From an uncultured Christensenella sp. (GTDB taxonomy: Bacteria > Bacillota > Clostridia > Christensenellales > Aristaeellaceae): a DNA stretch of 50,465 nt. Numbering within the stretch: position 1 is the first letter of the stretch; each line of letters starts with the position of its first letter. Made by a program: the position numbers and the translations under genes. The stretch lies in contig CAYFSN010000001.1 in the NCBI GenBank assembly GCA_964345845.1, positions 11,469 to 61,933 of the forward strand, read 5' to 3'. Below the pieces are notes generated by a model. The model did no database searches. It was not told where the DNA came from and saw nothing but the letters and a program-made list of their open reading frames with translations. Positions 1 through 50,465 of this stretch are shown one piece after another.

Positions 1-400
1 CGTAACCAAACATCATGCCCTGGTCGCCGGCGCCGGTGCTTTGCTGGGCAGAGGCGTCTTCCCGGGTTTCCAGTGCGTGGGTAACGCCTCCGGAGATATC
101 CGCAGATTGCTCGTTAACAGTGGTGAGCACGGAACATGTGTTGCCGTCAAAGCCCATTTTCGAGCTGTTGTACCCGATGTCCAGCACCACGCTGCGCGCA
201 ATGTCTGGAATGGATACGTAGGTGCCGGTGGATATCTCCCCCATGACCAGCACCATGCCGGTGGTTGCGACGGTTTCACATGCAACCCTTGCCATGGGGT
301 CTTCTTTGAGAATTGCGTCCAGAATGGCGTCCGATATTTGGTCGCATAGTTTATCCGGGTGACCTTCCGTCACCGACTCTGAAGTAAACAGTTTCCGCAT
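1..400 (-). CDS. metK: S-adenosylmethionine synthase, N-terminal part (3' end of the gene lies beyond the window edge)
   Basis: Minus-strand reading from ATG (398-400) gives [35 protein letters not shown]...[12 protein letters not shown], the canonical MetK N-terminus. GAGGAGG lies just upstream. Not in the ORF track because it runs off the edge. Confidence 0.95.
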
Positions 401-413
401 AGTTCCTCCTCGT

Positions 414-545
414 AAAAAACCGCCCGTCTCAGACGGGCGTGTTATCGAAACCTCATCTGCCGGCTTTCGCCGCTGGATTTAGCACCTTGCACTTGCTGGT
501 TGCTGGGCTTCATCGGGCCAGTCCCTCCACCACTCTTGATAAGGA
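414..545 (-). promoter_or_regulatory. SAM-I (S-box) riboswitch with intrinsic terminator expression platform, controlling metK
   Basis: Minus strand reads CTTATCAAGAGTGGTGGAGGGACTGGCCCGATGAAGCCCAGCAACC...AAGGTGCTAAATCCAGC...CAGATGAGG, matching the conserved S-box core. P1 pairs CTTATC with GATGAG. It is followed by hairpin CGCCCGTC-TGAG-GACGGGCG plus a T-run (420-440 and 414-419) immediately before the metK SD. Confidence 0.9.
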
Positions 546-561
546 TATTCAGTTCGCAAGC

Positions 562-590
562 ATACTAACACCGATGGCATGCCATGTCAA
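562..590 (-). promoter_or_regulatory. putative sigma-A promoter for the SAM riboswitch-metK transcript
   Basis: Minus strand has TTGACA (585-590), a 17 nt spacer and TAGTAT (562-567), about 20 nt upstream of the riboswitch P1. Confidence 0.5.
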
Positions 591-598
591 ATGAAATC

Positions 599-627
599 TT
601 GACATACCGCGTGCTATGGGATATCTT
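599..627 (+). promoter_or_regulatory. putative sigma-A promoter for udk, back-to-back with the metK promoter
   Basis: TTGACA (599-604), a 17 nt spacer and TATCTT (622-627), then AAGGAGG and ATG at 646. Confidence 0.4.
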
Positions 628-645
628 CCGCCAAGGAGGTGCCAA

Positions 646-1287
646 ATGCTGTTTATTGGAATTTGCGGTGCCAGCGGTTCTGGCAAAACGACTCTTGCGC
701 TTGAACTGGTGCGCAACCTGCAGGCCAAGTGTTTGGTGCTCAATCAGGATGCCTATTACATTGACCATCCTGAACTTTCTTTTGAACAGCGTGCGCTGCT
801 CAATTACGATGAACCGGATATATTTGACCATGACTTGCTGCTGGAGGACATTGGCGCCCTCATGAATGGTCAGGCCATCCCCCGCCGCGCATATGACTTT
901 GCCCAGCACCGGCGCGCTGACACGGATGAAATGCTTCAGCCCTGCGATGTGCTGATACTGGAAGGCATTCATGCCTTCTATGATGAACGCCTTTTTGACA
1001 AAATGTTTCTGCGGCTCTATATCAACGTTGAAGCGGATATATGTCTTTTGCGGCGCATTAACCGCGACTTGAAGGAGCGCGGGCGCTCCATTGACAGTGT
1101 CAGCTCTCAATACCTGGCGACCGTCAAACCCATGTATGACAAGTACATTCGAAACTATGGCGGCTGCGCCGACGTCATCGTAACCCGCGGCGGCAAAAAC
1201 GCCAGAATCGTAGAGATTCTGGCGGGCTATCTGCGTGACGCGCTGGAGGGCGGACAGAAAGACAAATGCCCTGCCGAGCTAACTTAA
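646..1287 (+). CDS. udk: uridine kinase
   Basis: MLFIGICGASGSGKTTLA P-loop plus the uridine kinase-like body (LNYDEPDIFDHDLL, ILEGIHAF, RRINRDLKERGRS). AAGGAGG precedes the ATG at 646; the 616 start in the ORF track is an upstream extension. Confidence 0.9.
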   Translation: MLFIGICGASGSGKTTLALELVRNLQAKCLVLNQDAYYIDHPELSFEQRALLNYDEPDIFDHDLLLEDIGALMNGQAIPRRAYDFAQHRRADTDEMLQPCDVLILEGIHAFYDERLFDKMFLRLYINVEADICLLRRINRDLKERGRSIDSVSSQYLATVKPMYDKYIRNYGGCADVIVTRGGKNARIVEILAGYLRDALEGGQKDKCPAELT

Positions 1288-1847
1288 AACCCTCCGCCGA
1301 TATGGTCGATGAGGATTTTTGCGCCGATTAGTAGCAGTGTGATGCCGCCCACCAACTGTGCCTTCGCCTTAAAGCGTTCGCCAAAGCGTACCCCCAGCGC
1401 CACGGCGCCGAATGCCAGCACGGCTGTTACAATGGCGATGATGCTGACAGATGAGAGGATGTCAACGTCCAGCATGGCCAGCGCCACCCCTGCCGCCAAC
1501 GCATCAATGCTGGTGGCGATGGATAGCAGCAGCAACTCTTTTACATCAAGCGGTGTGCAGACAAGTTCCTCCTGGTCATGGATGGCGTCCCATATCATTT
1601 TCGCCCCAATGAACGCCAACAATGCAAAGGCAATCCAATGGTCAAACCGTTTGATGTGGTGCGCAAACTGTGAGCCAAGCAACCAGCCAAGCAGAGGCAT
1701 CATCCCTTGAAAGAAGCCAAACGAAAGCGCGATGGCCGCGCTCTGGCGCAAATCACGCTGGCGCATGCAAGCGCCCCGGCAAATAGCCACCGCGCACGCG
1801 TCCATGGATAAACCAACCGACAAAACCAACAGCTCTGTGATGACCAT
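1284..1847 (-). CDS. mntP: manganese efflux pump MntP family membrane protein
   Basis: 187 aa polytopic protein with the duplicated MntP pattern (LSMDACAVAI ... SIDALAAGVAL). Its stop codon overlaps the udk stop convergently (shared TTAA), leaving no room for a terminator. Confidence 0.8.
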   Translation of the reverse strand: MVITELLVLSVGLSMDACAVAICRGACMRQRDLRQSAAIALSFGFFQGMMPLLGWLLGSQFAHHIKRFDHWIAFALLAFIGAKMIWDAIHDQEELVCTPLDVKELLLLSIATSIDALAAGVALAMLDVDILSSVSIIAIVTAVLAFGAVALGVRFGERFKAKAQLVGGITLLLIGAKILIDHIGGGF

Positions 1848-1935
1848 GCTTGTCCTCCTACTGTAGCCGCCGCATTATACCCCTTTCGATTCGCGGCCGC
1901 AACGAATCAACCCATACCAACAGGAGATATGCTCG

Positions 1936-3102
1936 ATGAACAGCGTAATACTACATAGAACAAAAGAAGCCCGTGTGCTGCAGGGGCACCCCTGGGTATT
2001 TAGAAGCGACATCGCAAAGGCAGACGATGCATGCAAACCGGGCGATGTCGTCAATGTACTTAGCGCACGCGGCCAATTTCTGTGCAAGGCTTTGTACAAC
2101 CCCATCAGCCAGATTACTCTGCGCGTGCTTACCAGAAAAGAAGAGGCCGTGGATGCCTCATTTTTCGCTGAGCGCGTACGGCAAGCGGTGGCGTACCGAC
2201 GTTTGTTTGCCGACTTGGGCAGCTGTCGCATCATTCACGCGGAAGCCGATGGTCTGCCGGGTCTTGTGGTGGATAGCTTCGCAGACGTCCTCTCTCTGCA
2301 ATGCTTGTCTTTGGGCATGGAACGATGGTTGCCGGATATTCTGGACGCCTTGGAGCACGAACTCCACCCTGCCGGCATTTGGGCAAGAAATGACGTGTCT
2401 GTGCGGCGTTTGGAGGGGATGGCTGAGGAAAGTGTGCTGCTGCGCGGCAGTGTGCGGGAACGCGTGCAGATGCGTGAAAACGGCATCCTGTTTAACGTGG
2501 ACGTGCAGCACGGGCAGAAAACGGGATACTTTCTGGACCAGAAGGAAAACCGTGCGGCAATAGCACCCTATGTTCAAGGCGCCTGGGTCATGGACTGTTT
2601 CAGCCACACGGGCAGTTTTGCCCTGCACGCCGCCGCCTACGGCGCTTTGGAGGTGGAAGCGGTTGACATCTCCCAATACGCAAATGATTGCGCCCAAGAG
2701 AACGCAAAGCTAAACGGCTTTGAGAATATCCGCTTCGTCACCGCCAATGTATTTGACTACCTGCGTGAACAGGAAAAGGACGGCAAACAATGGGATGTCA
2801 TCATCCTTGATCCCCCTGCCTTCGCGAAGAACAAGGCCAGCATTCCCGCCGCCATCCGGGGCTATAAAGAAATAAACCTGCGTGCGATGAAACTGCTGCG
2901 CCCCGGCGGCTGGCTGATTTCCTGCTCGTGTTCACAGCACATCGTTCAGACGATGTTTCGAGATATCGTTTTGCAGGCAGCGAATGACGCCGGCGTAACC
3001 CTGATGCAGGCAGAGTTCCGCGCGCAAGGACGGGATCACCCCATCCTGCCCGCGGCCATTGAGACCCACTATCTAAAGTGCGGCATTTATCGGGTTGGTT
3101 AA
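1936..3102 (+). CDS. class I SAM-dependent rRNA (cytosine-C5) methyltransferase, RlmI-like (PUA + MTase)
   Basis: 388 aa with N-terminal GHPWVF PUA-like start, QKTGYFLDQKENR, and DCFSHTGSFALHAA/LDPPAFAK methyltransferase motifs typical of the RlmI/YwbD family. Confidence 0.8.
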   Translation: MNSVILHRTKEARVLQGHPWVFRSDIAKADDACKPGDVVNVLSARGQFLCKALYNPISQITLRVLTRKEEAVDASFFAERVRQAVAYRRLFADLGSCRIIHAEADGLPGLVVDSFADVLSLQCLSLGMERWLPDILDALEHELHPAGIWARNDVSVRRLEGMAEESVLLRGSVRERVQMRENGILFNVDVQHGQKTGYFLDQKENRAAIAPYVQGAWVMDCFSHTGSFALHAAAYGALEVEAVDISQYANDCAQENAKLNGFENIRFVTANVFDYLREQEKDGKQWDVIILDPPAFAKNKASIPAAIRGYKEINLRAMKLLRPGGWLISCSCSQHIVQTMFRDIVLQAANDAGVTLMQAEFRAQGRDHPILPAAIETHYLKCGIYRVG

Positions 3103-3897
3103 TCAGTGCATCAGTGTAACGTTGAAGATGTACATCTGCACGCGCAGCCAATAGTGATAGTATAGATTTGCTTCCACATACAGCCGTTTCAGCGCTCGGT
3201 AAATCATGGCTTTGATGCGAATGCCCTTGTGCAGTTTAAAAACAGAGCCCCAGGAGAGGCCTGACACCCTGCGGTCATAATGGTAGACCTCAACAGGCTT
3301 ATATAACACCTTGCCCACTGCCCTGTAGTAGTTCATGTTAAACAGGCAGTCTTCGCCCCATATGATGTCTTCTTGAAAACGCAGACCCAACTCCTCTACA
3401 ATGTTTCGCCTGTACAGTTTGTTCCACAGGGCGCTGTAGTAGTAGCTGCCGGGCCACTGCACCAGCAAATGCAGGAATTGGCGTCTATCGGCAGATAGCG
3501 GCTGCTTAATCAGCCCCCGGCTGTAGCGGCGCTCGCCATCTACAATGACAAAGTGGGATATTGTTAGATCGTGATCTTCCATGCCTTTCAGCATCGATGC
3601 CGTGCTGTTTTCAGGAATCATGTCATCGGCATCAATAAACTGCAGAAACTCCCCCGCGGCCATTTTCAGCCCCGCGTTTCGCGCGGCGCCCGAACCGCCG
3701 TTTTTCTGGTGAATGGCCCGAAACCGTTTGTCCTTTTCACAGTATTGATCAATGATGTCACCGCTGCTGTCTTTACTGCCGTCGTTGACCAGTATGGCTT
3801 CCCAATCCTGGAAGTCCTGCGCCAACAGACTATCTAAACAGCGCGGCAGATTTCGCTGCGCATTGTAGACCGGGATGATGATGGATACCTGCGGCAT
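3103..3897 (-). CDS. family 2 glycosyltransferase
   Basis: MPQVSIIIPVYNAQRNLPRCLDSLLAQ...NDGSKD...FIDADD are GT-A/GT2 signature motifs. AAGGTGG SD precedes the ATG at 3895-3897; the 3939 start is an extension. Confidence 0.85.
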   Translation of the reverse strand: MPQVSIIIPVYNAQRNLPRCLDSLLAQDFQDWEAILVNDGSKDSSGDIIDQYCEKDKRFRAIHQKNGGSGAARNAGLKMAAGEFLQFIDADDMIPENSTASMLKGMEDHDLTISHFVIVDGERRYSRGLIKQPLSADRRQFLHLLVQWPGSYYYSALWNKLYRRNIVEELGLRFQEDIIWGEDCLFNMNYYRAVGKVLYKPVEVYHYDRRVSGLSWGSVFKLHKGIRIKAMIYRALKRLYVEANLYYHYWLRVQMYIFNVTLMH

Positions 3898-3963
3898 GCT
3901 GCTACGTACCACCTTTGTTTGATGACGTAATTGTATCACAGCCTCTACACATGGTCAAAATCA

Positions 3964-3992
3964 TTGCCCGATTTGGCATGATATAGTAAAAT
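3964..3992 (+). promoter_or_regulatory. putative promoter of the phoH-pgpH-ybeY/cdd-era-apbE operon
   Basis: TTGCCC (3964-3969), a 17 nt spacer and TAAAAT (3987-3992), upstream of AAGGAGAG and the TTG start at 4036. Confidence 0.3.
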
Positions 3993-4035
3993 ATAAGTAT
4001 GCTGTATAACAGCAACAAAGGAGAGAAGTAACGTA

Positions 4036-4995
4036 TTGTCAGTTTCGGTTTCTAATTTGGATGTTTATCAGGCGTTGTTCGGAATGAACGACCAGCTTGT
4101 TCGCATTATTGAGCAGTTTTTCTCTGTCAGCATTGTCCTGAGAGATAACGGCTTTCATGTACAGGGTGACCCGGAAGAAAGCGCGCTTGCCAGACAGGCG
4201 ATAGATGCGCTATGCCGTATGCTGTACAACGGCCAGGCCATCGACGCAGGCATGGTGCGCTATGTCTGTGTACTGACGCGCAAGGGCATGGCCGACCAGG
4301 CAGACAAGATGCTTCAAGACGTCGTTGCATTTACACACAAAGGACAGCGCATTCGCTGCAAAACCTTGGGGCAGAGCGCGTATGTCGATAGCATACGCAC
4401 AAACCCCCTCACCATTGCCTTTGGCCCTGCAGGCACGGGCAAAACCTTCCTGGCCATTGCCATGGCAGTCGTGGCACTTCGAAACAAAGAAGTTGAGCGC
4501 ATCATTCTAACCCGCCCCGCAGTGGAAGCCGGTGAGAAACTGGGCTTCCTGCCCGGTGATATGGCACAGAAGGTGGACCCCTATCTGCGCCCGCTGTATG
4601 ATGCGTTGTTTGACCTGCTGGGGCAGGATACATACCTGAGTTTGATTGAAAAGGGCATCATCGAGATCGCGCCGCTTGCCTTCATGCGCGGACGTACATT
4701 AAACGATGCCTTCATTATCCTGGATGAAGCGCAGAACACCACCAACGAGCAAATGAAGATGTTTTTAACCCGCATGGGCAAGAATGCCAAGGTGGTCGTA
4801 ACTGGCGACCTGACGCAGATTGACTTGCCCAGCAACCGGCAAAGCGGCTTGCGCCAGGCCACACAGGTGTTAAGCGACGTGGAAGGCATCAGCATTGTTG
4901 AGTTAAGCGCGCTGGATGTTGTGCGCAATGACCTGGTGCAGCGCATCGTACAGGCCTATGACAAACTGGCGGAGCAGCGTCATGATCAAGGATAA
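4036..4995 (+). CDS. phoH: PhoH family ATPase (PhoH/YbeZ)
   Basis: 319 aa with Walker A GPAGTGKTFLA and the PhoH body (ILTRPAVEAGEKLGFLPGD, ILDEAQNTT, VVTGDLTQIDLP). Conserved position upstream of pgpH-ybeY. Confidence 0.92.
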   Translation: MSVSVSNLDVYQALFGMNDQLVRIIEQFFSVSIVLRDNGFHVQGDPEESALARQAIDALCRMLYNGQAIDAGMVRYVCVLTRKGMADQADKMLQDVVAFTHKGQRIRCKTLGQSAYVDSIRTNPLTIAFGPAGTGKTFLAIAMAVVALRNKEVERIILTRPAVEAGEKLGFLPGDMAQKVDPYLRPLYDALFDLLGQDTYLSLIEKGIIEIAPLAFMRGRTLNDAFIILDEAQNTTNEQMKMFLTRMGKNAKVVVTGDLTQIDLPSNRQSGLRQATQVLSDVEGISIVELSALDVVRNDLVQRIVQAYDKLAEQRHDQG

Positions 4996-7195
4996 CCAAG
5001 GCGTAAAAACCACGCTCAACAAGGCGCAAGCCTATATTCGCAGCCTGCATTTTCAGCGCCTGGCGATAGTCGCACTTGGCACATTGCTCAGCACCATCCT
5101 GGTGGTGCTGGCCGTGTCCCCTACCCGGTACAACCTGTACACGGGCATGGTGCCCAATGCCACCATTTCGGCTACCAGAGACGTGGTGGATACCGTCACC
5201 ACGGAACAAAATAGACAGTCCGCAGCCGCATTTGTCACGCCCATCTATATGTTTGCCGAAGGCAACACTGACCAGGTCATGCTGGACCTGGAAAACGTAT
5301 TGCTGCAGTACGCGGCAGTACGTCAATATGCGCAGTCTTTACCTGACTACTCAACAACTCGTCGGTACACGCCGCAGGAGATTGAGTATGCAACCGAAAT
5401 CGTCAACCTCGTAGAACTGCGCGATTATCAGCTGACTACGCTCATGAACAGCACAAATGAAGCGTATGATGAGCTCATTGCGGCGCTGCGTACGGCGCTC
5501 CGAAACACCATGCAAGGCAATGTCACCGAAGGACAGGAGAACATCGCCATCGATAGCATCATGCAGGTCGTTGGGTACAAAACCAGCGTCAGCCTGTTAC
5601 AGAATGTGGTGCTGCCCACTCTACAAGCGGTGGTTGCCCCCAACATGATTGTCGACATCGAGCGCACCGATGCGGCCCGCCAAACGGCTATGGACGCGGT
5701 AGAGCCTGTTATTTTCAAGCAAGGGCAAAATATTGTTGTCCGCGGTGAAGGACGGCTGCGGCAAAACCAGATTGAGGTCCTCAGCGACCTGGGTCTTCTC
5801 AACCAAAACCGTGCGGATTATCGAATTTTGATTGGCTCTGCCTCCGTAGCGCTGATTGTACTCTTAGCCATGTTTCTGCTGCTACAGGCTGCTGAACCGC
5901 AGTTGGTGGTCAATCGACGCAGGCTGCTGGTCATATACACCGTTATTCTGGCTGTGCTGCTCCTTGCCTTCCTGGCCAAAGCCTTGTTGATGATATTCCT
6001 TGCCCCTGTGGTCCTTGCAGCCATGCTGTTAACCATGCTGCTGGGCTTCATGCCGGGCATCATTATCCACGGCGCGGTAACGCTGCTGTCTGGTTTCATA
6101 TTGGGCACAAGCACGGGTGCCAGCACCTTGGACATCATTCTGGTGACCGTCGCTTTTTTGTTGGCAGGCATTGTGGCTGCCATCATTCTTGGGAAACGAG
6201 CGCCCCGTTCTCTGGTACTTGGCGCTGGTTTGGCCGCCATGATTACCAGCTTTCTGGTCGTGCTGACCATTGGTCTGATTTTCGACAGCAACACGCAATC
6301 CACGCTTATCAAGGCCGCCTATGCCGCTGGCGGTACGCTGATTTCCACCGTGTTGTGTCTGGCGATACAGCCGGTGCTGGAGTCTCTTTTTAACCTGCCC
6401 ACCAATAACCGGCTGATGGAGCTATCCAACCCCAACCACCCTCTGCTCCGCAGGCTGTTGTTGGAGGCACCGGGCACCTATCACCACAGTATCCTCATCG
6501 CAAACATGGCGGAAACGGCAGCGGAGGCGGTGGGCGCCAATCCGCTCCTTGCGCGCGTAGGCGGGTACTATCACGACATAGGCAAGTTGAAAAGGCCCCT
6601 GTACTTCAAGGAAAACCAGATTGGTACCAGTAATATCCACGATACAACAAACCCCAACATTTCAGCCGCCATCATCACCTCCCATGTGCGCGATGGCTTG
6701 GCGCTGGCCAAACAGTATCGCCTTCCCCTTGAGGTACGGCAGATTGTTGAACAGCACCATGGCAATTCCCGGGTGCAGTATTTCTACAGCAAAGCCCTCA
6801 AAGAAGGCGGTGACCCGGTGGATGAAGACAGTTTTCGCTATGAGGGTGACCCGCCGCAAACCGCAGAAGCTGCCATTGTCATGCTTTGCGACACCATTGA
6901 AGCGGCGGTGCGTTCTCTGAGTACCACCAGCCGCGAGGAGATTTCCGCCTTTATCTGGAAACTGATTCGGGGCAAGTTGGATGATGGGCAGCTGGTTAAC
7001 TCGCCCCTGACGCTGAGAGACCTGAACGCTATTCAGGCTACTTGCGCAAATGTGGTGTATGGTATTTTTCATGAACGCATTGAGTATCCCCCCGCGGAAC
7101 CGGCGCGGCTGAGTTTCTCGAAGATTCGCAGTTCGCTAAGAACAAACACCGCTCGTCTGCTGGAAGATCAAAGCAAACATGAAACTGCTGATTAA
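4982..7195 (+). CDS. pgpH: 7TM-receptor/HD-GYP-like HDIG phosphohydrolase (PgpH/YqfF type, cyclic-di-AMP phosphodiesterase family)
   Basis: Extracytoplasmic N-domain, then seven hydrophobic helices, then a C-terminal HD domain (HHSILIANMAE...GGYYHDIGK...EQHHG). Start taken at the ATG overlapping the phoH end. Confidence 0.88.
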   Translation: MIKDNQGVKTTLNKAQAYIRSLHFQRLAIVALGTLLSTILVVLAVSPTRYNLYTGMVPNATISATRDVVDTVTTEQNRQSAAAFVTPIYMFAEGNTDQVMLDLENVLLQYAAVRQYAQSLPDYSTTRRYTPQEIEYATEIVNLVELRDYQLTTLMNSTNEAYDELIAALRTALRNTMQGNVTEGQENIAIDSIMQVVGYKTSVSLLQNVVLPTLQAVVAPNMIVDIERTDAARQTAMDAVEPVIFKQGQNIVVRGEGRLRQNQIEVLSDLGLLNQNRADYRILIGSASVALIVLLAMFLLLQAAEPQLVVNRRRLLVIYTVILAVLLLAFLAKALLMIFLAPVVLAAMLLTMLLGFMPGIIIHGAVTLLSGFILGTSTGASTLDIILVTVAFLLAGIVAAIILGKRAPRSLVLGAGLAAMITSFLVVLTIGLIFDSNTQSTLIKAAYAAGGTLISTVLCLAIQPVLESLFNLPTNNRLMELSNPNHPLLRRLLLEAPGTYHHSILIANMAETAAEAVGANPLLARVGGYYHDIGKLKRPLYFKENQIGTSNIHDTTNPNISAAIITSHVRDGLALAKQYRLPLEVRQIVEQHHGNSRVQYFYSKALKEGGDPVDEDSFRYEGDPPQTAEAAIVMLCDTIEAAVRSLSTTSREEISAFIWKLIRGKLDDGQLVNSPLTLRDLNAIQATCANVVYGIFHERIEYPPAEPARLSFSKIRSSLRTNTARLLEDQSKHETAD

Positions 7196-8063
7196 CCAAC
7201 AGGACGGTATCACGGTCGACCTGAATCTTCTAAACATCATCGCGAGCGCCGCGTCACAGGTAGAGGGCATTTCGATCCCCTGCTACGCCGCGTTGGAGTT
7301 GTGCGATGACGCAAAGATACACAAAGTCAACCTGCAGCAGCGACAAGTAGATGCATCCACTGATGTGCTGAGTTTTCCCACCGTTGAATATCCTGTTGGG
7401 GGCACTGCAGGGCAAGTTCCTCAAAGGCTTCAGCAGGAATGGGACACAGAACTTGGCGGCTGCTTTCTGGGGGAGATCTTTATTTCGGTGCCCCATGCGG
7501 AAGCGCAGGCCCTGGCTTACGGCCATAGTTTTCAACGTGAACTTGGTTACTTGCTGGCACACGGCCTGATGCACTTGTGTGGCTATGACCATCAGAACGA
7601 ACAGGAGAAAAAAGTCATGCGTGAACAGGAGGAAGCCATTCTGCTGAAGGCTGATGAAAAACGGTTATTGGACGCCGCCAGACAAGCCCTGAAGCAAGCC
7701 TATGTCCCGTACTCTAACTATCGGGTAGGGGCAGCCTTGCTGGGCGTAGACGGCAAAATCTACACCGGCTGCAATGTAGAAAACGCATCCTTTGGGTTAA
7801 CCAATTGCGGCGAACGCACGGCGGTCTTTAAGGCGGTCAGTGAGGGATGCACTCAGTTCAAGGCCATTGCCATCGCTGCAAATGGGTTTTCCCCCTGGCC
7901 CTGCGGTGCGTGCCGGCAGGTGCTCAGCGAATTCTGCGCCGATATTCCCATTTTTGTTACCTGGGATGACACGCACGTTGAGAAAACCACTTTACAGGAC
8001 CTCCTCCCCCATAGTTTCTCCCCCGCCAGCGGGGCAACTGACGCCATAAAGAAAGGGCAGTAA
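7179..8063 (+). CDS. ybeY/cdd: in-frame fusion of rRNA maturation endoribonuclease YbeY (about res 1-158) and cytidine deaminase (about res 160-294)
   Basis: N-half has the YbeY zinc motif HGLMHLCGYDH with SFPT and GEIFIS. C-half has YVPYSNYRVGAAL, CNVENASFGLTNCGERTA and PCGACRQV, the cytidine deaminase zinc motifs. No stop codon lies between the two halves. Confidence 0.88.
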   Translation: MKLLINQQDGITVDLNLLNIIASAASQVEGISIPCYAALELCDDAKIHKVNLQQRQVDASTDVLSFPTVEYPVGGTAGQVPQRLQQEWDTELGGCFLGEIFISVPHAEAQALAYGHSFQRELGYLLAHGLMHLCGYDHQNEQEKKVMREQEEAILLKADEKRLLDAARQALKQAYVPYSNYRVGAALLGVDGKIYTGCNVENASFGLTNCGERTAVFKAVSEGCTQFKAIAIAANGFSPWPCGACRQVLSEFCADIPIFVTWDDTHVEKTTLQDLLPHSFSPASGATDAIKKGQ

Positions 8064-8064
8064 C

Positions 8065-8955
8065 ATGGCAGAGCCATTCCGTTCCGGATTCGTAACCTTG
8101 GTGGGTCGCCCCAATGTGGGCAAATCCACGCTATTAAACCGCTTGGTGGGCGAGAAGGTGTCCATTGTGTCCCCCCGCCCGCAGACCACGCGCAACCGCC
8201 TGCTGGGTGTGCTGCATCAACCAAACGCGCAAATCGTGTTTGTTGATACGCCGGGCCTGCACAAACCGCGCACCAAACTAGCCGAATACATGGACAAAAC
8301 CGCGCGTGAAGCCATTCAGGGGGTTGATATCCTTTGCTTCATGGTGGACGCAACCAAGGTACAGCCTTCGGATGTATCTATTGCGGAGTCCTATGCAGCG
8401 CTGAAAGTTCCCCGCTACTTGCTGATTAACAAGGCAGACTTGGTGCGGCCGCCAGAGCTGCTTCCCATCATCGACCAGTTTTCGCAGTGTGGGTTTGATA
8501 TGCTGCTGCCCCTCAGCGCAAAAACCGGCGAAGGCCTGGATACGTTAATGCAGGCCATTGAGAAGGCGCTGCCTGAAGGGCCCAAGTATTTCCCCGAGGA
8601 CATGTGGACCGACCAGAATGAGCGCCAAATGGTGGCGGAAATCATCCGCGAAAAAGCGCTGATGAACCTGAAGGAAGAAGTGCCCCACGGTATTGGGGTT
8701 GAGATTCTCTCCATGGAAGAGAAAAGCGACAAACTAACAGAGATACACGCCAACGTGTATTGCGAGCGGGAAGGCCACAAGCGCATCATCATTGGTTCAA
8801 AGGGTTCTATGCTGCAAAAAATCGGCTCTCAGGCGCGCGCCAGCATTGAACTGCTTCTTGGCACCCAGGTCAACCTGCAGCTTTGGGTCAAAGTGCGCGA
8901 AGGCTGGCGAGACAATCCGCTTGATTTGCGAAACCTGGGGTATGTGGACAACTAA
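8065..8955 (+). CDS. era: GTPase Era
   Basis: GFVTLVGRPNVGKSTLLN G1, DTPG G3, NKAD G4, and a C-terminal KH domain. Typical position after ybeY/cdd. Confidence 0.95.
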   Translation: MAEPFRSGFVTLVGRPNVGKSTLLNRLVGEKVSIVSPRPQTTRNRLLGVLHQPNAQIVFVDTPGLHKPRTKLAEYMDKTAREAIQGVDILCFMVDATKVQPSDVSIAESYAALKVPRYLLINKADLVRPPELLPIIDQFSQCGFDMLLPLSAKTGEGLDTLMQAIEKALPEGPKYFPEDMWTDQNERQMVAEIIREKALMNLKEEVPHGIGVEILSMEEKSDKLTEIHANVYCEREGHKRIIIGSKGSMLQKIGSQARASIELLLGTQVNLQLWVKVREGWRDNPLDLRNLGYVDN

Positions 8956-8956
8956 G

Positions 8957-10042
8957 ATGTTTATGAGATGTAAACGTTCGCTGGCTATGCTGTGCATTCT
9001 CCTTCTGCTCATCCCCTTTACCGGGCAGGGCCAGGAAATGCAGCGCTTTTCAACATCCTTCTTTGGCGCCTTTGATACGGTCATCACCATCATTGGTTTC
9101 GCGCCAAACGCGGATGCGTTTGAACAAATCACCGAGAAAGCAAAGCCCCGCTTTGATGAACTCAATCAGCTATATGATAAATACAACGACTACCCTGGCG
9201 TTACCAACATACGCACCCTGAACAAACAGGCTGCCCAAGCGCCGGTAAAGGTTGAGCAGGACTTGTTTGACCTCATCAAGTTCTCCAAGGAAATGTACAG
9301 CAGCACCGATGGTCTGGTGAATATCGCCTTTGGCTCGGTGTTGGAGTTGTGGCATGACAGCAGGGAGGCCGCTGAGTTTAACCCTGAGGGTGCTGCGCCC
9401 CCTGAGATGGACGCACTGAACAGTGCAAATAGTCACACCAACATTGATGATGTTGTGCTTGACGAAGGGGCACTCACGGTGTTCTTTCAAGACCCGGACC
9501 TCAGGCTTGATGTTGGTGCCGTAGCCAAGGGTTATGCTGTCGAAGTTGTTGCACGAGAAGTGCTGCAGGATGCTATGCCCTCATACATCATCAACGCCGG
9601 CGGCAATGTGCGTACTGGACAGGCTCCGCTGGACGGCCGGGCGCAATGGGGCGTTTCCATTCAAGATCCGGATGGGTTTGTGATGGGCGATGCCAACAGC
9701 GACATAATGGAAGTGCTGTTTTTAAAAGACACCTCCATTGTTACCAGCGGCGATTATCAGCGCTTCTTTACCTTTGAAGGAAAGCGGTACCACCACATCA
9801 TTTCCCCCATTACGCTGATGCCGCCAAACTACTTCCGCTCCGTTACTGTGGTGACAGAGGACTCCGCACTTGCAGACTGGCTGAGCACCACCTTGTTTCT
9901 AATGGAACAGTCTGAAGGCGAAACGTTCCTCGAAAACTGGGAGGGTGTTGAAGCGCTGTGGGTGATGAATGATCGAACCATCCTGATGACAGAGGGGCTT
10001 AAACCGCACGCCCGCTCTGAGGGCGCTACCAACCCACGCTAA
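8957..10042 (+). CDS. apbE: FAD:protein FMN transferase (ApbE family), extracytoplasmic
   Basis: Signal/anchor MFMRCKRSLAMLCILLLLIPF, then ApbE motifs (FGAFDTVITI, AKGYAVE, INAGGNV, WGVSIQDP, VTSGDYQRFF..GKRYHHIISP, ADWLSTTLF). ATG at 8957 is 1 nt after the era stop; the 8792 ORF start overlaps era and is rejected. Confidence 0.88.
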   Translation: MFMRCKRSLAMLCILLLLIPFTGQGQEMQRFSTSFFGAFDTVITIIGFAPNADAFEQITEKAKPRFDELNQLYDKYNDYPGVTNIRTLNKQAAQAPVKVEQDLFDLIKFSKEMYSSTDGLVNIAFGSVLELWHDSREAAEFNPEGAAPPEMDALNSANSHTNIDDVVLDEGALTVFFQDPDLRLDVGAVAKGYAVEVVAREVLQDAMPSYIINAGGNVRTGQAPLDGRAQWGVSIQDPDGFVMGDANSDIMEVLFLKDTSIVTSGDYQRFFTFEGKRYHHIISPITLMPPNYFRSVTVVTEDSALADWLSTTLFLMEQSEGETFLENWEGVEALWVMNDRTILMTEGLKPHARSEGATNPR

Positions 10043-10055
10043 GCCACATAAGTGA

Positions 10056-10087
10056 ATCCCCCGGCATGAATGCTGGGGGATTTTTGT
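10056..10087 (+). terminator. intrinsic terminator after apbE (hairpin shared with the convergent minus-strand operon)
   Basis: CCCCCGGCA-TGAA-TGCTGGGGG hairpin followed by ATTTTTGTG. Confidence 0.75.
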
Positions 10088-10098
10088 GTTGACGTGTA

Positions 10099-11046
10099 CT
10101 ACTTCGTCATAAGCTGTCCAGCCAAGGCAATCTGTTCAGAAATAAGCCGACATACCGCGTTTGTACCTATGCGGGGTAAGTCTCCCGGTGTCATGTCCAA
10201 GGTGCGCCAACCAGCGTCCATCACGTTATGCAGGCTGCTGTTCAAACAATCTGCTTCCCTTGTAAGCCCCAACACGTGCTTGAGCATATGCACACAGGCT
10301 TGTAGAACACCGAAGGGACTGATACCGTCATCCAGCGCATTGGTCACCACACAACCATACAGCTCTGGCTTGTCTAACCAGTAGGAACTATAGAAACTGG
10401 CAGTTGGCAGCCCGCTTAGCGTGATGCTGGCTGCCAGCAGGGCATCGCTTGCTGATGGATTGGCGTACACATAGCCCATGCCTTCAGGCGCGTGTATCAA
10501 CCGCTGCAGCGCTTGGGACAGGCTCATTTCCTTCACGTTGGCGGGAGCGGCAGCCACAACGGCCTCTTGCCAAACATCCGAAAGCTGTCCAGAGAAAGGG
10601 ATTTGAACCAGGGCTTGTTCCCCTGAGGCGGCCAAGGAAAGTGCTGTTTTGGTCGCCCTTAGCATGGCGCGGCTGTCTGTACGCATGGGATACATCAACA
10701 CGCCAACAGGCATGGCCTCAGATTTTAGCAGGCTATGCCCACCAAGTGAAGGATGCTGCGTCATGCTGTGGCAGCCTAGTACGCAGTTAAGCCCGCTCGC
10801 CAAACTGATATGTTCCTGAACAGCTGCGCTCATGCACAAAGTGATATCGCAATCAGCAGCTTGCTCCACCACTTCCTGGGTCAAGCCGGTGCCATAGGCT
10901 GTCAGTGAACGCTCGCCGATCACTTCTTCTTTGATGACGAAGGAATGACCAAAGGCGACCGCAATTTCCGTCAGCACTTCCTGTATGGAAAGCGCCAACG
11001 ATTGTGTTGCGGGCTCACCGGAAACCAATAGTATTTTCGCGCGCAT
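10099..11046 (-). CDS. isocitrate/isopropylmalate dehydrogenase-family protein with degenerate catalytic motifs
   Basis: The layout parallels IMDH/IDH. KILLVSGEPATQS sits where IAVLPGDGIGPE is expected, and YANPSASDALLAASITLSGLPTASF sits where N-L-F-G-D-I-L-S-D...G-S-L-G-L-x-P-S-A is expected. Start is ATG 11044-11046, or TTG at 11052. Confidence 0.5.
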   Translation of the reverse strand: MRAKILLVSGEPATQSLALSIQEVLTEIAVAFGHSFVIKEEVIGERSLTAYGTGLTQEVVEQAADCDITLCMSAAVQEHISLASGLNCVLGCHSMTQHPSLGGHSLLKSEAMPVGVLMYPMRTDSRAMLRATKTALSLAASGEQALVQIPFSGQLSDVWQEAVVAAAPANVKEMSLSQALQRLIHAPEGMGYVYANPSASDALLAASITLSGLPTASFYSSYWLDKPELYGCVVTNALDDGISPFGVLQACVHMLKHVLGLTREADCLNSSLHNVMDAGWRTLDMTPGDLPRIGTNAVCRLISEQIALAGQLMTK

Positions 11047-11052
11047 AGGCAA

Positions 11053-12189
11053 TTATTCCCAGTCTACCGGATAGTGTTCAACAGCGTACTTCAGGTTCTT
11101 TCCGTTGGATTTTAGCACATTGATGACATTGTCAATGAGGCGCTGGTCCTCAAAGGGTGTGGGAATAAAGTCGTTGTAGTCTGTTTTAGAGGATATGCGC
11201 ATGGGCACAATGCGGAATGCAGTCGCGTTGGCAATACCATCCTTTACAGCAAAGCGCACTTGAAAGATAAACGAACTCATATCGCTTGGCCGGCTGTTGC
11301 CGGAGAAGCTGAAGTTTGCCAGTGAGTAGACGATATACTTGCCATTATAGTACTCAATGGGGTTGATGCGGTGGCTGTGATGCCCCAGGACCAGGTCTGC
11401 GCCGGCATCAATGCTCAAGCGTCCCAGCTTTTGCTGGTTGTTGTTTGGCGCGTAATCCAGCTCGTCACCCCAGTGGTAGCTTACAATGACCAGGTCGCTG
11501 TCCTGCCGCGCCTGGGCGATGTCCTGCGGGACCTTGTCAAACAGCCGGGGATAGTGTCCATTAAACGTCTGATAGGCCAGCATGGTCACGCGTACGCCGT
11601 TGATTTCCATGCGGCCTGGATAATCTTCACTGCTCCACACAACACCTGCATCTGTGAGTGCCTGACGGGTATCGTCCACACCTTCCTGGCCGTGGTCCAT
11701 CATGTGGTTGTTTTCAAACGCAACGGCTTCAATGCTGCCGGTGGTCAGAATGTCCACATATTCCTGCGGCGCGGAAAACACAAACTCATTGTTTCGTTTG
11801 TACACCGGCGCTTGCGTAAGCGTGGTCTCAAAGTTGACGATGGTCAGGTCATCCTCAGAAAGGATGTCCCGCACATTCTTGGTCACAAAGGAACGGTCAT
11901 TCCCCTGCTTCTTCAGTTCCTGTTCAAACAGCGACACGCGTTTGTTGCGCACATCACCGCCAAAGGTTGTGTCACCAGCCGCGCTAATCGTAATCAGCAC
12001 ACTGCCGTCCGGTTGTGTATACAGCGCAGGGTTGGGGGTAGGTTCTTCACTTTCCGGTACACCCTCGGGGTTGACCGCAGGCGCATCTGTCGCCTGCGGT
12101 ACCCCAAAGATGGACACCTCTTCATCACCATGGCTGATGGGCGTCATACCTAACAGCAGGCAAAGAAGTACCAGGGTTAATCTCTTCAT
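11053..12189 (-). CDS. CapA/PGA_cap family metallophosphatase-like protein, secreted
   Basis: Signal peptide MKRLTLVLLCLLLGMTPISHG, then the CapA pattern (AAGDTTFGG, NFETT, FENNHMMDHG, SYHWGDE, LGHHSHR). AAGGAG SD precedes the ATG at 12187-12189. Confidence 0.8.
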   Translation of the reverse strand: MKRLTLVLLCLLLGMTPISHGDEEVSIFGVPQATDAPAVNPEGVPESEEPTPNPALYTQPDGSVLITISAAGDTTFGGDVRNKRVSLFEQELKKQGNDRSFVTKNVRDILSEDDLTIVNFETTLTQAPVYKRNNEFVFSAPQEYVDILTTGSIEAVAFENNHMMDHGQEGVDDTRQALTDAGVVWSSEDYPGRMEINGVRVTMLAYQTFNGHYPRLFDKVPQDIAQARQDSDLVIVSYHWGDELDYAPNNNQQKLGRLSIDAGADLVLGHHSHRINPIEYYNGKYIVYSLANFSFSGNSRPSDMSSFIFQVRFAVKDGIANATAFRIVPMRISSKTDYNDFIPTPFEDQRLIDNVINVLKSNGKNLKYAVEHYPVDWE

Positions 12190-12199
12190 CAAAGGCTCC

Positions 12200-13867
12200 T
12201 TAGAATATTCCGCTGATTGTTCCCTTCGCATCCACATCAATCTTCAGCGCAGCCGGTGCCTTGGGCAGGCCAGGCATTGCAATGATGTCGCCAGCAAAGG
12301 CTACGATGAACCCAGCCCCAGCGGACAGGCGAGCGTCGCGAATGGTCAGTTCAAACCCTTCAGGGGCGCCAATCTTCTTGGCATCATCGCTGAAGGAGTA
12401 TTGGGTTTTTGCAATACAAACAGGTGCGTTTGCATAGCCATCCTTTTCCAGTTGCTGGAGAATGGCACGTGTTTTTCCGGCGAAGGTCACCGACCCCGCG
12501 TGATATACGCGCTTGGCAATGGCCTCCATTTTTTCCGTTAGGCTCGCTTCGCTTTCGTAGGTATAACTTGGCTTGTTTCGCTGCTTATCCTCCAATAGAT
12601 CGACAACGCACTGTGCCAGGTCACTGGCACCTTCGCCGCCCTTTGCCCAGCCTTCACTCAGCCGGCACGGCACCTGCTCATCAGCCATTGCCTGCATCAG
12701 CGCGTCCACTTCTGCCTTGGTATCGGTGACAAAGTGGTTCAATGCCACAACAACAGGCAATTTCCAAACGTTTTTCACATTGTTTACGTGCTGGAGCAAG
12801 TTGCTCATCCCTGCCTTTAGCGCATCCACGTTTTCCTTGCCCAAATCCTCTTTGGCCACACCACCGTGATGCTTAAGCGCACGAATGGTGGCAACCAGCA
12901 CCACACAATCCGGCCAGATGTCAGACTGCCTGCACTTGATGTCCAGGAACTTTTCCGCACCCAAGTCGCCGCCAAATCCCGCTTCCGTCACAACATAGTC
13001 TGACAGTTTCATGGCAAGTTTGGTGGCGATAACGCTGTTGCAGCCATGCGCGATATTTGCAAAGGGGCCGCCGTGAATCAAGCAAGGTGTATGGTCGATG
13101 GTTTGAACAAGGTTTGGCATTGCGGCATCCCGCAGCAATGCCGCCATGGCACCGTTCGCGCCGATTTGTGCGGCTGTAACGGGCTTATCGTTGTAGTCTC
13201 TTGCGACCACAATGTTGCCAAGCCGTTCTTTCAGATCCATCAAGTCGTTGGCGATGCAGAACGTCGCCATGACTTCACTGGCAGCAGTAATATCAAAGCC
13301 ATCTTCACGCGGCAAGCCGTTGCCTATGCCGCCCAGGCCGCTTACAACCCGGCGCAGCTGCCGGTCATTCAAGTCCATGCAGCGGCGGAAAAGCACGCGC
13401 CGTGAGTCAATGTTCAGTTGATTCCCTTGCTGAATGTGGTTATCTACCATCGCCGCCAGCAGGTTGTTGGCCGCTGTAATCGCGTGCAGGTCACCCGTGA
13501 AATGCAGGTTGATGCTCTCCATAGGCAACACCTGAACCCGGCCGCCGCCCGTGGCGCCGCCCTTCATGCCAAACACCGGACCCAGCGAGGGCTCGCGAAG
13601 GGCGAGCATGGACTTCTTGCCAAGATAAGTCATGCCATCAGCCAGGCTGATGCTGACTGTGGTCTTGCCCTCGCCTGCGGGCGTAGGGGTAATGGCTGTG
13701 ACCAATATGAGTTTTGCTCTCTCCGGTAAATCCTTATACGCGTGGGGATCAACCTTGGCGATGTAGCGTCCGTAAGGCTGCAGAGATTCTTCGGATATGC
13801 CGTTGCGTTCAGCGATTTCGGTAATGGGCAGCATCGTTGCAGCCTGGGCAATTTGAATGTCAGTCAT
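12200..13867 (-). CDS. fhs: formate--tetrahydrofolate ligase
   Basis: 555 aa with MTDIQIAQAATMLPI, TPTPAGEGKTT, GGPFANIAHGCNS and other canonical FTHFS motifs. Confidence 0.96.
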   Translation of the reverse strand: MTDIQIAQAATMLPITEIAERNGISEESLQPYGRYIAKVDPHAYKDLPERAKLILVTAITPTPAGEGKTTVSISLADGMTYLGKKSMLALREPSLGPVFGMKGGATGGGRVQVLPMESINLHFTGDLHAITAANNLLAAMVDNHIQQGNQLNIDSRRVLFRRCMDLNDRQLRRVVSGLGGIGNGLPREDGFDITAASEVMATFCIANDLMDLKERLGNIVVARDYNDKPVTAAQIGANGAMAALLRDAAMPNLVQTIDHTPCLIHGGPFANIAHGCNSVIATKLAMKLSDYVVTEAGFGGDLGAEKFLDIKCRQSDIWPDCVVLVATIRALKHHGGVAKEDLGKENVDALKAGMSNLLQHVNNVKNVWKLPVVVALNHFVTDTKAEVDALMQAMADEQVPCRLSEGWAKGGEGASDLAQCVVDLLEDKQRNKPSYTYESEASLTEKMEAIAKRVYHAGSVTFAGKTRAILQQLEKDGYANAPVCIAKTQYSFSDDAKKIGAPEGFELTIRDARLSAGAGFIVAFAGDIIAMPGLPKAPAALKIDVDAKGTISGIF

Positions 13868-13896
13868 GGAAGCCTCCTGTTCAATTTTGATTTGAT

Positions 13897-13927
13897 AATA
13901 AAAACCGGCGCACCTACGGCGCCGGCT
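13897..13927 (-). terminator. intrinsic terminator after the GntR regulator gene
   Basis: Minus strand has CCGGCGC-CGTAGGT-GCGCCGG followed by TTTTTATT, directly after the stop at 13930. Confidence 0.8.
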
Positions 13928-13929
13928 AA

Positions 13930-14631
13930 TTACGCGGTAATGGGTCGGCTTTTCAGTGCGCTGAGTTTCTGGGTGACCACCTCAAGGCATACCTGCTTGC
14001 TTTCCTCCAGGTGATGCTGCGACAACTCATCAAACCCAGCCTGGTCTCGCTGCACCAGTAACTCCAGCATGCGATGGTGCTCTTTGTGCGCGTCGGAGCG
14101 GCGGACAATACTGGCAATGGACATCGTCGCAAAACGCATGATGTACTCTTCCTGGCTGTCAATGACGCGCAGGATGCGCCGCTTGTCGGAGATGTGCTCT
14201 ATGGTGCGGTGAAACTGGCGGTTGAGTGTGGCCAGCGCTTCTGCGTCGCCGGCATCCTGCGCCACATCCATCTGGGATACAATGGCTCTTAACTGCTCGA
14301 TGTGCTCATCGGTCAAGTTTTCCATAACGGACGGCGTAATCAGTAGCATCAGCGCATTTCTGATGGTAAAAATCTCTTCAATGTCTTCAATGGTGAAGGC
14401 GCGCACAACAACGCCCCGGCGCACTTCGTAGGATACCAGGCCATCCAGTTCAAGCTTTCGGAAAGCTTCGCGCAGCGGCGTGCGGCTGATATGCAGTTTG
14501 TTCGCATAAACAGTCTCCACAATACGCGAACCCGCAGGCAGTTCGCCGGTGATAATGGCATGCTTCAACGTTTCATAGGCAATATCCCGTATGGGTTTGC
14601 TTACTTGATTCATGTCCCTGGTCATAGGCAT
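13930..14631 (-). CDS. GntR family transcriptional regulator (FadR/FCD subfamily)
   Basis: wHTH segment IAYETLKHAIITGELPAGSRIVETVYANKLHISRTPLREAFRKLELDGLV, then an all-helical FCD-like C-domain. The start is uncertain: ATGs at 14661, 14646, 14631 and 14625. 14631 is preferred because GGAAGG precedes it and the predicted promoter leaves almost no leader for 14661. Confidence 0.8.
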   Translation of the reverse strand: MPMTRDMNQVSKPIRDIAYETLKHAIITGELPAGSRIVETVYANKLHISRTPLREAFRKLELDGLVSYEVRRGVVVRAFTIEDIEEIFTIRNALMLLITPSVMENLTDEHIEQLRAIVSQMDVAQDAGDAEALATLNRQFHRTIEHISDKRRILRVIDSQEEYIMRFATMSIASIVRRSDAHKEHHRMLELLVQRDQAGFDELSQHHLEESKQVCLEVVTQKLSALKSRPITA

Positions 14632-14664
14632 AGGACCCGCCTTCCTCATGCTTGATACCATAAT

Positions 14665-14693
14665 ATAGTAATGGCAATCGCTGTTCCTGTCAA
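14665..14693 (-). promoter_or_regulatory. putative sigma-A promoter for the GntR regulator gene
   Basis: Minus strand has TTGACA (14688-14693), a 17 nt spacer and TACTAT (14665-14670), just after the truB stop. Confidence 0.5.
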
Positions 14694-14697
14694 GGAA

Positions 14698-15591
14698 TCA
14701 GGCCTGCAGCATCAAGCGTACCTTGAGTTTTTCCCCTTCCAGTACGTATATGCCAACCAAAGTATCGCCGCAGTATAGCCGAGCATGTGCTCCCTCTTCC
14801 AGTGGGGTCTTCTCCTGCCACTGACCTTGGGATAATGCTACGCCGTGCATGCACCGCTGAAGCAAGTCCGGTGTAACATGCACACGCGGCAGATGATCCA
14901 CAGCGGTTTCAGGGGACACCAGCCACTCTCCGCTAAGCCTGCCTTCTGCCAGAGCCTCCTGAAACGCTTCCAGTGTGATGGACTGATGGATGTGAAAACG
15001 GCCGCTCTGTTCACGAATCAGCATGCGCATATGCGCCGGGATGCCCAAAGCCGTGCCCAAATCGTGGCAAAGGGTGCGAATATAGGTCCCCTTCCCGCAC
15101 CAAACGCGAATGAGGTGGTTGTTGAGGCTGGTTTGCCTTAGGTGTTCAATATGGTAAATATCAACTGGCCGGGCGTCCAGCTCTACTAGTTCCCCCTGCC
15201 TTGCCAGTTCATACAAGGCCTTGCCGTCGCGCTTAATGGCAGAAAAACTGGGCGGCACCTGCTGCACAGTGCCATGAAACCCCTCAAGGGCTTCAACCAC
15301 TTGCTGTGCAGTGGGTACCTTCTCTGACGACGCAACCACGCGCCCGGAGGCGTCCTGGGTATCCGTGGATGTGCCAAAGGCAACTTCCGCTACATAGATT
15401 TTTTCGCGCTCTGTCAAAAAGTCAAAAAGCCTAGTGGCCTTGCCAATCATGATGGGCAAGACTCCTGCGGCCTCCGGGTCCAGCGTACCGGCATGGCCAA
15501 CCTTCAGTTTGGTTAACCGCTTGATAAAAGCAACCGCCTGTGCGGATGACATGCACGGCGGTTTCATCAGGTTTATGATGCCGTTCATCAT
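14698..15591 (-). CDS. truB: tRNA pseudouridine(55) synthase
   Basis: GIINLMKPPCMSSAQAV...VGHAGTLDPEAAGVLPI catalytic Asp motif, with a PUA-like C-terminus. Confidence 0.95.
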   Translation of the reverse strand: MMNGIINLMKPPCMSSAQAVAFIKRLTKLKVGHAGTLDPEAAGVLPIMIGKATRLFDFLTEREKIYVAEVAFGTSTDTQDASGRVVASSEKVPTAQQVVEALEGFHGTVQQVPPSFSAIKRDGKALYELARQGELVELDARPVDIYHIEHLRQTSLNNHLIRVWCGKGTYIRTLCHDLGTALGIPAHMRMLIREQSGRFHIHQSITLEAFQEALAEGRLSGEWLVSPETAVDHLPRVHVTPDLLQRCMHGVALSQGQWQEKTPLEEGAHARLYCGDTLVGIYVLEGEKLKVRLMLQA

Positions 15592-16571
15592 GACAATGCT
15601 TCAACCAAAGCGGAACGCACCATGTGCTCGGCCTGTTCAAGCGACGCCTGAATGGTGCATCCTGCAGCCAGCACATGTCCTCCGCCACCAAACGATGCCG
15701 CAATGGCACTAACATCATAAGGCGGTAAGGCACGCAGGCTAACCTTGATGCCCTCTGCTGTTTCGCTGGCCAGATAGCACATGCGCACACCGGGGATGTA
15801 GAGGCCATAGTTCACAATGCCATCAGCACTGTCCCGACCAGGTGAAGCCGCTTCAAAGTCCTCTTTACGGAGGGTCATGCCGGTGACACGATCATCCGCA
15901 TAGAAGCGAAGCGAAGAAAGCGAACGTCCCAGCAATAGTACATCAGACTTCTGCTTGGTCAAATGGAGCTGCCTGGCGCTTTGCGCAATGGGTAGCTCTG
16001 CCCGCATCAATCCGGCCATCTGCTCGAAGGTTTCAGCGGTTAAAGTGCCAAAGCAAAAACTGCCCGTATCCGTGCTGATGCCGGCGTACAAGCAGATTGC
16101 TTCATCCTGGCTAAAGGCAACATCCGCTTCTTCAAACAGCCTGTACATGATGCATGCGGTTGCAGGGACATCATCAATGACCAGGTTATGCTGCCCGAAC
16201 CGAACATTGGTTGGGTGATGATCAATTTGCAGGTTGAGCGGTGCATTCAAGAAAAGTTCGCCTGCATCACCCAAACGCTCCAGGTCAGAGCTGTCAACCG
16301 CGACAGCCAGATCAAAGTCTGTAGCGGTTACTTCTGATGGCAAAACAAACTGTTCGCGTCCCGGAAGGCAATCCAAGGTAGGCGGAACCGAGTCATGGCA
16401 AACCAATGTGGTCTGTGCACCCATCCGCCTAAGCAATGATGCCAAGGCCAATGCAGAGCCAAGCGTGTCACCATCCGGGGCTCGATGCGCGCATACCAGC
16501 ACATTCCGCCCGCGGCGTAGAACGTCCAACGTCCGCTTCAACCGTTCATTCCCCGTCATTATCTGGCGCAT
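15588..16571 (-). CDS. nrnA: DHH/DHHA1 family bifunctional oligoribonuclease / pAp phosphatase
   Basis: HRAPDGDTLGS, DHH (QIDHHP) and GGGH motifs. Located between rbfA and truB as in many Clostridia. The start (16571 or 16559) overlaps the rbfA end. Confidence 0.88.
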   Translation of the reverse strand: MRQIMTGNERLKRTLDVLRRGRNVLVCAHRAPDGDTLGSALALASLLRRMGAQTTLVCHDSVPPTLDCLPGREQFVLPSEVTATDFDLAVAVDSSDLERLGDAGELFLNAPLNLQIDHHPTNVRFGQHNLVIDDVPATACIMYRLFEEADVAFSQDEAICLYAGISTDTGSFCFGTLTAETFEQMAGLMRAELPIAQSARQLHLTKQKSDVLLLGRSLSSLRFYADDRVTGMTLRKEDFEAASPGRDSADGIVNYGLYIPGVRMCYLASETAEGIKVSLRALPPYDVSAIAASFGGGGHVLAAGCTIQASLEQAEHMVRSALVEALS

Positions 16572-16920
16572 CTTTACCCTGGGATGCTACATCCTTCAGC
16601 ACATTGGCGATATGGATGCCATAGGCAATGTTGGGGTCATCGACAAACTGCAGCTCCGGAGTATAGCGGATGGAAATCCTTTCTCCCAGCAATTTGCGGA
16701 TAAACCCTGCCGCACCCTTCAACGCCTGCAGCAGCGGCTTTGATAGCTCCGGCTCCAGCACGCTGATGTACACCTTGGCGTAGCGCAAGTCGCCCGCCAC
16801 ATCCACCCGCGTCACGGAGTAGGTGCCCGTAATGCGCGGGTCATCTACATCTGTGCGGATGATGTTGTCAATCTCATGCCGCATGAGTTCTGAGATTCTA
16901 TCGTTACGAAATTTAGCCAC
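16546..16920 (-). CDS. rbfA: ribosome-binding factor A
   Basis: 124 aa with [14 protein letters not shown]...DPRI...[18 protein letters not shown], typical RbfA. Confidence 0.93.
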
Positions 16921-19717
16921 GGTCTTCTACCTCTTCCATGCTAAAGCATTCAATGACGTCCTTTTCCTTGATGTCATTGTAGCCTTCCAGGCTGATACCG
17001 CACTCATAGCCACTGGCTACTTCACGTACGTCATCCTTGAAGCGGCGCAGTGAAGACAATTTGCCTTCAAACACCACCACGTTATCGCGCAGTAGACGCA
17101 CAGAAGCGTTACGCTGCATCTTGCCGTCAGTTACATAGCAGCCGGCGATGGTGCCGGAGCCCGTTACCTTGAACACATTGCGAACCTCCGCATGTCCCAG
17201 GAGGACTTCCTTGAACACAGGCTCCAACATGCCCTTCATGGCCTTCTCGATGTCTTCAATGGCCTGGTAGATGACGCGGTACAGGCGAATATCCACGCCT
17301 TCCTTTTCAGCCGCGTCACGCGCATTGGCGTTGGGCCGGATGTTGAAGCCAATGATGATGGCACCAAAGGCGGAAGCCAGATTTACGTCATCATTGGTGA
17401 CCGCACCAACGCCCGCGTGCAGGATGCGAACTTTTACCTGGTCTGTGGAGAGTTTCTCCATCGCCTGACGCACTGCCTCAACCGAACCCTGTACGTCAGC
17501 CTTCACAATGATGTTCAGCGTCTCTACTTTGCCTTCGGCAATGTTTTCAAACAGGTTGTCCAGCGTTACCTTGGTAGCAGCGGCAACGCGCTGTTCGCGG
17601 TCCCTGTCCTTGCGCTCCTGCGCCACCTGGCGGGTCAGGCGCTCGTCTTCAACGGCGATCATTTCATCGCCGGCAGAGGGTACGTCTGTAAAACCGGAAA
17701 TCTCCACAGGCATGCTGGGACCGGCGCTGTCAACACGCTCACCCAGGTCGTTGAGCAGCGCGCGCACACGGCCGGAGGCCATGCCCGCAACGATGCTGTC
17801 TCCCACATTCAGCGTACCAGCCTGCAGCAGTACCGTCGCCAGCGGGCCGCGGCTCTTATCAAGCTTCGCTTCGATGATGACGCCGCGCGCCTTGCGGTCC
17901 GGGTTGGCCTGTAACTGCATCACCTCAGCCTGCAGCAGAATCATGTCCAGCAGTTGGTCTACACCTTGGCCGGTATGGGCGCTGACAGGCACCATGATGG
18001 TATCTCCGCCCCACTCTTCCGCGACCAGGCCATAGCCGGTCAAGTCCTGCATGATGCGGTCCGGATTGGCGGTGGGCTTGTCCATTTTGTTGATGGCTAC
18101 AATCACCGGTACTTCGGCTGCCTTGGCGTGGTTAATGGCCTCAACCGTCTGCGGCATGACACCGTCATCAGCGGCGACCACCAGTATGGCAATGTCCGTA
18201 GCTTGCGCGCCGCGGGCACGCATGGCGGTAAACGCCTCGTGACCGGGGGTATCAAGGAAGGTAATGCGCTGGTCGCGAACGTTAACGGAGTACGCACCAA
18301 TGTGCTGGGTAATGCCGCCAGCCTCTGTCTTGGTGACATGCGCACTGCGAATGTAGTCAAGCAGGCTGGTCTTACCATGGTCAACGTGGCCCATAATGGT
18401 AATAACCGGGGGCCGCGGCTGCAGATTTTCCTCTACCTCATCCTGAGCAATTTCTATCAGGGTATCTTCCGCGGTCTTGTCCAGCTTCATCTCCAACTCA
18501 ACACCGAACTCTTCGCACACCAGGGATGCGGTGTCAAAGTCAAGTTCACTGTTGATAGTCGCCAGGTTGCCAAGCAGCAGCAGCTTTTTGAGGATTTCGC
18601 CTGCCGGCCGGCCGATACGTTCAGTGAGATCCTTCACCGTGATGGTTTCAGCCGTCATGTACGCCTTTTCAATTTTGATGGGCGCCATCATCTGCTGCGC
18701 GCTGGGTTTGCGCGTTCTGCTGCGCTTGCCGCCCCGTACCATTTCGTCATCTGTGTGGTTTTTGCGCACCTGCTGCCTGCGGTTGCGGCTGACGTGCTCG
18801 GGGTCATGCTGGCGGTTATAGTTGCGCTTGTTGGGGTCATAGTTGCTGACCCTTTCCTTTTCAACTGGGAAAACGTCCTCAGGACGCGGCGCTCTTGGCG
18901 CAGGGGTGCGTCCACCAGGAGATCTGCCTGCAGGTGCCGCCGGGCGCCCAAACTGCTGTGCACCAGGCGCGGGACGGCCATACTGCTGGGCACCGGGTGC
19001 CGGACGCCCATACTGCTGTGCTCCGGGTGCCGGGCGGCCATACTGTTGCGCGCCGGGTGCCGGACGCCCATATTGCTGCGCCCCAGGTGCCGGGCGGCCA
19101 TACTGCTGCGCGCCAGGCGCCGGACGGCCGTATTGCTGCGCCCCAGGGGCAGGACGGCCGTATTGCTGCTGTCCCGCAGGCCGCGCCTGACGAACGGGCC
19201 GCGCTGGCGGTGTCATCTGTGCGGCGGGCGCAGCAGGAGCAGCGGGCGCTTTTGCTTCCGCTGGGGGTGCGACGGGTGCCGCCGCCTCAACAGGCGCTGG
19301 CTGTGCGGGTTCAGTGGATTTGGTTTCCGCGACAGGTTCCGGTGTCTTCTCAACCGGTGCCGAAGCGGTGACCTCAGCCGGCGCGCTGACCGCTGCCGCA
19401 GCAGGCGCAGGTGTCACTTCAGGTTCTGATGCCGCTACAGGCGCCTCCTCCGGCACTGCCGAGGCGGGCGTCTCCTGCGGCTCATCATCGTCCGGCATGG
19501 TCCAAGCCTTCACCTGCTGCTGCATAAGTTGCTGCTGCTGTTCATAGCGAACGCGCTGCCGCTCTTCTTCCTCCTGGCGCAGTAGTTGGCTTTCCTGCTG
19601 GCGTAGCATTTGCAGCATAATATCTGCATTGCGCTTCAGGCGTTCCGTTTCAGCAAGAATAATCCCTGCCTTTTGATTCAGTTCCTTTGAGACTTCCTTC
19701 AGCCTAACCTTTGTCAT
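16913..19717 (-). CDS. infB: translation initiation factor IF-2
   Basis: 934 aa with a GTPase core ([26 protein letters not shown]) and conserved C-terminal domains. The long low-complexity A/P/E/Q N-terminal region contains decapeptide repeats. Confidence 0.97.
18929..19168 (-). repeat. 30-bp tandem repeat inside infB encoding 7 perfect [10 protein letters not shown] units plus one degenerate unit ([10 protein letters not shown])
   Basis: Visible 30-nt periodicity (CCnGGnGCnGGnCGnCCnTAnTGnTGnGCn on the + strand). Residues 184-263 of the IF-2 ORF. Confidence 0.9.
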
Positions 19718-19755
19718 GAACCCTTTGTCCTCCGACTCATTGCGTCCTGCGACGC

Positions 19756-20082
19756 TCAGTTATTGTCAACACAGCAAGCTGTGAGTATCTTCTCCCGTAT
19801 GCCCCCTGGCTTGAGGGCGGCTACCATGACCCCTGACCTGCCCAATGCGCTTTCCAGCAGCGCTGCCGGCATCCTATACAGCGGCCTGTTGTAGCTGGTG
19901 CATGTGTCTGTTAAGCGCTTCTGGGTATTTTGCGCCGCTTGTTCATCCACTAGCACTGCCAAGTCTTCCCCTGCTCGAAGCAAGTCCACAACGCGGCCAG
20001 TCCCCAGAACCAATTGACCCGCACGCATAGCCAGCCCCAGCAGCCCCCTTAGCGCCTGTTTATCCACCAACGCTTTCTCCAC
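19756..20082 (-). CDS. ylxQ: L7Ae/YlxQ family RNA-binding protein
   Basis: [47 protein letters not shown] matches the YlxQ/L7Ae pattern, in the conserved position between ylxR and infB. The start is uncertain: the ORF extends to 20127 but overlaps ylxR, so an internal GTG near 20082 is taken. Confidence 0.75.
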
Positions 20083-20344
20083 CCAGGCTCTCGACTTCCT
20101 GGAGCAGTGCGGTGCGAACCGATTCATCCAATTGAACTTCCAGTGCCCGCTCCAACTGCCGCTGTTTCAGCGCCCGTGCCATGCATTGCTTGTCCTTGCA
20201 CACATAGGCGCCTCGTCCCGACTTCTTGCCCGTGGTATCCAGGGAGGCCGCACCTTCTGGTGTGCGCACAACCCGAAGCAACTCTTTCTTGGGCCTCATT
20301 TCCCGGCAGCCAACGCACATGCGCAGGGGTACTTTCTTTGCCAT
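20060..20344 (-). CDS. ylxR: YlxR (DUF448) family RNA-binding protein
   Basis: MAKKVPLRMCVGCREMRPKKELLRVV...GRGAYVC is the DUF448 signature; lies directly after nusA. Confidence 0.9.
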   Translation of the reverse strand: MAKKVPLRMCVGCREMRPKKELLRVVRTPEGAASLDTTGKKSGRGAYVCKDKQCMARALKQRQLERALEVQLDESVRTALLQEVESLGGESVGG

Positions 20345-20347
20345 CGG

Positions 20348-21526
20348 TTATTCCGCGTAGCCACCACCGGTGGGGTACTCGTCGGGGTACTCGGCAAAGT
20401 CATCATATCCTGGCGCTTGTTCCTGCGGGATATCATCCGGCGAAATGCCCTGCTCCCGCATCAGCTCAGCAACCTGGGTCTCAGACTTGATGTCAATCTT
20501 CCAGCCGGTCAATTTGGCGGCCAGGCGGGCGTTCTGCCCTTCTTTGCCAATCGCCAGGGAAAGCTGTGTATCCGGCACGACGACGCGGCAAATCTTCTCG
20601 CTTTCCGAAATAAACACGCTGACCACGTGCGCGGGGTTTAGGGCGTTTGCCACAAACTCCGCAGGATCTGCGGACCACTTGATGATGTCAATTTTCTCGT
20701 TCTTGAGTTCCTTTACGACACTCTCAACACGCGTTCCGCGGGGGCCAACACACGCGCCGACCGGATCGATCATGGGCTCTACAGAGTGCACCGCAATCTT
20801 GGTTCGGCTGCCTGCTTCGCGGGCGATTGAGCGAATCTGCACCACACCGGTAGCGATTTCCGGCACTTCCATTTCAAACAGGCGCTTGACCAGCCCCGGA
20901 TGAATGCGGCTGACATACACTTGGGGATTGCGGCTAAACTCCGGCCCCGAGCGGTGTACCTTCAGCACGTATACTTTGATGTGATCATCATCCCGGTATT
21001 CCTCGCCCGGCATAAACTCAGAAGATTCGAGCACGCCTTCCGTGCGGCCCAGTTCCACATAGACGGCCTTGGGCTCGACGCGCTGTACAATGGCGGTGAG
21101 GATTTCGTTTTCCTTTTCGATGTACTCGTCGTATATCTTGCCGCGCTCGGCTTCCCGAATGCGCTGCACCAGCATTTGCTTGGCTGTTTGAGCAGCGACG
21201 CGTCCAAAGTCAGAAGGGGTTACGTCGATTTCCACGATGTCACCCAACTGGATGTCCGGGCGAATCCGCACGGCCTCATCCATGGTAATCTGGATTTCCG
21301 GCTCTTCCACCTCTTCCACAACGACCTTACGCGCATACACCTTTGCGCCTTCCTTGCGAGTAAGGTGCACGGCCAGATTCAGCGCGGAACCGCTTTGCTT
21401 GTTGTTTCTGCGGTAGGCGACTTTTAAGGCTTCCTCAATGGTGTCAATGAGAATGGCCTCATTGATATCTTTCTCCCGCGCCAGCATGGAGATGGCATCC
21501 ATCAAATCATGCTTCTGGTTGCTCAT
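20348..21526 (-). CDS. nusA: transcription termination/antitermination factor NusA
   Basis: 392 aa with an N-terminal RNAP-binding domain, S1 (GDIVEIDV...) and KH1/KH2 (CVGPRGTRV, AIGKEGQNARLAAKLTGWKIDI). Confidence 0.97.
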   Translation of the reverse strand: MSNQKHDLMDAISMLAREKDINEAILIDTIEEALKVAYRRNNKQSGSALNLAVHLTRKEGAKVYARKVVVEEVEEPEIQITMDEAVRIRPDIQLGDIVEIDVTPSDFGRVAAQTAKQMLVQRIREAERGKIYDEYIEKENEILTAIVQRVEPKAVYVELGRTEGVLESSEFMPGEEYRDDDHIKVYVLKVHRSGPEFSRNPQVYVSRIHPGLVKRLFEMEVPEIATGVVQIRSIAREAGSRTKIAVHSVEPMIDPVGACVGPRGTRVESVVKELKNEKIDIIKWSADPAEFVANALNPAHVVSVFISESEKICRVVVPDTQLSLAIGKEGQNARLAAKLTGWKIDIKSETQVAELMREQGISPDDIPQEQAPGYDDFAEYPDEYPTGGGYAE

Positions 21527-22019
21527 GTGCGTTATCCTCCGTGTTTTCCTCTTGTGCTTCCAGTACTTCTTCTACGTTTATTGTGCGCTTGGCAACTGCG
21601 ATGGCCTTAATGGGTACCTCCACCCGCTCTTGCCCCAGATCCAGCGCATAGTGTTCACTGTCAAAGCTTACCAACGTGCCGGATAGTTCTTTTCGGCCGT
21701 TCAGCGGCTTGTACAGCTTAATCTCCACTTGTTGGCCAAGTGCCTTCTGGGCGTCCTTGGCCGTCTTGATGGGCCGGTCAATGCCGGGTGAACAAACTTC
21801 CAGGAAGTCATAGTCGGCATCTTCCACCAACGGTTGTACCTTGCGGTGAAATGCCTCACAGTCGTCCAGTGTAATGCCTTCGGCTTTGTCAATGTAAAAC
21901 CGAAGATACATGCCGGGGCCTTCCTTTTCGAAGGCAGCGTCCACCAGTTCATAGCCCATGGATTCCGCCAGCTGCTCTGACACAGCCCGAACATCCAAAC
22001 CACGCTTGCGTTTACTCAT
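21507..22019 (-). CDS. rimP: ribosome maturation factor RimP
   Basis: MSKRKRGLDVRAVSEQLAESMGYELVDAAFEKEGPGMYLRFYID...LEVCSPGIDRP matches RimP. The ORF-track start at 22085 adds 22 non-homologous residues. Confidence 0.88.
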   Translation of the reverse strand: MSKRKRGLDVRAVSEQLAESMGYELVDAAFEKEGPGMYLRFYIDKAEGITLDDCEAFHRKVQPLVEDADYDFLEVCSPGIDRPIKTAKDAQKALGQQVEIKLYKPLNGRKELSGTLVSFDSEHYALDLGQERVEVPIKAIAVAKRTINVEEVLEAQEENTEDNAHEQPEA

Positions 22020-22218
22020 CGTCTTGCAAAATAAAAAGTGGGCATCAGCTGCGCCTTTGGAAAGGAGCGTACGCCAAAACGGCATCTCTCCCCCAACGCA
22101 ACTCCCACTCTTCGCTAAACCCTTCCTTCATCCAAATAGTACAAAGGAAGTATAGCATACGGCCGTTGACAACACAAGCAAACTTTTGCCAACTTCCGCC
22201 TTTACTGTTTTGGTTCGT

Positions 22219-25200
22219 CTATAGAAAACTAAAGAAGTCTACCTGGTTGGTATCGGATAGCCCTTGCAGGGCGCCAGCCTCCCGCAGCAGCTCGATGCCG
22301 CTGGAACTGACCTTCGTGCGGCGCTTCATATCTTCAATGGATACAAACGGCTCGCCCCTGGCCTCCAGGATGCTCTGCGCTGCCGTCAAGCCAAAGCCGT
22401 TGAGCGCGGCAAAAGGTACCCGCAGCGCGCCTTCCTCAATGAGAAACTCTGCCGCATCGCTCTTGTACAGATCTGGCGGCAAAAACTTGTAACCCCGCGC
22501 CGACATCTCCAGCACCAACTCAAGCGCAACAATTTCGTCCTTCTGCGTGCCGCTGAGATCTTTTTGCTCTACTGCGTTCAGTTCATCCAGCATCACGCGA
22601 ATGTACTCAGCAGGCTTCAGCATGGTATTGGCATCAAACCCAGCAGAGCGAATGGAGAAATACGCCGCGTAATACGCCAGCGGGTGGTGCACCTTAAACC
22701 ACGCTACCCTAAGCGCCATCGTCACGTATGCCACAGCATGACTCTTGGGGAACATGTAAGCGATTTTGTTGCAGCTGTCAATGAACCATTCCTCCACGCC
22801 ATGCTCCTGCATTGCGCTTTCCATTTCTGGCACCAGGCCTCTGCCTTTGCGCACACGCTCCATGGCATCAAAGGCCATTCTATCGGCGACACCTCGTGCG
22901 ATCAGCGAGTTCATGATGTCATCACGCGTGCAAATGCAGTTTTTCAATGTTGCCGTATCAGACATAATCAACTCCCTGGCATTACCCAACCATACATTGG
23001 TGCCATGGGAAAGGCCAGAAATGCGAATCAGTTCCTCCATGGTGGTTGGCTGCGTCTCAACCAGCATCTGGCGGACAAAAGTGGTGCCAAACTCCGGAAT
23101 GCCCAGCGTACCCGTCGGACAGCCGATAGCTTCAGCTGTTACACCCAGCGCATCCGGGGAGGTGAACAGCGACATGGTTTGCGGTTCACCAAGCGGTACA
23201 TCCGTATAGTGCACCCCCGTCAAGCGCTCCAGCATATGAATCATTGTGGGGTCATCATGCCCCAGTATATCCAGTTTGACCAGGATATCGTGCATGGACG
23301 CAAAGTCGTAGTGCGTGGTGATGGTGTCGGTGTTCTGGTCATCGGCCGGGTGCTGCACCGCGGTAAACTGCGTAATGTCATATTCTTTGGGCAGTACCAC
23401 GATGCCGCCCGGATGCTGTCCTGTTGTCCGCTTTACACCAACGCACCCCATGGCGAGGCGCTGCTTTTCCGCGTCAGACATGGGCAGCCCCTTGTCCTCC
23501 ATATAGCGCATGACAAGCCCAAAGGCGGTCTTTTCCTGCAAAGTGCCAATGGTGCCCGCACGGAAGACGAAACCTTTACCAAACAGCTCTTCCACATAGG
23601 CATGGGCAGTGGCTTGGTACGCGCCGGAAAAGTTCAGGTCAATATCGGGCACCTTATCTCCCTCAAAGCCCAGGAAGACCTCAAATGGGATATCAAAGCC
23701 ATCCTTCACCATGGGTTTACCGCAGGCAGGGCAGGGTTTGTCCGGAAGGTCAACACCCACAGTGTAGCCATCTGGTACATCAAAGTATGACTGACGGCAC
23801 GATGCGCACCGGTAGTGGGGCGGCAAGGGGTTCACTTCTGTGATGCCGCACAGCGTGGCCACCAGTGAGGAGCCAACCGACCCACGGCTGCCGACCACAT
23901 ATCCATCACTGAGCGATTTGGCAACCAGTTTATTGGCAATTCTATAAAGCGTCGCAAAACCATAGCCAATAATGGACGTCAGTTCCTTGTCAATTCTGCG
24001 CTCCACAACCGCCGGAAGCTGATCTCCATACCAGCTATGCGCTTTCTCCATGGTCATGCGGCGGATATCCTCTTCCGCCGTTTCCCATACCGGCGTAAAG
24101 GTGGTCAGGTTCTGGGGGTGCTGAGGGTACAGCGAAATTTCACCTATCTGGTCAAGGATACGCAATGGATTGTCAATGACAATCTCCTGCGCCTTTTCTT
24201 CGCCCAAATAGGCAAAGCAATCCAGCATTTCCTCGGTGGTCCGCAGGTGCTTTGTGGGATGCTCATCCGCCAGGTCATCGTGCTGGCTGTGCTTGAGAAT
24301 CACCCGGAACATCCTATCCTCAGGATCCAGGTAATGGGCATCACCGGTGGCGACCACCGGAATGCCGAGCTTTTCTCCCAGGGCAATGATGCGGTTGTTG
24401 ATGACATGCAGTTCATCCAGGCTGCCGACCAAGCCACGCCGAATCAGCAGGCTGTTTTGCTCTGCTGGCTGTACTTCCAGATAATCGTAGAACTGGGCGA
24501 TTTCCTCCAGCGTGGTTTCGGGGTCGTTATTGAGTATCGCCTGAAATAACTCACCGTCGGCACAAGCGCTGCCCAACAATAAGCCCTCACGGTATTGTTC
24601 GATGAGGTCGCGCGGCACTTTGGGCACATAGTGAAAGTGTTCCAGGTGCGCTGCAGAAACCAGGCGGTTGATGTTTTGCAGACCCTGTTGGTCCTTGGCC
24701 AGCAGGATAATGTGCCGGTCAATGCCCTTGGTATAACCGTTGATGGTCTGATCCAACTGTTCCAGCGTGTTGGCGCCGCGCTCCTTGCCTTCCTGCAGCA
24801 TGATGGCCAGAATCTGCGCCGTGGCGGTCGCGTCGTGCACCGCACGGTGCGCGTTGCGCAGCGACACCCCCAGATGTCTGCAAACCGCGGCCAACCGAAA
24901 GCGCTTAAGCGCCGGATACAGTTTCTGCGCAAAAGCCAGTGTGTCCACCTGCGGACAGGCGTGCTTTAGGCCTTGCCGCTGCAGTTCCTGCTGTAATATG
25001 GCCACGTCAAAGCTTGCGTTATGCGCTGCAATTGGGCTGTCGCCAATAAAGCGCATCAATTCTGGTACAGCGGTTTGCGCTGTCGGCTGGTCCAACAGCA
25101 TTTGGTCTGTGATACCCGTAATGTCAGTGATCACTTTGGGCAGCGGCATTCCCGGGTTGACCAGCGTGGAAAAGCTGTCCTCAATCTCCCCGTTTACCAA

Positions 25201-26550
25201 ACGCACGGCACCGATTTCGATGATGCGGCTGCTGCGTGTGTTAAGCCCCGTGGTTTCAAAGTCTACCACCACGATGGACTCATCAACAGACCGTGCCGAG
25301 GCTTGCCGCACAATGGGCAGGCTGTCAATCATGTACGCTTCCATGCCGGGGATTAGCTTGATTTTGTTTTTCCGGGCAGCAGCGAATGCCTCCGGGTACG
25401 CCTGGGTGACCCCATGGTCCGTGATGGCGATGGCCGGGTGCCCCCAAGATGCCGTCCGCTTAATCAGTTCCCCTGCGGACATGGTGGCGTCCATCACGCT
25501 CATCTGTGTATGCGCGTGCAACTCCACGCGTTTTCTGGGGGCGTTATCCGCCCGTGTGGGCAGTTCTTGGGTGTTGATATCCTGCACCATCAGCACCAAA
25601 GCGCGGTCAAATGTGTCGATTTGGCAGGTGCCGCGCACCTTGAGCCCATCGCCAACCCGTACAGCAGCGACAATGTCTTCCAGGGCTTTGCGCTCTTCTT
25701 CAGATGGCGCAACGGGCTCTCCCTCGTGTTTGAAGCGCTGGTTGCGGTAGCGCAGGAAGATTTTGCAGTTGATGGAGCCGCTGAAGTCCGTGATGATAAA
25801 GCTGAGCAGCACCATTTCCTTGCCGGGAATATCGCGCCGATCCGCGCTGATGACCTTTCCGGCAATGGTCACCCGGCCAGATAGTTCCCCCAGGCCGCTG
25901 ATGGCAACTGGCTCATCGGCAATGCTGGTGCCTTTGATGCGGCCGTTCGCACGGCGCTTCCCCTGCTTCTTTTGCGTCTCCTCTGATATTTGCGCCTGCG
26001 TCTCCCTCAGCAGTTCCGCTTCTTTCTGCCTTTCCTGCTCAATGCGCTGAAGGCGCTGTTTGACATCATCCTGCAGCCGGAACAGCAATTCCGGTTCACT
26101 GCGGAACAGATCATATACTGCGGTCCGCAGAACACTCAGCACATCCCTGTTGCGAAAATACTGCAGGGAAAAATCATCCGGCAATTCCAGCACGACCGCG
26201 TTATCCTCCGATAGGTAGCGAATCTCCGGAATCCAGGACACGGCCGCAGGGTGCGCGCGCGCCAAAATGGTGTTGAACACCGGCGCGTACTTCTCCGGTG
26301 TACGCAAAAAGTCGTCCGCCAGTGAGGGGGACGCAACGCGCAAAGAAAACCGCACCTTGGGCAGCGCTTTTGCGATTTCTCGTTTGATGGTGTTAAACGC
26401 CTTCTCCGCGACCAGGGCGTCGCTAAAGAAACTGACAAGCGCTCGGCCGCGCCTGGCATCGTAGCGGATGCCCTCCAGCGTCAGCTTGCCCTCCAGCTCT
26501 GGTATCGCTGCATAAATGCCCTTCAGCAGTTCTTCGTAGCCCAATGTCAT
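22219..26550 (-). CDS. polC: DNA polymerase III alpha subunit, PolC type (with internal 3'-5' exonuclease)
   Basis: 1443 aa with PHP (VELHAHTQMS), a DEDDh exonuclease insert (VVDFETTGL...HNASFDV...HRAVHDA) and a polymerase core (GSVGSS, DIDLNF). Confidence 0.98.
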   Translation of the reverse strand: MTLGYEELLKGIYAAIPELEGKLTLEGIRYDARRGRALVSFFSDALVAEKAFNTIKREIAKALPKVRFSLRVASPSLADDFLRTPEKYAPVFNTILARAHPAAVSWIPEIRYLSEDNAVVLELPDDFSLQYFRNRDVLSVLRTAVYDLFRSEPELLFRLQDDVKQRLQRIEQERQKEAELLRETQAQISEETQKKQGKRRANGRIKGTSIADEPVAISGLGELSGRVTIAGKVISADRRDIPGKEMVLLSFIITDFSGSINCKIFLRYRNQRFKHEGEPVAPSEEERKALEDIVAAVRVGDGLKVRGTCQIDTFDRALVLMVQDINTQELPTRADNAPRKRVELHAHTQMSVMDATMSAGELIKRTASWGHPAIAITDHGVTQAYPEAFAAARKNKIKLIPGMEAYMIDSLPIVRQASARSVDESIVVVDFETTGLNTRSSRIIEIGAVRLVNGEIEDSFSTLVNPGMPLPKVITDITGITDQMLLDQPTAQTAVPELMRFIGDSPIAAHNASFDVAILQQELQRQGLKHACPQVDTLAFAQKLYPALKRFRLAAVCRHLGVSLRNAHRAVHDATATAQILAIMLQEGKERGANTLEQLDQTINGYTKGIDRHIILLAKDQQGLQNINRLVSAAHLEHFHYVPKVPRDLIEQYREGLLLGSACADGELFQAILNNDPETTLEEIAQFYDYLEVQPAEQNSLLIRRGLVGSLDELHVINNRIIALGEKLGIPVVATGDAHYLDPEDRMFRVILKHSQHDDLADEHPTKHLRTTEEMLDCFAYLGEEKAQEIVIDNPLRILDQIGEISLYPQHPQNLTTFTPVWETAEEDIRRMTMEKAHSWYGDQLPAVVERRIDKELTSIIGYGFATLYRIANKLVAKSLSDGYVVGSRGSVGSSLVATLCGITEVNPLPPHYRCASCRQSYFDVPDGYTVGVDLPDKPCPACGKPMVKDGFDIPFEVFLGFEGDKVPDIDLNFSGAYQATAHAYVEELFGKGFVFRAGTIGTLQEKTAFGLVMRYMEDKGLPMSDAEKQRLAMGCVGVKRTTGQHPGGIVVLPKEYDITQFTAVQHPADDQNTDTITTHYDFASMHDILVKLDILGHDDPTMIHMLERLTGVHYTDVPLGEPQTMSLFTSPDALGVTAEAIGCPTGTLGIPEFGTTFVRQMLVETQPTTMEELIRISGLSHGTNVWLGNARELIMSDTATLKNCICTRDDIMNSLIARGVADRMAFDAMERVRKGRGLVPEMESAMQEHGVEEWFIDSCNKIAYMFPKSHAVAYVTMALRVAWFKVHHPLAYYAAYFSIRSAGFDANTMLKPAEYIRVMLDELNAVEQKDLSGTQKDEIVALELVLEMSARGYKFLPPDLYKSDAAEFLIEEGALRVPFAALNGFGLTAAQSILEARGEPFVSIEDMKRRTKVSSSGIELLREAGALQGLSDTNQVDFFSFL

Positions 26551-27611
26551 GCTCCTGTTTGGTGTTCCCGCAAATACGCATTCAGTGCGTCAATAATCGC
26601 ATCGGCAGGGTTGTCCGTCACCTTTCTGATAAACACGCCGTCAACGTACAGCGCGCCGCTGTCTTTTCCGCCGCAGTAGGCGATGTCGGCTTCCCGTGCT
26701 TCGCCCGGCCCATTGACCACGCACCCCATCACCGCCACCTTTACAGGTTGGGTAATGTGGGCCGTGCGCTGTTCCACTTCCTTTGCGATGGCTTCGACGT
26801 CCACCTGGGTTCTGCCGCAGGTGGGACAGGAAATCAACTGCAAAGCACCACGAAGACCAATCGCGCGCAGAATATCAATGGCCGCTTTGGGTTCCGCCAA
26901 AGGCGACCCGGTGAGGGATACTCGTACCGTATGCCCAATGCCGTCCAGCAACAAGGCGCCAACACCAATGGCACTCTTGATGGTGCCCTGTCCTGGCAAC
27001 CCAGCCTCCGTCACGCCCAAGTGCAAAGGATAGCCAAAGCGCTTGTCCGCCAGGCGATAGGTGTCTACCGTCAAGCGCACGTCGCTTGCTTTCAAGGAAA
27101 GCACAATGTCATCAAAGCCGGCCTGCTCTAGCAGTTCCACATGACGCTGCGCGGAAAGCACCAATGCTTCCGCCGTAACGCCGCCTGTCTGTGCCAATAT
27201 GTCCTTGGGCACCGAGCCTGAGTTTACCCCGATGCGGATGGGAATGCCATGCGCTTTCGCACAGTCGGCCACCAAGCGCACTTGATTGGCGTCTTGCAGG
27301 TTACCCGGGTTGATGCGCAGCTTGGATATCCCGTTTTCAATGGCACTGAGCGCCAGCTTGTGATCAAAGTGAATATCCGCCACCAACGGTATGGGACTGC
27401 CGTCCACCAGTGCGCGTACGGCCGATGCACAGTCCGCGTCATACACCGATACACGCACCAAGTCAGCGCCAGCGTCATGCAGCGCGCGGATTTGGTGGAG
27501 GGTAGCGGCTACATCCTCCGTTGGTGTATTGGTCATGGATTGTACACTGACGGGGTGATGACCGCCTATGGGCCATTTGCCAACCAGTACTGTACGTTTT
27601 TCGTTGCTCAT
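26547..27611 (-). CDS. ispG: 4-hydroxy-3-methylbut-2-en-1-yl diphosphate synthase
   Basis: 354 aa with VGKWPIGGHHPVSVQSMTNT, RINPGN and CPTCGR...GCVVNGPGE, the IspG/GcpE motifs. Confidence 0.96.
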   Translation of the reverse strand: MSNEKRTVLVGKWPIGGHHPVSVQSMTNTPTEDVAATLHQIRALHDAGADLVRVSVYDADCASAVRALVDGSPIPLVADIHFDHKLALSAIENGISKLRINPGNLQDANQVRLVADCAKAHGIPIRIGVNSGSVPKDILAQTGGVTAEALVLSAQRHVELLEQAGFDDIVLSLKASDVRLTVDTYRLADKRFGYPLHLGVTEAGLPGQGTIKSAIGVGALLLDGIGHTVRVSLTGSPLAEPKAAIDILRAIGLRGALQLISCPTCGRTQVDVEAIAKEVEQRTAHITQPVKVAVMGCVVNGPGEAREADIAYCGGKDSGALYVDGVFIRKVTDNPADAIIDALNAYLREHQTGA

Positions 27612-27619
27612 ATCAAGCC

Positions 27620-28684
27620 CTAAAACAACCGTAGGATATCGCGTATGTTAATCCAAATCATCAGCGCAAACAGCAACAGCATACCAATAGCATGTACATA
27701 ACCTTCGCGCTTAAAGGGTTTGCCCCGAATTGCTTCCACCAGCAAAAACAAGATGCGGCTGCCATCCAGCCCGGGAATGGGCAACAGGTTAAACAAACCC
27801 AGGTTGATGGATATCAAACACATCAGGAAAAGGTAACCCTGAAGCTGGCTTTCCTGGGTGGTCTGCACAATGGTTTGCGTAACCCCGACAATGCCTGCCA
27901 TGTCCCGGAAGCCTTCGCCCCTGAAAAACAAATTACCGATGGCCTGGAAAATGGAGGCTCCCGCCTGAACACTCATTTGATAGGCAGCATTGATTGTTTC
28001 AGACAGCGTTCCTTGTTTCCAGGTTTGCGGCGTATTTGTGAGCAGATTGACCCCTATCATGTAGCGCCCGGCTTCATCGCTGTACATGGGCGTCACTGTC
28101 AGCAATTCTTCCTTACCGGCTCGCTCCACCACCATTTCCATGGGGACAGCGCCTTCTTTGGTGGCAGCGTCAATGGCTTCAGTGACATTATCCCTGATCT
28201 CTACACCGTTGATCTCCCTGACAATATCAAAGGGCTTAAGCCCCGCATATTCTGCCGGGCTATTGGCGTTGACGGATTGAACAGACGTTACCGCGGGGCC
28301 TGTGATAGTCGGGATGCCGCTCAGCGCGTAGAAACCGACCGCAACCACAAACGCCATCAGCAAGTTCATCAAAGGGCCGGCCAAGATGGTCGTCAGACGC
28401 CGCCAAGCGCTGAAATTGCCGAAATAACGCGGGTCCTCCTTTGCTTCTTCACTGCCATCATCCTCCCCATAAAAGGCACAATAACCGCCCAAGGGGATGG
28501 CGCGAATAGCAAACTGTGTTTCGTGCTTTTTGCTTTTCCAGGATGCCAGTTTCAGCCCAAAGCCAATGGCGAACTCCCGCACGGGGATGCCGTTCAGCCG
28601 AGCCGCAAAAAAGTGTCCGGCTTCATGCACTGTAATCATGATGCCAAACATCAGCAGTGCAGCAATGATATAGAGAAAGGACAT
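27620..28684 (-). CDS. rseP: RIP site-2 metalloprotease RseP/RasP family
   Basis: HEAGHF zinc motif in TM1, a PDZ domain, and a C-terminal NLLPIPGLDG motif. Confidence 0.93.
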   Translation of the reverse strand: MSFLYIIAALLMFGIMITVHEAGHFFAARLNGIPVREFAIGFGLKLASWKSKKHETQFAIRAIPLGGYCAFYGEDDGSEEAKEDPRYFGNFSAWRRLTTILAGPLMNLLMAFVVAVGFYALSGIPTITGPAVTSVQSVNANSPAEYAGLKPFDIVREINGVEIRDNVTEAIDAATKEGAVPMEMVVERAGKEELLTVTPMYSDEAGRYMIGVNLLTNTPQTWKQGTLSETINAAYQMSVQAGASIFQAIGNLFFRGEGFRDMAGIVGVTQTIVQTTQESQLQGYLFLMCLISINLGLFNLLPIPGLDGSRILFLLVEAIRGKPFKREGYVHAIGMLLLFALMIWINIRDILRLF

Positions 28685-28693
28685 GGAACCTCC

Positions 28694-29851
28694 TTAGTGA
28701 GTAAGGGTTAGAATGTAGTCACTTGCTGCGCGGCGCGCTAGGCCATCCGCGTGAATGACCGCTTCCAGGCTATCCGCGGCGGAAACGGGCGTCTTGTTAA
28801 GCGCCGTATCAACCACGCGAAAGATATCGCCAAAGCGTATGCTGCCCGCTAGAAACGCTGCCACAGCAACCTCATTGGCAGCATTCAGCACACATGCGGC
28901 AGTTCCCCCTGTGCGCAGCGCGTGATACGCAAGGCTGATGGACGGAAACTTTTTGGTGTCCTGCTCTTCAAACGTGAGGGATTGCATGTCGGCAATGGTC
29001 ATGGGTGCAGCGCCGCCCGCCAACCGTTCGGGATAGCCCATTGCATACTGTATGGGTACCCGCATATCCGGTACACCCATTTGAGCAATGACGGCGCCAT
29101 CCGCGAACTCCACCATGGAATGAACAATGCTTTGCGGGTGCACCAACACGTCTATCTGTTCGGGTTGCGCGTCAAACAACCAGCGGGCCTCAATGACCTC
29201 CAGTGCCTTGTTGAACATGCTGGCCGAGTCAATGGTGATTTTGGCGCCCATGGACCACTTGGGGTGGTTCAGCGCTTCATCCACACTGGCACCATGCATT
29301 CGATTGATGTCCCAGTTGCGAAAGGGGCCTCCCGATGCGGTCAGCAGCAGCCGCCTAAATGGATTGCCGCCAGTCCCCTGCAAGCACTGCCAAATAGCAC
29401 TGTGCTCGCTATCAACAGGCAACAGTGTTGGCCGCTCTCCCAGTACAGTGCATTGGTCCATCACAAGCTGACCGCCCGCAACTAAAGCCTCTTTGTTGGC
29501 CAGCAGCACATCCTTACCCGTTTCGCGGGCAGCCAACACACTGCCAAGTCCCGCCATGCCCATCACTGAGACCAGCACGGCATCGCAGGCCACTTCCCGT
29601 GCCATATCGGCTATGGCACTTTTGCCAAAGTACCACTGACAAAAGCGCAGGTCTTGCGGAACTTCGCATTCACCAACACTGAGCGCGGCCGCTTGAGGCC
29701 GGTACTTTCGCACCTGCTTAAACAGCAGGTCCTTATTGCTGTGGGCGCTCAGACCGGCCACCGTGAAACGTTCCGAGTGCTGGTCAACCACCTGCAGCGC
29801 CTGCGTGCCGATGGAGCCGGTGGAACCCAGTATAACAAAACGCTTTCCCAT
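28694..29851 (-). CDS. dxr: 1-deoxy-D-xylulose 5-phosphate reductoisomerase
   Basis: ILGSTGSIGTQAL NADPH motif, LANKEALV, DSEHSAIWQCL and NAANEVAV. ATG at 29849-29851, one nt after the cdsA stop. Confidence 0.96.
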   Translation of the reverse strand: MGKRFVILGSTGSIGTQALQVVDQHSERFTVAGLSAHSNKDLLFKQVRKYRPQAAALSVGECEVPQDLRFCQWYFGKSAIADMAREVACDAVLVSVMGMAGLGSVLAARETGKDVLLANKEALVAGGQLVMDQCTVLGERPTLLPVDSEHSAIWQCLQGTGGNPFRRLLLTASGGPFRNWDINRMHGASVDEALNHPKWSMGAKITIDSASMFNKALEVIEARWLFDAQPEQIDVLVHPQSIVHSMVEFADGAVIAQMGVPDMRVPIQYAMGYPERLAGGAAPMTIADMQSLTFEEQDTKKFPSISLAYHALRTGGTAACVLNAANEVAVAAFLAGSIRFGDIFRVVDTALNKTPVSAADSLEAVIHADGLARRAASDYILTLTH

Positions 29852-29852
29852 G

Positions 29853-30662
29853 CTAAAACACAATCTGGTGATAGGCGAACACGAACACCGCTACAAACAA
29901 TATGGAATCCAGGCGGTCCAGCATGCCGCCATGCCCCGGGAAAATGGAGCCGAAGTCCTTAATGCCGCAATGACGTTTGATGATGGAGGCGAACAAGTCC
30001 CCCACCTGCCCGACCATACCGCCAACAAAACCCATTATAAGAAAGTGATAAAGTGCCGGCGGCGCAAAACCGAGGACGCTGGTCACAAGATAAATGGCGA
30101 TCCCCGTCAGTGTGCTCCCAGCCAGGCCGGCAACCGCGCCTTCAACCGTCTTCTTGGGGCTTACTTCCGGAATCAGCTTGGTCTTTCCATGCCGCACACC
30201 GATAAAGTAGGCCGCCGTATCCCCCATGACAGGCACGAAGAACACCAACGCAAGCAGCGTGCGTTGGAGGTTTAGGGGCAGGCGCACCATGGACAGCAAG
30301 CACATGCCCGGCAGCGCCACCACCAATAGCGGCAATACGCTGACCAGCATATCATCCAGCTTTGGCTTCTCGCCAAACAGGCATATCATGCACACAAACA
30401 AAAACGTAAAGTACACTACCGCAATCAGCGCACCAACCACGGCGCCTTCATTCAGCAGCAGGAAACAAGGAATGCTGACAAGCAAGGCGACCCACGTGGG
30501 CCAGGAAACGGGCCGATACTTGCCTGATAGCGCCGCGAACATTTCCGCCACAGCGATGAGCACGCATGCCGTCCACATGACAGCAAACACCCAACCGCTC
30601 ATGTATAGAGCAAATAGCAGAAGAATCAGCAAGCCAGCCCCTGTGACGATTCTTGTCATCAT
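29853..30662 (-). CDS. cdsA: phosphatidate cytidylyltransferase
   Basis: 269 aa polytopic protein with the C-terminal signature SIIKRHCGIKDFGSIFPGHGGMLDRLDS. Confidence 0.93.
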   Translation of the reverse strand: MMTRIVTGAGLLILLLFALYMSGWVFAVMWTACVLIAVAEMFAALSGKYRPVSWPTWVALLVSIPCFLLLNEGAVVGALIAVVYFTFLFVCMICLFGEKPKLDDMLVSVLPLLVVALPGMCLLSMVRLPLNLQRTLLALVFFVPVMGDTAAYFIGVRHGKTKLIPEVSPKKTVEGAVAGLAGSTLTGIAIYLVTSVLGFAPPALYHFLIMGFVGGMVGQVGDLFASIIKRHCGIKDFGSIFPGHGGMLDRLDSILFVAVFVFAYHQIVF

Positions 30663-31375
30663 GCGTTGCGGCCTCCAAATCTGCGTTCCCGGCTGGCATA
30701 TTCAGCCAGTGCAGCTTTATAGTCTTCCACCGTGAAGTCTGGCCACAACTGCGGAGGAAACAGCATTTCCGCGTAGGCATTCTGCCAGAGCAAAAAGTTG
30801 CTCAAGCGCATCTCTCCGCTTGTGCGAATCAGAAGGTCTACATCCGGTAAACCCGCTGTGTACAGGCGCGCATTGATGGCCTCCTCATTGATTGCATCAA
30901 CGCTCAATGTGCCTGCCACTACCTCCTGCGCCAGTTGCTTAGCCGCAAGCGCCAATTCCGCCCGGCCTCCGTAGTTGAGCGCAATGCTTAACTGCAGGCC
31001 ATCATTATCCGCTGTGCGGCGCTCCGCCGCCAACACCGATTCCTTGGGTGCAGCAGGCAAACCCTCCTTGTCGCCCAAGATGCGAATGCGCACATTGCGC
31101 TCGTCCAACTCATCGATTTCAGAGCGAAAGAACTCTACAATCAGGCTCATTAGTGCGCCAACCTCAGCTTGGGAGCGCCGCCAGTTCTCCGTGGAAAAAG
31201 CGTACAACGACAAGGCCGCAATGCCTGCATCGCTGCTGTAGCGGACAATCTCCCGCAATGCTTCCACACCCTGGCGATGGCCCAACGCCACAGCCAAGCT
31301 GTTCTTTTTTGCCCAGCGCCCATTGCCATCCATGATGATGGCTACATGGGCGGGTAACCTACTGGATGACTGCAT
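30659..31375 (-). CDS. uppS: isoprenyl transferase (undecaprenyl diphosphate synthase)
   Basis: HVAIIMDGNGRWA, YAFSTENWRR and IRTSGEMRLSNFLLWQ, the cis-prenyltransferase motifs. Confidence 0.96.
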   Translation of the reverse strand: MQSSSRLPAHVAIIMDGNGRWAKKNSLAVALGHRQGVEALREIVRYSSDAGIAALSLYAFSTENWRRSQAEVGALMSLIVEFFRSEIDELDERNVRIRILGDKEGLPAAPKESVLAAERRTADNDGLQLSIALNYGGRAELALAAKQLAQEVVAGTLSVDAINEEAINARLYTAGLPDVDLLIRTSGEMRLSNFLLWQNAYAEMLFPPQLWPDFTVEDYKAALAEYASRERRFGGRNA

Positions 31376-31577
31376 CCCGTTCTTCCTCTAAAGTATCCCA
31401 GAATCGTGCGACGATGAGCGTGTCACCGCGCACAGCCAGTACACGCGGTGTGCGCCATGGTTCATCACAACCAGGCCTGCCCGAATGCGTCCAGCGCACT
31501 TGATAGGGCAGGCCGTGTTGTTGAAGGGCTTTCTCCGCATCGGCAAGCGTCCAGCCAATGAGTTGCTGTGTGGTCAA
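31359..31577 (-). CDS. small hypothetical protein (72 aa), possibly a single PASTA-like domain
   Basis: The ORF fills the otherwise non-coding frr-uppS gap. Its TTG start overlaps the frr TGA stop (TTGA), and its 3' end overlaps the uppS start by 17 nt. LIGWTLADAEKALQQHGLPYQV resembles the start of PASTA/POTRA-like small domains. No family recognised with certainty. Confidence 0.45.
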   Translation of the reverse strand: MTTQQLIGWTLADAEKALQQHGLPYQVRWTHSGRPGCDEPWRTPRVLAVRGDTLIVARFWDTLEEERDAVIQ

Positions 31578-32131
31578 ATTTCCAGAATCTCTTTTTCCTT
31601 ATCAGCGGCCAATTTGTCAACATCTTTGACGGCGGCGTCGGTGACCTTTTGCAGTTCATCTTCCGCGCGACGCTGCTCATCTTCTGTGATGACAGCGTCC
31701 TTCTTCATCTTCTTAAACTGCTCCATCGCATCACGACGAATGGAACGCAGCGCGATTTTTGATTCCTCCGCGGCCTGGCTGACCCGCTTGCTCAGTTCCT
31801 TGCGGCGTTCTTCGTTTAGCTCCGGAACAATCAAGCGGATGACTTTGCCGTCATTGATTGGGTTCATACCCAAGTCACTTTTCTGAATAGCCTTTTCTAC
31901 CAGAGGGATAGCCTTCATATCCCACAGGGAGATGGTCAGCATGCGAGGTTCGGGGGCGTTGATGTTGGCCATCTGGCTCAGCGGTGTCATGGTGCCGTAG
32001 TAATCCACCATCACGCGATCCAGCAGCTGTGGGTTAGCCCTGCCAGCACGAAGCGATTGCATGTCGCGCTTGTACACCTCTTTTGTTTTTTCCATCTTTG
32101 CCTGTGCTTCTTTAATCACAGATTCGTACAT
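31574..32131 (-). CDS. frr: ribosome recycling factor
   Basis: MYESVIKEAQAKMEKTKEVYKRDMQSLRAGRANPQLLD...RSIRRDA is canonical Frr. AAGGAGG precedes the ATG at 32129-32131; the 32329 start in the ORF track is a spurious extension. Confidence 0.95.
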   Translation of the reverse strand: MYESVIKEAQAKMEKTKEVYKRDMQSLRAGRANPQLLDRVMVDYYGTMTPLSQMANINAPEPRMLTISLWDMKAIPLVEKAIQKSDLGMNPINDGKVIRLIVPELNEERRKELSKRVSQAAEESKIALRSIRRDAMEQFKKMKKDAVITEDEQRRAEDELQKVTDAAVKDVDKLAADKEKEILEI

Positions 32132-32207
32132 GTCGTTCGCCTCCTTATGTTTGTACACCTTGTAACTGGTTTGGGGTCTAATGGCAAGATTGCTTTGGCG
32201 TCCTGCC

Positions 32208-32245
32208 CACATAAGAACCGGGCGCCCGCAGAACGGACGCCCGGG
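32208..32245 (-). terminator. intrinsic terminator-like hairpin after rnfB (weak U tract)
   Basis: Minus strand has CCGGGCGTCCG-TTCTG-CGGGCGCCCGG (11 bp including one G-U pair) followed by TTCTTATGT. Confidence 0.55.
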
Positions 32246-32265
32246 AGGTATTATACTTTGTTTGA

Positions 32266-33066
32266 TTAGGCGCTCAGGGTAATGCACTGATTGGGGCATA
32301 CAGCGATACAAGCCTCGCACTGCGTGCACTTCGTTACGTCAATTTCCGCCAGGAAGTTGTTGACGTGGATGGCATCGTACTCGCATGCCCGCTCGCAGCG
32401 CTTGCAGCCAATGCAGGAGCGGCTGCAGCTTTCCATGGCAGGCTTCGGCATCTGCGTGTTCATGCAGCGCACCGTTACGGTGGCCGCGCGCGGCAGCAAC
32501 TTAATTAGATGGTTGGGGCACGCGGGCACGCAAGCACCGCAAGCTGTGCATTTTTCGGGATCAATAACGCAAAGATTGTTCTCAAAGGAGATGGCGTCAA
32601 ACTTGCATACGCGGAAACAATCGCCCAAGCCTACGCAAGCGGTAGGACACATTTTCGGTCCACCGGCAAGTTGCATGGCATGGTGACAACTGGTATGACC
32701 CTGATATTGCGCCTTATCCTTGGCGACACCATCGCCGCCCTGGCAGCGAATGCGCGCCACCATGGGATCTTCCACTTCGGCGTTTACGCCCATAATCTCC
32801 GCAAGCTTCGCCGCAGAGGCAGCACCACCGGGTGTGCATCCATTGACGGGTGCTTCCCCGCGTACAACCGCTTCAGAAAAAGGATCACAGCCAGGATAGC
32901 CGCACACGCCGCAGTTGGCGCCAGCCACGTTCGCACGCACCAGCTCCACCCTGGGGTCAACAGGTACATGGAAAATCTTCGCGGCAAGGCTCAGCAATGC
33001 GCCAAAGGCAACACCCAAACCACCCAGTACCGCAACAGCACTCAAAATTGCACTTGTATTCATCAT
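32266..33066 (-). CDS. rnfB: Rnf electron transport complex subunit B (polyferredoxin)
   Basis: N-terminal TM helix, then CGVCGYPGCDPF and four CxxCxxCxxxCP 4Fe-4S motifs. AAGGAGG precedes the ATG at 33064-33066. Confidence 0.9.
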   Translation of the reverse strand: MMNTSAILSAVAVLGGLGVAFGALLSLAAKIFHVPVDPRVELVRANVAGANCGVCGYPGCDPFSEAVVRGEAPVNGCTPGGAASAAKLAEIMGVNAEVEDPMVARIRCQGGDGVAKDKAQYQGHTSCHHAMQLAGGPKMCPTACVGLGDCFRVCKFDAISFENNLCVIDPEKCTACGACVPACPNHLIKLLPRAATVTVRCMNTQMPKPAMESCSRSCIGCKRCERACEYDAIHVNNFLAEIDVTKCTQCEACIAVCPNQCITLSA

Positions 33067-33073
33067 GTCCTCC

Positions 33074-33664
33074 TTACTTAACCAGTCCGGAGAAGCCCAG
33101 GAACGCAACGGCCATCAGGCCAGCGATGACCAGGCTGATGGAAAAGCCCTTGAATGCCTTGGGAATATCGGAGGTTTCGAGACGTTCACGTACACCCGCC
33201 ATCAGCACGATGGCCAGCAGGAAGCCCAGCGCACCAAACACGCCGCTCAGCACCGACTCCAGCAGGTTATAGCCGCTGCGCATGTTCAGCAGGGCAACAC
33301 CCAGCACCGCGCAGTTGGTGGTAATCAGCGGCAGATAGATGCCCAGCGCGCTGTATAGCGCCGGCATGGCCTTTTTCATGAACATTTCGACAAACTGCAC
33401 CAGTGCTGCAATAATCAGAATAAACGCGATGGTGTTCAGGTACACCAGGTCCAGCGGGACCAGGATGTACTCATAGGCGAGATAGGCGAACAGCGATGCC
33501 ACACCCATAACAAACGTAACCGCAACACCCATGTCGGTGGCTGTTTCCAGTTTGTTTGATACGCCCAGATAAGGACAGCTCCCCAGGAACCGGGAGAAAA
33601 TAAAGTTGTTGGTAAAGACGCAGTTAACAAAGAAAAGGAAAATACCAATGTCGTTTAGCCTCAT
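33074..33664 (-). CDS. rnfA: Rnf complex subunit A
   Basis: 196 aa with six TM helices and NNFIFSRFLGSCPYLGVS, the RnfA/NqrE-type motif. Confidence 0.92.
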   Translation of the reverse strand: MRLNDIGIFLFFVNCVFTNNFIFSRFLGSCPYLGVSNKLETATDMGVAVTFVMGVASLFAYLAYEYILVPLDLVYLNTIAFILIIAALVQFVEMFMKKAMPALYSALGIYLPLITTNCAVLGVALLNMRSGYNLLESVLSGVFGALGFLLAIVLMAGVRERLETSDIPKAFKGFSISLVIAGLMAVAFLGFSGLVK

Positions 33665-34296
33665 GCCGCCTGCACCTCCCTTTTCTTCGCTTTTGCCTGC
33701 CGGCGGTTGCCAATGGCATTAATGATGCCCAGCAGCAAGCCGTACATCAGGAACCCGCCCGGCGCCAGGATGAAAATCAGCACCGGCTCAAAGCCCGCGC
33801 CCATCACCTGCATGTTAAACAGGGTACCGGCACCCAGCAGTTCACGGAAACCGCCAATGAGGATAAGAGCCAGTGTGAAACCAAGGCCCATGCCAACGCC
33901 GTCCATTGCAGACGCGGCCACGCCATTCTTGCTGGCAAAGGCTTCCGCACGCGCCAGGATGATGCAGTTCACCACAATCAGCGGCAGGAAGATGCCCAGC
34001 GCATCGTACAAAGAGGGAATAAAGGCCTGCATCAACAACTGCACCATGGTGACGAACGTACAAATAACCACAATGAACGCGGGAATACGCACCTTGTCCG
34101 GAATGAAGTTGCGCAGCATGGAGATAACAGCGTTGGAGCCTACAAGCACCAGTGTTGCAGCCAAGCCCATGCCAACACCATTGATGGCACTGGTGGTTAC
34201 CGCGATGGTGGGGCAGGTGCCCAATACCAAGCGGAACACGGGGTTCTCGCCAAAGATACCATTGACGAAGATGCCGCGGAGATTGTTCTTAGACAT
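33661..34296 (-). CDS. rnfE: Rnf complex subunit E
   Basis: 211 aa with GENPVFRLVLGTCPTIAVTTS, the RnfE/NqrD-type motif. Confidence 0.92.
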   Translation of the reverse strand: MSKNNLRGIFVNGIFGENPVFRLVLGTCPTIAVTTSAINGVGMGLAATLVLVGSNAVISMLRNFIPDKVRIPAFIVVICTFVTMVQLLMQAFIPSLYDALGIFLPLIVVNCIILARAEAFASKNGVAASAMDGVGMGLGFTLALILIGGFRELLGAGTLFNMQVMGAGFEPVLIFILAPGGFLMYGLLLGIINAIGNRRQAKAKKREVQAA

Positions 34297-35245
34297 GCTT
34301 TTTCACCATCCCAAATACGCGTCGTTTGGTAAAGCGGTCAATTAGCGGTGTAACACAGTTCATCAGCAGGATGGCATAGGTCACACCCTCAGGATAGGCG
34401 CCGAAGTTGCGGATAATGACCACCATGACACCACAGCCTAAACCAAAGATACACTGACCAATCTTCTGCATGGGGTTGGTCACATAGTCTGTTGCCATGA
34501 ACACAGCGCCAAACAGCACGCCGCCAGACAGCAGTGCCACCAGCGGATCGCGGCCAATCAACCAAGAGAAAATGGCCACGGTGCCCAGGAAGAAGGTGGG
34601 GACATGCCAGGAGATGGCCTTGACCACCAGCAGATACAGCAGACCAATCAAAATGGCCAGCTTGCACACCTCACCGATGGAGCCAGGAATATTGCCCAGG
34701 AACAGGTCGGCCATGGGAATGCCGGGGTTGATGCCCAGCCCCTGCGGCACCAGCGGGGTCGCACCGCTTAACGTATCCACGCCAACAGCCGCCTCGGAAG
34801 TGCCCAGCACACGCTCAGGCAGCATAAAGGTGGTCATGCGTGCCGGCCAAGAAGCCAGCAGGAAAGCGCGGGCCAGCATAGCCGGGTTCATGAAGTTGTG
34901 GCCAAGGCCGCCAAATAGTTGCTTCACCAGGACGATGGCCACCACACTGCCGATCACAGGCAGCCACAGCGGCGCGCCGGAAGGCATGTTCAAACCAACA
35001 ATCAAGCCGGTGACCACGGCGGACAAATCGGTAATGGTGACCGTCTTCTTCATGGCCTTTTGCCAAACATACTCGCAAATAACCGCGGTAATAACGGCAG
35101 CGGCCAGCACCCAGGCCGCGTGCAACCCAAACAGGTAGACACCCGCAGCAGTGGTTGGCGCCAGGGCAATCAGAACATCCAGCATCAATGTCTGGGTGTT
35201 TTCCCTGGTCAGCAGATGAGGTCCGGCAGAAACGCGCAGGCTCAT
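34289..35245 (-). CDS. rnfD: Rnf complex subunit D (FMN attachment site SGAT present)
   Basis: 318 aa polytopic protein with SAGPH at the N-terminus and DTLSGATPL, the conserved flavinylated Thr motif of RnfD/NqrB. Confidence 0.93.
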   Translation of the reverse strand: MSLRVSAGPHLLTRENTQTLMLDVLIALAPTTAAGVYLFGLHAAWVLAAAVITAVICEYVWQKAMKKTVTITDLSAVVTGLIVGLNMPSGAPLWLPVIGSVVAIVLVKQLFGGLGHNFMNPAMLARAFLLASWPARMTTFMLPERVLGTSEAAVGVDTLSGATPLVPQGLGINPGIPMADLFLGNIPGSIGEVCKLAILIGLLYLLVVKAISWHVPTFFLGTVAIFSWLIGRDPLVALLSGGVLFGAVFMATDYVTNPMQKIGQCIFGLGCGVMVVIIRNFGAYPEGVTYAILLMNCVTPLIDRFTKRRVFGMVKKHV

Positions 35246-36567
35246 TGACTATTCCTCCTTGCAGCAAGAATATCCTTTGCTTCTTTGAACACAGGCGTCA
35301 GGTAGCGATGCGCCGGACAAATGTAAGAGCACGCGCCGCAGACAATGCAGTCATTCACGTTCATCTTTTCCATTTCGTCAATGCGGCCCAGCTCGTACTG
35401 ATTGGCCAATTGATAGGGGTTCAAACCGCTGGGGCATGCTTCAATGCAGCGTCCGCAGCGGATGCAGTTGCTCGGCTCCTGAAGCTTCGCCTGCTTTTCA
35501 TTGAGCACAACGATGCCGTTGTTGGCCTTGGTCATGCTAAGTGTATCGTTGGGCAGTGCCAGCCCGGTCATGCTGCCGCCGGCAAAAATCTTGCCCGGGG
35601 TTTCGGCATACCCGCCGCAGGCCTCAATGGCGTCAGACACCAAGGTACCGATGCGCACCAACAGGTTGGACGGCTCTTTTACAATACCGGTCACTGTGGT
35701 AACACGGGAGATGAGGGGTTTCCCCTCTTCTACCGCATCGGTAATTGCGGCAGCCGTGCCCACGTTCAAGACGACAACGCCGATATCCATCGGCAAACCG
35801 CCAGAGGGCACTTCCTTGCCTGTGATGGCCTTGATAAGCTGCTTTTCACCGCCCTGCGGGTACTTGGTCTTCAATACAGCCACTTCAACGCCTTGCTTGC
35901 CCTCGCTTGCTTGCTTGACCGCCGCGATGGCATCGGGCTTGTTGTCCTCAATGCCAATGAAGCCGCGGGAGACGTTCATGGCGCGCATAACGGCCCGCAG
36001 GCCCTTGACCACGCGCTCCGGCTGTTCCACCATCAGGCGGTGGTCACTGGTAAGGAAGGTCTCGCACTCGGCGCCATTGAGAATAATGGTATCAATGGGC
36101 TTATCTTGCGGAGGCGTTAGTTTAACGTGGGTGGGGAAGCACGCACCGCCCAGGCCACAGATGCCCGCGTCCTTGATGGCGGCCACAATCCTGTCAGCGG
36201 CGGCTGTTTCTACATCACCCAAGGGGTTCAGCGCCGTCCATTCATCCTGTCCATCACTCTGAATGGTGATGCACATGGCGCTTTTTGGCCCCAGCATTTG
36301 CTTATCGGCAACTACCGTAACTTCGCCCGATACACTCGCGTGCACCGGCAGGCCAAGCCCGCCTTGCGGCTCAGCGATCACCTGGCCAAGAAGCACTTTG
36401 TCGCCCTTCTTGACGATGGGTTTGCTGTGCGCGCCAATGTGCATATTGACGGGAATGCAGACTGTTTGGGGCACCAGGGGTTTGATGGGCAATGCGCGTG
36501 TCGCGTTCTTGCCTTCCTGTACCTCGTGCAGCGGATGAATGCCGCCGCGGAAACTGAGTTTTCTCAA
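35242..36567 (-). CDS. rnfC: Rnf complex subunit C (NADH/FMN-binding, 2x4Fe-4S)
   Basis: 441 aa with GGIHP at the N-terminus, a GLGGACFPTHVK-type glycine-rich nucleotide-binding motif, ILNGAECE, and CIRCGRCIEACP...CIVCGACSYICP. Confidence 0.95.
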   Translation of the reverse strand: MRKLSFRGGIHPLHEVQEGKNATRALPIKPLVPQTVCIPVNMHIGAHSKPIVKKGDKVLLGQVIAEPQGGLGLPVHASVSGEVTVVADKQMLGPKSAMCITIQSDGQDEWTALNPLGDVETAAADRIVAAIKDAGICGLGGACFPTHVKLTPPQDKPIDTIILNGAECETFLTSDHRLMVEQPERVVKGLRAVMRAMNVSRGFIGIEDNKPDAIAAVKQASEGKQGVEVAVLKTKYPQGGEKQLIKAITGKEVPSGGLPMDIGVVVLNVGTAAAITDAVEEGKPLISRVTTVTGIVKEPSNLLVRIGTLVSDAIEACGGYAETPGKIFAGGSMTGLALPNDTLSMTKANNGIVVLNEKQAKLQEPSNCIRCGRCIEACPSGLNPYQLANQYELGRIDEMEKMNVNDCIVCGACSYICPAHRYLTPVFKEAKDILAARRNSQ

Positions 36568-36585
36568 AAGTTCATCCCGCCTTTC

Positions 36586-38541
36586 TTACTTCGCCACGGA
36601 GGGCGCTGCAATCAGAAGTTCAACGGCTTCATTGACTGCGTCAATAACTGCCTGACTGGAAACAGTGGAGCCGCTGATGGTGTCAACCGCGTCCGCCTGC
36701 AGCGGCACTGCCAAACCCTCAAATGCTTTTACAAACTCCTCCGCCAGCACCTTGTCACCAATGCCGGGTGTTTCAGCGAACGCATCTTCATCCACCTGGA
36801 TGGACGCAATGGTGTTGTCAGCATTCAGCGAGACAATCACCTGGATGGGGCCGCCGAAACCTTCCGCATCGCCAGCGGCGGCACGGCCAGTCATTTGCGA
36901 GACAGGCTCCACAGCGTCAGCGCCTTGGGGAACTGCAACCAACTGTTCCATGGCGTTGTTAACAGCATCCAGTACACCGTTGCTGGAGACGGTAGCACCC
37001 GCAATGGCATCTACCATATCCCTGGAAACAGGCAGTGTTTTGCCATTGAAGCCGGCCAGGTAGTCTGCTGCCAACACCTGGTCACCAATGCCCGGCGTGT
37101 CGGCAAATTCTCCTTCGAGGACAACAACAGATGCGATGGTATTGTCAGCATTCAGCGACACCACTGCATAGATAGGCCCGTTGTAACCCTGGGCGGTGCC
37201 CAGCACGGCACGCCCTGTCATGGGCGCAGCAGTAGGGAAGGCAACAGCAGTCTCTTCCACCGCAACTTCTTCTTCAGCAGGCGCTTCCGTGGCTTCTGCC
37301 GCTTCCGCTTCCGGCTCTTCAGTCACTTCCGGCATGCCTTCAGTTTCAGCAACCGGTTCGACAACCGGTACGCTTTCATCCACAAGCTTTTCGTCAAATG
37401 CGCGGTTAATGGCATTGACTACTGCGGTGGATGTAACCGTTGCGCCCGACAGCGCATCGATGTCCTCCAAGGCCACAGGAATGGTCTTGCCAACAAACTG
37501 GTTTGTGAACGTTGCCTCCGTCGCGGGCGCGCCAAAGCCATCCGTCTCCTTGAAATCATCATCACCAACACGCAGGGCAGTGATGGTGCCGTCATCCTTT
37601 GCGGTTACAAACACCGCAACAGGACCGGCAAAGCCTTGCTCGGCAGCGGTGTAGGTGGTGCCTTCAGCAGCAGGTGCCTCTACGATGTTCTTTTCGTCAT
37701 AAGCACGGTTGATGGCCGCAACGACTGCATTCGTGGTGATGGTCGCACCGCTGATGCCATCCACCTGCGCTGCGTCAAGCGGTAAAGCCAACCCGACGAA
37801 ACCCTTGGTGAACGAATCCTCCAAAGCTGCCGCGCCGAACCCTTCCGTTTCTGCAAACGCATCATCGCCAACCTTCAGGCCGCTGATGGTGCCGTCATCC
37901 TTCACGGTTACAAACACAGCAACGGGGCCCGCGAAACCCTGCTCAGAGGCAGTGTACATGGTTCCCTCGGCGACCGTATCCGTGGGCGGGTTCAAATAGT
38001 TGTCGACCTTCGTAGCAATGCTGTTGACACCGCTGGTCACCGCGTTGGTGGTGATGGTTGCGGCGGCAATGGCGTCAACGGTGTTGTCACCCCTATCGCG
38101 CTCGCTCTTTACAGCCTTTACCGGGGTCTGTTTCATTAAAAACTGGTCAGTGAACGCAAGGTCCTTTGCCTTGGCACCCAAGCCTGCGGTTTCAGCAAAC
38201 TCAGCACCGCCAACGGATACGCCCGTCACCTTGCCGTCGTTATCCACACCGGCGATGATCTGCACGGGTCCGCCATATCCATTGACCGACACAGCGCCGA
38301 CATAGCCCACGGCCTCTCCGTTTTTCATGCCAGCGAACAACTCGCTGAGCGGCTCCAGGCTTTCCACTTCAACGGGCTCGAATGTCTCCGCATCAGGCAA
38401 TACCGTTTTGCGGGCCTCAACCTTGGACTCCGCCTCTTGCGTGGCAATGACATCCTTGGTCACCTCGTTGGTCATGGACAGGAGCAAGCCGGCAACAATG
38501 GTGATGATGCCCAGCGCGATCCAAGCCGCGATTTTCTTCAT
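36586..38541 (-). CDS. rnfG: RnfG-like membrane-anchored subunit expanded to five tandem FMN-binding (FMN_bind) modules
   Basis: TM helix KKIAAWIALGIITIVAGLLLSM is followed by an RnfG/NqrC-type module (GYGGPVQIIAGVDNDGKVTGVSV, ETAGLGAKA, VDAIAAATITT). Four further modules end in VDGISGATITT, IDALSGATVTS, VDAIAGATVSS and VDTISGSTVSS, with an acidic E/A/P linker between modules 3 and 4. ATG at 38541 is preceded by GGAGGG; the ORF-track GTG is at 38556. Confidence 0.85.
   Translation of the reverse strand: MKKIAAWIALGIITIVAGLLLSMTNEVTKDVIATQEAESKVEARKTVLPDAETFEPVEVESLEPLSELFAGMKNGEAVGYVGAVSVNGYGGPVQIIAGVDNDGKVTGVSVGGAEFAETAGLGAKAKDLAFTDQFLMKQTPVKAVKSERDRGDNTVDAIAAATITTNAVTSGVNSIATKVDNYLNPPTDTVAEGTMYTASEQGFAGPVAVFVTVKDDGTISGLKVGDDAFAETEGFGAAALEDSFTKGFVGLALPLDAAQVDGISGATITTNAVVAAINRAYDEKNIVEAPAAEGTTYTAAEQGFAGPVAVFVTAKDDGTITALRVGDDDFKETDGFGAPATEATFTNQFVGKTIPVALEDIDALSGATVTSTAVVNAINRAFDEKLVDESVPVVEPVAETEGMPEVTEEPEAEAAEATEAPAEEEVAVEETAVAFPTAAPMTGRAVLGTAQGYNGPIYAVVSLNADNTIASVVVLEGEFADTPGIGDQVLAADYLAGFNGKTLPVSRDMVDAIAGATVSSNGVLDAVNNAMEQLVAVPQGADAVEPVSQMTGRAAAGDAEGFGGPIQVIVSLNADNTIASIQVDEDAFAETPGIGDKVLAEEFVKAFEGLAVPLQADAVDTISGSTVSSQAVIDAVNEAVELLIAAPSVAK
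36606..37224 (-). repeat. intragenic tandem duplication (two units of about 327 bp) encoding FMN_bind modules 4 and 5
   Basis: GC.ATGGT.TTGTCAGCATTCAGCGA recurs near 36810 and 37135. The protein modules share MTGRA..G.A.G..GPI..VVSLNADNTIAS...V.E..FA.TPGIGD.VLA. Confidence 0.75.
37386..37974 (-). repeat. intragenic tandem duplication (two units of about 300 bp) encoding FMN_bind modules 2 and 3
   Basis: The DNA is clearly alignable by eye at a 300-nt offset (for example GATGGTGCCGTCATCCTT..CGGTTACAAACAC.GCAAC.GG.CC.GC.AA.CC.TGCTC near 37575 and 37875). The protein modules share AEGT.YTA.EQGFAGPVAVFVT.KDDGTI. Confidence 0.8.
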
Positions 38542-38574
38542 GCGATTTCCCTCCACATTATGATGAAACAGATC

Positions 38575-39186
38575 CTAAGCAATCTTGAAGCGCCCCAGCA
38601 GCGCGGAATCAAGCGAACGGCCCAGCATGCCTTCAGCAGCTGCCCTATCCCCTTTTTGCAGAGCCTGGCGAATGGCTGTACTTGACACCACTTGGCCATC
38701 CGCGGTCTTAACCTCAGGAACCACGGTGAGGCCCACACCATGCGCCTTGCACAGCACTTCCAGAGAAGTAGTGTCCGTATCGCACAGATAGCCAAAGCGA
38801 TGATCATAACCGGCTACAATGTGTTTGGCGCCCAGTCTGCCAAGCACGACCTTCTCAAAAAAAAGCGCACCGGGCATCCGCATCATTTCCTCATCAAACC
38901 GGCTGACCGCCAGCACCTCAATACCACATTGCTCCAGCAGTGCCGCCTTTTCTTGTAGGGGAGTTAACTCTACTAACTGAGTATCAGGTTTAATCAACTG
39001 AAGCGGAGGTATATTGTACGTATGCGCGCAAGGAATGATATTCATTTGCTTCGCGATATCCTTACATACATGAGCAATAGCCTGATGACCCAGGTGCACA
39101 CCATCAAAAAAACCCAGGCAAACCACCGAGGCATGTAGAGATTCTTTTGCTGGGTCTAGGATGCTTATCAATGAATTACCATCCAA
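38575..39186 (-). CDS. FAD synthetase (FMN adenylyltransferase) domain protein; RibF N-terminal half only, no riboflavin kinase domain
   Basis: VVCLGFFDGVHLGHQ, VAGYDHRFG and SSTAIRQALQKGD...AEGMLGR are the FMNAT motifs of RibF. The ORF stops (…LLGRFKIA*) where the riboflavin-kinase domain normally begins. The start codon is uncertain: TTG at 39186 has no obvious SD. It ends 18-33 nt before the rnfG-like gene. Confidence 0.8.
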   Translation of the reverse strand: MDGNSLISILDPAKESLHASVVCLGFFDGVHLGHQAIAHVCKDIAKQMNIIPCAHTYNIPPLQLIKPDTQLVELTPLQEKAALLEQCGIEVLAVSRFDEEMMRMPGALFFEKVVLGRLGAKHIVAGYDHRFGYLCDTDTTSLEVLCKAHGVGLTVVPEVKTADGQVVSSTAIRQALQKGDRAAAEGMLGRSLDSALLGRFKIA

Positions 39187-39217
39187 TCATTTGCTGTGGG
39201 ATGTTGTAGCCTTGCCA

Positions 39218-39246
39218 ATGTTATCATCCTACGCTTTTTCAGTCAA
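39218..39246 (-). promoter_or_regulatory. putative sigma-A promoter of the FAD synthetase-rnf operon
   Basis: Minus strand has TTGACT (39241-39246), a 17 nt spacer and TAACAT (39218-39223). Confidence 0.45.
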
Positions 39247-39376
39247 GCCATATCCTATGCGAACCCTGTGCCTTTTAAAATGCATGTTGGGTACACAAAT
39301 TGTTCGTATATGTTTGTTTATTAACTATCCGTCCTGTCTATGGATATGCATAACAATCATCACGTTAATTAATTGG

Positions 39377-39406
39377 TTGACAGAACGACTTCCACAGTGG
39401 TATTAT
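39377..39406 (+). promoter_or_regulatory. putative sigma-A promoter (extended -10) for the divergent secreted-protein gene
   Basis: TTGACA (39377-39382), an 18 nt spacer ending in TGG, then TATTAT (39401-39406). GAGGAGGG SD lies before the ATG at 39442. Confidence 0.55.
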
Positions 39407-39441
39407 TTGGCCATCAAAAATGAGGAGGGTTCCTGTTCTCT

Positions 39442-39972
39442 ATGAAAAAGTTTCTGTCGGTAGTGCTCTGCGCAATGCTTCTGGTTTCCCTGGCTTCCGC
39501 CGCCTCCGCCGAGCTGCTTGGCCTGGGCATCCACACCTACATCAACGGCACTGACGCTGGTGAAAAAGATGGCCGCGGCCAGGTGAACAGCGTTGTCTGC
39601 ACCGTGATTCTGGACGACAACAAGGTCATCAAAGCGATTCAGTTTGACACCGCCCAGACCAACGTCAACTTCGACAAAGAAGGCAAAGTCACCACCGATT
39701 TGACCGCCGAAGTGCTGTCCAAGGTTGAAAAGGGTGACGCGTACAACATGCGCCCCGCCAGTGCCATTGGCAAAGAGTGGTACGAGCAGATGGCCGCCTT
39801 TGAAGAATTCTGCGTTGGCAAGACCGTCGAAGAAGTTCTGGCCATGCCCACCTACGAGCGCGACGCCGGCCACCCCGCGGTTCCCGAAGACGCCGACCTG
39901 AAGACCAGCGTGACCATCGATGTCAGCGGTTACCTGAAGGCGCTGGAAAAGGCCGCCAACAACGCGAAATAA
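39442..39972 (+). CDS. secreted hypothetical protein (176 aa) with an FMN_bind-like layout but no canonical SGAT site
   Basis: Sec signal peptide MKKFLSVVLCAMLLVSLASAASA, strong SD and a strong terminator. GRGQVNSVVCTVILDDNKVIKAIQFD, GKEWYEQMAAFEEFCVGKTVEEV and DLKTSVTID loosely parallel the beta-sheet/helix/attachment-loop order of FMN_bind domains. Family not recognised with confidence. Confidence 0.7.
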   Translation: MKKFLSVVLCAMLLVSLASAASAELLGLGIHTYINGTDAGEKDGRGQVNSVVCTVILDDNKVIKAIQFDTAQTNVNFDKEGKVTTDLTAEVLSKVEKGDAYNMRPASAIGKEWYEQMAAFEEFCVGKTVEEVLAMPTYERDAGHPAVPEDADLKTSVTIDVSGYLKALEKAANNAK

Positions 39973-39990
39973 GTAAAACTGTTACCTTAT

Positions 39991-40016
39991 GCCGCCCGTA
40001 AGGGCGGCTTTTTTGT
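39991..40016 (+). terminator. intrinsic terminator
   Basis: GCCGCCC-GTAA-GGGCGGC followed by TTTTTTGTT. Confidence 0.9.
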
Positions 40017-40044
40017 TGCGCCTGAAATACATGCGGGCTATAAT
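40016..40044 (+). promoter_or_regulatory. putative promoter giving a leaderless transcript for the downstream membrane protein gene
   Basis: TTGCGC (40016-40021), a 17 nt spacer and TATAAT (40039-40044), then only 6 nt (TGCGTC) before the ATG at 40051 and no SD. Confidence 0.45.
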
Positions 40045-40050
40045 TGCGTC

Positions 40051-41268
40051 ATGAGAAGGCATTTAACCACATCCACAGAGTCACATAGGCATTTCCCCCT
40101 CTACTTTGGTGCGGTGCTGTTAGTTTTATTACTTATTGCGCTGCACCTCTTGTCGGGTGTCACTCTGCTCGCACCAACTCCGTATGACACCTATACGCGT
40201 CAAGCCATGGCGTGGCGGTCGGGCGCCCTCCACTTGTCGGAGGATGTACCCCACCTTGAGTTAGCCATCTTCGAAGGGCGGTACTATGTCAGTTTCCCGC
40301 CCGTGCCAAGCCTGGTGCTGCTGCCGCTAACGTTTCTGTTTGGAGACGCAGTCCCTGACGCGCTGTTGATGATGCTGTACGCCCTTGTCATGTACTTTGC
40401 CCTTGTTCGCCTAAGTTTAGGGCGCGGGCATTCCCCTGCGGCGTCCGCTCTCCACTCCGTATTGTTTGTAAGTGGTTCCTCGCTGCTGCCGATGCTGATG
40501 ACTGGTGCCGTCTGGTACCATGCCCAGGTGCTTGCGCTTGTGCTGACGGTACTGGCCGTTGAACAGATGAGCGCGAACAGCCCGACCATCGCACTGGTGC
40601 TGTATGCGTTGGCGGTTGGTTGCCGGCCCTTTAACGCGCTGTATGGTCCCCTGCTCATGCTGATGTACTTATGCGCGGAACACAGTACTGGAAAACAGTT
40701 GTGGACGCGCGTTCGCTCCCTCTTGCCTGGTGTATTGCTTGGTTTGCTGATTGCGTTCCTATATGGGTGGTACAATTTCGCGCGCTTTGGCAATGTATTC
40801 GAGTTCGGGCACAACTATCTGCCGGAGTTTTCCTTTCAAGGCGGAAAACAGTTCTCGTTTTCACACATCGGGGAGAACATTCGCACATTCCTGTTTGGTG
40901 TCCCTTTGGCAAACGAAAATGGCACCTTACACCTGCAGCGCTTTGGCTTCTCATTACTGATTGCCAACCCCGCTTTTCTCGGGCTTTTCTCTTGGGCGTT
41001 GTTTGATGCTTTTAAAAGGCACATCAGCTGGAAACAGGCCATCATCCTATTGGTGTACGCGGTTCACCTCTTATTGTTGCTTAGCCATCGCACCTTTGGC
41101 GGGTTTCAGTACGGCGCGCGCTACGCTGTTGATTGTTTGCCCTATGTACTGCTGTATTGGCTATATCGGCCAAGACAAAATACCAGTAGCCCCATGATGC
41201 TGGGTCTGCTGGCACTTGGTACGGTGTTAGCGGTATGGGGCAGCCTGACCATATCCCTGCCAGGCTAA
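40051..41268 (+). CDS. polytopic membrane protein, GT-C fold glycosyltransferase-like (ArnT/PMT/DUF2029-like)
   Basis: 405 aa with about 11 hydrophobic helices. The early loop (TPYDTYTRQAMAWRSG, EGRYYVSFPPVPSLVLLP) resembles the first periplasmic loop region of GT-C enzymes. The assignment is tentative. Confidence 0.45.
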   Translation: MRRHLTTSTESHRHFPLYFGAVLLVLLLIALHLLSGVTLLAPTPYDTYTRQAMAWRSGALHLSEDVPHLELAIFEGRYYVSFPPVPSLVLLPLTFLFGDAVPDALLMMLYALVMYFALVRLSLGRGHSPAASALHSVLFVSGSSLLPMLMTGAVWYHAQVLALVLTVLAVEQMSANSPTIALVLYALAVGCRPFNALYGPLLMLMYLCAEHSTGKQLWTRVRSLLPGVLLGLLIAFLYGWYNFARFGNVFEFGHNYLPEFSFQGGKQFSFSHIGENIRTFLFGVPLANENGTLHLQRFGFSLLIANPAFLGLFSWALFDAFKRHISWKQAIILLVYAVHLLLLLSHRTFGGFQYGARYAVDCLPYVLLYWLYRPRQNTSSPMMLGLLALGTVLAVWGSLTISLPG

Positions 41269-41274
41269 TCCGCC

Positions 41275-44145
41275 TTACCCAAAGGTGTCCTCTCCGAACA
41301 GCTTCTGGTACTCTTCTCTGCTGATGAGTGTCTTTCGAGGTTTTGTGCCTTCATTGCCGCTGATGATGTCCCGTCGCTCCATCTCATCAATCAATCGACC
41401 TGCTCTGCCATAACCCACACGCAAAACACGCTGCAGCATGGAGATGGACATTTGTCCTGCTTCTACAGCCATTTCAATGGCCTGCGGAAGCAGTTCATCA
41501 AAGGCCTCAGCGCTGTCATCATCAATGCCGGCGGAAGCGCCGCCGCTGCTGGACTGCTTATCCCCCGCTTCAATGTGCTCCATAATGTTCACATTGTAGT
41601 CCGCCTTGTTGCGGCTCTTCACATAGTCGGCCACCTGGCCTACTTCCTTGTCGCTGATAAAGCAGCCCTGTACACGTTGGGGCGAGGAAAGCATGCGCGG
41701 CAGGTACAGCATATCGCCATATCCCAGCAGTTTTTCAGCACCCTGTGCGTCCAGAATGGTGCGGCTATCCACCTGTGAGGAAACCTGGAAGGCAATGCGG
41801 CTGGGAATGTTGGCCTTGATGATGCCCGTGATGACGTCAACCGACGGCCGCTGCGTGGCCAATATCAGGCAGATGCCAGCGGCACGCGCCTTTGCTGTAA
41901 TGCGCTTCACGTGCTCATCAATGATTTTGCCGGCGCTGGCCATCAAGTCGCTCATTTCGTCAATGATGACGATGATGCGCGGCAGGGGCTCCTCATCCGG
42001 CGCCAGTTTTCGGTTGTAGGCGTCAATGTTGCGAACACCGAACTTCTGCAGTTGCATGTACCGCTCATCCATCTCTTGGCACACCCACTCCAAGGCAGAT
42101 ACCGCCTTCTTGGGGTCTACCACCACCGGCAGAAGCAAATGCGGCACATCGTTGTAGGGCTGCAGCTCTACAAACTTGGGGTCAACCAGTATCATGCGCA
42201 CTTCGCGCGGTGTAGAGCGATAAAGCAGGCTGGTAATTATCGCGTTGATACAGACCGACTTACCGCTGCCTGTGGCACCCGCAATCAGCAGGTGCGGCAT
42301 GTCCATCAGTTCGCATATAATGGGTGACCCAGTAATGTCCTTGCCCAAGGCAACCGCAGTGGGCGACTTCATCTCCCGCATTTTGGAGGAGTGCAGCACC
42401 TCGCTTAGGTGCACGGTTTCCGACTTGTCGTTGGAAACCTCAATGCCTATCAGCGGTGTACCCGGTATGGGGATTTCTGCGCGGATGGCACTCTTGGCCA
42501 GCAACTCCACCGCCAGGTTGTCCATGACATTGCGCAGTCTGTTCACATTGACGCCTTCCGCCAATCGAATGGCAAACCGGGTAATGGCGGGGCCGTGAAC
42601 AATCTGCTGCACTGTTGCAGAAATATTGAAGCTGCTGAGCGTGCTGATGAGTTTCTCCGCGCGCTGCAGGTCTTCTTCGGTTGTGTCGGGGCGGTTGCTG
42701 GCCTCCGGCACTGTCAGCAAGCGTTCGGGCGGGCGGTCATACGCATCCATGGGGATGCTGAGATGACGCTCCTTGGGTTTTGCTGCGGCCGTGCCATCGA
42801 CACGCTGTTGTGCGCCTTGCAGGGTTGTTGCCCTTGGCTGTACCGGTACCCGTTGCCCATCCAGTTTCACTGCCGGAGCCACTCCAACATCATTGATGCG
42901 CGTTCTGGCCGTGGGCCTCACCGGAGCGGAAACAGGTTCTATATCTTCATGCTGTTCTTCCCAGGGGAGAGCATCCTCCTGAGGGGTCATGACAGGCTCG
43001 GCAACCGCTTTCTCTGGCTGAGGTGCTGGTATGGGCTCAGCCTTTTTCATCACATTTTGCGGCTGCTGCAGGGGCTCTGCCTCAACAGACGTCTCTGGCG
43101 CAAGCGGCATATGAGAAACGGGCGAAGCATTGATGCTTTGAGGTTCCACAATGGGCTTCACAGCCTCACTGCGCGCCGTTCGGCGCGTCCTGGACATGGC
43201 ACGGGGCGGCACTTCCTGCTCGAACTGCTCATAGAACTCCTGCCCCACACTGGTGAACCCGGCCTCCATGGGGTCAGGTTCTTGCCAGCCGTTCATGAGT
43301 TGGGGCTCAGGATTCTGGTAGATTGTTTGCGGCGGTGTATAGACCGGTTGCGGAACCACTGGCTCCTGCATCTGCTCAACAAAGTAGGGCTGAACCTGCG
43401 GCTGGTAAGGTGCTGGCTCGGGCTGTACCGTTTCTTCTGGCTGTGCTTCCTGCTGCACGGGGACTGGCTGCCCCACGGGCTCCGGCTGCGGCACTACGCC
43501 GTCTCGCTTGGCGATACGCTTGTCCAGCCGCTGCACCCAAAGCGCCGGATTCTGTCTGAACAACGCCAGGGTTAACCCGATGGCCCCCAATACCAGCACA
43601 ATGGTGCCGCCAACAGCCCCCAGCAGCCGCCAGGCTGGAAAGGCCACCAGCATGCCCAGTGCCCCGCCGCCAGGCAGCGGGGTAAGCTTATTCTCATATT
43701 TATGATACGCACTTGCCAGGTACTGCCCGAAAGTGTCCGGCGCAGGACGGTTCAACAGTTTCTCATTCAAGTTCAGCACATAGTCCATCAGCGAACCATA
43801 TCCAGCAATGCTGGTGGTCAGCGTAAGCACCGCCAGCACCAGCGCGTAGATGGACAGCGTCAGCGCAAAGGATCGAAACGAGATATAGTGACGCGCAGAT
43901 ACACACAGAAGCCAGCCCAGCCATAGCAGGAAGATGGGCACCGCTATGTACAGCGCCCCGCCCAGCCCCATGGCCATATCCTTCAGGCCGGCAATCGTCG
44001 CGCTGGAGATGTTAAACGCAGTGCTGTTTACCCCCAACAGCAGGCCAAACCCCAGTGCCATGCACAATATGCCGGCAATCAGCGAAACTGGCCCGCCCCT
44101 GTCGGTGGACCGCAGAACCGCTTTTCCTCTACCTTTGGTGGACAA
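41275..44145 (-). CDS. ftsK: DNA translocase FtsK/SpoIIIE
   Basis: 956 aa with N-terminal TM helices, a long P/Q/E-rich linker, a motor domain (HLLIAGATGSGKSV, VIIDEMSDLM, ATQRPSVDVITG) and a C-terminal gamma wHTH (SISMLQRVLRVGYGRAGRLID). Confidence 0.95.
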   Translation of the reverse strand: MSTKGRGKAVLRSTDRGGPVSLIAGILCMALGFGLLLGVNSTAFNISSATIAGLKDMAMGLGGALYIAVPIFLLWLGWLLCVSARHYISFRSFALTLSIYALVLAVLTLTTSIAGYGSLMDYVLNLNEKLLNRPAPDTFGQYLASAYHKYENKLTPLPGGGALGMLVAFPAWRLLGAVGGTIVLVLGAIGLTLALFRQNPALWVQRLDKRIAKRDGVVPQPEPVGQPVPVQQEAQPEETVQPEPAPYQPQVQPYFVEQMQEPVVPQPVYTPPQTIYQNPEPQLMNGWQEPDPMEAGFTSVGQEFYEQFEQEVPPRAMSRTRRTARSEAVKPIVEPQSINASPVSHMPLAPETSVEAEPLQQPQNVMKKAEPIPAPQPEKAVAEPVMTPQEDALPWEEQHEDIEPVSAPVRPTARTRINDVGVAPAVKLDGQRVPVQPRATTLQGAQQRVDGTAAAKPKERHLSIPMDAYDRPPERLLTVPEASNRPDTTEEDLQRAEKLISTLSSFNISATVQQIVHGPAITRFAIRLAEGVNVNRLRNVMDNLAVELLAKSAIRAEIPIPGTPLIGIEVSNDKSETVHLSEVLHSSKMREMKSPTAVALGKDITGSPIICELMDMPHLLIAGATGSGKSVCINAIITSLLYRSTPREVRMILVDPKFVELQPYNDVPHLLLPVVVDPKKAVSALEWVCQEMDERYMQLQKFGVRNIDAYNRKLAPDEEPLPRIIVIIDEMSDLMASAGKIIDEHVKRITAKARAAGICLILATQRPSVDVITGIIKANIPSRIAFQVSSQVDSRTILDAQGAEKLLGYGDMLYLPRMLSSPQRVQGCFISDKEVGQVADYVKSRNKADYNVNIMEHIEAGDKQSSSGGASAGIDDDSAEAFDELLPQAIEMAVEAGQMSISMLQRVLRVGYGRAGRLIDEMERRDIISGNEGTKPRKTLISREEYQKLFGEDTFG

Positions 44146-44163
44146 TCGTTCTCCCCTATTCTA

Positions 44164-45324
44164 TCAAGTTGCGCTGCTGAGCCATATCGCCTGCAGTACA
44201 TTGTCAACTCCGTATAGCAATCGAAGCACCATGCTTTCGTATTGATAATCGACCAGCGTGCCGGCCGGCAGGTGATAGCGCTCCGCCAAATTGCCCTCAA
44301 GAGGCAATGAGGCAGTTTCCGGCCCCAGCACAGCGGTGACATCCTCATTGGTGGCCTTACCAGTGATCAAACCAAACAAGTTCATGCGCTGGGTGATGAT
44401 GCCAGTAACCTTGCCGCCATCCACAATAATGGCGCTTCCCCTGAACCTGTCATCCTCCAGCTGATAGCGCAGGCCACCGGGGAAACTCATGGAATCGCTT
44501 GCCTTCGGAAACATCATCAATGTCTCCTCTGCGCTGTCGCCAAGTATGACCGGCAGCCCTGGCAGGCGCGCCTGAAGGACGCTCTCACGAATGCTGTCTG
44601 CCGTTTTCTCGTTAGGAGCAAGCTTTTCGTTGACCTGCAACTGCCACAGCAATGAATCCTCAGTGATATTCAGCAATGGCGCGACTTCATCATAATGCAG
44701 ATGCAGGCTGCCAGCCCGTCCGGATAGCAGGCTGAGTTGCTGAGCGTCGTAATACAGGGTGACGCCTTGCTCATCCAGCAGCATGTTATCAAGCGGCAGC
44801 GGCAGGTAGGCATCGGCGTTCAGATAACTGCTGACGTCATCCGTGATGTGCTCCTGGATGATGTCTGCGATGCCGGCCTCCGCCTGCTCCACATCTACGA
44901 AGATATCTGCAGCGGTTACCGGCTCCCCAGTGGTCAGCCGGTACATCAAGGAACGCACGCCGTGGCTGGGACGGCCGGGACCTATGCGCCCGGATGACTC
45001 TATGCGTACACTGAGCACATCCTGCCCATCTCTTCCGGGCAGTATTGCCGCCTGAACATCACTCTGCAGGGCGCCGCCGCCATCGGATGTAGCCGCGCTG
45101 AGGTTGGAAAGCAGCGTCTCATAGCCACCATCTGCCATGATGGATTGGTTGATTCGATCTTGTACAAAGGTATTAAGCATACCTGTCAGTTTGGGCACCA
45201 GTACATAAGAGCCGTACTGCTCGTGTTTCTCAATGGTTATTTCCACTTGTGCCTGCGCTGGCAATGCCTGCAAAAGCACAGCCGACATCAGCAAGCACAG
45301 AAATACAACGTTCATGCGTTTCAT
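44164..45324 (-). CDS. secreted DUF3298/DUF4163-like (RsiV/PdaC-type) domain protein
   Basis: Signal peptide MKRMNVVFLCLLMSAVLLQALPAQA. The pattern ...SVRIESSGRIGPGRPSHGVRSLMYRLTTGEPVTAADIF resembles the DUF3298 core (Y.GGAHG...tfdl.tGk.l.l.DlF). The C-terminal half was not recognised. Confidence 0.55.
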   Translation of the reverse strand: MKRMNVVFLCLLMSAVLLQALPAQAQVEITIEKHEQYGSYVLVPKLTGMLNTFVQDRINQSIMADGGYETLLSNLSAATSDGGGALQSDVQAAILPGRDGQDVLSVRIESSGRIGPGRPSHGVRSLMYRLTTGEPVTAADIFVDVEQAEAGIADIIQEHITDDVSSYLNADAYLPLPLDNMLLDEQGVTLYYDAQQLSLLSGRAGSLHLHYDEVAPLLNITEDSLLWQLQVNEKLAPNEKTADSIRESVLQARLPGLPVILGDSAEETLMMFPKASDSMSFPGGLRYQLEDDRFRGSAIIVDGGKVTGIITQRMNLFGLITGKATNEDVTAVLGPETASLPLEGNLAERYHLPAGTLVDYQYESMVLRLLYGVDNVLQAIWLSSAT

Positions 45325-45379
45325 GTCTGACCCTCCATGACGCCATTTTATCTGATTGTGCTGTATGCCGCAAGCCAGC

Positions 45380-46618
45380 CTATCGCTTCAAGTACTGCTC
45401 CGCCTTTTTCCCCACCACAGCAAGGGTTGGCTCAACACTGAAAACCTGAGCTGCCAGACGCATAATCTTGCGGGCGGAGACCCCGCGAATGCCTCGAAGC
45501 ACTTCAGACGGCCGTACAATGCGCTCGCGGATGAGTTGATTGGTGCCCAAGCTGGACATTCTGCTGTAGGCGCTTTCCTGCGACAGCACAAAGCCTGTGC
45601 GCAACTGTGCCTTAGCCTGCTCCAGTTCCTTGTCGTCAATACCGTGCTTCAGCAGATTCTCTACTTCTTCCTGCACATGGTGCAGCACTTTCTTGGCCCC
45701 CCTTGGCGTGGCTCCTGCGTATATCACAAAGTCTCCACAGCCGGGGTAGGATGTCGGCGACGAATAGATGCTGTACACCAGCCCCTGCTCCTCCCGGATG
45801 CGCTGAAACAGCCGCGAGGATACGCCGCCGCCAAACAATGTGTTGAACACCAACATGGTGTAGCGCTGCGGGTCATCATAGGGCAAACCAGGGTATCCAA
45901 GGCACAGTTGAACTTGTTCCGTTTTTTTGTCACGGAACAGCCTGCCGGCCTCCTGCACGGAACAGGTTGGGTACGCCGCCCGCGCATCACCCGTCCACTG
46001 ACCAAAGCTGCCTTCCAGCATCTCCACCAGTTTCAGTTTGTTAAACCGGCCGGCCACGGAGATGACCGTATTGGCGGGATGGTAATACTTCTGGCGGAAC
46101 TGCCACAGATGGTCGGCCTGATAGGCCGCGACACCCTCTTTCGTGCCAGCGATAGCTATGGCCAAGCTCTGCTCACCGTACAATGCACGGTTCATCAGCT
46201 CGTACGCCAAGTCGTCCGGTGCGTCTTCGCTCATGGCAATTTCTTCCAGCACGACATTCTTTTCTTTGTTCAGTTCTGCTGGGTCTATGACAGGGTTCAG
46301 CGTCATATCAGCAAGCAATTCAACGGCACGCTGCAGATCGCTGTCACACACCTTGGCAAAGTAGGTTGTGTACAGTTTGCTGGTGGCTGCATTTACCTGG
46401 CCGCCGATTGCATCCATCTCGTCCGCCAATTGGCGGGCGCTGCGCGTGGTTGTACCTTTGAACGCCATATGCTCTATCAGGTGGGACAGTCCATTCTCAT
46501 CGTGTGATTCCAGCATGGAGCCTGCTTTGACCCATACCCCCGCCGCGACCGAGCGCAGGTGAGGCATGCTCTCCGTAACCACCGTGAGACCGTTGGACAG
46601 TTGAAAGGTGTCTATCAC
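45380..46618 (-). CDS. M16 family (pitrilysin/insulinase-like) zinc peptidase
   Basis: HLIEHMAFKGT inverted zinc motif (HxxEH) and a 412 aa two-domain layout. GTG start preceded by AAGGAG. Conserved position downstream of pnp (B. subtilis MlpA/YmxG-like). Confidence 0.88.
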   Translation of the reverse strand: MIDTFQLSNGLTVVTESMPHLRSVAAGVWVKAGSMLESHDENGLSHLIEHMAFKGTTTRSARQLADEMDAIGGQVNAATSKLYTTYFAKVCDSDLQRAVELLADMTLNPVIDPAELNKEKNVVLEEIAMSEDAPDDLAYELMNRALYGEQSLAIAIAGTKEGVAAYQADHLWQFRQKYYHPANTVISVAGRFNKLKLVEMLEGSFGQWTGDARAAYPTCSVQEAGRLFRDKKTEQVQLCLGYPGLPYDDPQRYTMLVFNTLFGGGVSSRLFQRIREEQGLVYSIYSSPTSYPGCGDFVIYAGATPRGAKKVLHHVQEEVENLLKHGIDDKELEQAKAQLRTGFVLSQESAYSRMSSLGTNQLIRERIVRPSEVLRGIRGVSARKIMRLAAQVFSVEPTLAVVGKKAEQYLKR

Positions 46619-46633
46619 AATTGCTCCTTATCA

Positions 46634-46662
46634 AAGGGAACCTGCGCACGGCAGGTTCCCTT
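46634..46662 (-). terminator. strong hairpin between pnp and the M16 peptidase gene (partial terminator or processing site)
   Basis: GGGAACCTGC-loop-GCAGGTTCCC, extended by flanking A/T pairs. The minus-strand downstream tract is only TTTGAT, and the M16 SD follows immediately, so read-through is likely. Confidence 0.5.
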
Positions 46663-46680
46663 GTTTTACGCAGATAGCGA

Positions 46681-48861
46681 TTAGGTGTTGCTGGGACGGC
46701 CGTCACGGCGCGGGGGGCGCCCTGCGCCTCTACCGCCTTCGCCGCCGCCGGAGCGGGGCGTGAACGACCTGCGCTCATATACGATGTCGTTTCGAATCAG
46801 GTTGACACGGCCCTGGGAGTCAATCTCCTGTACCTTTACCTCAACCTCATCGCCAACGTTCAGCACATCTTCAACTTTTTCAACACGTTCGTTGGCCAGT
46901 TTGGAAATGTGCAGCAGGCCATCCTTACCGGGCAGCAGCTCAACAAAGGCACCCAGGTTGCTCATGACGCGCACGACACGGCCCATGTAAACCTCACCGG
47001 CTTCCACATCCTTGGCGATGCCTTCGATGATTTTGCGGGCTTTTGCCGCCGCTTCCTCATCCGGAGTGCCAATGGCCACGCGGCCATCGTCTTCGATGTC
47101 AATCTTCACACCAGTATCAGCAATGATTTTGTTAATCATCTTGCCGCCGGGTCCAATGACCTCACGAATCTTGTCCGGGTTGATGAAGAAGGTGATGATC
47201 TTGGGCGCGTACTTGCTCAGGCTTTCGCGCGGCTGTTGCAGGGTCTCCAGCATGATTTTCAGGATGTGGAGCCTGGCATCCAGCGCTTGTTTGAGCGCCT
47301 GACGCAGAATCTGCTCATCAATGCCCTTAATCTTAATGTCCATCTGAATGGCCGTGATGCCGTTCATGGTGCCCGCTACCTTAAAGTCCATGTCGCCCAG
47401 GAAGTCTTCCAGGCCCTGGATGTCGGTTAGCACGGACACTTTGTCCGACTGGTCGTCCTTAATCAGGCCCATGGCCACGCCGGCAACAGGCGCCTTAATC
47501 GGCACGCCCGCGTCCATCAGCGACAAGGTGCTGCCGCAAACGGAGGCCATGGAGGATGAGCCATTGGAGCTCAGCACTTCACTGACCAACCGCAGCGCAT
47601 AGGGAAACTCTTCTTCAGAGGGAATCATGGGCTCCAGCGCGCGCTCAGCGAGGGCACCATGGCCAATCTCGCGGCGGCCGGGGGCACGCATGCGGCCCGC
47701 TTCGCCGGTGGCGTAGGGCGGCATGTTGTAGTGGTGAATGTAGCGCTTGGACTCCTCATTGGAGAGCCCATCCAGCATCTGCACTTCACGCAGGCTGCCC
47801 AGCGTGGTCACCGTCAGTGCCTGGGTCTGTCCGCGGGTAAACACTGCGCTGCCGTGGGCGCGGGGCAGAATGCCCGCTTCGCACCAAATGTTGCGCACAT
47901 CAGTGGTGCCGCGTCCATCCGGGCGAATGCCCTGGTCCAGGATTTTGCGGCGCATGACTTCTTTGTTCATGCCATAAAGCGCGTCTTCAATCTCGCTCTC
48001 GCGGCCTTCAAACTCGGCGGCAAAGCGCTCCAGCACTTCCTGTTTTACCTGGTCTTCACGCTGTTGGCGCTCAGCGCGAACATCGGTGTCAAAACTCCAC
48101 CAAACTTTGTCATTGGCGTACGTACGCACAGCCTGTTTGATGTCATCACCAGTGACAAACAGCGGAAACTCGCGCTTGGGTTTGCCAATTTCGGCAACAA
48201 TCTTCTCCTGGAAGGCCACCATTTCCTTGATGGTTTCATGGGCGAACAGGATGGCGTCCAGCATCACTTCTTCGGATACTTCGTTGGCGCCCGCCTCTAC
48301 CATCATGATGGCATCCTTGGTGCCGGACACCGTCAGGTGCAGGTCGCTTTCAGCGGTCTGCTGCTCATTGGGGTTCAGCACCAGCTGGCCATTCACACGG
48401 CCAACTGTAACAGAGCCTGTGGGGCCGGCCCACGGAATATCGCTGACGCAAAGCGCGACGGAGCTACCCAGCATCGCAGGGATATCCGGCGGGTTGTTTA
48501 CGTCAACCGACAACACGGTCGCCACCACCTGCACATCATTGCGCATGCCCTTGTTAAACAGCGGGCGGATGGGCCGGTCAATCAGCCGGCAGGTCAGCGT
48601 CGCCTTTTCAGTGGGTCTGCTTTCACGTTTGATGAAGCCGCCGGGAATCTTGCCGACAGCGTAGAGCTTCTCTTCAAAGTCTACACTTAGCGGAAAGAAG
48701 TCGGTGCCTTCACGGGGTTTTTCGGAGTAGGTCACGTTCACCAACACAGCGGTGTCGCCATAGCGCACCAGGGTTGAGCCCGCAGCCTGTTCGGCATAGC
48801 GGCCAAACTCAAAGCTGAGCGGCCTGCCTGCAAAGTCTATTGTGTACTTTCTGGGTTCCAT
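46681..48861 (-). CDS. pnp: polyribonucleotide nucleotidyltransferase (PNPase)
   Basis: 726 aa with two RNase PH domains, KH and S1 (GEVYMGRVVRVMSNLGAFVELLPGKDGLLHIS) and a G/R-rich tail. Confidence 0.97.
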   Translation of the reverse strand: MEPRKYTIDFAGRPLSFEFGRYAEQAAGSTLVRYGDTAVLVNVTYSEKPREGTDFFPLSVDFEEKLYAVGKIPGGFIKRESRPTEKATLTCRLIDRPIRPLFNKGMRNDVQVVATVLSVDVNNPPDIPAMLGSSVALCVSDIPWAGPTGSVTVGRVNGQLVLNPNEQQTAESDLHLTVSGTKDAIMMVEAGANEVSEEVMLDAILFAHETIKEMVAFQEKIVAEIGKPKREFPLFVTGDDIKQAVRTYANDKVWWSFDTDVRAERQQREDQVKQEVLERFAAEFEGRESEIEDALYGMNKEVMRRKILDQGIRPDGRGTTDVRNIWCEAGILPRAHGSAVFTRGQTQALTVTTLGSLREVQMLDGLSNEESKRYIHHYNMPPYATGEAGRMRAPGRREIGHGALAERALEPMIPSEEEFPYALRLVSEVLSSNGSSSMASVCGSTLSLMDAGVPIKAPVAGVAMGLIKDDQSDKVSVLTDIQGLEDFLGDMDFKVAGTMNGITAIQMDIKIKGIDEQILRQALKQALDARLHILKIMLETLQQPRESLSKYAPKIITFFINPDKIREVIGPGGKMINKIIADTGVKIDIEDDGRVAIGTPDEEAAAKARKIIEGIAKDVEAGEVYMGRVVRVMSNLGAFVELLPGKDGLLHISKLANERVEKVEDVLNVGDEVEVKVQEIDSQGRVNLIRNDIVYERRSFTPRSGGGEGGRGAGRPPRRDGRPSNT

Positions 48862-48913
48862 TCTTTCTCCTTCTCCTCACTCCAGGGCACAGGTCCTTCC
48901 CATGCCCACATGA

Positions 48914-48942
48914 CATAAAAAGGTCGGGGCAAAGCCCCGACT
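48914..48942 (-). terminator. rpsO terminator / pnp leader hairpin
   Basis: Minus strand has GTCGGGGC-TTTG-CCCCGAC followed by CTTTTTAT, directly after the rpsO stop. Confidence 0.85.
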
Positions 48943-48948
48943 TATTGA

Positions 48949-49212
48949 TTACTTGCGCAGATTCAACTCGCCAAGCAGTGTGCGGTAGCGCTCGATGTTC
49001 GTGCGGCGCAGATAGTCCAGCAGGCCGCGGCGCTGACCAACCATCAGCAGAAGGCCTCGACGGCTGTGGTGGTCCTTCTTGTTGAGCTTCAGGTGCTCGT
49101 TGAGGTGGTTGATGCGCTCGGTCAACAGGGCGATTTGCACTTCCGGCGAGCCGGTGTCGCCTTCCTGACGCGCGTAGGTGTTGATGATTTCTGCTTTTCT
49201 GGTCTTATCCAT
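48949..49212 (-). CDS. rpsO: 30S ribosomal protein S15
   Basis: 87 aa with [35 protein letters not shown], canonical S15. Confidence 0.97.
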
Positions 49213-49381
49213 GGGTTCCTCCTCATTAGGGCGTGGTCTTCCCCTGCTTCAATTGCCGCAAACACAGACCGACGTTGAGCCTCGACGACCCGAGCAAGCG
49301 GTTCCATTTGCCACAAACATAATTATAGCGCATACCTCCAATAAAGTAAACGCTTTTTTCATGGCATTTACTCGTACTCTT

Positions 49382-49876
49382 CTACTGAATGGAAATAACA
49401 AGCGCATGCAAAGCTTGCATGCCATACTGCAAGCCGTGGTCGTTTTGCAGCGTATAGTCAGCACAGGCACGGTAGTACCCAATGCGCTGGTTGAACTGCT
49501 GCAAAAACGCGGCACAGTCTGCCTCCCCGCTGACCTTTTGCTCTGCCAGCAGTTGGTCTAAAGGCCGTTCAATATGAACAATCACGCCATGGTTTTGCAT
49601 CAGCTGCACATTTTCCTTATACAGCGGCAAATCGGCGCCAGTCACCACGATCGCGGGTGGTGCGCCTGTTAATGTCATCAATACGCCGGTTTCAGCATTG
49701 TGGTATAGTTCCTCACCAAGGCTCTTAACCGTGTCCGCTGATGGCACACCAAACATCTTGGCAATCTGCTGATCTGTGTCCACAAACGGTAGCGACATCT
49801 CAGCCGCCAGCCGGCTCCCCAAAGTGCTTTTGCCGCTGCCCTCCATGCCTACTAAAAAGACATGACCAGCAATCAT
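49382..49876 (-). CDS. aroK: shikimate kinase
   Basis: VFLVGMEGSGKSTLGSRLA P-loop, FVDTDQQI and a small (164 aa) NMP-kinase fold. GGAGGG SD. Confidence 0.75.
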   Translation of the reverse strand: MIAGHVFLVGMEGSGKSTLGSRLAAEMSLPFVDTDQQIAKMFGVPSADTVKSLGEELYHNAETGVLMTLTGAPPAIVVTGADLPLYKENVQLMQNHGVIVHIERPLDQLLAEQKVSGEADCAAFLQQFNQRIGYYRACADYTLQNDHGLQYGMQALHALVISIQ

Positions 49877-49917
49877 GCTGCTCCCTCCAACCGTGCTTGA
49901 TAAAGATGTACATTACC

Positions 49918-49946
49918 ATAGTACCATTCATAATCAGAAATGACAA
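49918..49946 (-). promoter_or_regulatory. putative sigma-A promoter for aroK
   Basis: Minus strand has TTGTCA (49941-49946), a 17 nt spacer and TACTAT (49918-49923). Confidence 0.45.
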
Positions 49947-50213
49947 GAAAATCAATCTGCATCGGAAGAATTGGCTTATACAATGAACGAATGAATCAGC
50001 AAATTCACCCTGCCGATATGTTCAAAGCCAAGACCAAAAAATCTTTTACAAATACTATGCAAAGGTTGATTTGTGTGCTATATTATCAACGGTGCCAAGC
50101 CAAAGGCTCAGGTGTTCCTCCCGGTTATGTCGTCAGGTGACTGATGTGATACCTAAGGAAAACAACTGTTGATCGCATCGGTTTGGACAACATTAAAGGA
50201 GGTACATGATATC

Positions 50214-50465
50214 ATGTATGCCGACAAAACCCTGAACTGCCGTGAGTGCGGCGCCGACTTCACCTTTACTGGCTCCGAACAGGCTTTCTACGCCGAAAAG
50301 GGCTTCCAGAACGAACCTGGCCGTTGCCCCGCTTGCCGCGCCAACCGCCGCAACAACAGCCGTGGCGGCGACCGTCAGATGTTTGACGTGATCTGCGACG
50401 AATGCGGCGCCACCACCCAGGTGCCCTTCCAGCCCCGTGGCGATCGTCCTGTCTACTGCCGCGAT
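50214..50465 (+). CDS. zinc-ribbon (double CxxC) small protein, N-terminal part; continues beyond the window
   Basis: ATG at 50214 after AAAGGAGG. It translates to MYADKTLNCRECGADFTFTGSEQAFYAEKGFQNEPGRCPACRANRR...VICDECGATTQVPFQPRGDRPVYCRD, with repeated CxxC...F.P....PvYC zinc-ribbon units. Open to the window end. Confidence 0.75.
   Translation, partial: MYADKTLNCRECGADFTFTGSEQAFYAEKGFQNEPGRCPACRANRRNNSRGGDRQMFDVICDECGATTQVPFQPRGDRPVYCRD

What the first reader, a model, noticed from the sequence alone, without database searches (positions are those of the whole stretch)
36586..38556. RnfG-like subunit carrying five tandem FMN-binding modules, each with a flavinylation-type motif
Seen in sequence: the ORF directly upstream of rnfC starts like an ordinary RnfG. 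It has one N-terminal TM helix, GYGGPVQIIAGVDNDGKVTGVSV, ETAGLGAKA and VDAIAAATITT (Thr167, ORF numbering from 38556). It then continues through four more FMN_bind-type modules. These end in VDGISGATITT (Thr272), IDALSGATVTS (Thr372), VDAIAGATVSS (Thr522) and VDTISGSTVSS (Thr631). An acidic E/A/P-rich linker (res about 395-440) separates modules 1-3 from 4-5. Established knowledge: RnfG/NqrC are about 200 aa with one FMN_bind domain. The Thr of Dxx(s/t)gA(T/S) is where ApbE covalently attaches FMN on the extracytoplasmic face. Inference: this is a membrane-anchored, potentially penta-flavinylated chain physically tied to Rnf. It would be a flavin counterpart of a multihaem wire or electron buffer, and could link ferredoxin/NAD+ chemistry to an extracytoplasmic donor or acceptor. 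Multi-FMN_bind proteins have been noted in comparative surveys of flavinylation, but I know of no characterised Rnf complex with such a subunit. The ancestral RnfG module is also the one whose motif deviates most (AAAT instead of SGAT).
Basis: partly seen in the sequence, partly recalled or inferred. Interest (0 to 1): 0.85.

Follow-up and report, generated by a model that had tools for sequence, protein, structure and literature searches.

The report
Rnf subunit carrying five flavin modules
This gene encodes the outward-facing RnfG subunit of an otherwise ordinary Rnf ion pump, extended by four extra flavin-carrying domains on flexible linkers; this kind of subunit was described in a 2021 genome survey but has never been tested experimentally.

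Summary
The ORF runs 36586..38541 on the minus strand and gives 651 aa. Its true start is the ATG at 38541, not the GTG at 38556. It has one N-terminal membrane helix and five FMN_bind domains. Each domain scores 56-64 bits against a cut-off of 22 and carries a flavinylation-type Thr.

Residues 8-177 are a full-length RnfG (PDB 7ZC6_G, 9ERI_G). The operon is FMNAT-only FAD synthetase, rnfG(x5), rnfC, D, E, A, B, with no other rnfG. This gene order recurs in 7 related loci. About 55 canonical loci have rnfCDGEAB with a single-domain RnfG and no FAD synthetase gene.

AlphaFold gives five confident domains joined by disordered linkers (pTM 0.39). That is beads on a string, not a rigid wire.

The kind is not new. 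Méheust et al. 2021 (eLife) explicitly report multi-flavinylated RnfGs in RNF clusters, notably in Christensenellales, and propose the same side-branch idea. No such Rnf has been characterised biochemically.

Apparently undescribed details are the G-first operon with a dedicated FMNAT gene, conserved proximal modules versus fast-duplicating distal modules, and a non-Gly motif in module 1 that is a lineage trait.

Verdict: a new member of a known, uncharacterised kind. Interest is moderate.

The parts
36586..38541 (-). rnfG with five FMN_bind modules. 651 aa, ATG at 38541, stop codon at 36586-36588.
   Evidence: 100% identical to P0001.
38458..38526 (-). Single N-terminal transmembrane anchor (residues about 6-28).
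   Evidence: This is the only hydrophobic stretch in the protein. AF2 predicts a helix at 2-47. It aligns with the TM helix of RnfG 7ZC6_G.
37993..38541 (-). Module 1, a complete RnfG (residues 1-183). Acceptor Thr162 has its codon at 38056-38058. Motif VDAIAAAT.
   Evidence: phmmer gives 7zc6_G at 1.9e-22 (query 8-177 to chain 11-179 of 189) and 9eri_G at 1.7e-21. Foldseek TM-score normalised to the target is 0.68-0.70. FMN_bind 56.5 bits.
37693..37962 (-). Module 2 (residues 194-283). Thr267 codon at 37741-37743. Motif VDGISGAT.
   Evidence: FMN_bind 62.8 bits. pLDDT 80-90. Positional orthologue of module 2 in relatives, up to 87% identical.
37390..37659 (-). Module 3 (residues 295-384). Thr368 codon at 37438-37440. 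Motif IDALSGAT.
   Evidence: FMN_bind 59.1 bits. 67% identical to module 2.
37213..37389 (-). Long acidic Glu/Ala/Pro-rich linker (residues 385-443).
   Evidence: 17 D/E, 1 K/R and 7 Pro. pLDDT below 50 for residues 392-439. Seven of the relatives whose sequences were read (P0002, P0004, P0006, P0009, P0013, P0017, P0022) have a comparable linker after module 3.
36937..37212 (-). Module 4 (residues 444-535). Thr517 codon at 36991-36993. Motif VDAIAGAT.
   Evidence: FMN_bind 62.6 bits. 58% identical to module 5.
36607..36885 (-). Module 5 (residues 553-645). Thr626 codon at 36664-36666. Motif VDTISGST.
   Evidence: FMN_bind 64.3 bits. phmmer hit to the crystal structure of CbFMN4 domain 1, 8p2b, at 1.2e-08. 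Foldseek TM-score normalised to the target is 0.78.
38575..39186 (-). FMN adenylyltransferase-only FAD synthetase (203 aa, no riboflavin kinase domain). Its stop codon lies 33 nt upstream of the rnfG ATG.
   Evidence: PF06574 at 4.8e-39. Covers only the N-terminal half of RibF profiles. HxGH (GVHLGH) and SSTAIR motifs are present. Conserved immediately upstream of multi-module rnfG in L001, L003, L006, L009, L012, L014 and L084.
35242..36567 (-). rnfC
   Evidence: TIGR01945 498 bits.
34289..35245 (-). rnfD, with its own flavinylation site (TLSGAT, Thr163).
   Evidence: TIGR01946 330 bits. Motif found.
33661..34296 (-). rnfE. It follows rnfD directly, with no rnfG in between.
   Evidence: TIGR01948 253 bits.
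33074..33664 (-). rnfA
   Evidence: TIGR01943 254 bits.
32266..33108 (-). rnfB (polyferredoxin type; exact start uncertain).
   Evidence: TIGR01944 126 bits (cut-off 68.7). NF005503 scores 235.1 bits, below its cut-off of 252.
39218..39246 (-). Promoter-like site upstream of the FAD synthetase gene (TTGACT-17-TAACAT).
   Evidence: This is a consensus match only.
32218..32244 (-). Terminator-like hairpin (12 bp stem, 10 G-C pairs) between the rnfB stop and frr.
   Evidence: This is a consensus match only, and the T tail is weak.
8957..10042 (+). ApbE flavin transferase with an N-terminal signal/anchor (MFMRCKRSLAMLCILLLLIPF). It is the presumed enzyme that flavinylates RnfG and RnfD.
   Evidence: PF02424 220 bits. 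N-terminus read.

Best explanation
What it is. This is the RnfG subunit of an otherwise canonical ferredoxin:NAD+ oxidoreductase (Rnf) of a Christensenellales-like member of the Clostridia.

Anatomy. Residues 1-183 form the normal RnfG: one membrane helix plus an extracytoplasmic FMN domain. In canonical Rnf this domain shuttles electrons between the RnfA/E metal centre and the RnfD flavin. Four more FMN_bind domains are fused to the end of its C-terminal helix. Two proximal domains sit on linkers of about 10 residues. A 59-residue acidic linker follows, then two distal domains.

Proposed mechanism.
1. The exported ApbE attaches FMN to one Thr per domain, using FAD as donor. The FMN adenylyltransferase encoded at the head of the operon probably helps supply that FAD.
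2. The result is a flexible, tethered relay of up to five flavins on the outer face of the membrane.
3. The relay exchanges electrons with the exposed, mobile RnfG flavin through collisions between domains.
4. This gives Rnf a side branch to, or from, acceptors or donors in the cell wall or medium. Candidates are soluble flavins or quinones, metals, O2 or a partner reductase.

Shown here by computation: domain identity, the acceptor Thr residues, the operon structure and its conservation, and the flexible-linker architecture.

Inferred: flavinylation of all five sites, assembly into Rnf, the direction and partner of electron flow, and the FAD-supply role of the upstream gene.
For: Domain and subunit identity.
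- Five FMN_bind domains each pass the Pfam threshold.
- The N-terminal 177 residues align end to end with the RnfG of solved Rnf complexes. The AF2 model superposes on 9eri_G and 7zc6_G with TM-score (normalised to the target) of 0.68-0.70.
- TIGR01947 scores above its cut-off, and nqrC scores below its cut-off.

Operon.
- The order is FADsyn-rnfG-C-D-E-A-B with no second rnfG.
- A promoter-like site and a terminator-like site bracket the operon.
- RnfD keeps its own flavinylation site.
- The same gene order occurs in L001, L003, L006, L009, L014, L082 and L084, although the flanking genes differ.
- About 55 canonical loci have C-D-G-E-A-B, a single-domain RnfG and no FADsyn gene.

Selection on the flavin sites.
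- 864 of 870 modules in 118 homologues keep a flavinylation-type motif: 848 with Thr and 16 with Ser.
- The protein has no Cys and no His, so haem and Fe-S cofactors are unlikely.

Flavinylation machinery. ApbE with a signal/anchor is encoded in the window.

Architecture. AF2 gives five confident domains. In each, the acceptor Thr sits at the N-terminus of the last helix, as in RnfG. The linkers are disordered.

Precedents from the literature.
- Multi-FMN proteins SaFMN3 and CbFMN4 are multiply flavinylated by ApbE in E. coli. SaFMN3 has a midpoint potential of -184 mV and is reoxidised by O2 (PMC10339131).
- The RnfG FMN is exposed and RnfG is highly mobile (PMC9588780).
- The same hypothesis has been published for this class (PMC8238504).
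Against: - There is no experimental evidence for this protein or for any multi-module RnfG.
- No candidate terminal reductase, cell-wall anchor or acceptor-binding domain is encoded nearby. The neighbours are housekeeping genes.
- The C-terminus has no sorting motif.
- Module 1 has Ala at the usual Gly position, which lowered flavinylation to about 50% in one tested substrate.
- A drain from the RnfG flavin could short-circuit ion pumping.
- Related RnfG-like multi-FMN proteins also occur away from rnf genes (L081 and L083). The RnfG-like head therefore does not by itself prove Rnf membership.
- The rest of this genome could not be searched for a second rnfG.
Confidence: 0.6

Rival explanations
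1. Electron buffer or O2 scavenger rather than a conduit. The extra flavins store up to eight additional electrons, or burn them on traces of O2 at the cell surface. This would protect or poise Rnf in a strict anaerobe, with no dedicated external partner.
For: No partner reductase is encoded nearby. Reduced SaFMN3 is reoxidised by O2 and shows a single potential of -184 mV. Flexible linkers fit a reservoir as well as they fit a relay.
Against: The distal modules vary from 2 to at least 8 copies between relatives, and the long linker is conserved. These features suggest selection for reach. A buffer would not need a 59-residue spacer.
Confidence: 0.2
2. The protein does not work with Rnf. Like the orphan RnfG-like multi-FMN proteins, its head docks on another membrane electron carrier, and the true RnfG is encoded elsewhere in the genome.
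For: Orphan relatives lie next to ApbE only, with no rnf genes within 10 kb (L081 and L083). Only 50 kb of this genome is visible.
Against: The gene is embedded in the rnf transcription unit, which has no other rnfG. That arrangement is conserved in 7 divergent loci. Module 1 is a full-length RnfG including the TM helix. No canonical locus had both arrangements.
Confidence: 0.08
3. The extra modules are mainly structural, acting as a spacer, shield or wall-penetrating stalk, or as redundant spare copies of the shuttle domain. Their flavins would have no separate electron-transfer role, or some modules would be unflavinylated.
For: Tandem domain arrays with fast copy-number change are typical of surface structural proteins. 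pTM is low.
Against: 99% of 870 modules keep the acceptor Thr/Ser and the FMN-binding loops. A pure spacer would lose them. Comparable arrays are fully flavinylated in vitro.
Confidence: 0.07
4. Electron input rather than output. The array collects electrons from an extracellular donor (reduced flavins, a partner organism or a surface enzyme) and feeds them into Rnf towards NAD+. With the ion gradient, they could go towards ferredoxin.
For: Rnf is reversible (PMC12052999). Flavin potentials near -180 to -200 mV lie above NAD+/NADH and ferredoxin. Input would therefore need energy, which Rnf can couple.
Against: Electron flow from -184 mV flavins to NAD+ (-320 mV) is thermodynamically uphill. 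No donor enzyme is encoded nearby.
Confidence: 0.05

Closest known systems
Multi-flavinylated RnfG in RNF gene clusters (Méheust, Huang, Rivera-Lugo, Banfield & Light, eLife 2021; PMC8238504)
   Same: Same architecture: an RnfG with more than one FMN_bind domain, encoded in an rnf cluster. It occurs mostly in Gram-positive Clostridia and is highlighted in Christensenellales. The proposed role is the same, a second electron path to extracytosolic acceptors.
   Different: The Christensenellales subset highlighted in that paper also carries a multihaem domain. This protein has no Cys and no CxxCH. The main text of the paper does not mention the rnfG-first gene order or the FMNAT-only gene. Nothing in the class has been tested biochemically.
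Canonical RnfG (C. tetanomorphum 7ZC6 chain G; A. woodii 9ERI chain G)
   Same: Residues 8-177 align over the whole length of canonical RnfG: TM helix, beta-domain, and acceptor Thr at the start of the last helix. TIGR01947 scores above its cut-off.
   Different: Canonical RnfG is 189-207 aa (the lengths of chains 7zc6_G and 9eri_G) with one domain. It is encoded between rnfD and rnfE (about 55 loci). Here 470 extra residues carry four more domains, and the gene sits ahead of rnfC.
CbFMN4 and SaFMN3 multi-FMN proteins (Tong et al., BBA Adv 2023; PDB 8P2B, 8P2A)
   Same: Tandem FMN_bind domains on flexible linkers. Module 5 matches CbFMN4 domain 1 by sequence and by fold. Multiple flavinylation by ApbE has been demonstrated for these proteins.
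   Different: No RnfG head or rnf operon was noted for them here. Their physiological role is also unknown.
Rnf with the multihaem cytochrome MmcA in Methanosarcina acetivorans (PMC6703419; bioRxiv 10.1101/2022.07.20.500911)
   Same: An Rnf complex with an added multi-cofactor module on its outer face, linked to extracellular electron transfer (abstracts). This is the closest functional analogy.
   Different: The cofactors are c-type haems on a separate subunit. Here they are flavins fused to RnfG. The organism is archaeal. This is analogy, not homology.
PplA of the Listeria flavin-based extracellular electron transfer system (from my own knowledge of Light et al. 2018; not tested here)
   Same: An extracytoplasmic protein with two ApbE(FmnB)-flavinylated FMN_bind domains that passes electrons to external acceptors.
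   Different: PplA is a lipoprotein fed by a quinone-dependent Ndh2/EetAB route. Here there is a TM-anchored RnfG head and no recognisable lipobox (LLLSMT; read by eye). No EET genes appeared among the ORFs annotated in the window.

Membership tests
RnfG (TIGR01947; subunit G of RnfABCDGE) | Sequence scores above the curated family cut-off. | tested here: met
   284 bits against a cut-off of 102. Best stretch is residues 13-181 on profile positions 2-182 of 187.
RnfG (TIGR01947; subunit G of RnfABCDGE) | One N-terminal TM helix plus an extracytoplasmic FMN_bind domain, with the acceptor Thr at the N-terminus of the terminal helix. | tested here: met
   Thr162 aligns with the Thr of the GAT motif in 7zc6_G, which Vitt et al. 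number Thr164.
RnfG (TIGR01947; subunit G of RnfABCDGE) | Encoded with rnfC, D, E, A and B, and is the only rnfG of the operon. | tested here: met
   The position is atypical, ahead of rnfC, but it is conserved in 7 related loci.
RnfG (TIGR01947; subunit G of RnfABCDGE) | About 200 aa with a single FMN domain. | tested here: not met
   651 aa with five domains. This is the feature that makes it a variant.
RnfG (TIGR01947; subunit G of RnfABCDGE) | Covalent FMN, and physical presence in the purified complex. | not testable with these tools
   Needs MS, in-gel fluorescence and purification.
Multi-flavinylated proteins (Méheust et al. 2021) | More than one FMN_bind domain, each with a D-x-x-(S/T)-G-A-(S/T)-like site. 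| tested here: met
   There are five domains. The motifs are AAAT, SGAT, SGAT, AGAT and SGST.
Multi-flavinylated proteins (Méheust et al. 2021) | Extracytosolic location, and ApbE present in the genome. | tested here: met
   There is a single N-terminal anchor with RnfG topology. ApbE with a signal/anchor is at 8957..10042.
NqrC (TIGR01938) | Score above the equivalog cut-off, and an nqr operon context. | tested here: not met
   82 bits against a cut-off of 144. The neighbours are rnfC and rnfB, not nqrA and nqrF.
Multihaem cytochrome conduits or nanowires | CxxCH haem-binding motifs. | tested here: not met
   The protein has no Cys and no His. None of 120 homologues has a CxxCH. The relation is functional analogy only.
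Listeria-type flavin EET (PplA) | Lipoprotein signal, and a locus with Ndh2, EetA/B and DmkA. | tested here: not met
   No lipobox is visible at the N-terminus in the translation (read by eye). No such genes appeared among the ORFs annotated in the window.

The most novel reading that the evidence does not exclude
In a sizeable group of Christensenellales-like bacteria known mostly from metagenome-assembled genomes (several from animal gut or rumen samples), Rnf has been rebuilt into a ferredoxin-driven, ion-pumping extracellular electron-transfer machine. An operon-encoded FMN adenylyltransferase boosts FAD supply for heavy ApbE flavinylation. The RnfG flavin hands electrons to two conserved proximal flavin domains. 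A long acidic linker carries a fast-evolving distal flavin array through the cell wall. Its copy number would be tuned, by tandem duplication, to wall thickness or acceptor. This would be a haem-free, protein-tethered 'flavin relay' that couples fermentation redox balance directly to external acceptors.
Probability: 0.3. Interest if true: 0.75.

Novelty: new member of a known kind. Interest (0 to 1): 0.45.

Why it matters
Multi-flavinylated proteins are widespread. Méheust et al. counted 2081 proteins in 1530 genomes. Here, at least 251 representatives of 50%-identity clusters match this protein at E <= 1e-30. Their function is unknown.

An RnfG-fused array is the most tractable case, for three reasons:
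- The electron source (Rnf) is known.
- The assay exists (ferredoxin:NAD+ activity versus reduction of external acceptors).
- Truncations are easy to design.

If the side-branch model holds, it would show how haem-poor Gram-positive anaerobes wire ferredoxin-level reducing power to the outside while still pumping ions. It would also provide a genetically encoded, length-tunable flavin relay for bioelectronics.

For the scan itself, the main message is that the finding is real. However, the class and the hypothesis were published in 2021.

Tried and rejected
1. Exact look-up of the protein's contig found nothing on record, so the rest of the source genome could not be searched for a second rnfG.
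2. Supplementary file 1 of the eLife paper is stored truncated. It had no hits for Christensenellales, PF06574 or FAD_syn. I could not get the paper's count or gene order for multi-flavinylated RnfG clusters.
3. I tested whether the divergently transcribed 176-aa secreted ORF (39442..39972) is a degenerate FMN_bind domain. It has no Pfam family, and hhalign against the five modules gives probability 0.1. Rejected.
4. I looked for haem, Fe-S or sorting motifs in the protein and in 120 homologues. None were found.
5. I considered misassembly of repeats. This was rejected because the DNA copies are 74% identical or less, and the same 90%-identity cluster holds two more 651-aa members from other assemblies.
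6. I considered NqrC membership. Rejected because the score is below the cut-off.
7. Weak TonB_C hits (and the precomputed list) fall on the first beta-strands of FMN_bind modules and are below threshold. Ignored.
8. Literature searches for any biochemical work on a multi-module RnfG found none.
9. Flavin-flavin distances could not be measured, because the structure tool returns no coordinates and the inter-domain geometry is unreliable (pTM 0.39).
Full report
OBSERVATION

The ORF 36586..38556 on the minus strand is present. Its real start is the ATG at 38541. A GGAGG lies 8 nt upstream of that ATG, and the GTG at 38556 sits inside this ribosome-binding site. The product is 651 aa and is identical to a protein already in public data (P0001).

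Pfam FMN_bind matches five stretches (260 bits). Scanned separately, the five modules score 56.5, 62.8, 59.1, 62.6 and 64.3 bits against a cut-off of 22. TIGR01947 rnfG scores 284 bits against a cut-off of 102, centred on residues 13-181. nqrC stays below its cut-off.

The acceptor Thr residues are 162, 267, 368, 517 and 626 in ATG numbering.

There is a single hydrophobic stretch, at residues about 6-28. The protein has no Cys and no His, and its pI is 4.05.

The modules are old duplicates. Modules 2 and 3 are 67% identical, modules 4 and 5 are 58% identical, and all other pairs are 31-44% identical. At the DNA level identity is 74% or less. The same 90%-identity cluster holds two more 651-aa members from other assemblies. 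A repeat-collapse or chimeric assembly artefact is therefore unlikely.

WHAT IT IS

Residues 8-177 align end to end with the RnfG chains of solved Rnf complexes: 7zc6_G at 1.9e-22 and 9eri_G at 1.7e-21.

An AlphaFold2 model built on 24 homologues has mean pLDDT 80.9. It shows a long N-terminal helix followed by five confident copies of the same fold (beta-strands followed by helices). In every copy the acceptor Thr is the first residue of the last helix. The segments 288-292, 392-439 and 538-551 have pLDDT below 50, and pTM is 0.39. The model therefore shows independent domains on flexible linkers.

Foldseek places the model on RnfG of A. woodii and C. tetanomorphum, with TM-score normalised to the target of 0.68-0.70. 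NqrC follows. The crystal structure of CbFMN4 domain 1 matches at 0.78.

GENOMIC CONTEXT

The minus-strand gene order is as follows:
- an FMN-adenylyltransferase-only FAD synthetase (38575..39186, 203 aa, with HxGH and SSTAIR motifs);
- rnfG(x5);
- rnfC, rnfD, rnfE, rnfA, rnfB;
- then frr, uppS and cdsA.

There is no rnfG between rnfD and rnfE. RnfD keeps its own SGAT site at Thr163. A promoter-like site lies just upstream of the FAD synthetase gene, and a 12-bp hairpin follows rnfB (consensus matches only). An ApbE with an N-terminal signal/anchor is encoded at about 8957..10042. PolC shows the organism is a Bacillota member. The closest named relatives of the protein are Christensenellales MAGs.

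COMPARATIVE EVIDENCE

Distribution.
- A word-indexed search found 593 relatives. The best 120 are 522-1135 aa long. The loose motif pattern used matches 4-13 times per protein, and some of those matches are spurious.
- An exhaustive search of 50%-identity representatives gave 251 proteins at E <= 1e-30, up to 1636 aa long.

Selection on the sites. Of 870 modules in 118 homologues, 864 keep a flavinylation-type motif: 848 with Thr and 16 with Ser. This is strong evidence that the sites are under selection.

Module evolution.
- The proximal modules 1-3 are positional orthologues between species.
- The distal modules are most similar within each protein, often 90-100% identical, and their number varies.
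- The array therefore grows and shrinks by recent tandem duplication behind a conserved core of RnfG, two proximal modules and the long linker.

Gene order. I scanned one genome per species and labelled the Rnf genes by tblastn. Two classes emerged.
- About 55 loci have the canonical rnfC-D-G-E-A-B order with a single-domain RnfG and no FAD synthetase gene.
- Five complete loci (L001, L003, L006, L009, L014), plus L084 and the window, have FADsyn-rnfG(multi)-C-D-E-A-B.
- L082 has ApbE-NusG_II-rnfG(multi)-C-D-E-A-B.

L003, L014 and L084 share the wider ftsK...frr synteny with the window. L001, L006 and L009 do not, so the FADsyn-rnfG linkage has survived rearrangement of the flanks.

Not every RnfG-like multi-FMN protein is in an rnf operon. 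The large P0026 clade and P0077 are orphan genes next to ApbE.

THE MODULE 1 MOTIF

Three results bear on this.
- Within this clade, module 1 is typically (T/A/S)AAT.
- Canonical single-domain RnfGs from neighbouring Christensenellales and Oscillospiraceae loci carry TSAT or ASAT, whereas Lachnospiraceae carry SGAT.
- In a tested ApbE substrate, Gly-to-Ala lowered flavinylation to about 50% and did not abolish it. Only loss of the Thr did that (review PMC12052999).

The non-Gly motif is therefore a lineage trait of genuine RnfG and not a sign of a decaying ancestral module.

MECHANISM (INFERRED)

In C. tetanomorphum Rnf, RnfG is extracellular and highly mobile. Its FMN is 'attached in an exposed fashion' to the Thr at the start of the terminal helix. 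RnfG rotates to shuttle electrons from the RnfA/E iron to the RnfD flavin (PMC9588780).

Here the extra domains start 10 residues after that terminal helix, so module 2 can plausibly reach the exposed RnfG flavin.

The linkers are 10, 11, 59 and 17 residues long. Their contour lengths are about 3.6, 4.0, 21 and 6 nm at 0.36 nm per residue. With five domains, each of which I assume to be about 3 nm across (not measured), the maximal reach is tens of nanometres. That is my estimate only. It is of the order of a Gram-positive wall.

Multi-FMN proteins can be fully flavinylated by ApbE. SaFMN3 titrates at -184 mV and is reoxidised by O2 (PMC10339131).

The best-supported reading is a flexible, collision-based flavin relay. 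It gives Rnf a side branch to extracytoplasmic acceptors, and the operon's FMNAT contributes FAD, the ApbE donor.

What is missing:
- any experimental evidence;
- any nearby partner enzyme;
- knowledge of whether a second rnfG exists elsewhere in this genome.

Rival readings are scored in the report: buffer or O2 scavenger, non-Rnf partner, structural spacer, and electron input.

COMPARISON WITH THE LITERATURE

Méheust et al. 2021 (PMC8238504) describe multi-flavinylated proteins: 2081 proteins in 1530 genomes, with up to 13 sites, mostly in Gram-positive bacteria. [quoted passage not shown] They also describe a Christensenellales subset that carries a multihaem domain.

Huang et al. 2024 (PMC11334425) describe beads-on-a-string AlphaFold models for such proteins.

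I found no paper that characterises a multi-module RnfG. The main text of the eLife paper does not mention a FAD synthetase association.

The class and the hypothesis are therefore known. Four details appear to be new, though modest:
- the G-first operon with a dedicated FMNAT gene;
- the split between proximal-conserved and distal-expanding modules;
- the lineage explanation for the module 1 motif;
- this particular haem-free, five-module member.

VERDICT

- Observation: confirmed.
- Interpretation: partly supported. The identity is right. The function is untested, and the novelty is overstated.
- Novelty: a new member of a known but uncharacterised kind.
- Interest: 0.45.

Noticed in passing
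window 38575..39186 (-): This is a stand-alone FMN adenylyltransferase: a FAD_syn domain only, 203 aa, with no riboflavin kinase half. It heads the rnf operon. It is conserved immediately upstream of multi-module rnfG in L001, L003, L006, L009, L012, L014 and L084, and is absent from about 55 canonical rnf loci. The usual ribF position after truB is occupied by a GntR/FCD regulator (13930..14661).
   Followed up: partly
window 39442..39972 (+) and 40051..41268 (+): Two genes are transcribed divergently from the rnf operon. One is a 176-aa protein with a clear signal peptide. The other is a 405-aa polytopic membrane protein. Neither has a Pfam family. Both are conserved in place and orientation in a Christensenellales genome (L084, 8577-9110 and 7272-8474). 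The secreted protein is not related to FMN_bind (hhalign probability 0.1).
   Followed up: partly
L081 (10001-14232) and L083 (8913-13189): Large clades of RnfG-headed multi-FMN proteins (920-1062 aa, 7-9 modules) are orphan genes next to ApbE, with no rnf genes within 10 kb. One 90%-identity cluster of this type has 214 member sequences (P0098). What their RnfG-like head docks on is unknown.
   Followed up: no
L082 8480-17523: This is a variant operon: ApbE, a NusG_II-domain protein, and a 1072-aa RnfG-like protein, followed by rnfCDEAB. The loose motif pattern matches this protein 13 times. That count includes TDAT tetrads in the inter-module linkers, so it overcounts the modules. An extra FMN_bind module sits ahead of the RnfG head. 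An Mrp-type antiporter cluster lies next to the operon on the opposite strand.
   Followed up: no
L020, L022-L026 (canonical rnfG) versus the Lachnospiraceae loci L028-L080: Canonical single-domain RnfGs of Christensenellales and Oscillospiraceae carry TSAT or ASAT at the flavinylation site, with Ser at the 'invariant' Gly position. Lachnospiraceae carry SGAT. This is a lineage-specific relaxation of the ApbE motif.
   Followed up: partly
window 44164..45324 (-): A 386-aa ORF between the M16 peptidase gene and ftsK has no Pfam family. A 390-aa counterpart sits at the same place in L084.
   Followed up: no
window 7179..8063 (+): One ORF appears to fuse YbeY endoribonuclease with a cytidine/deoxycytidylate deaminase domain.
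   Followed up: no
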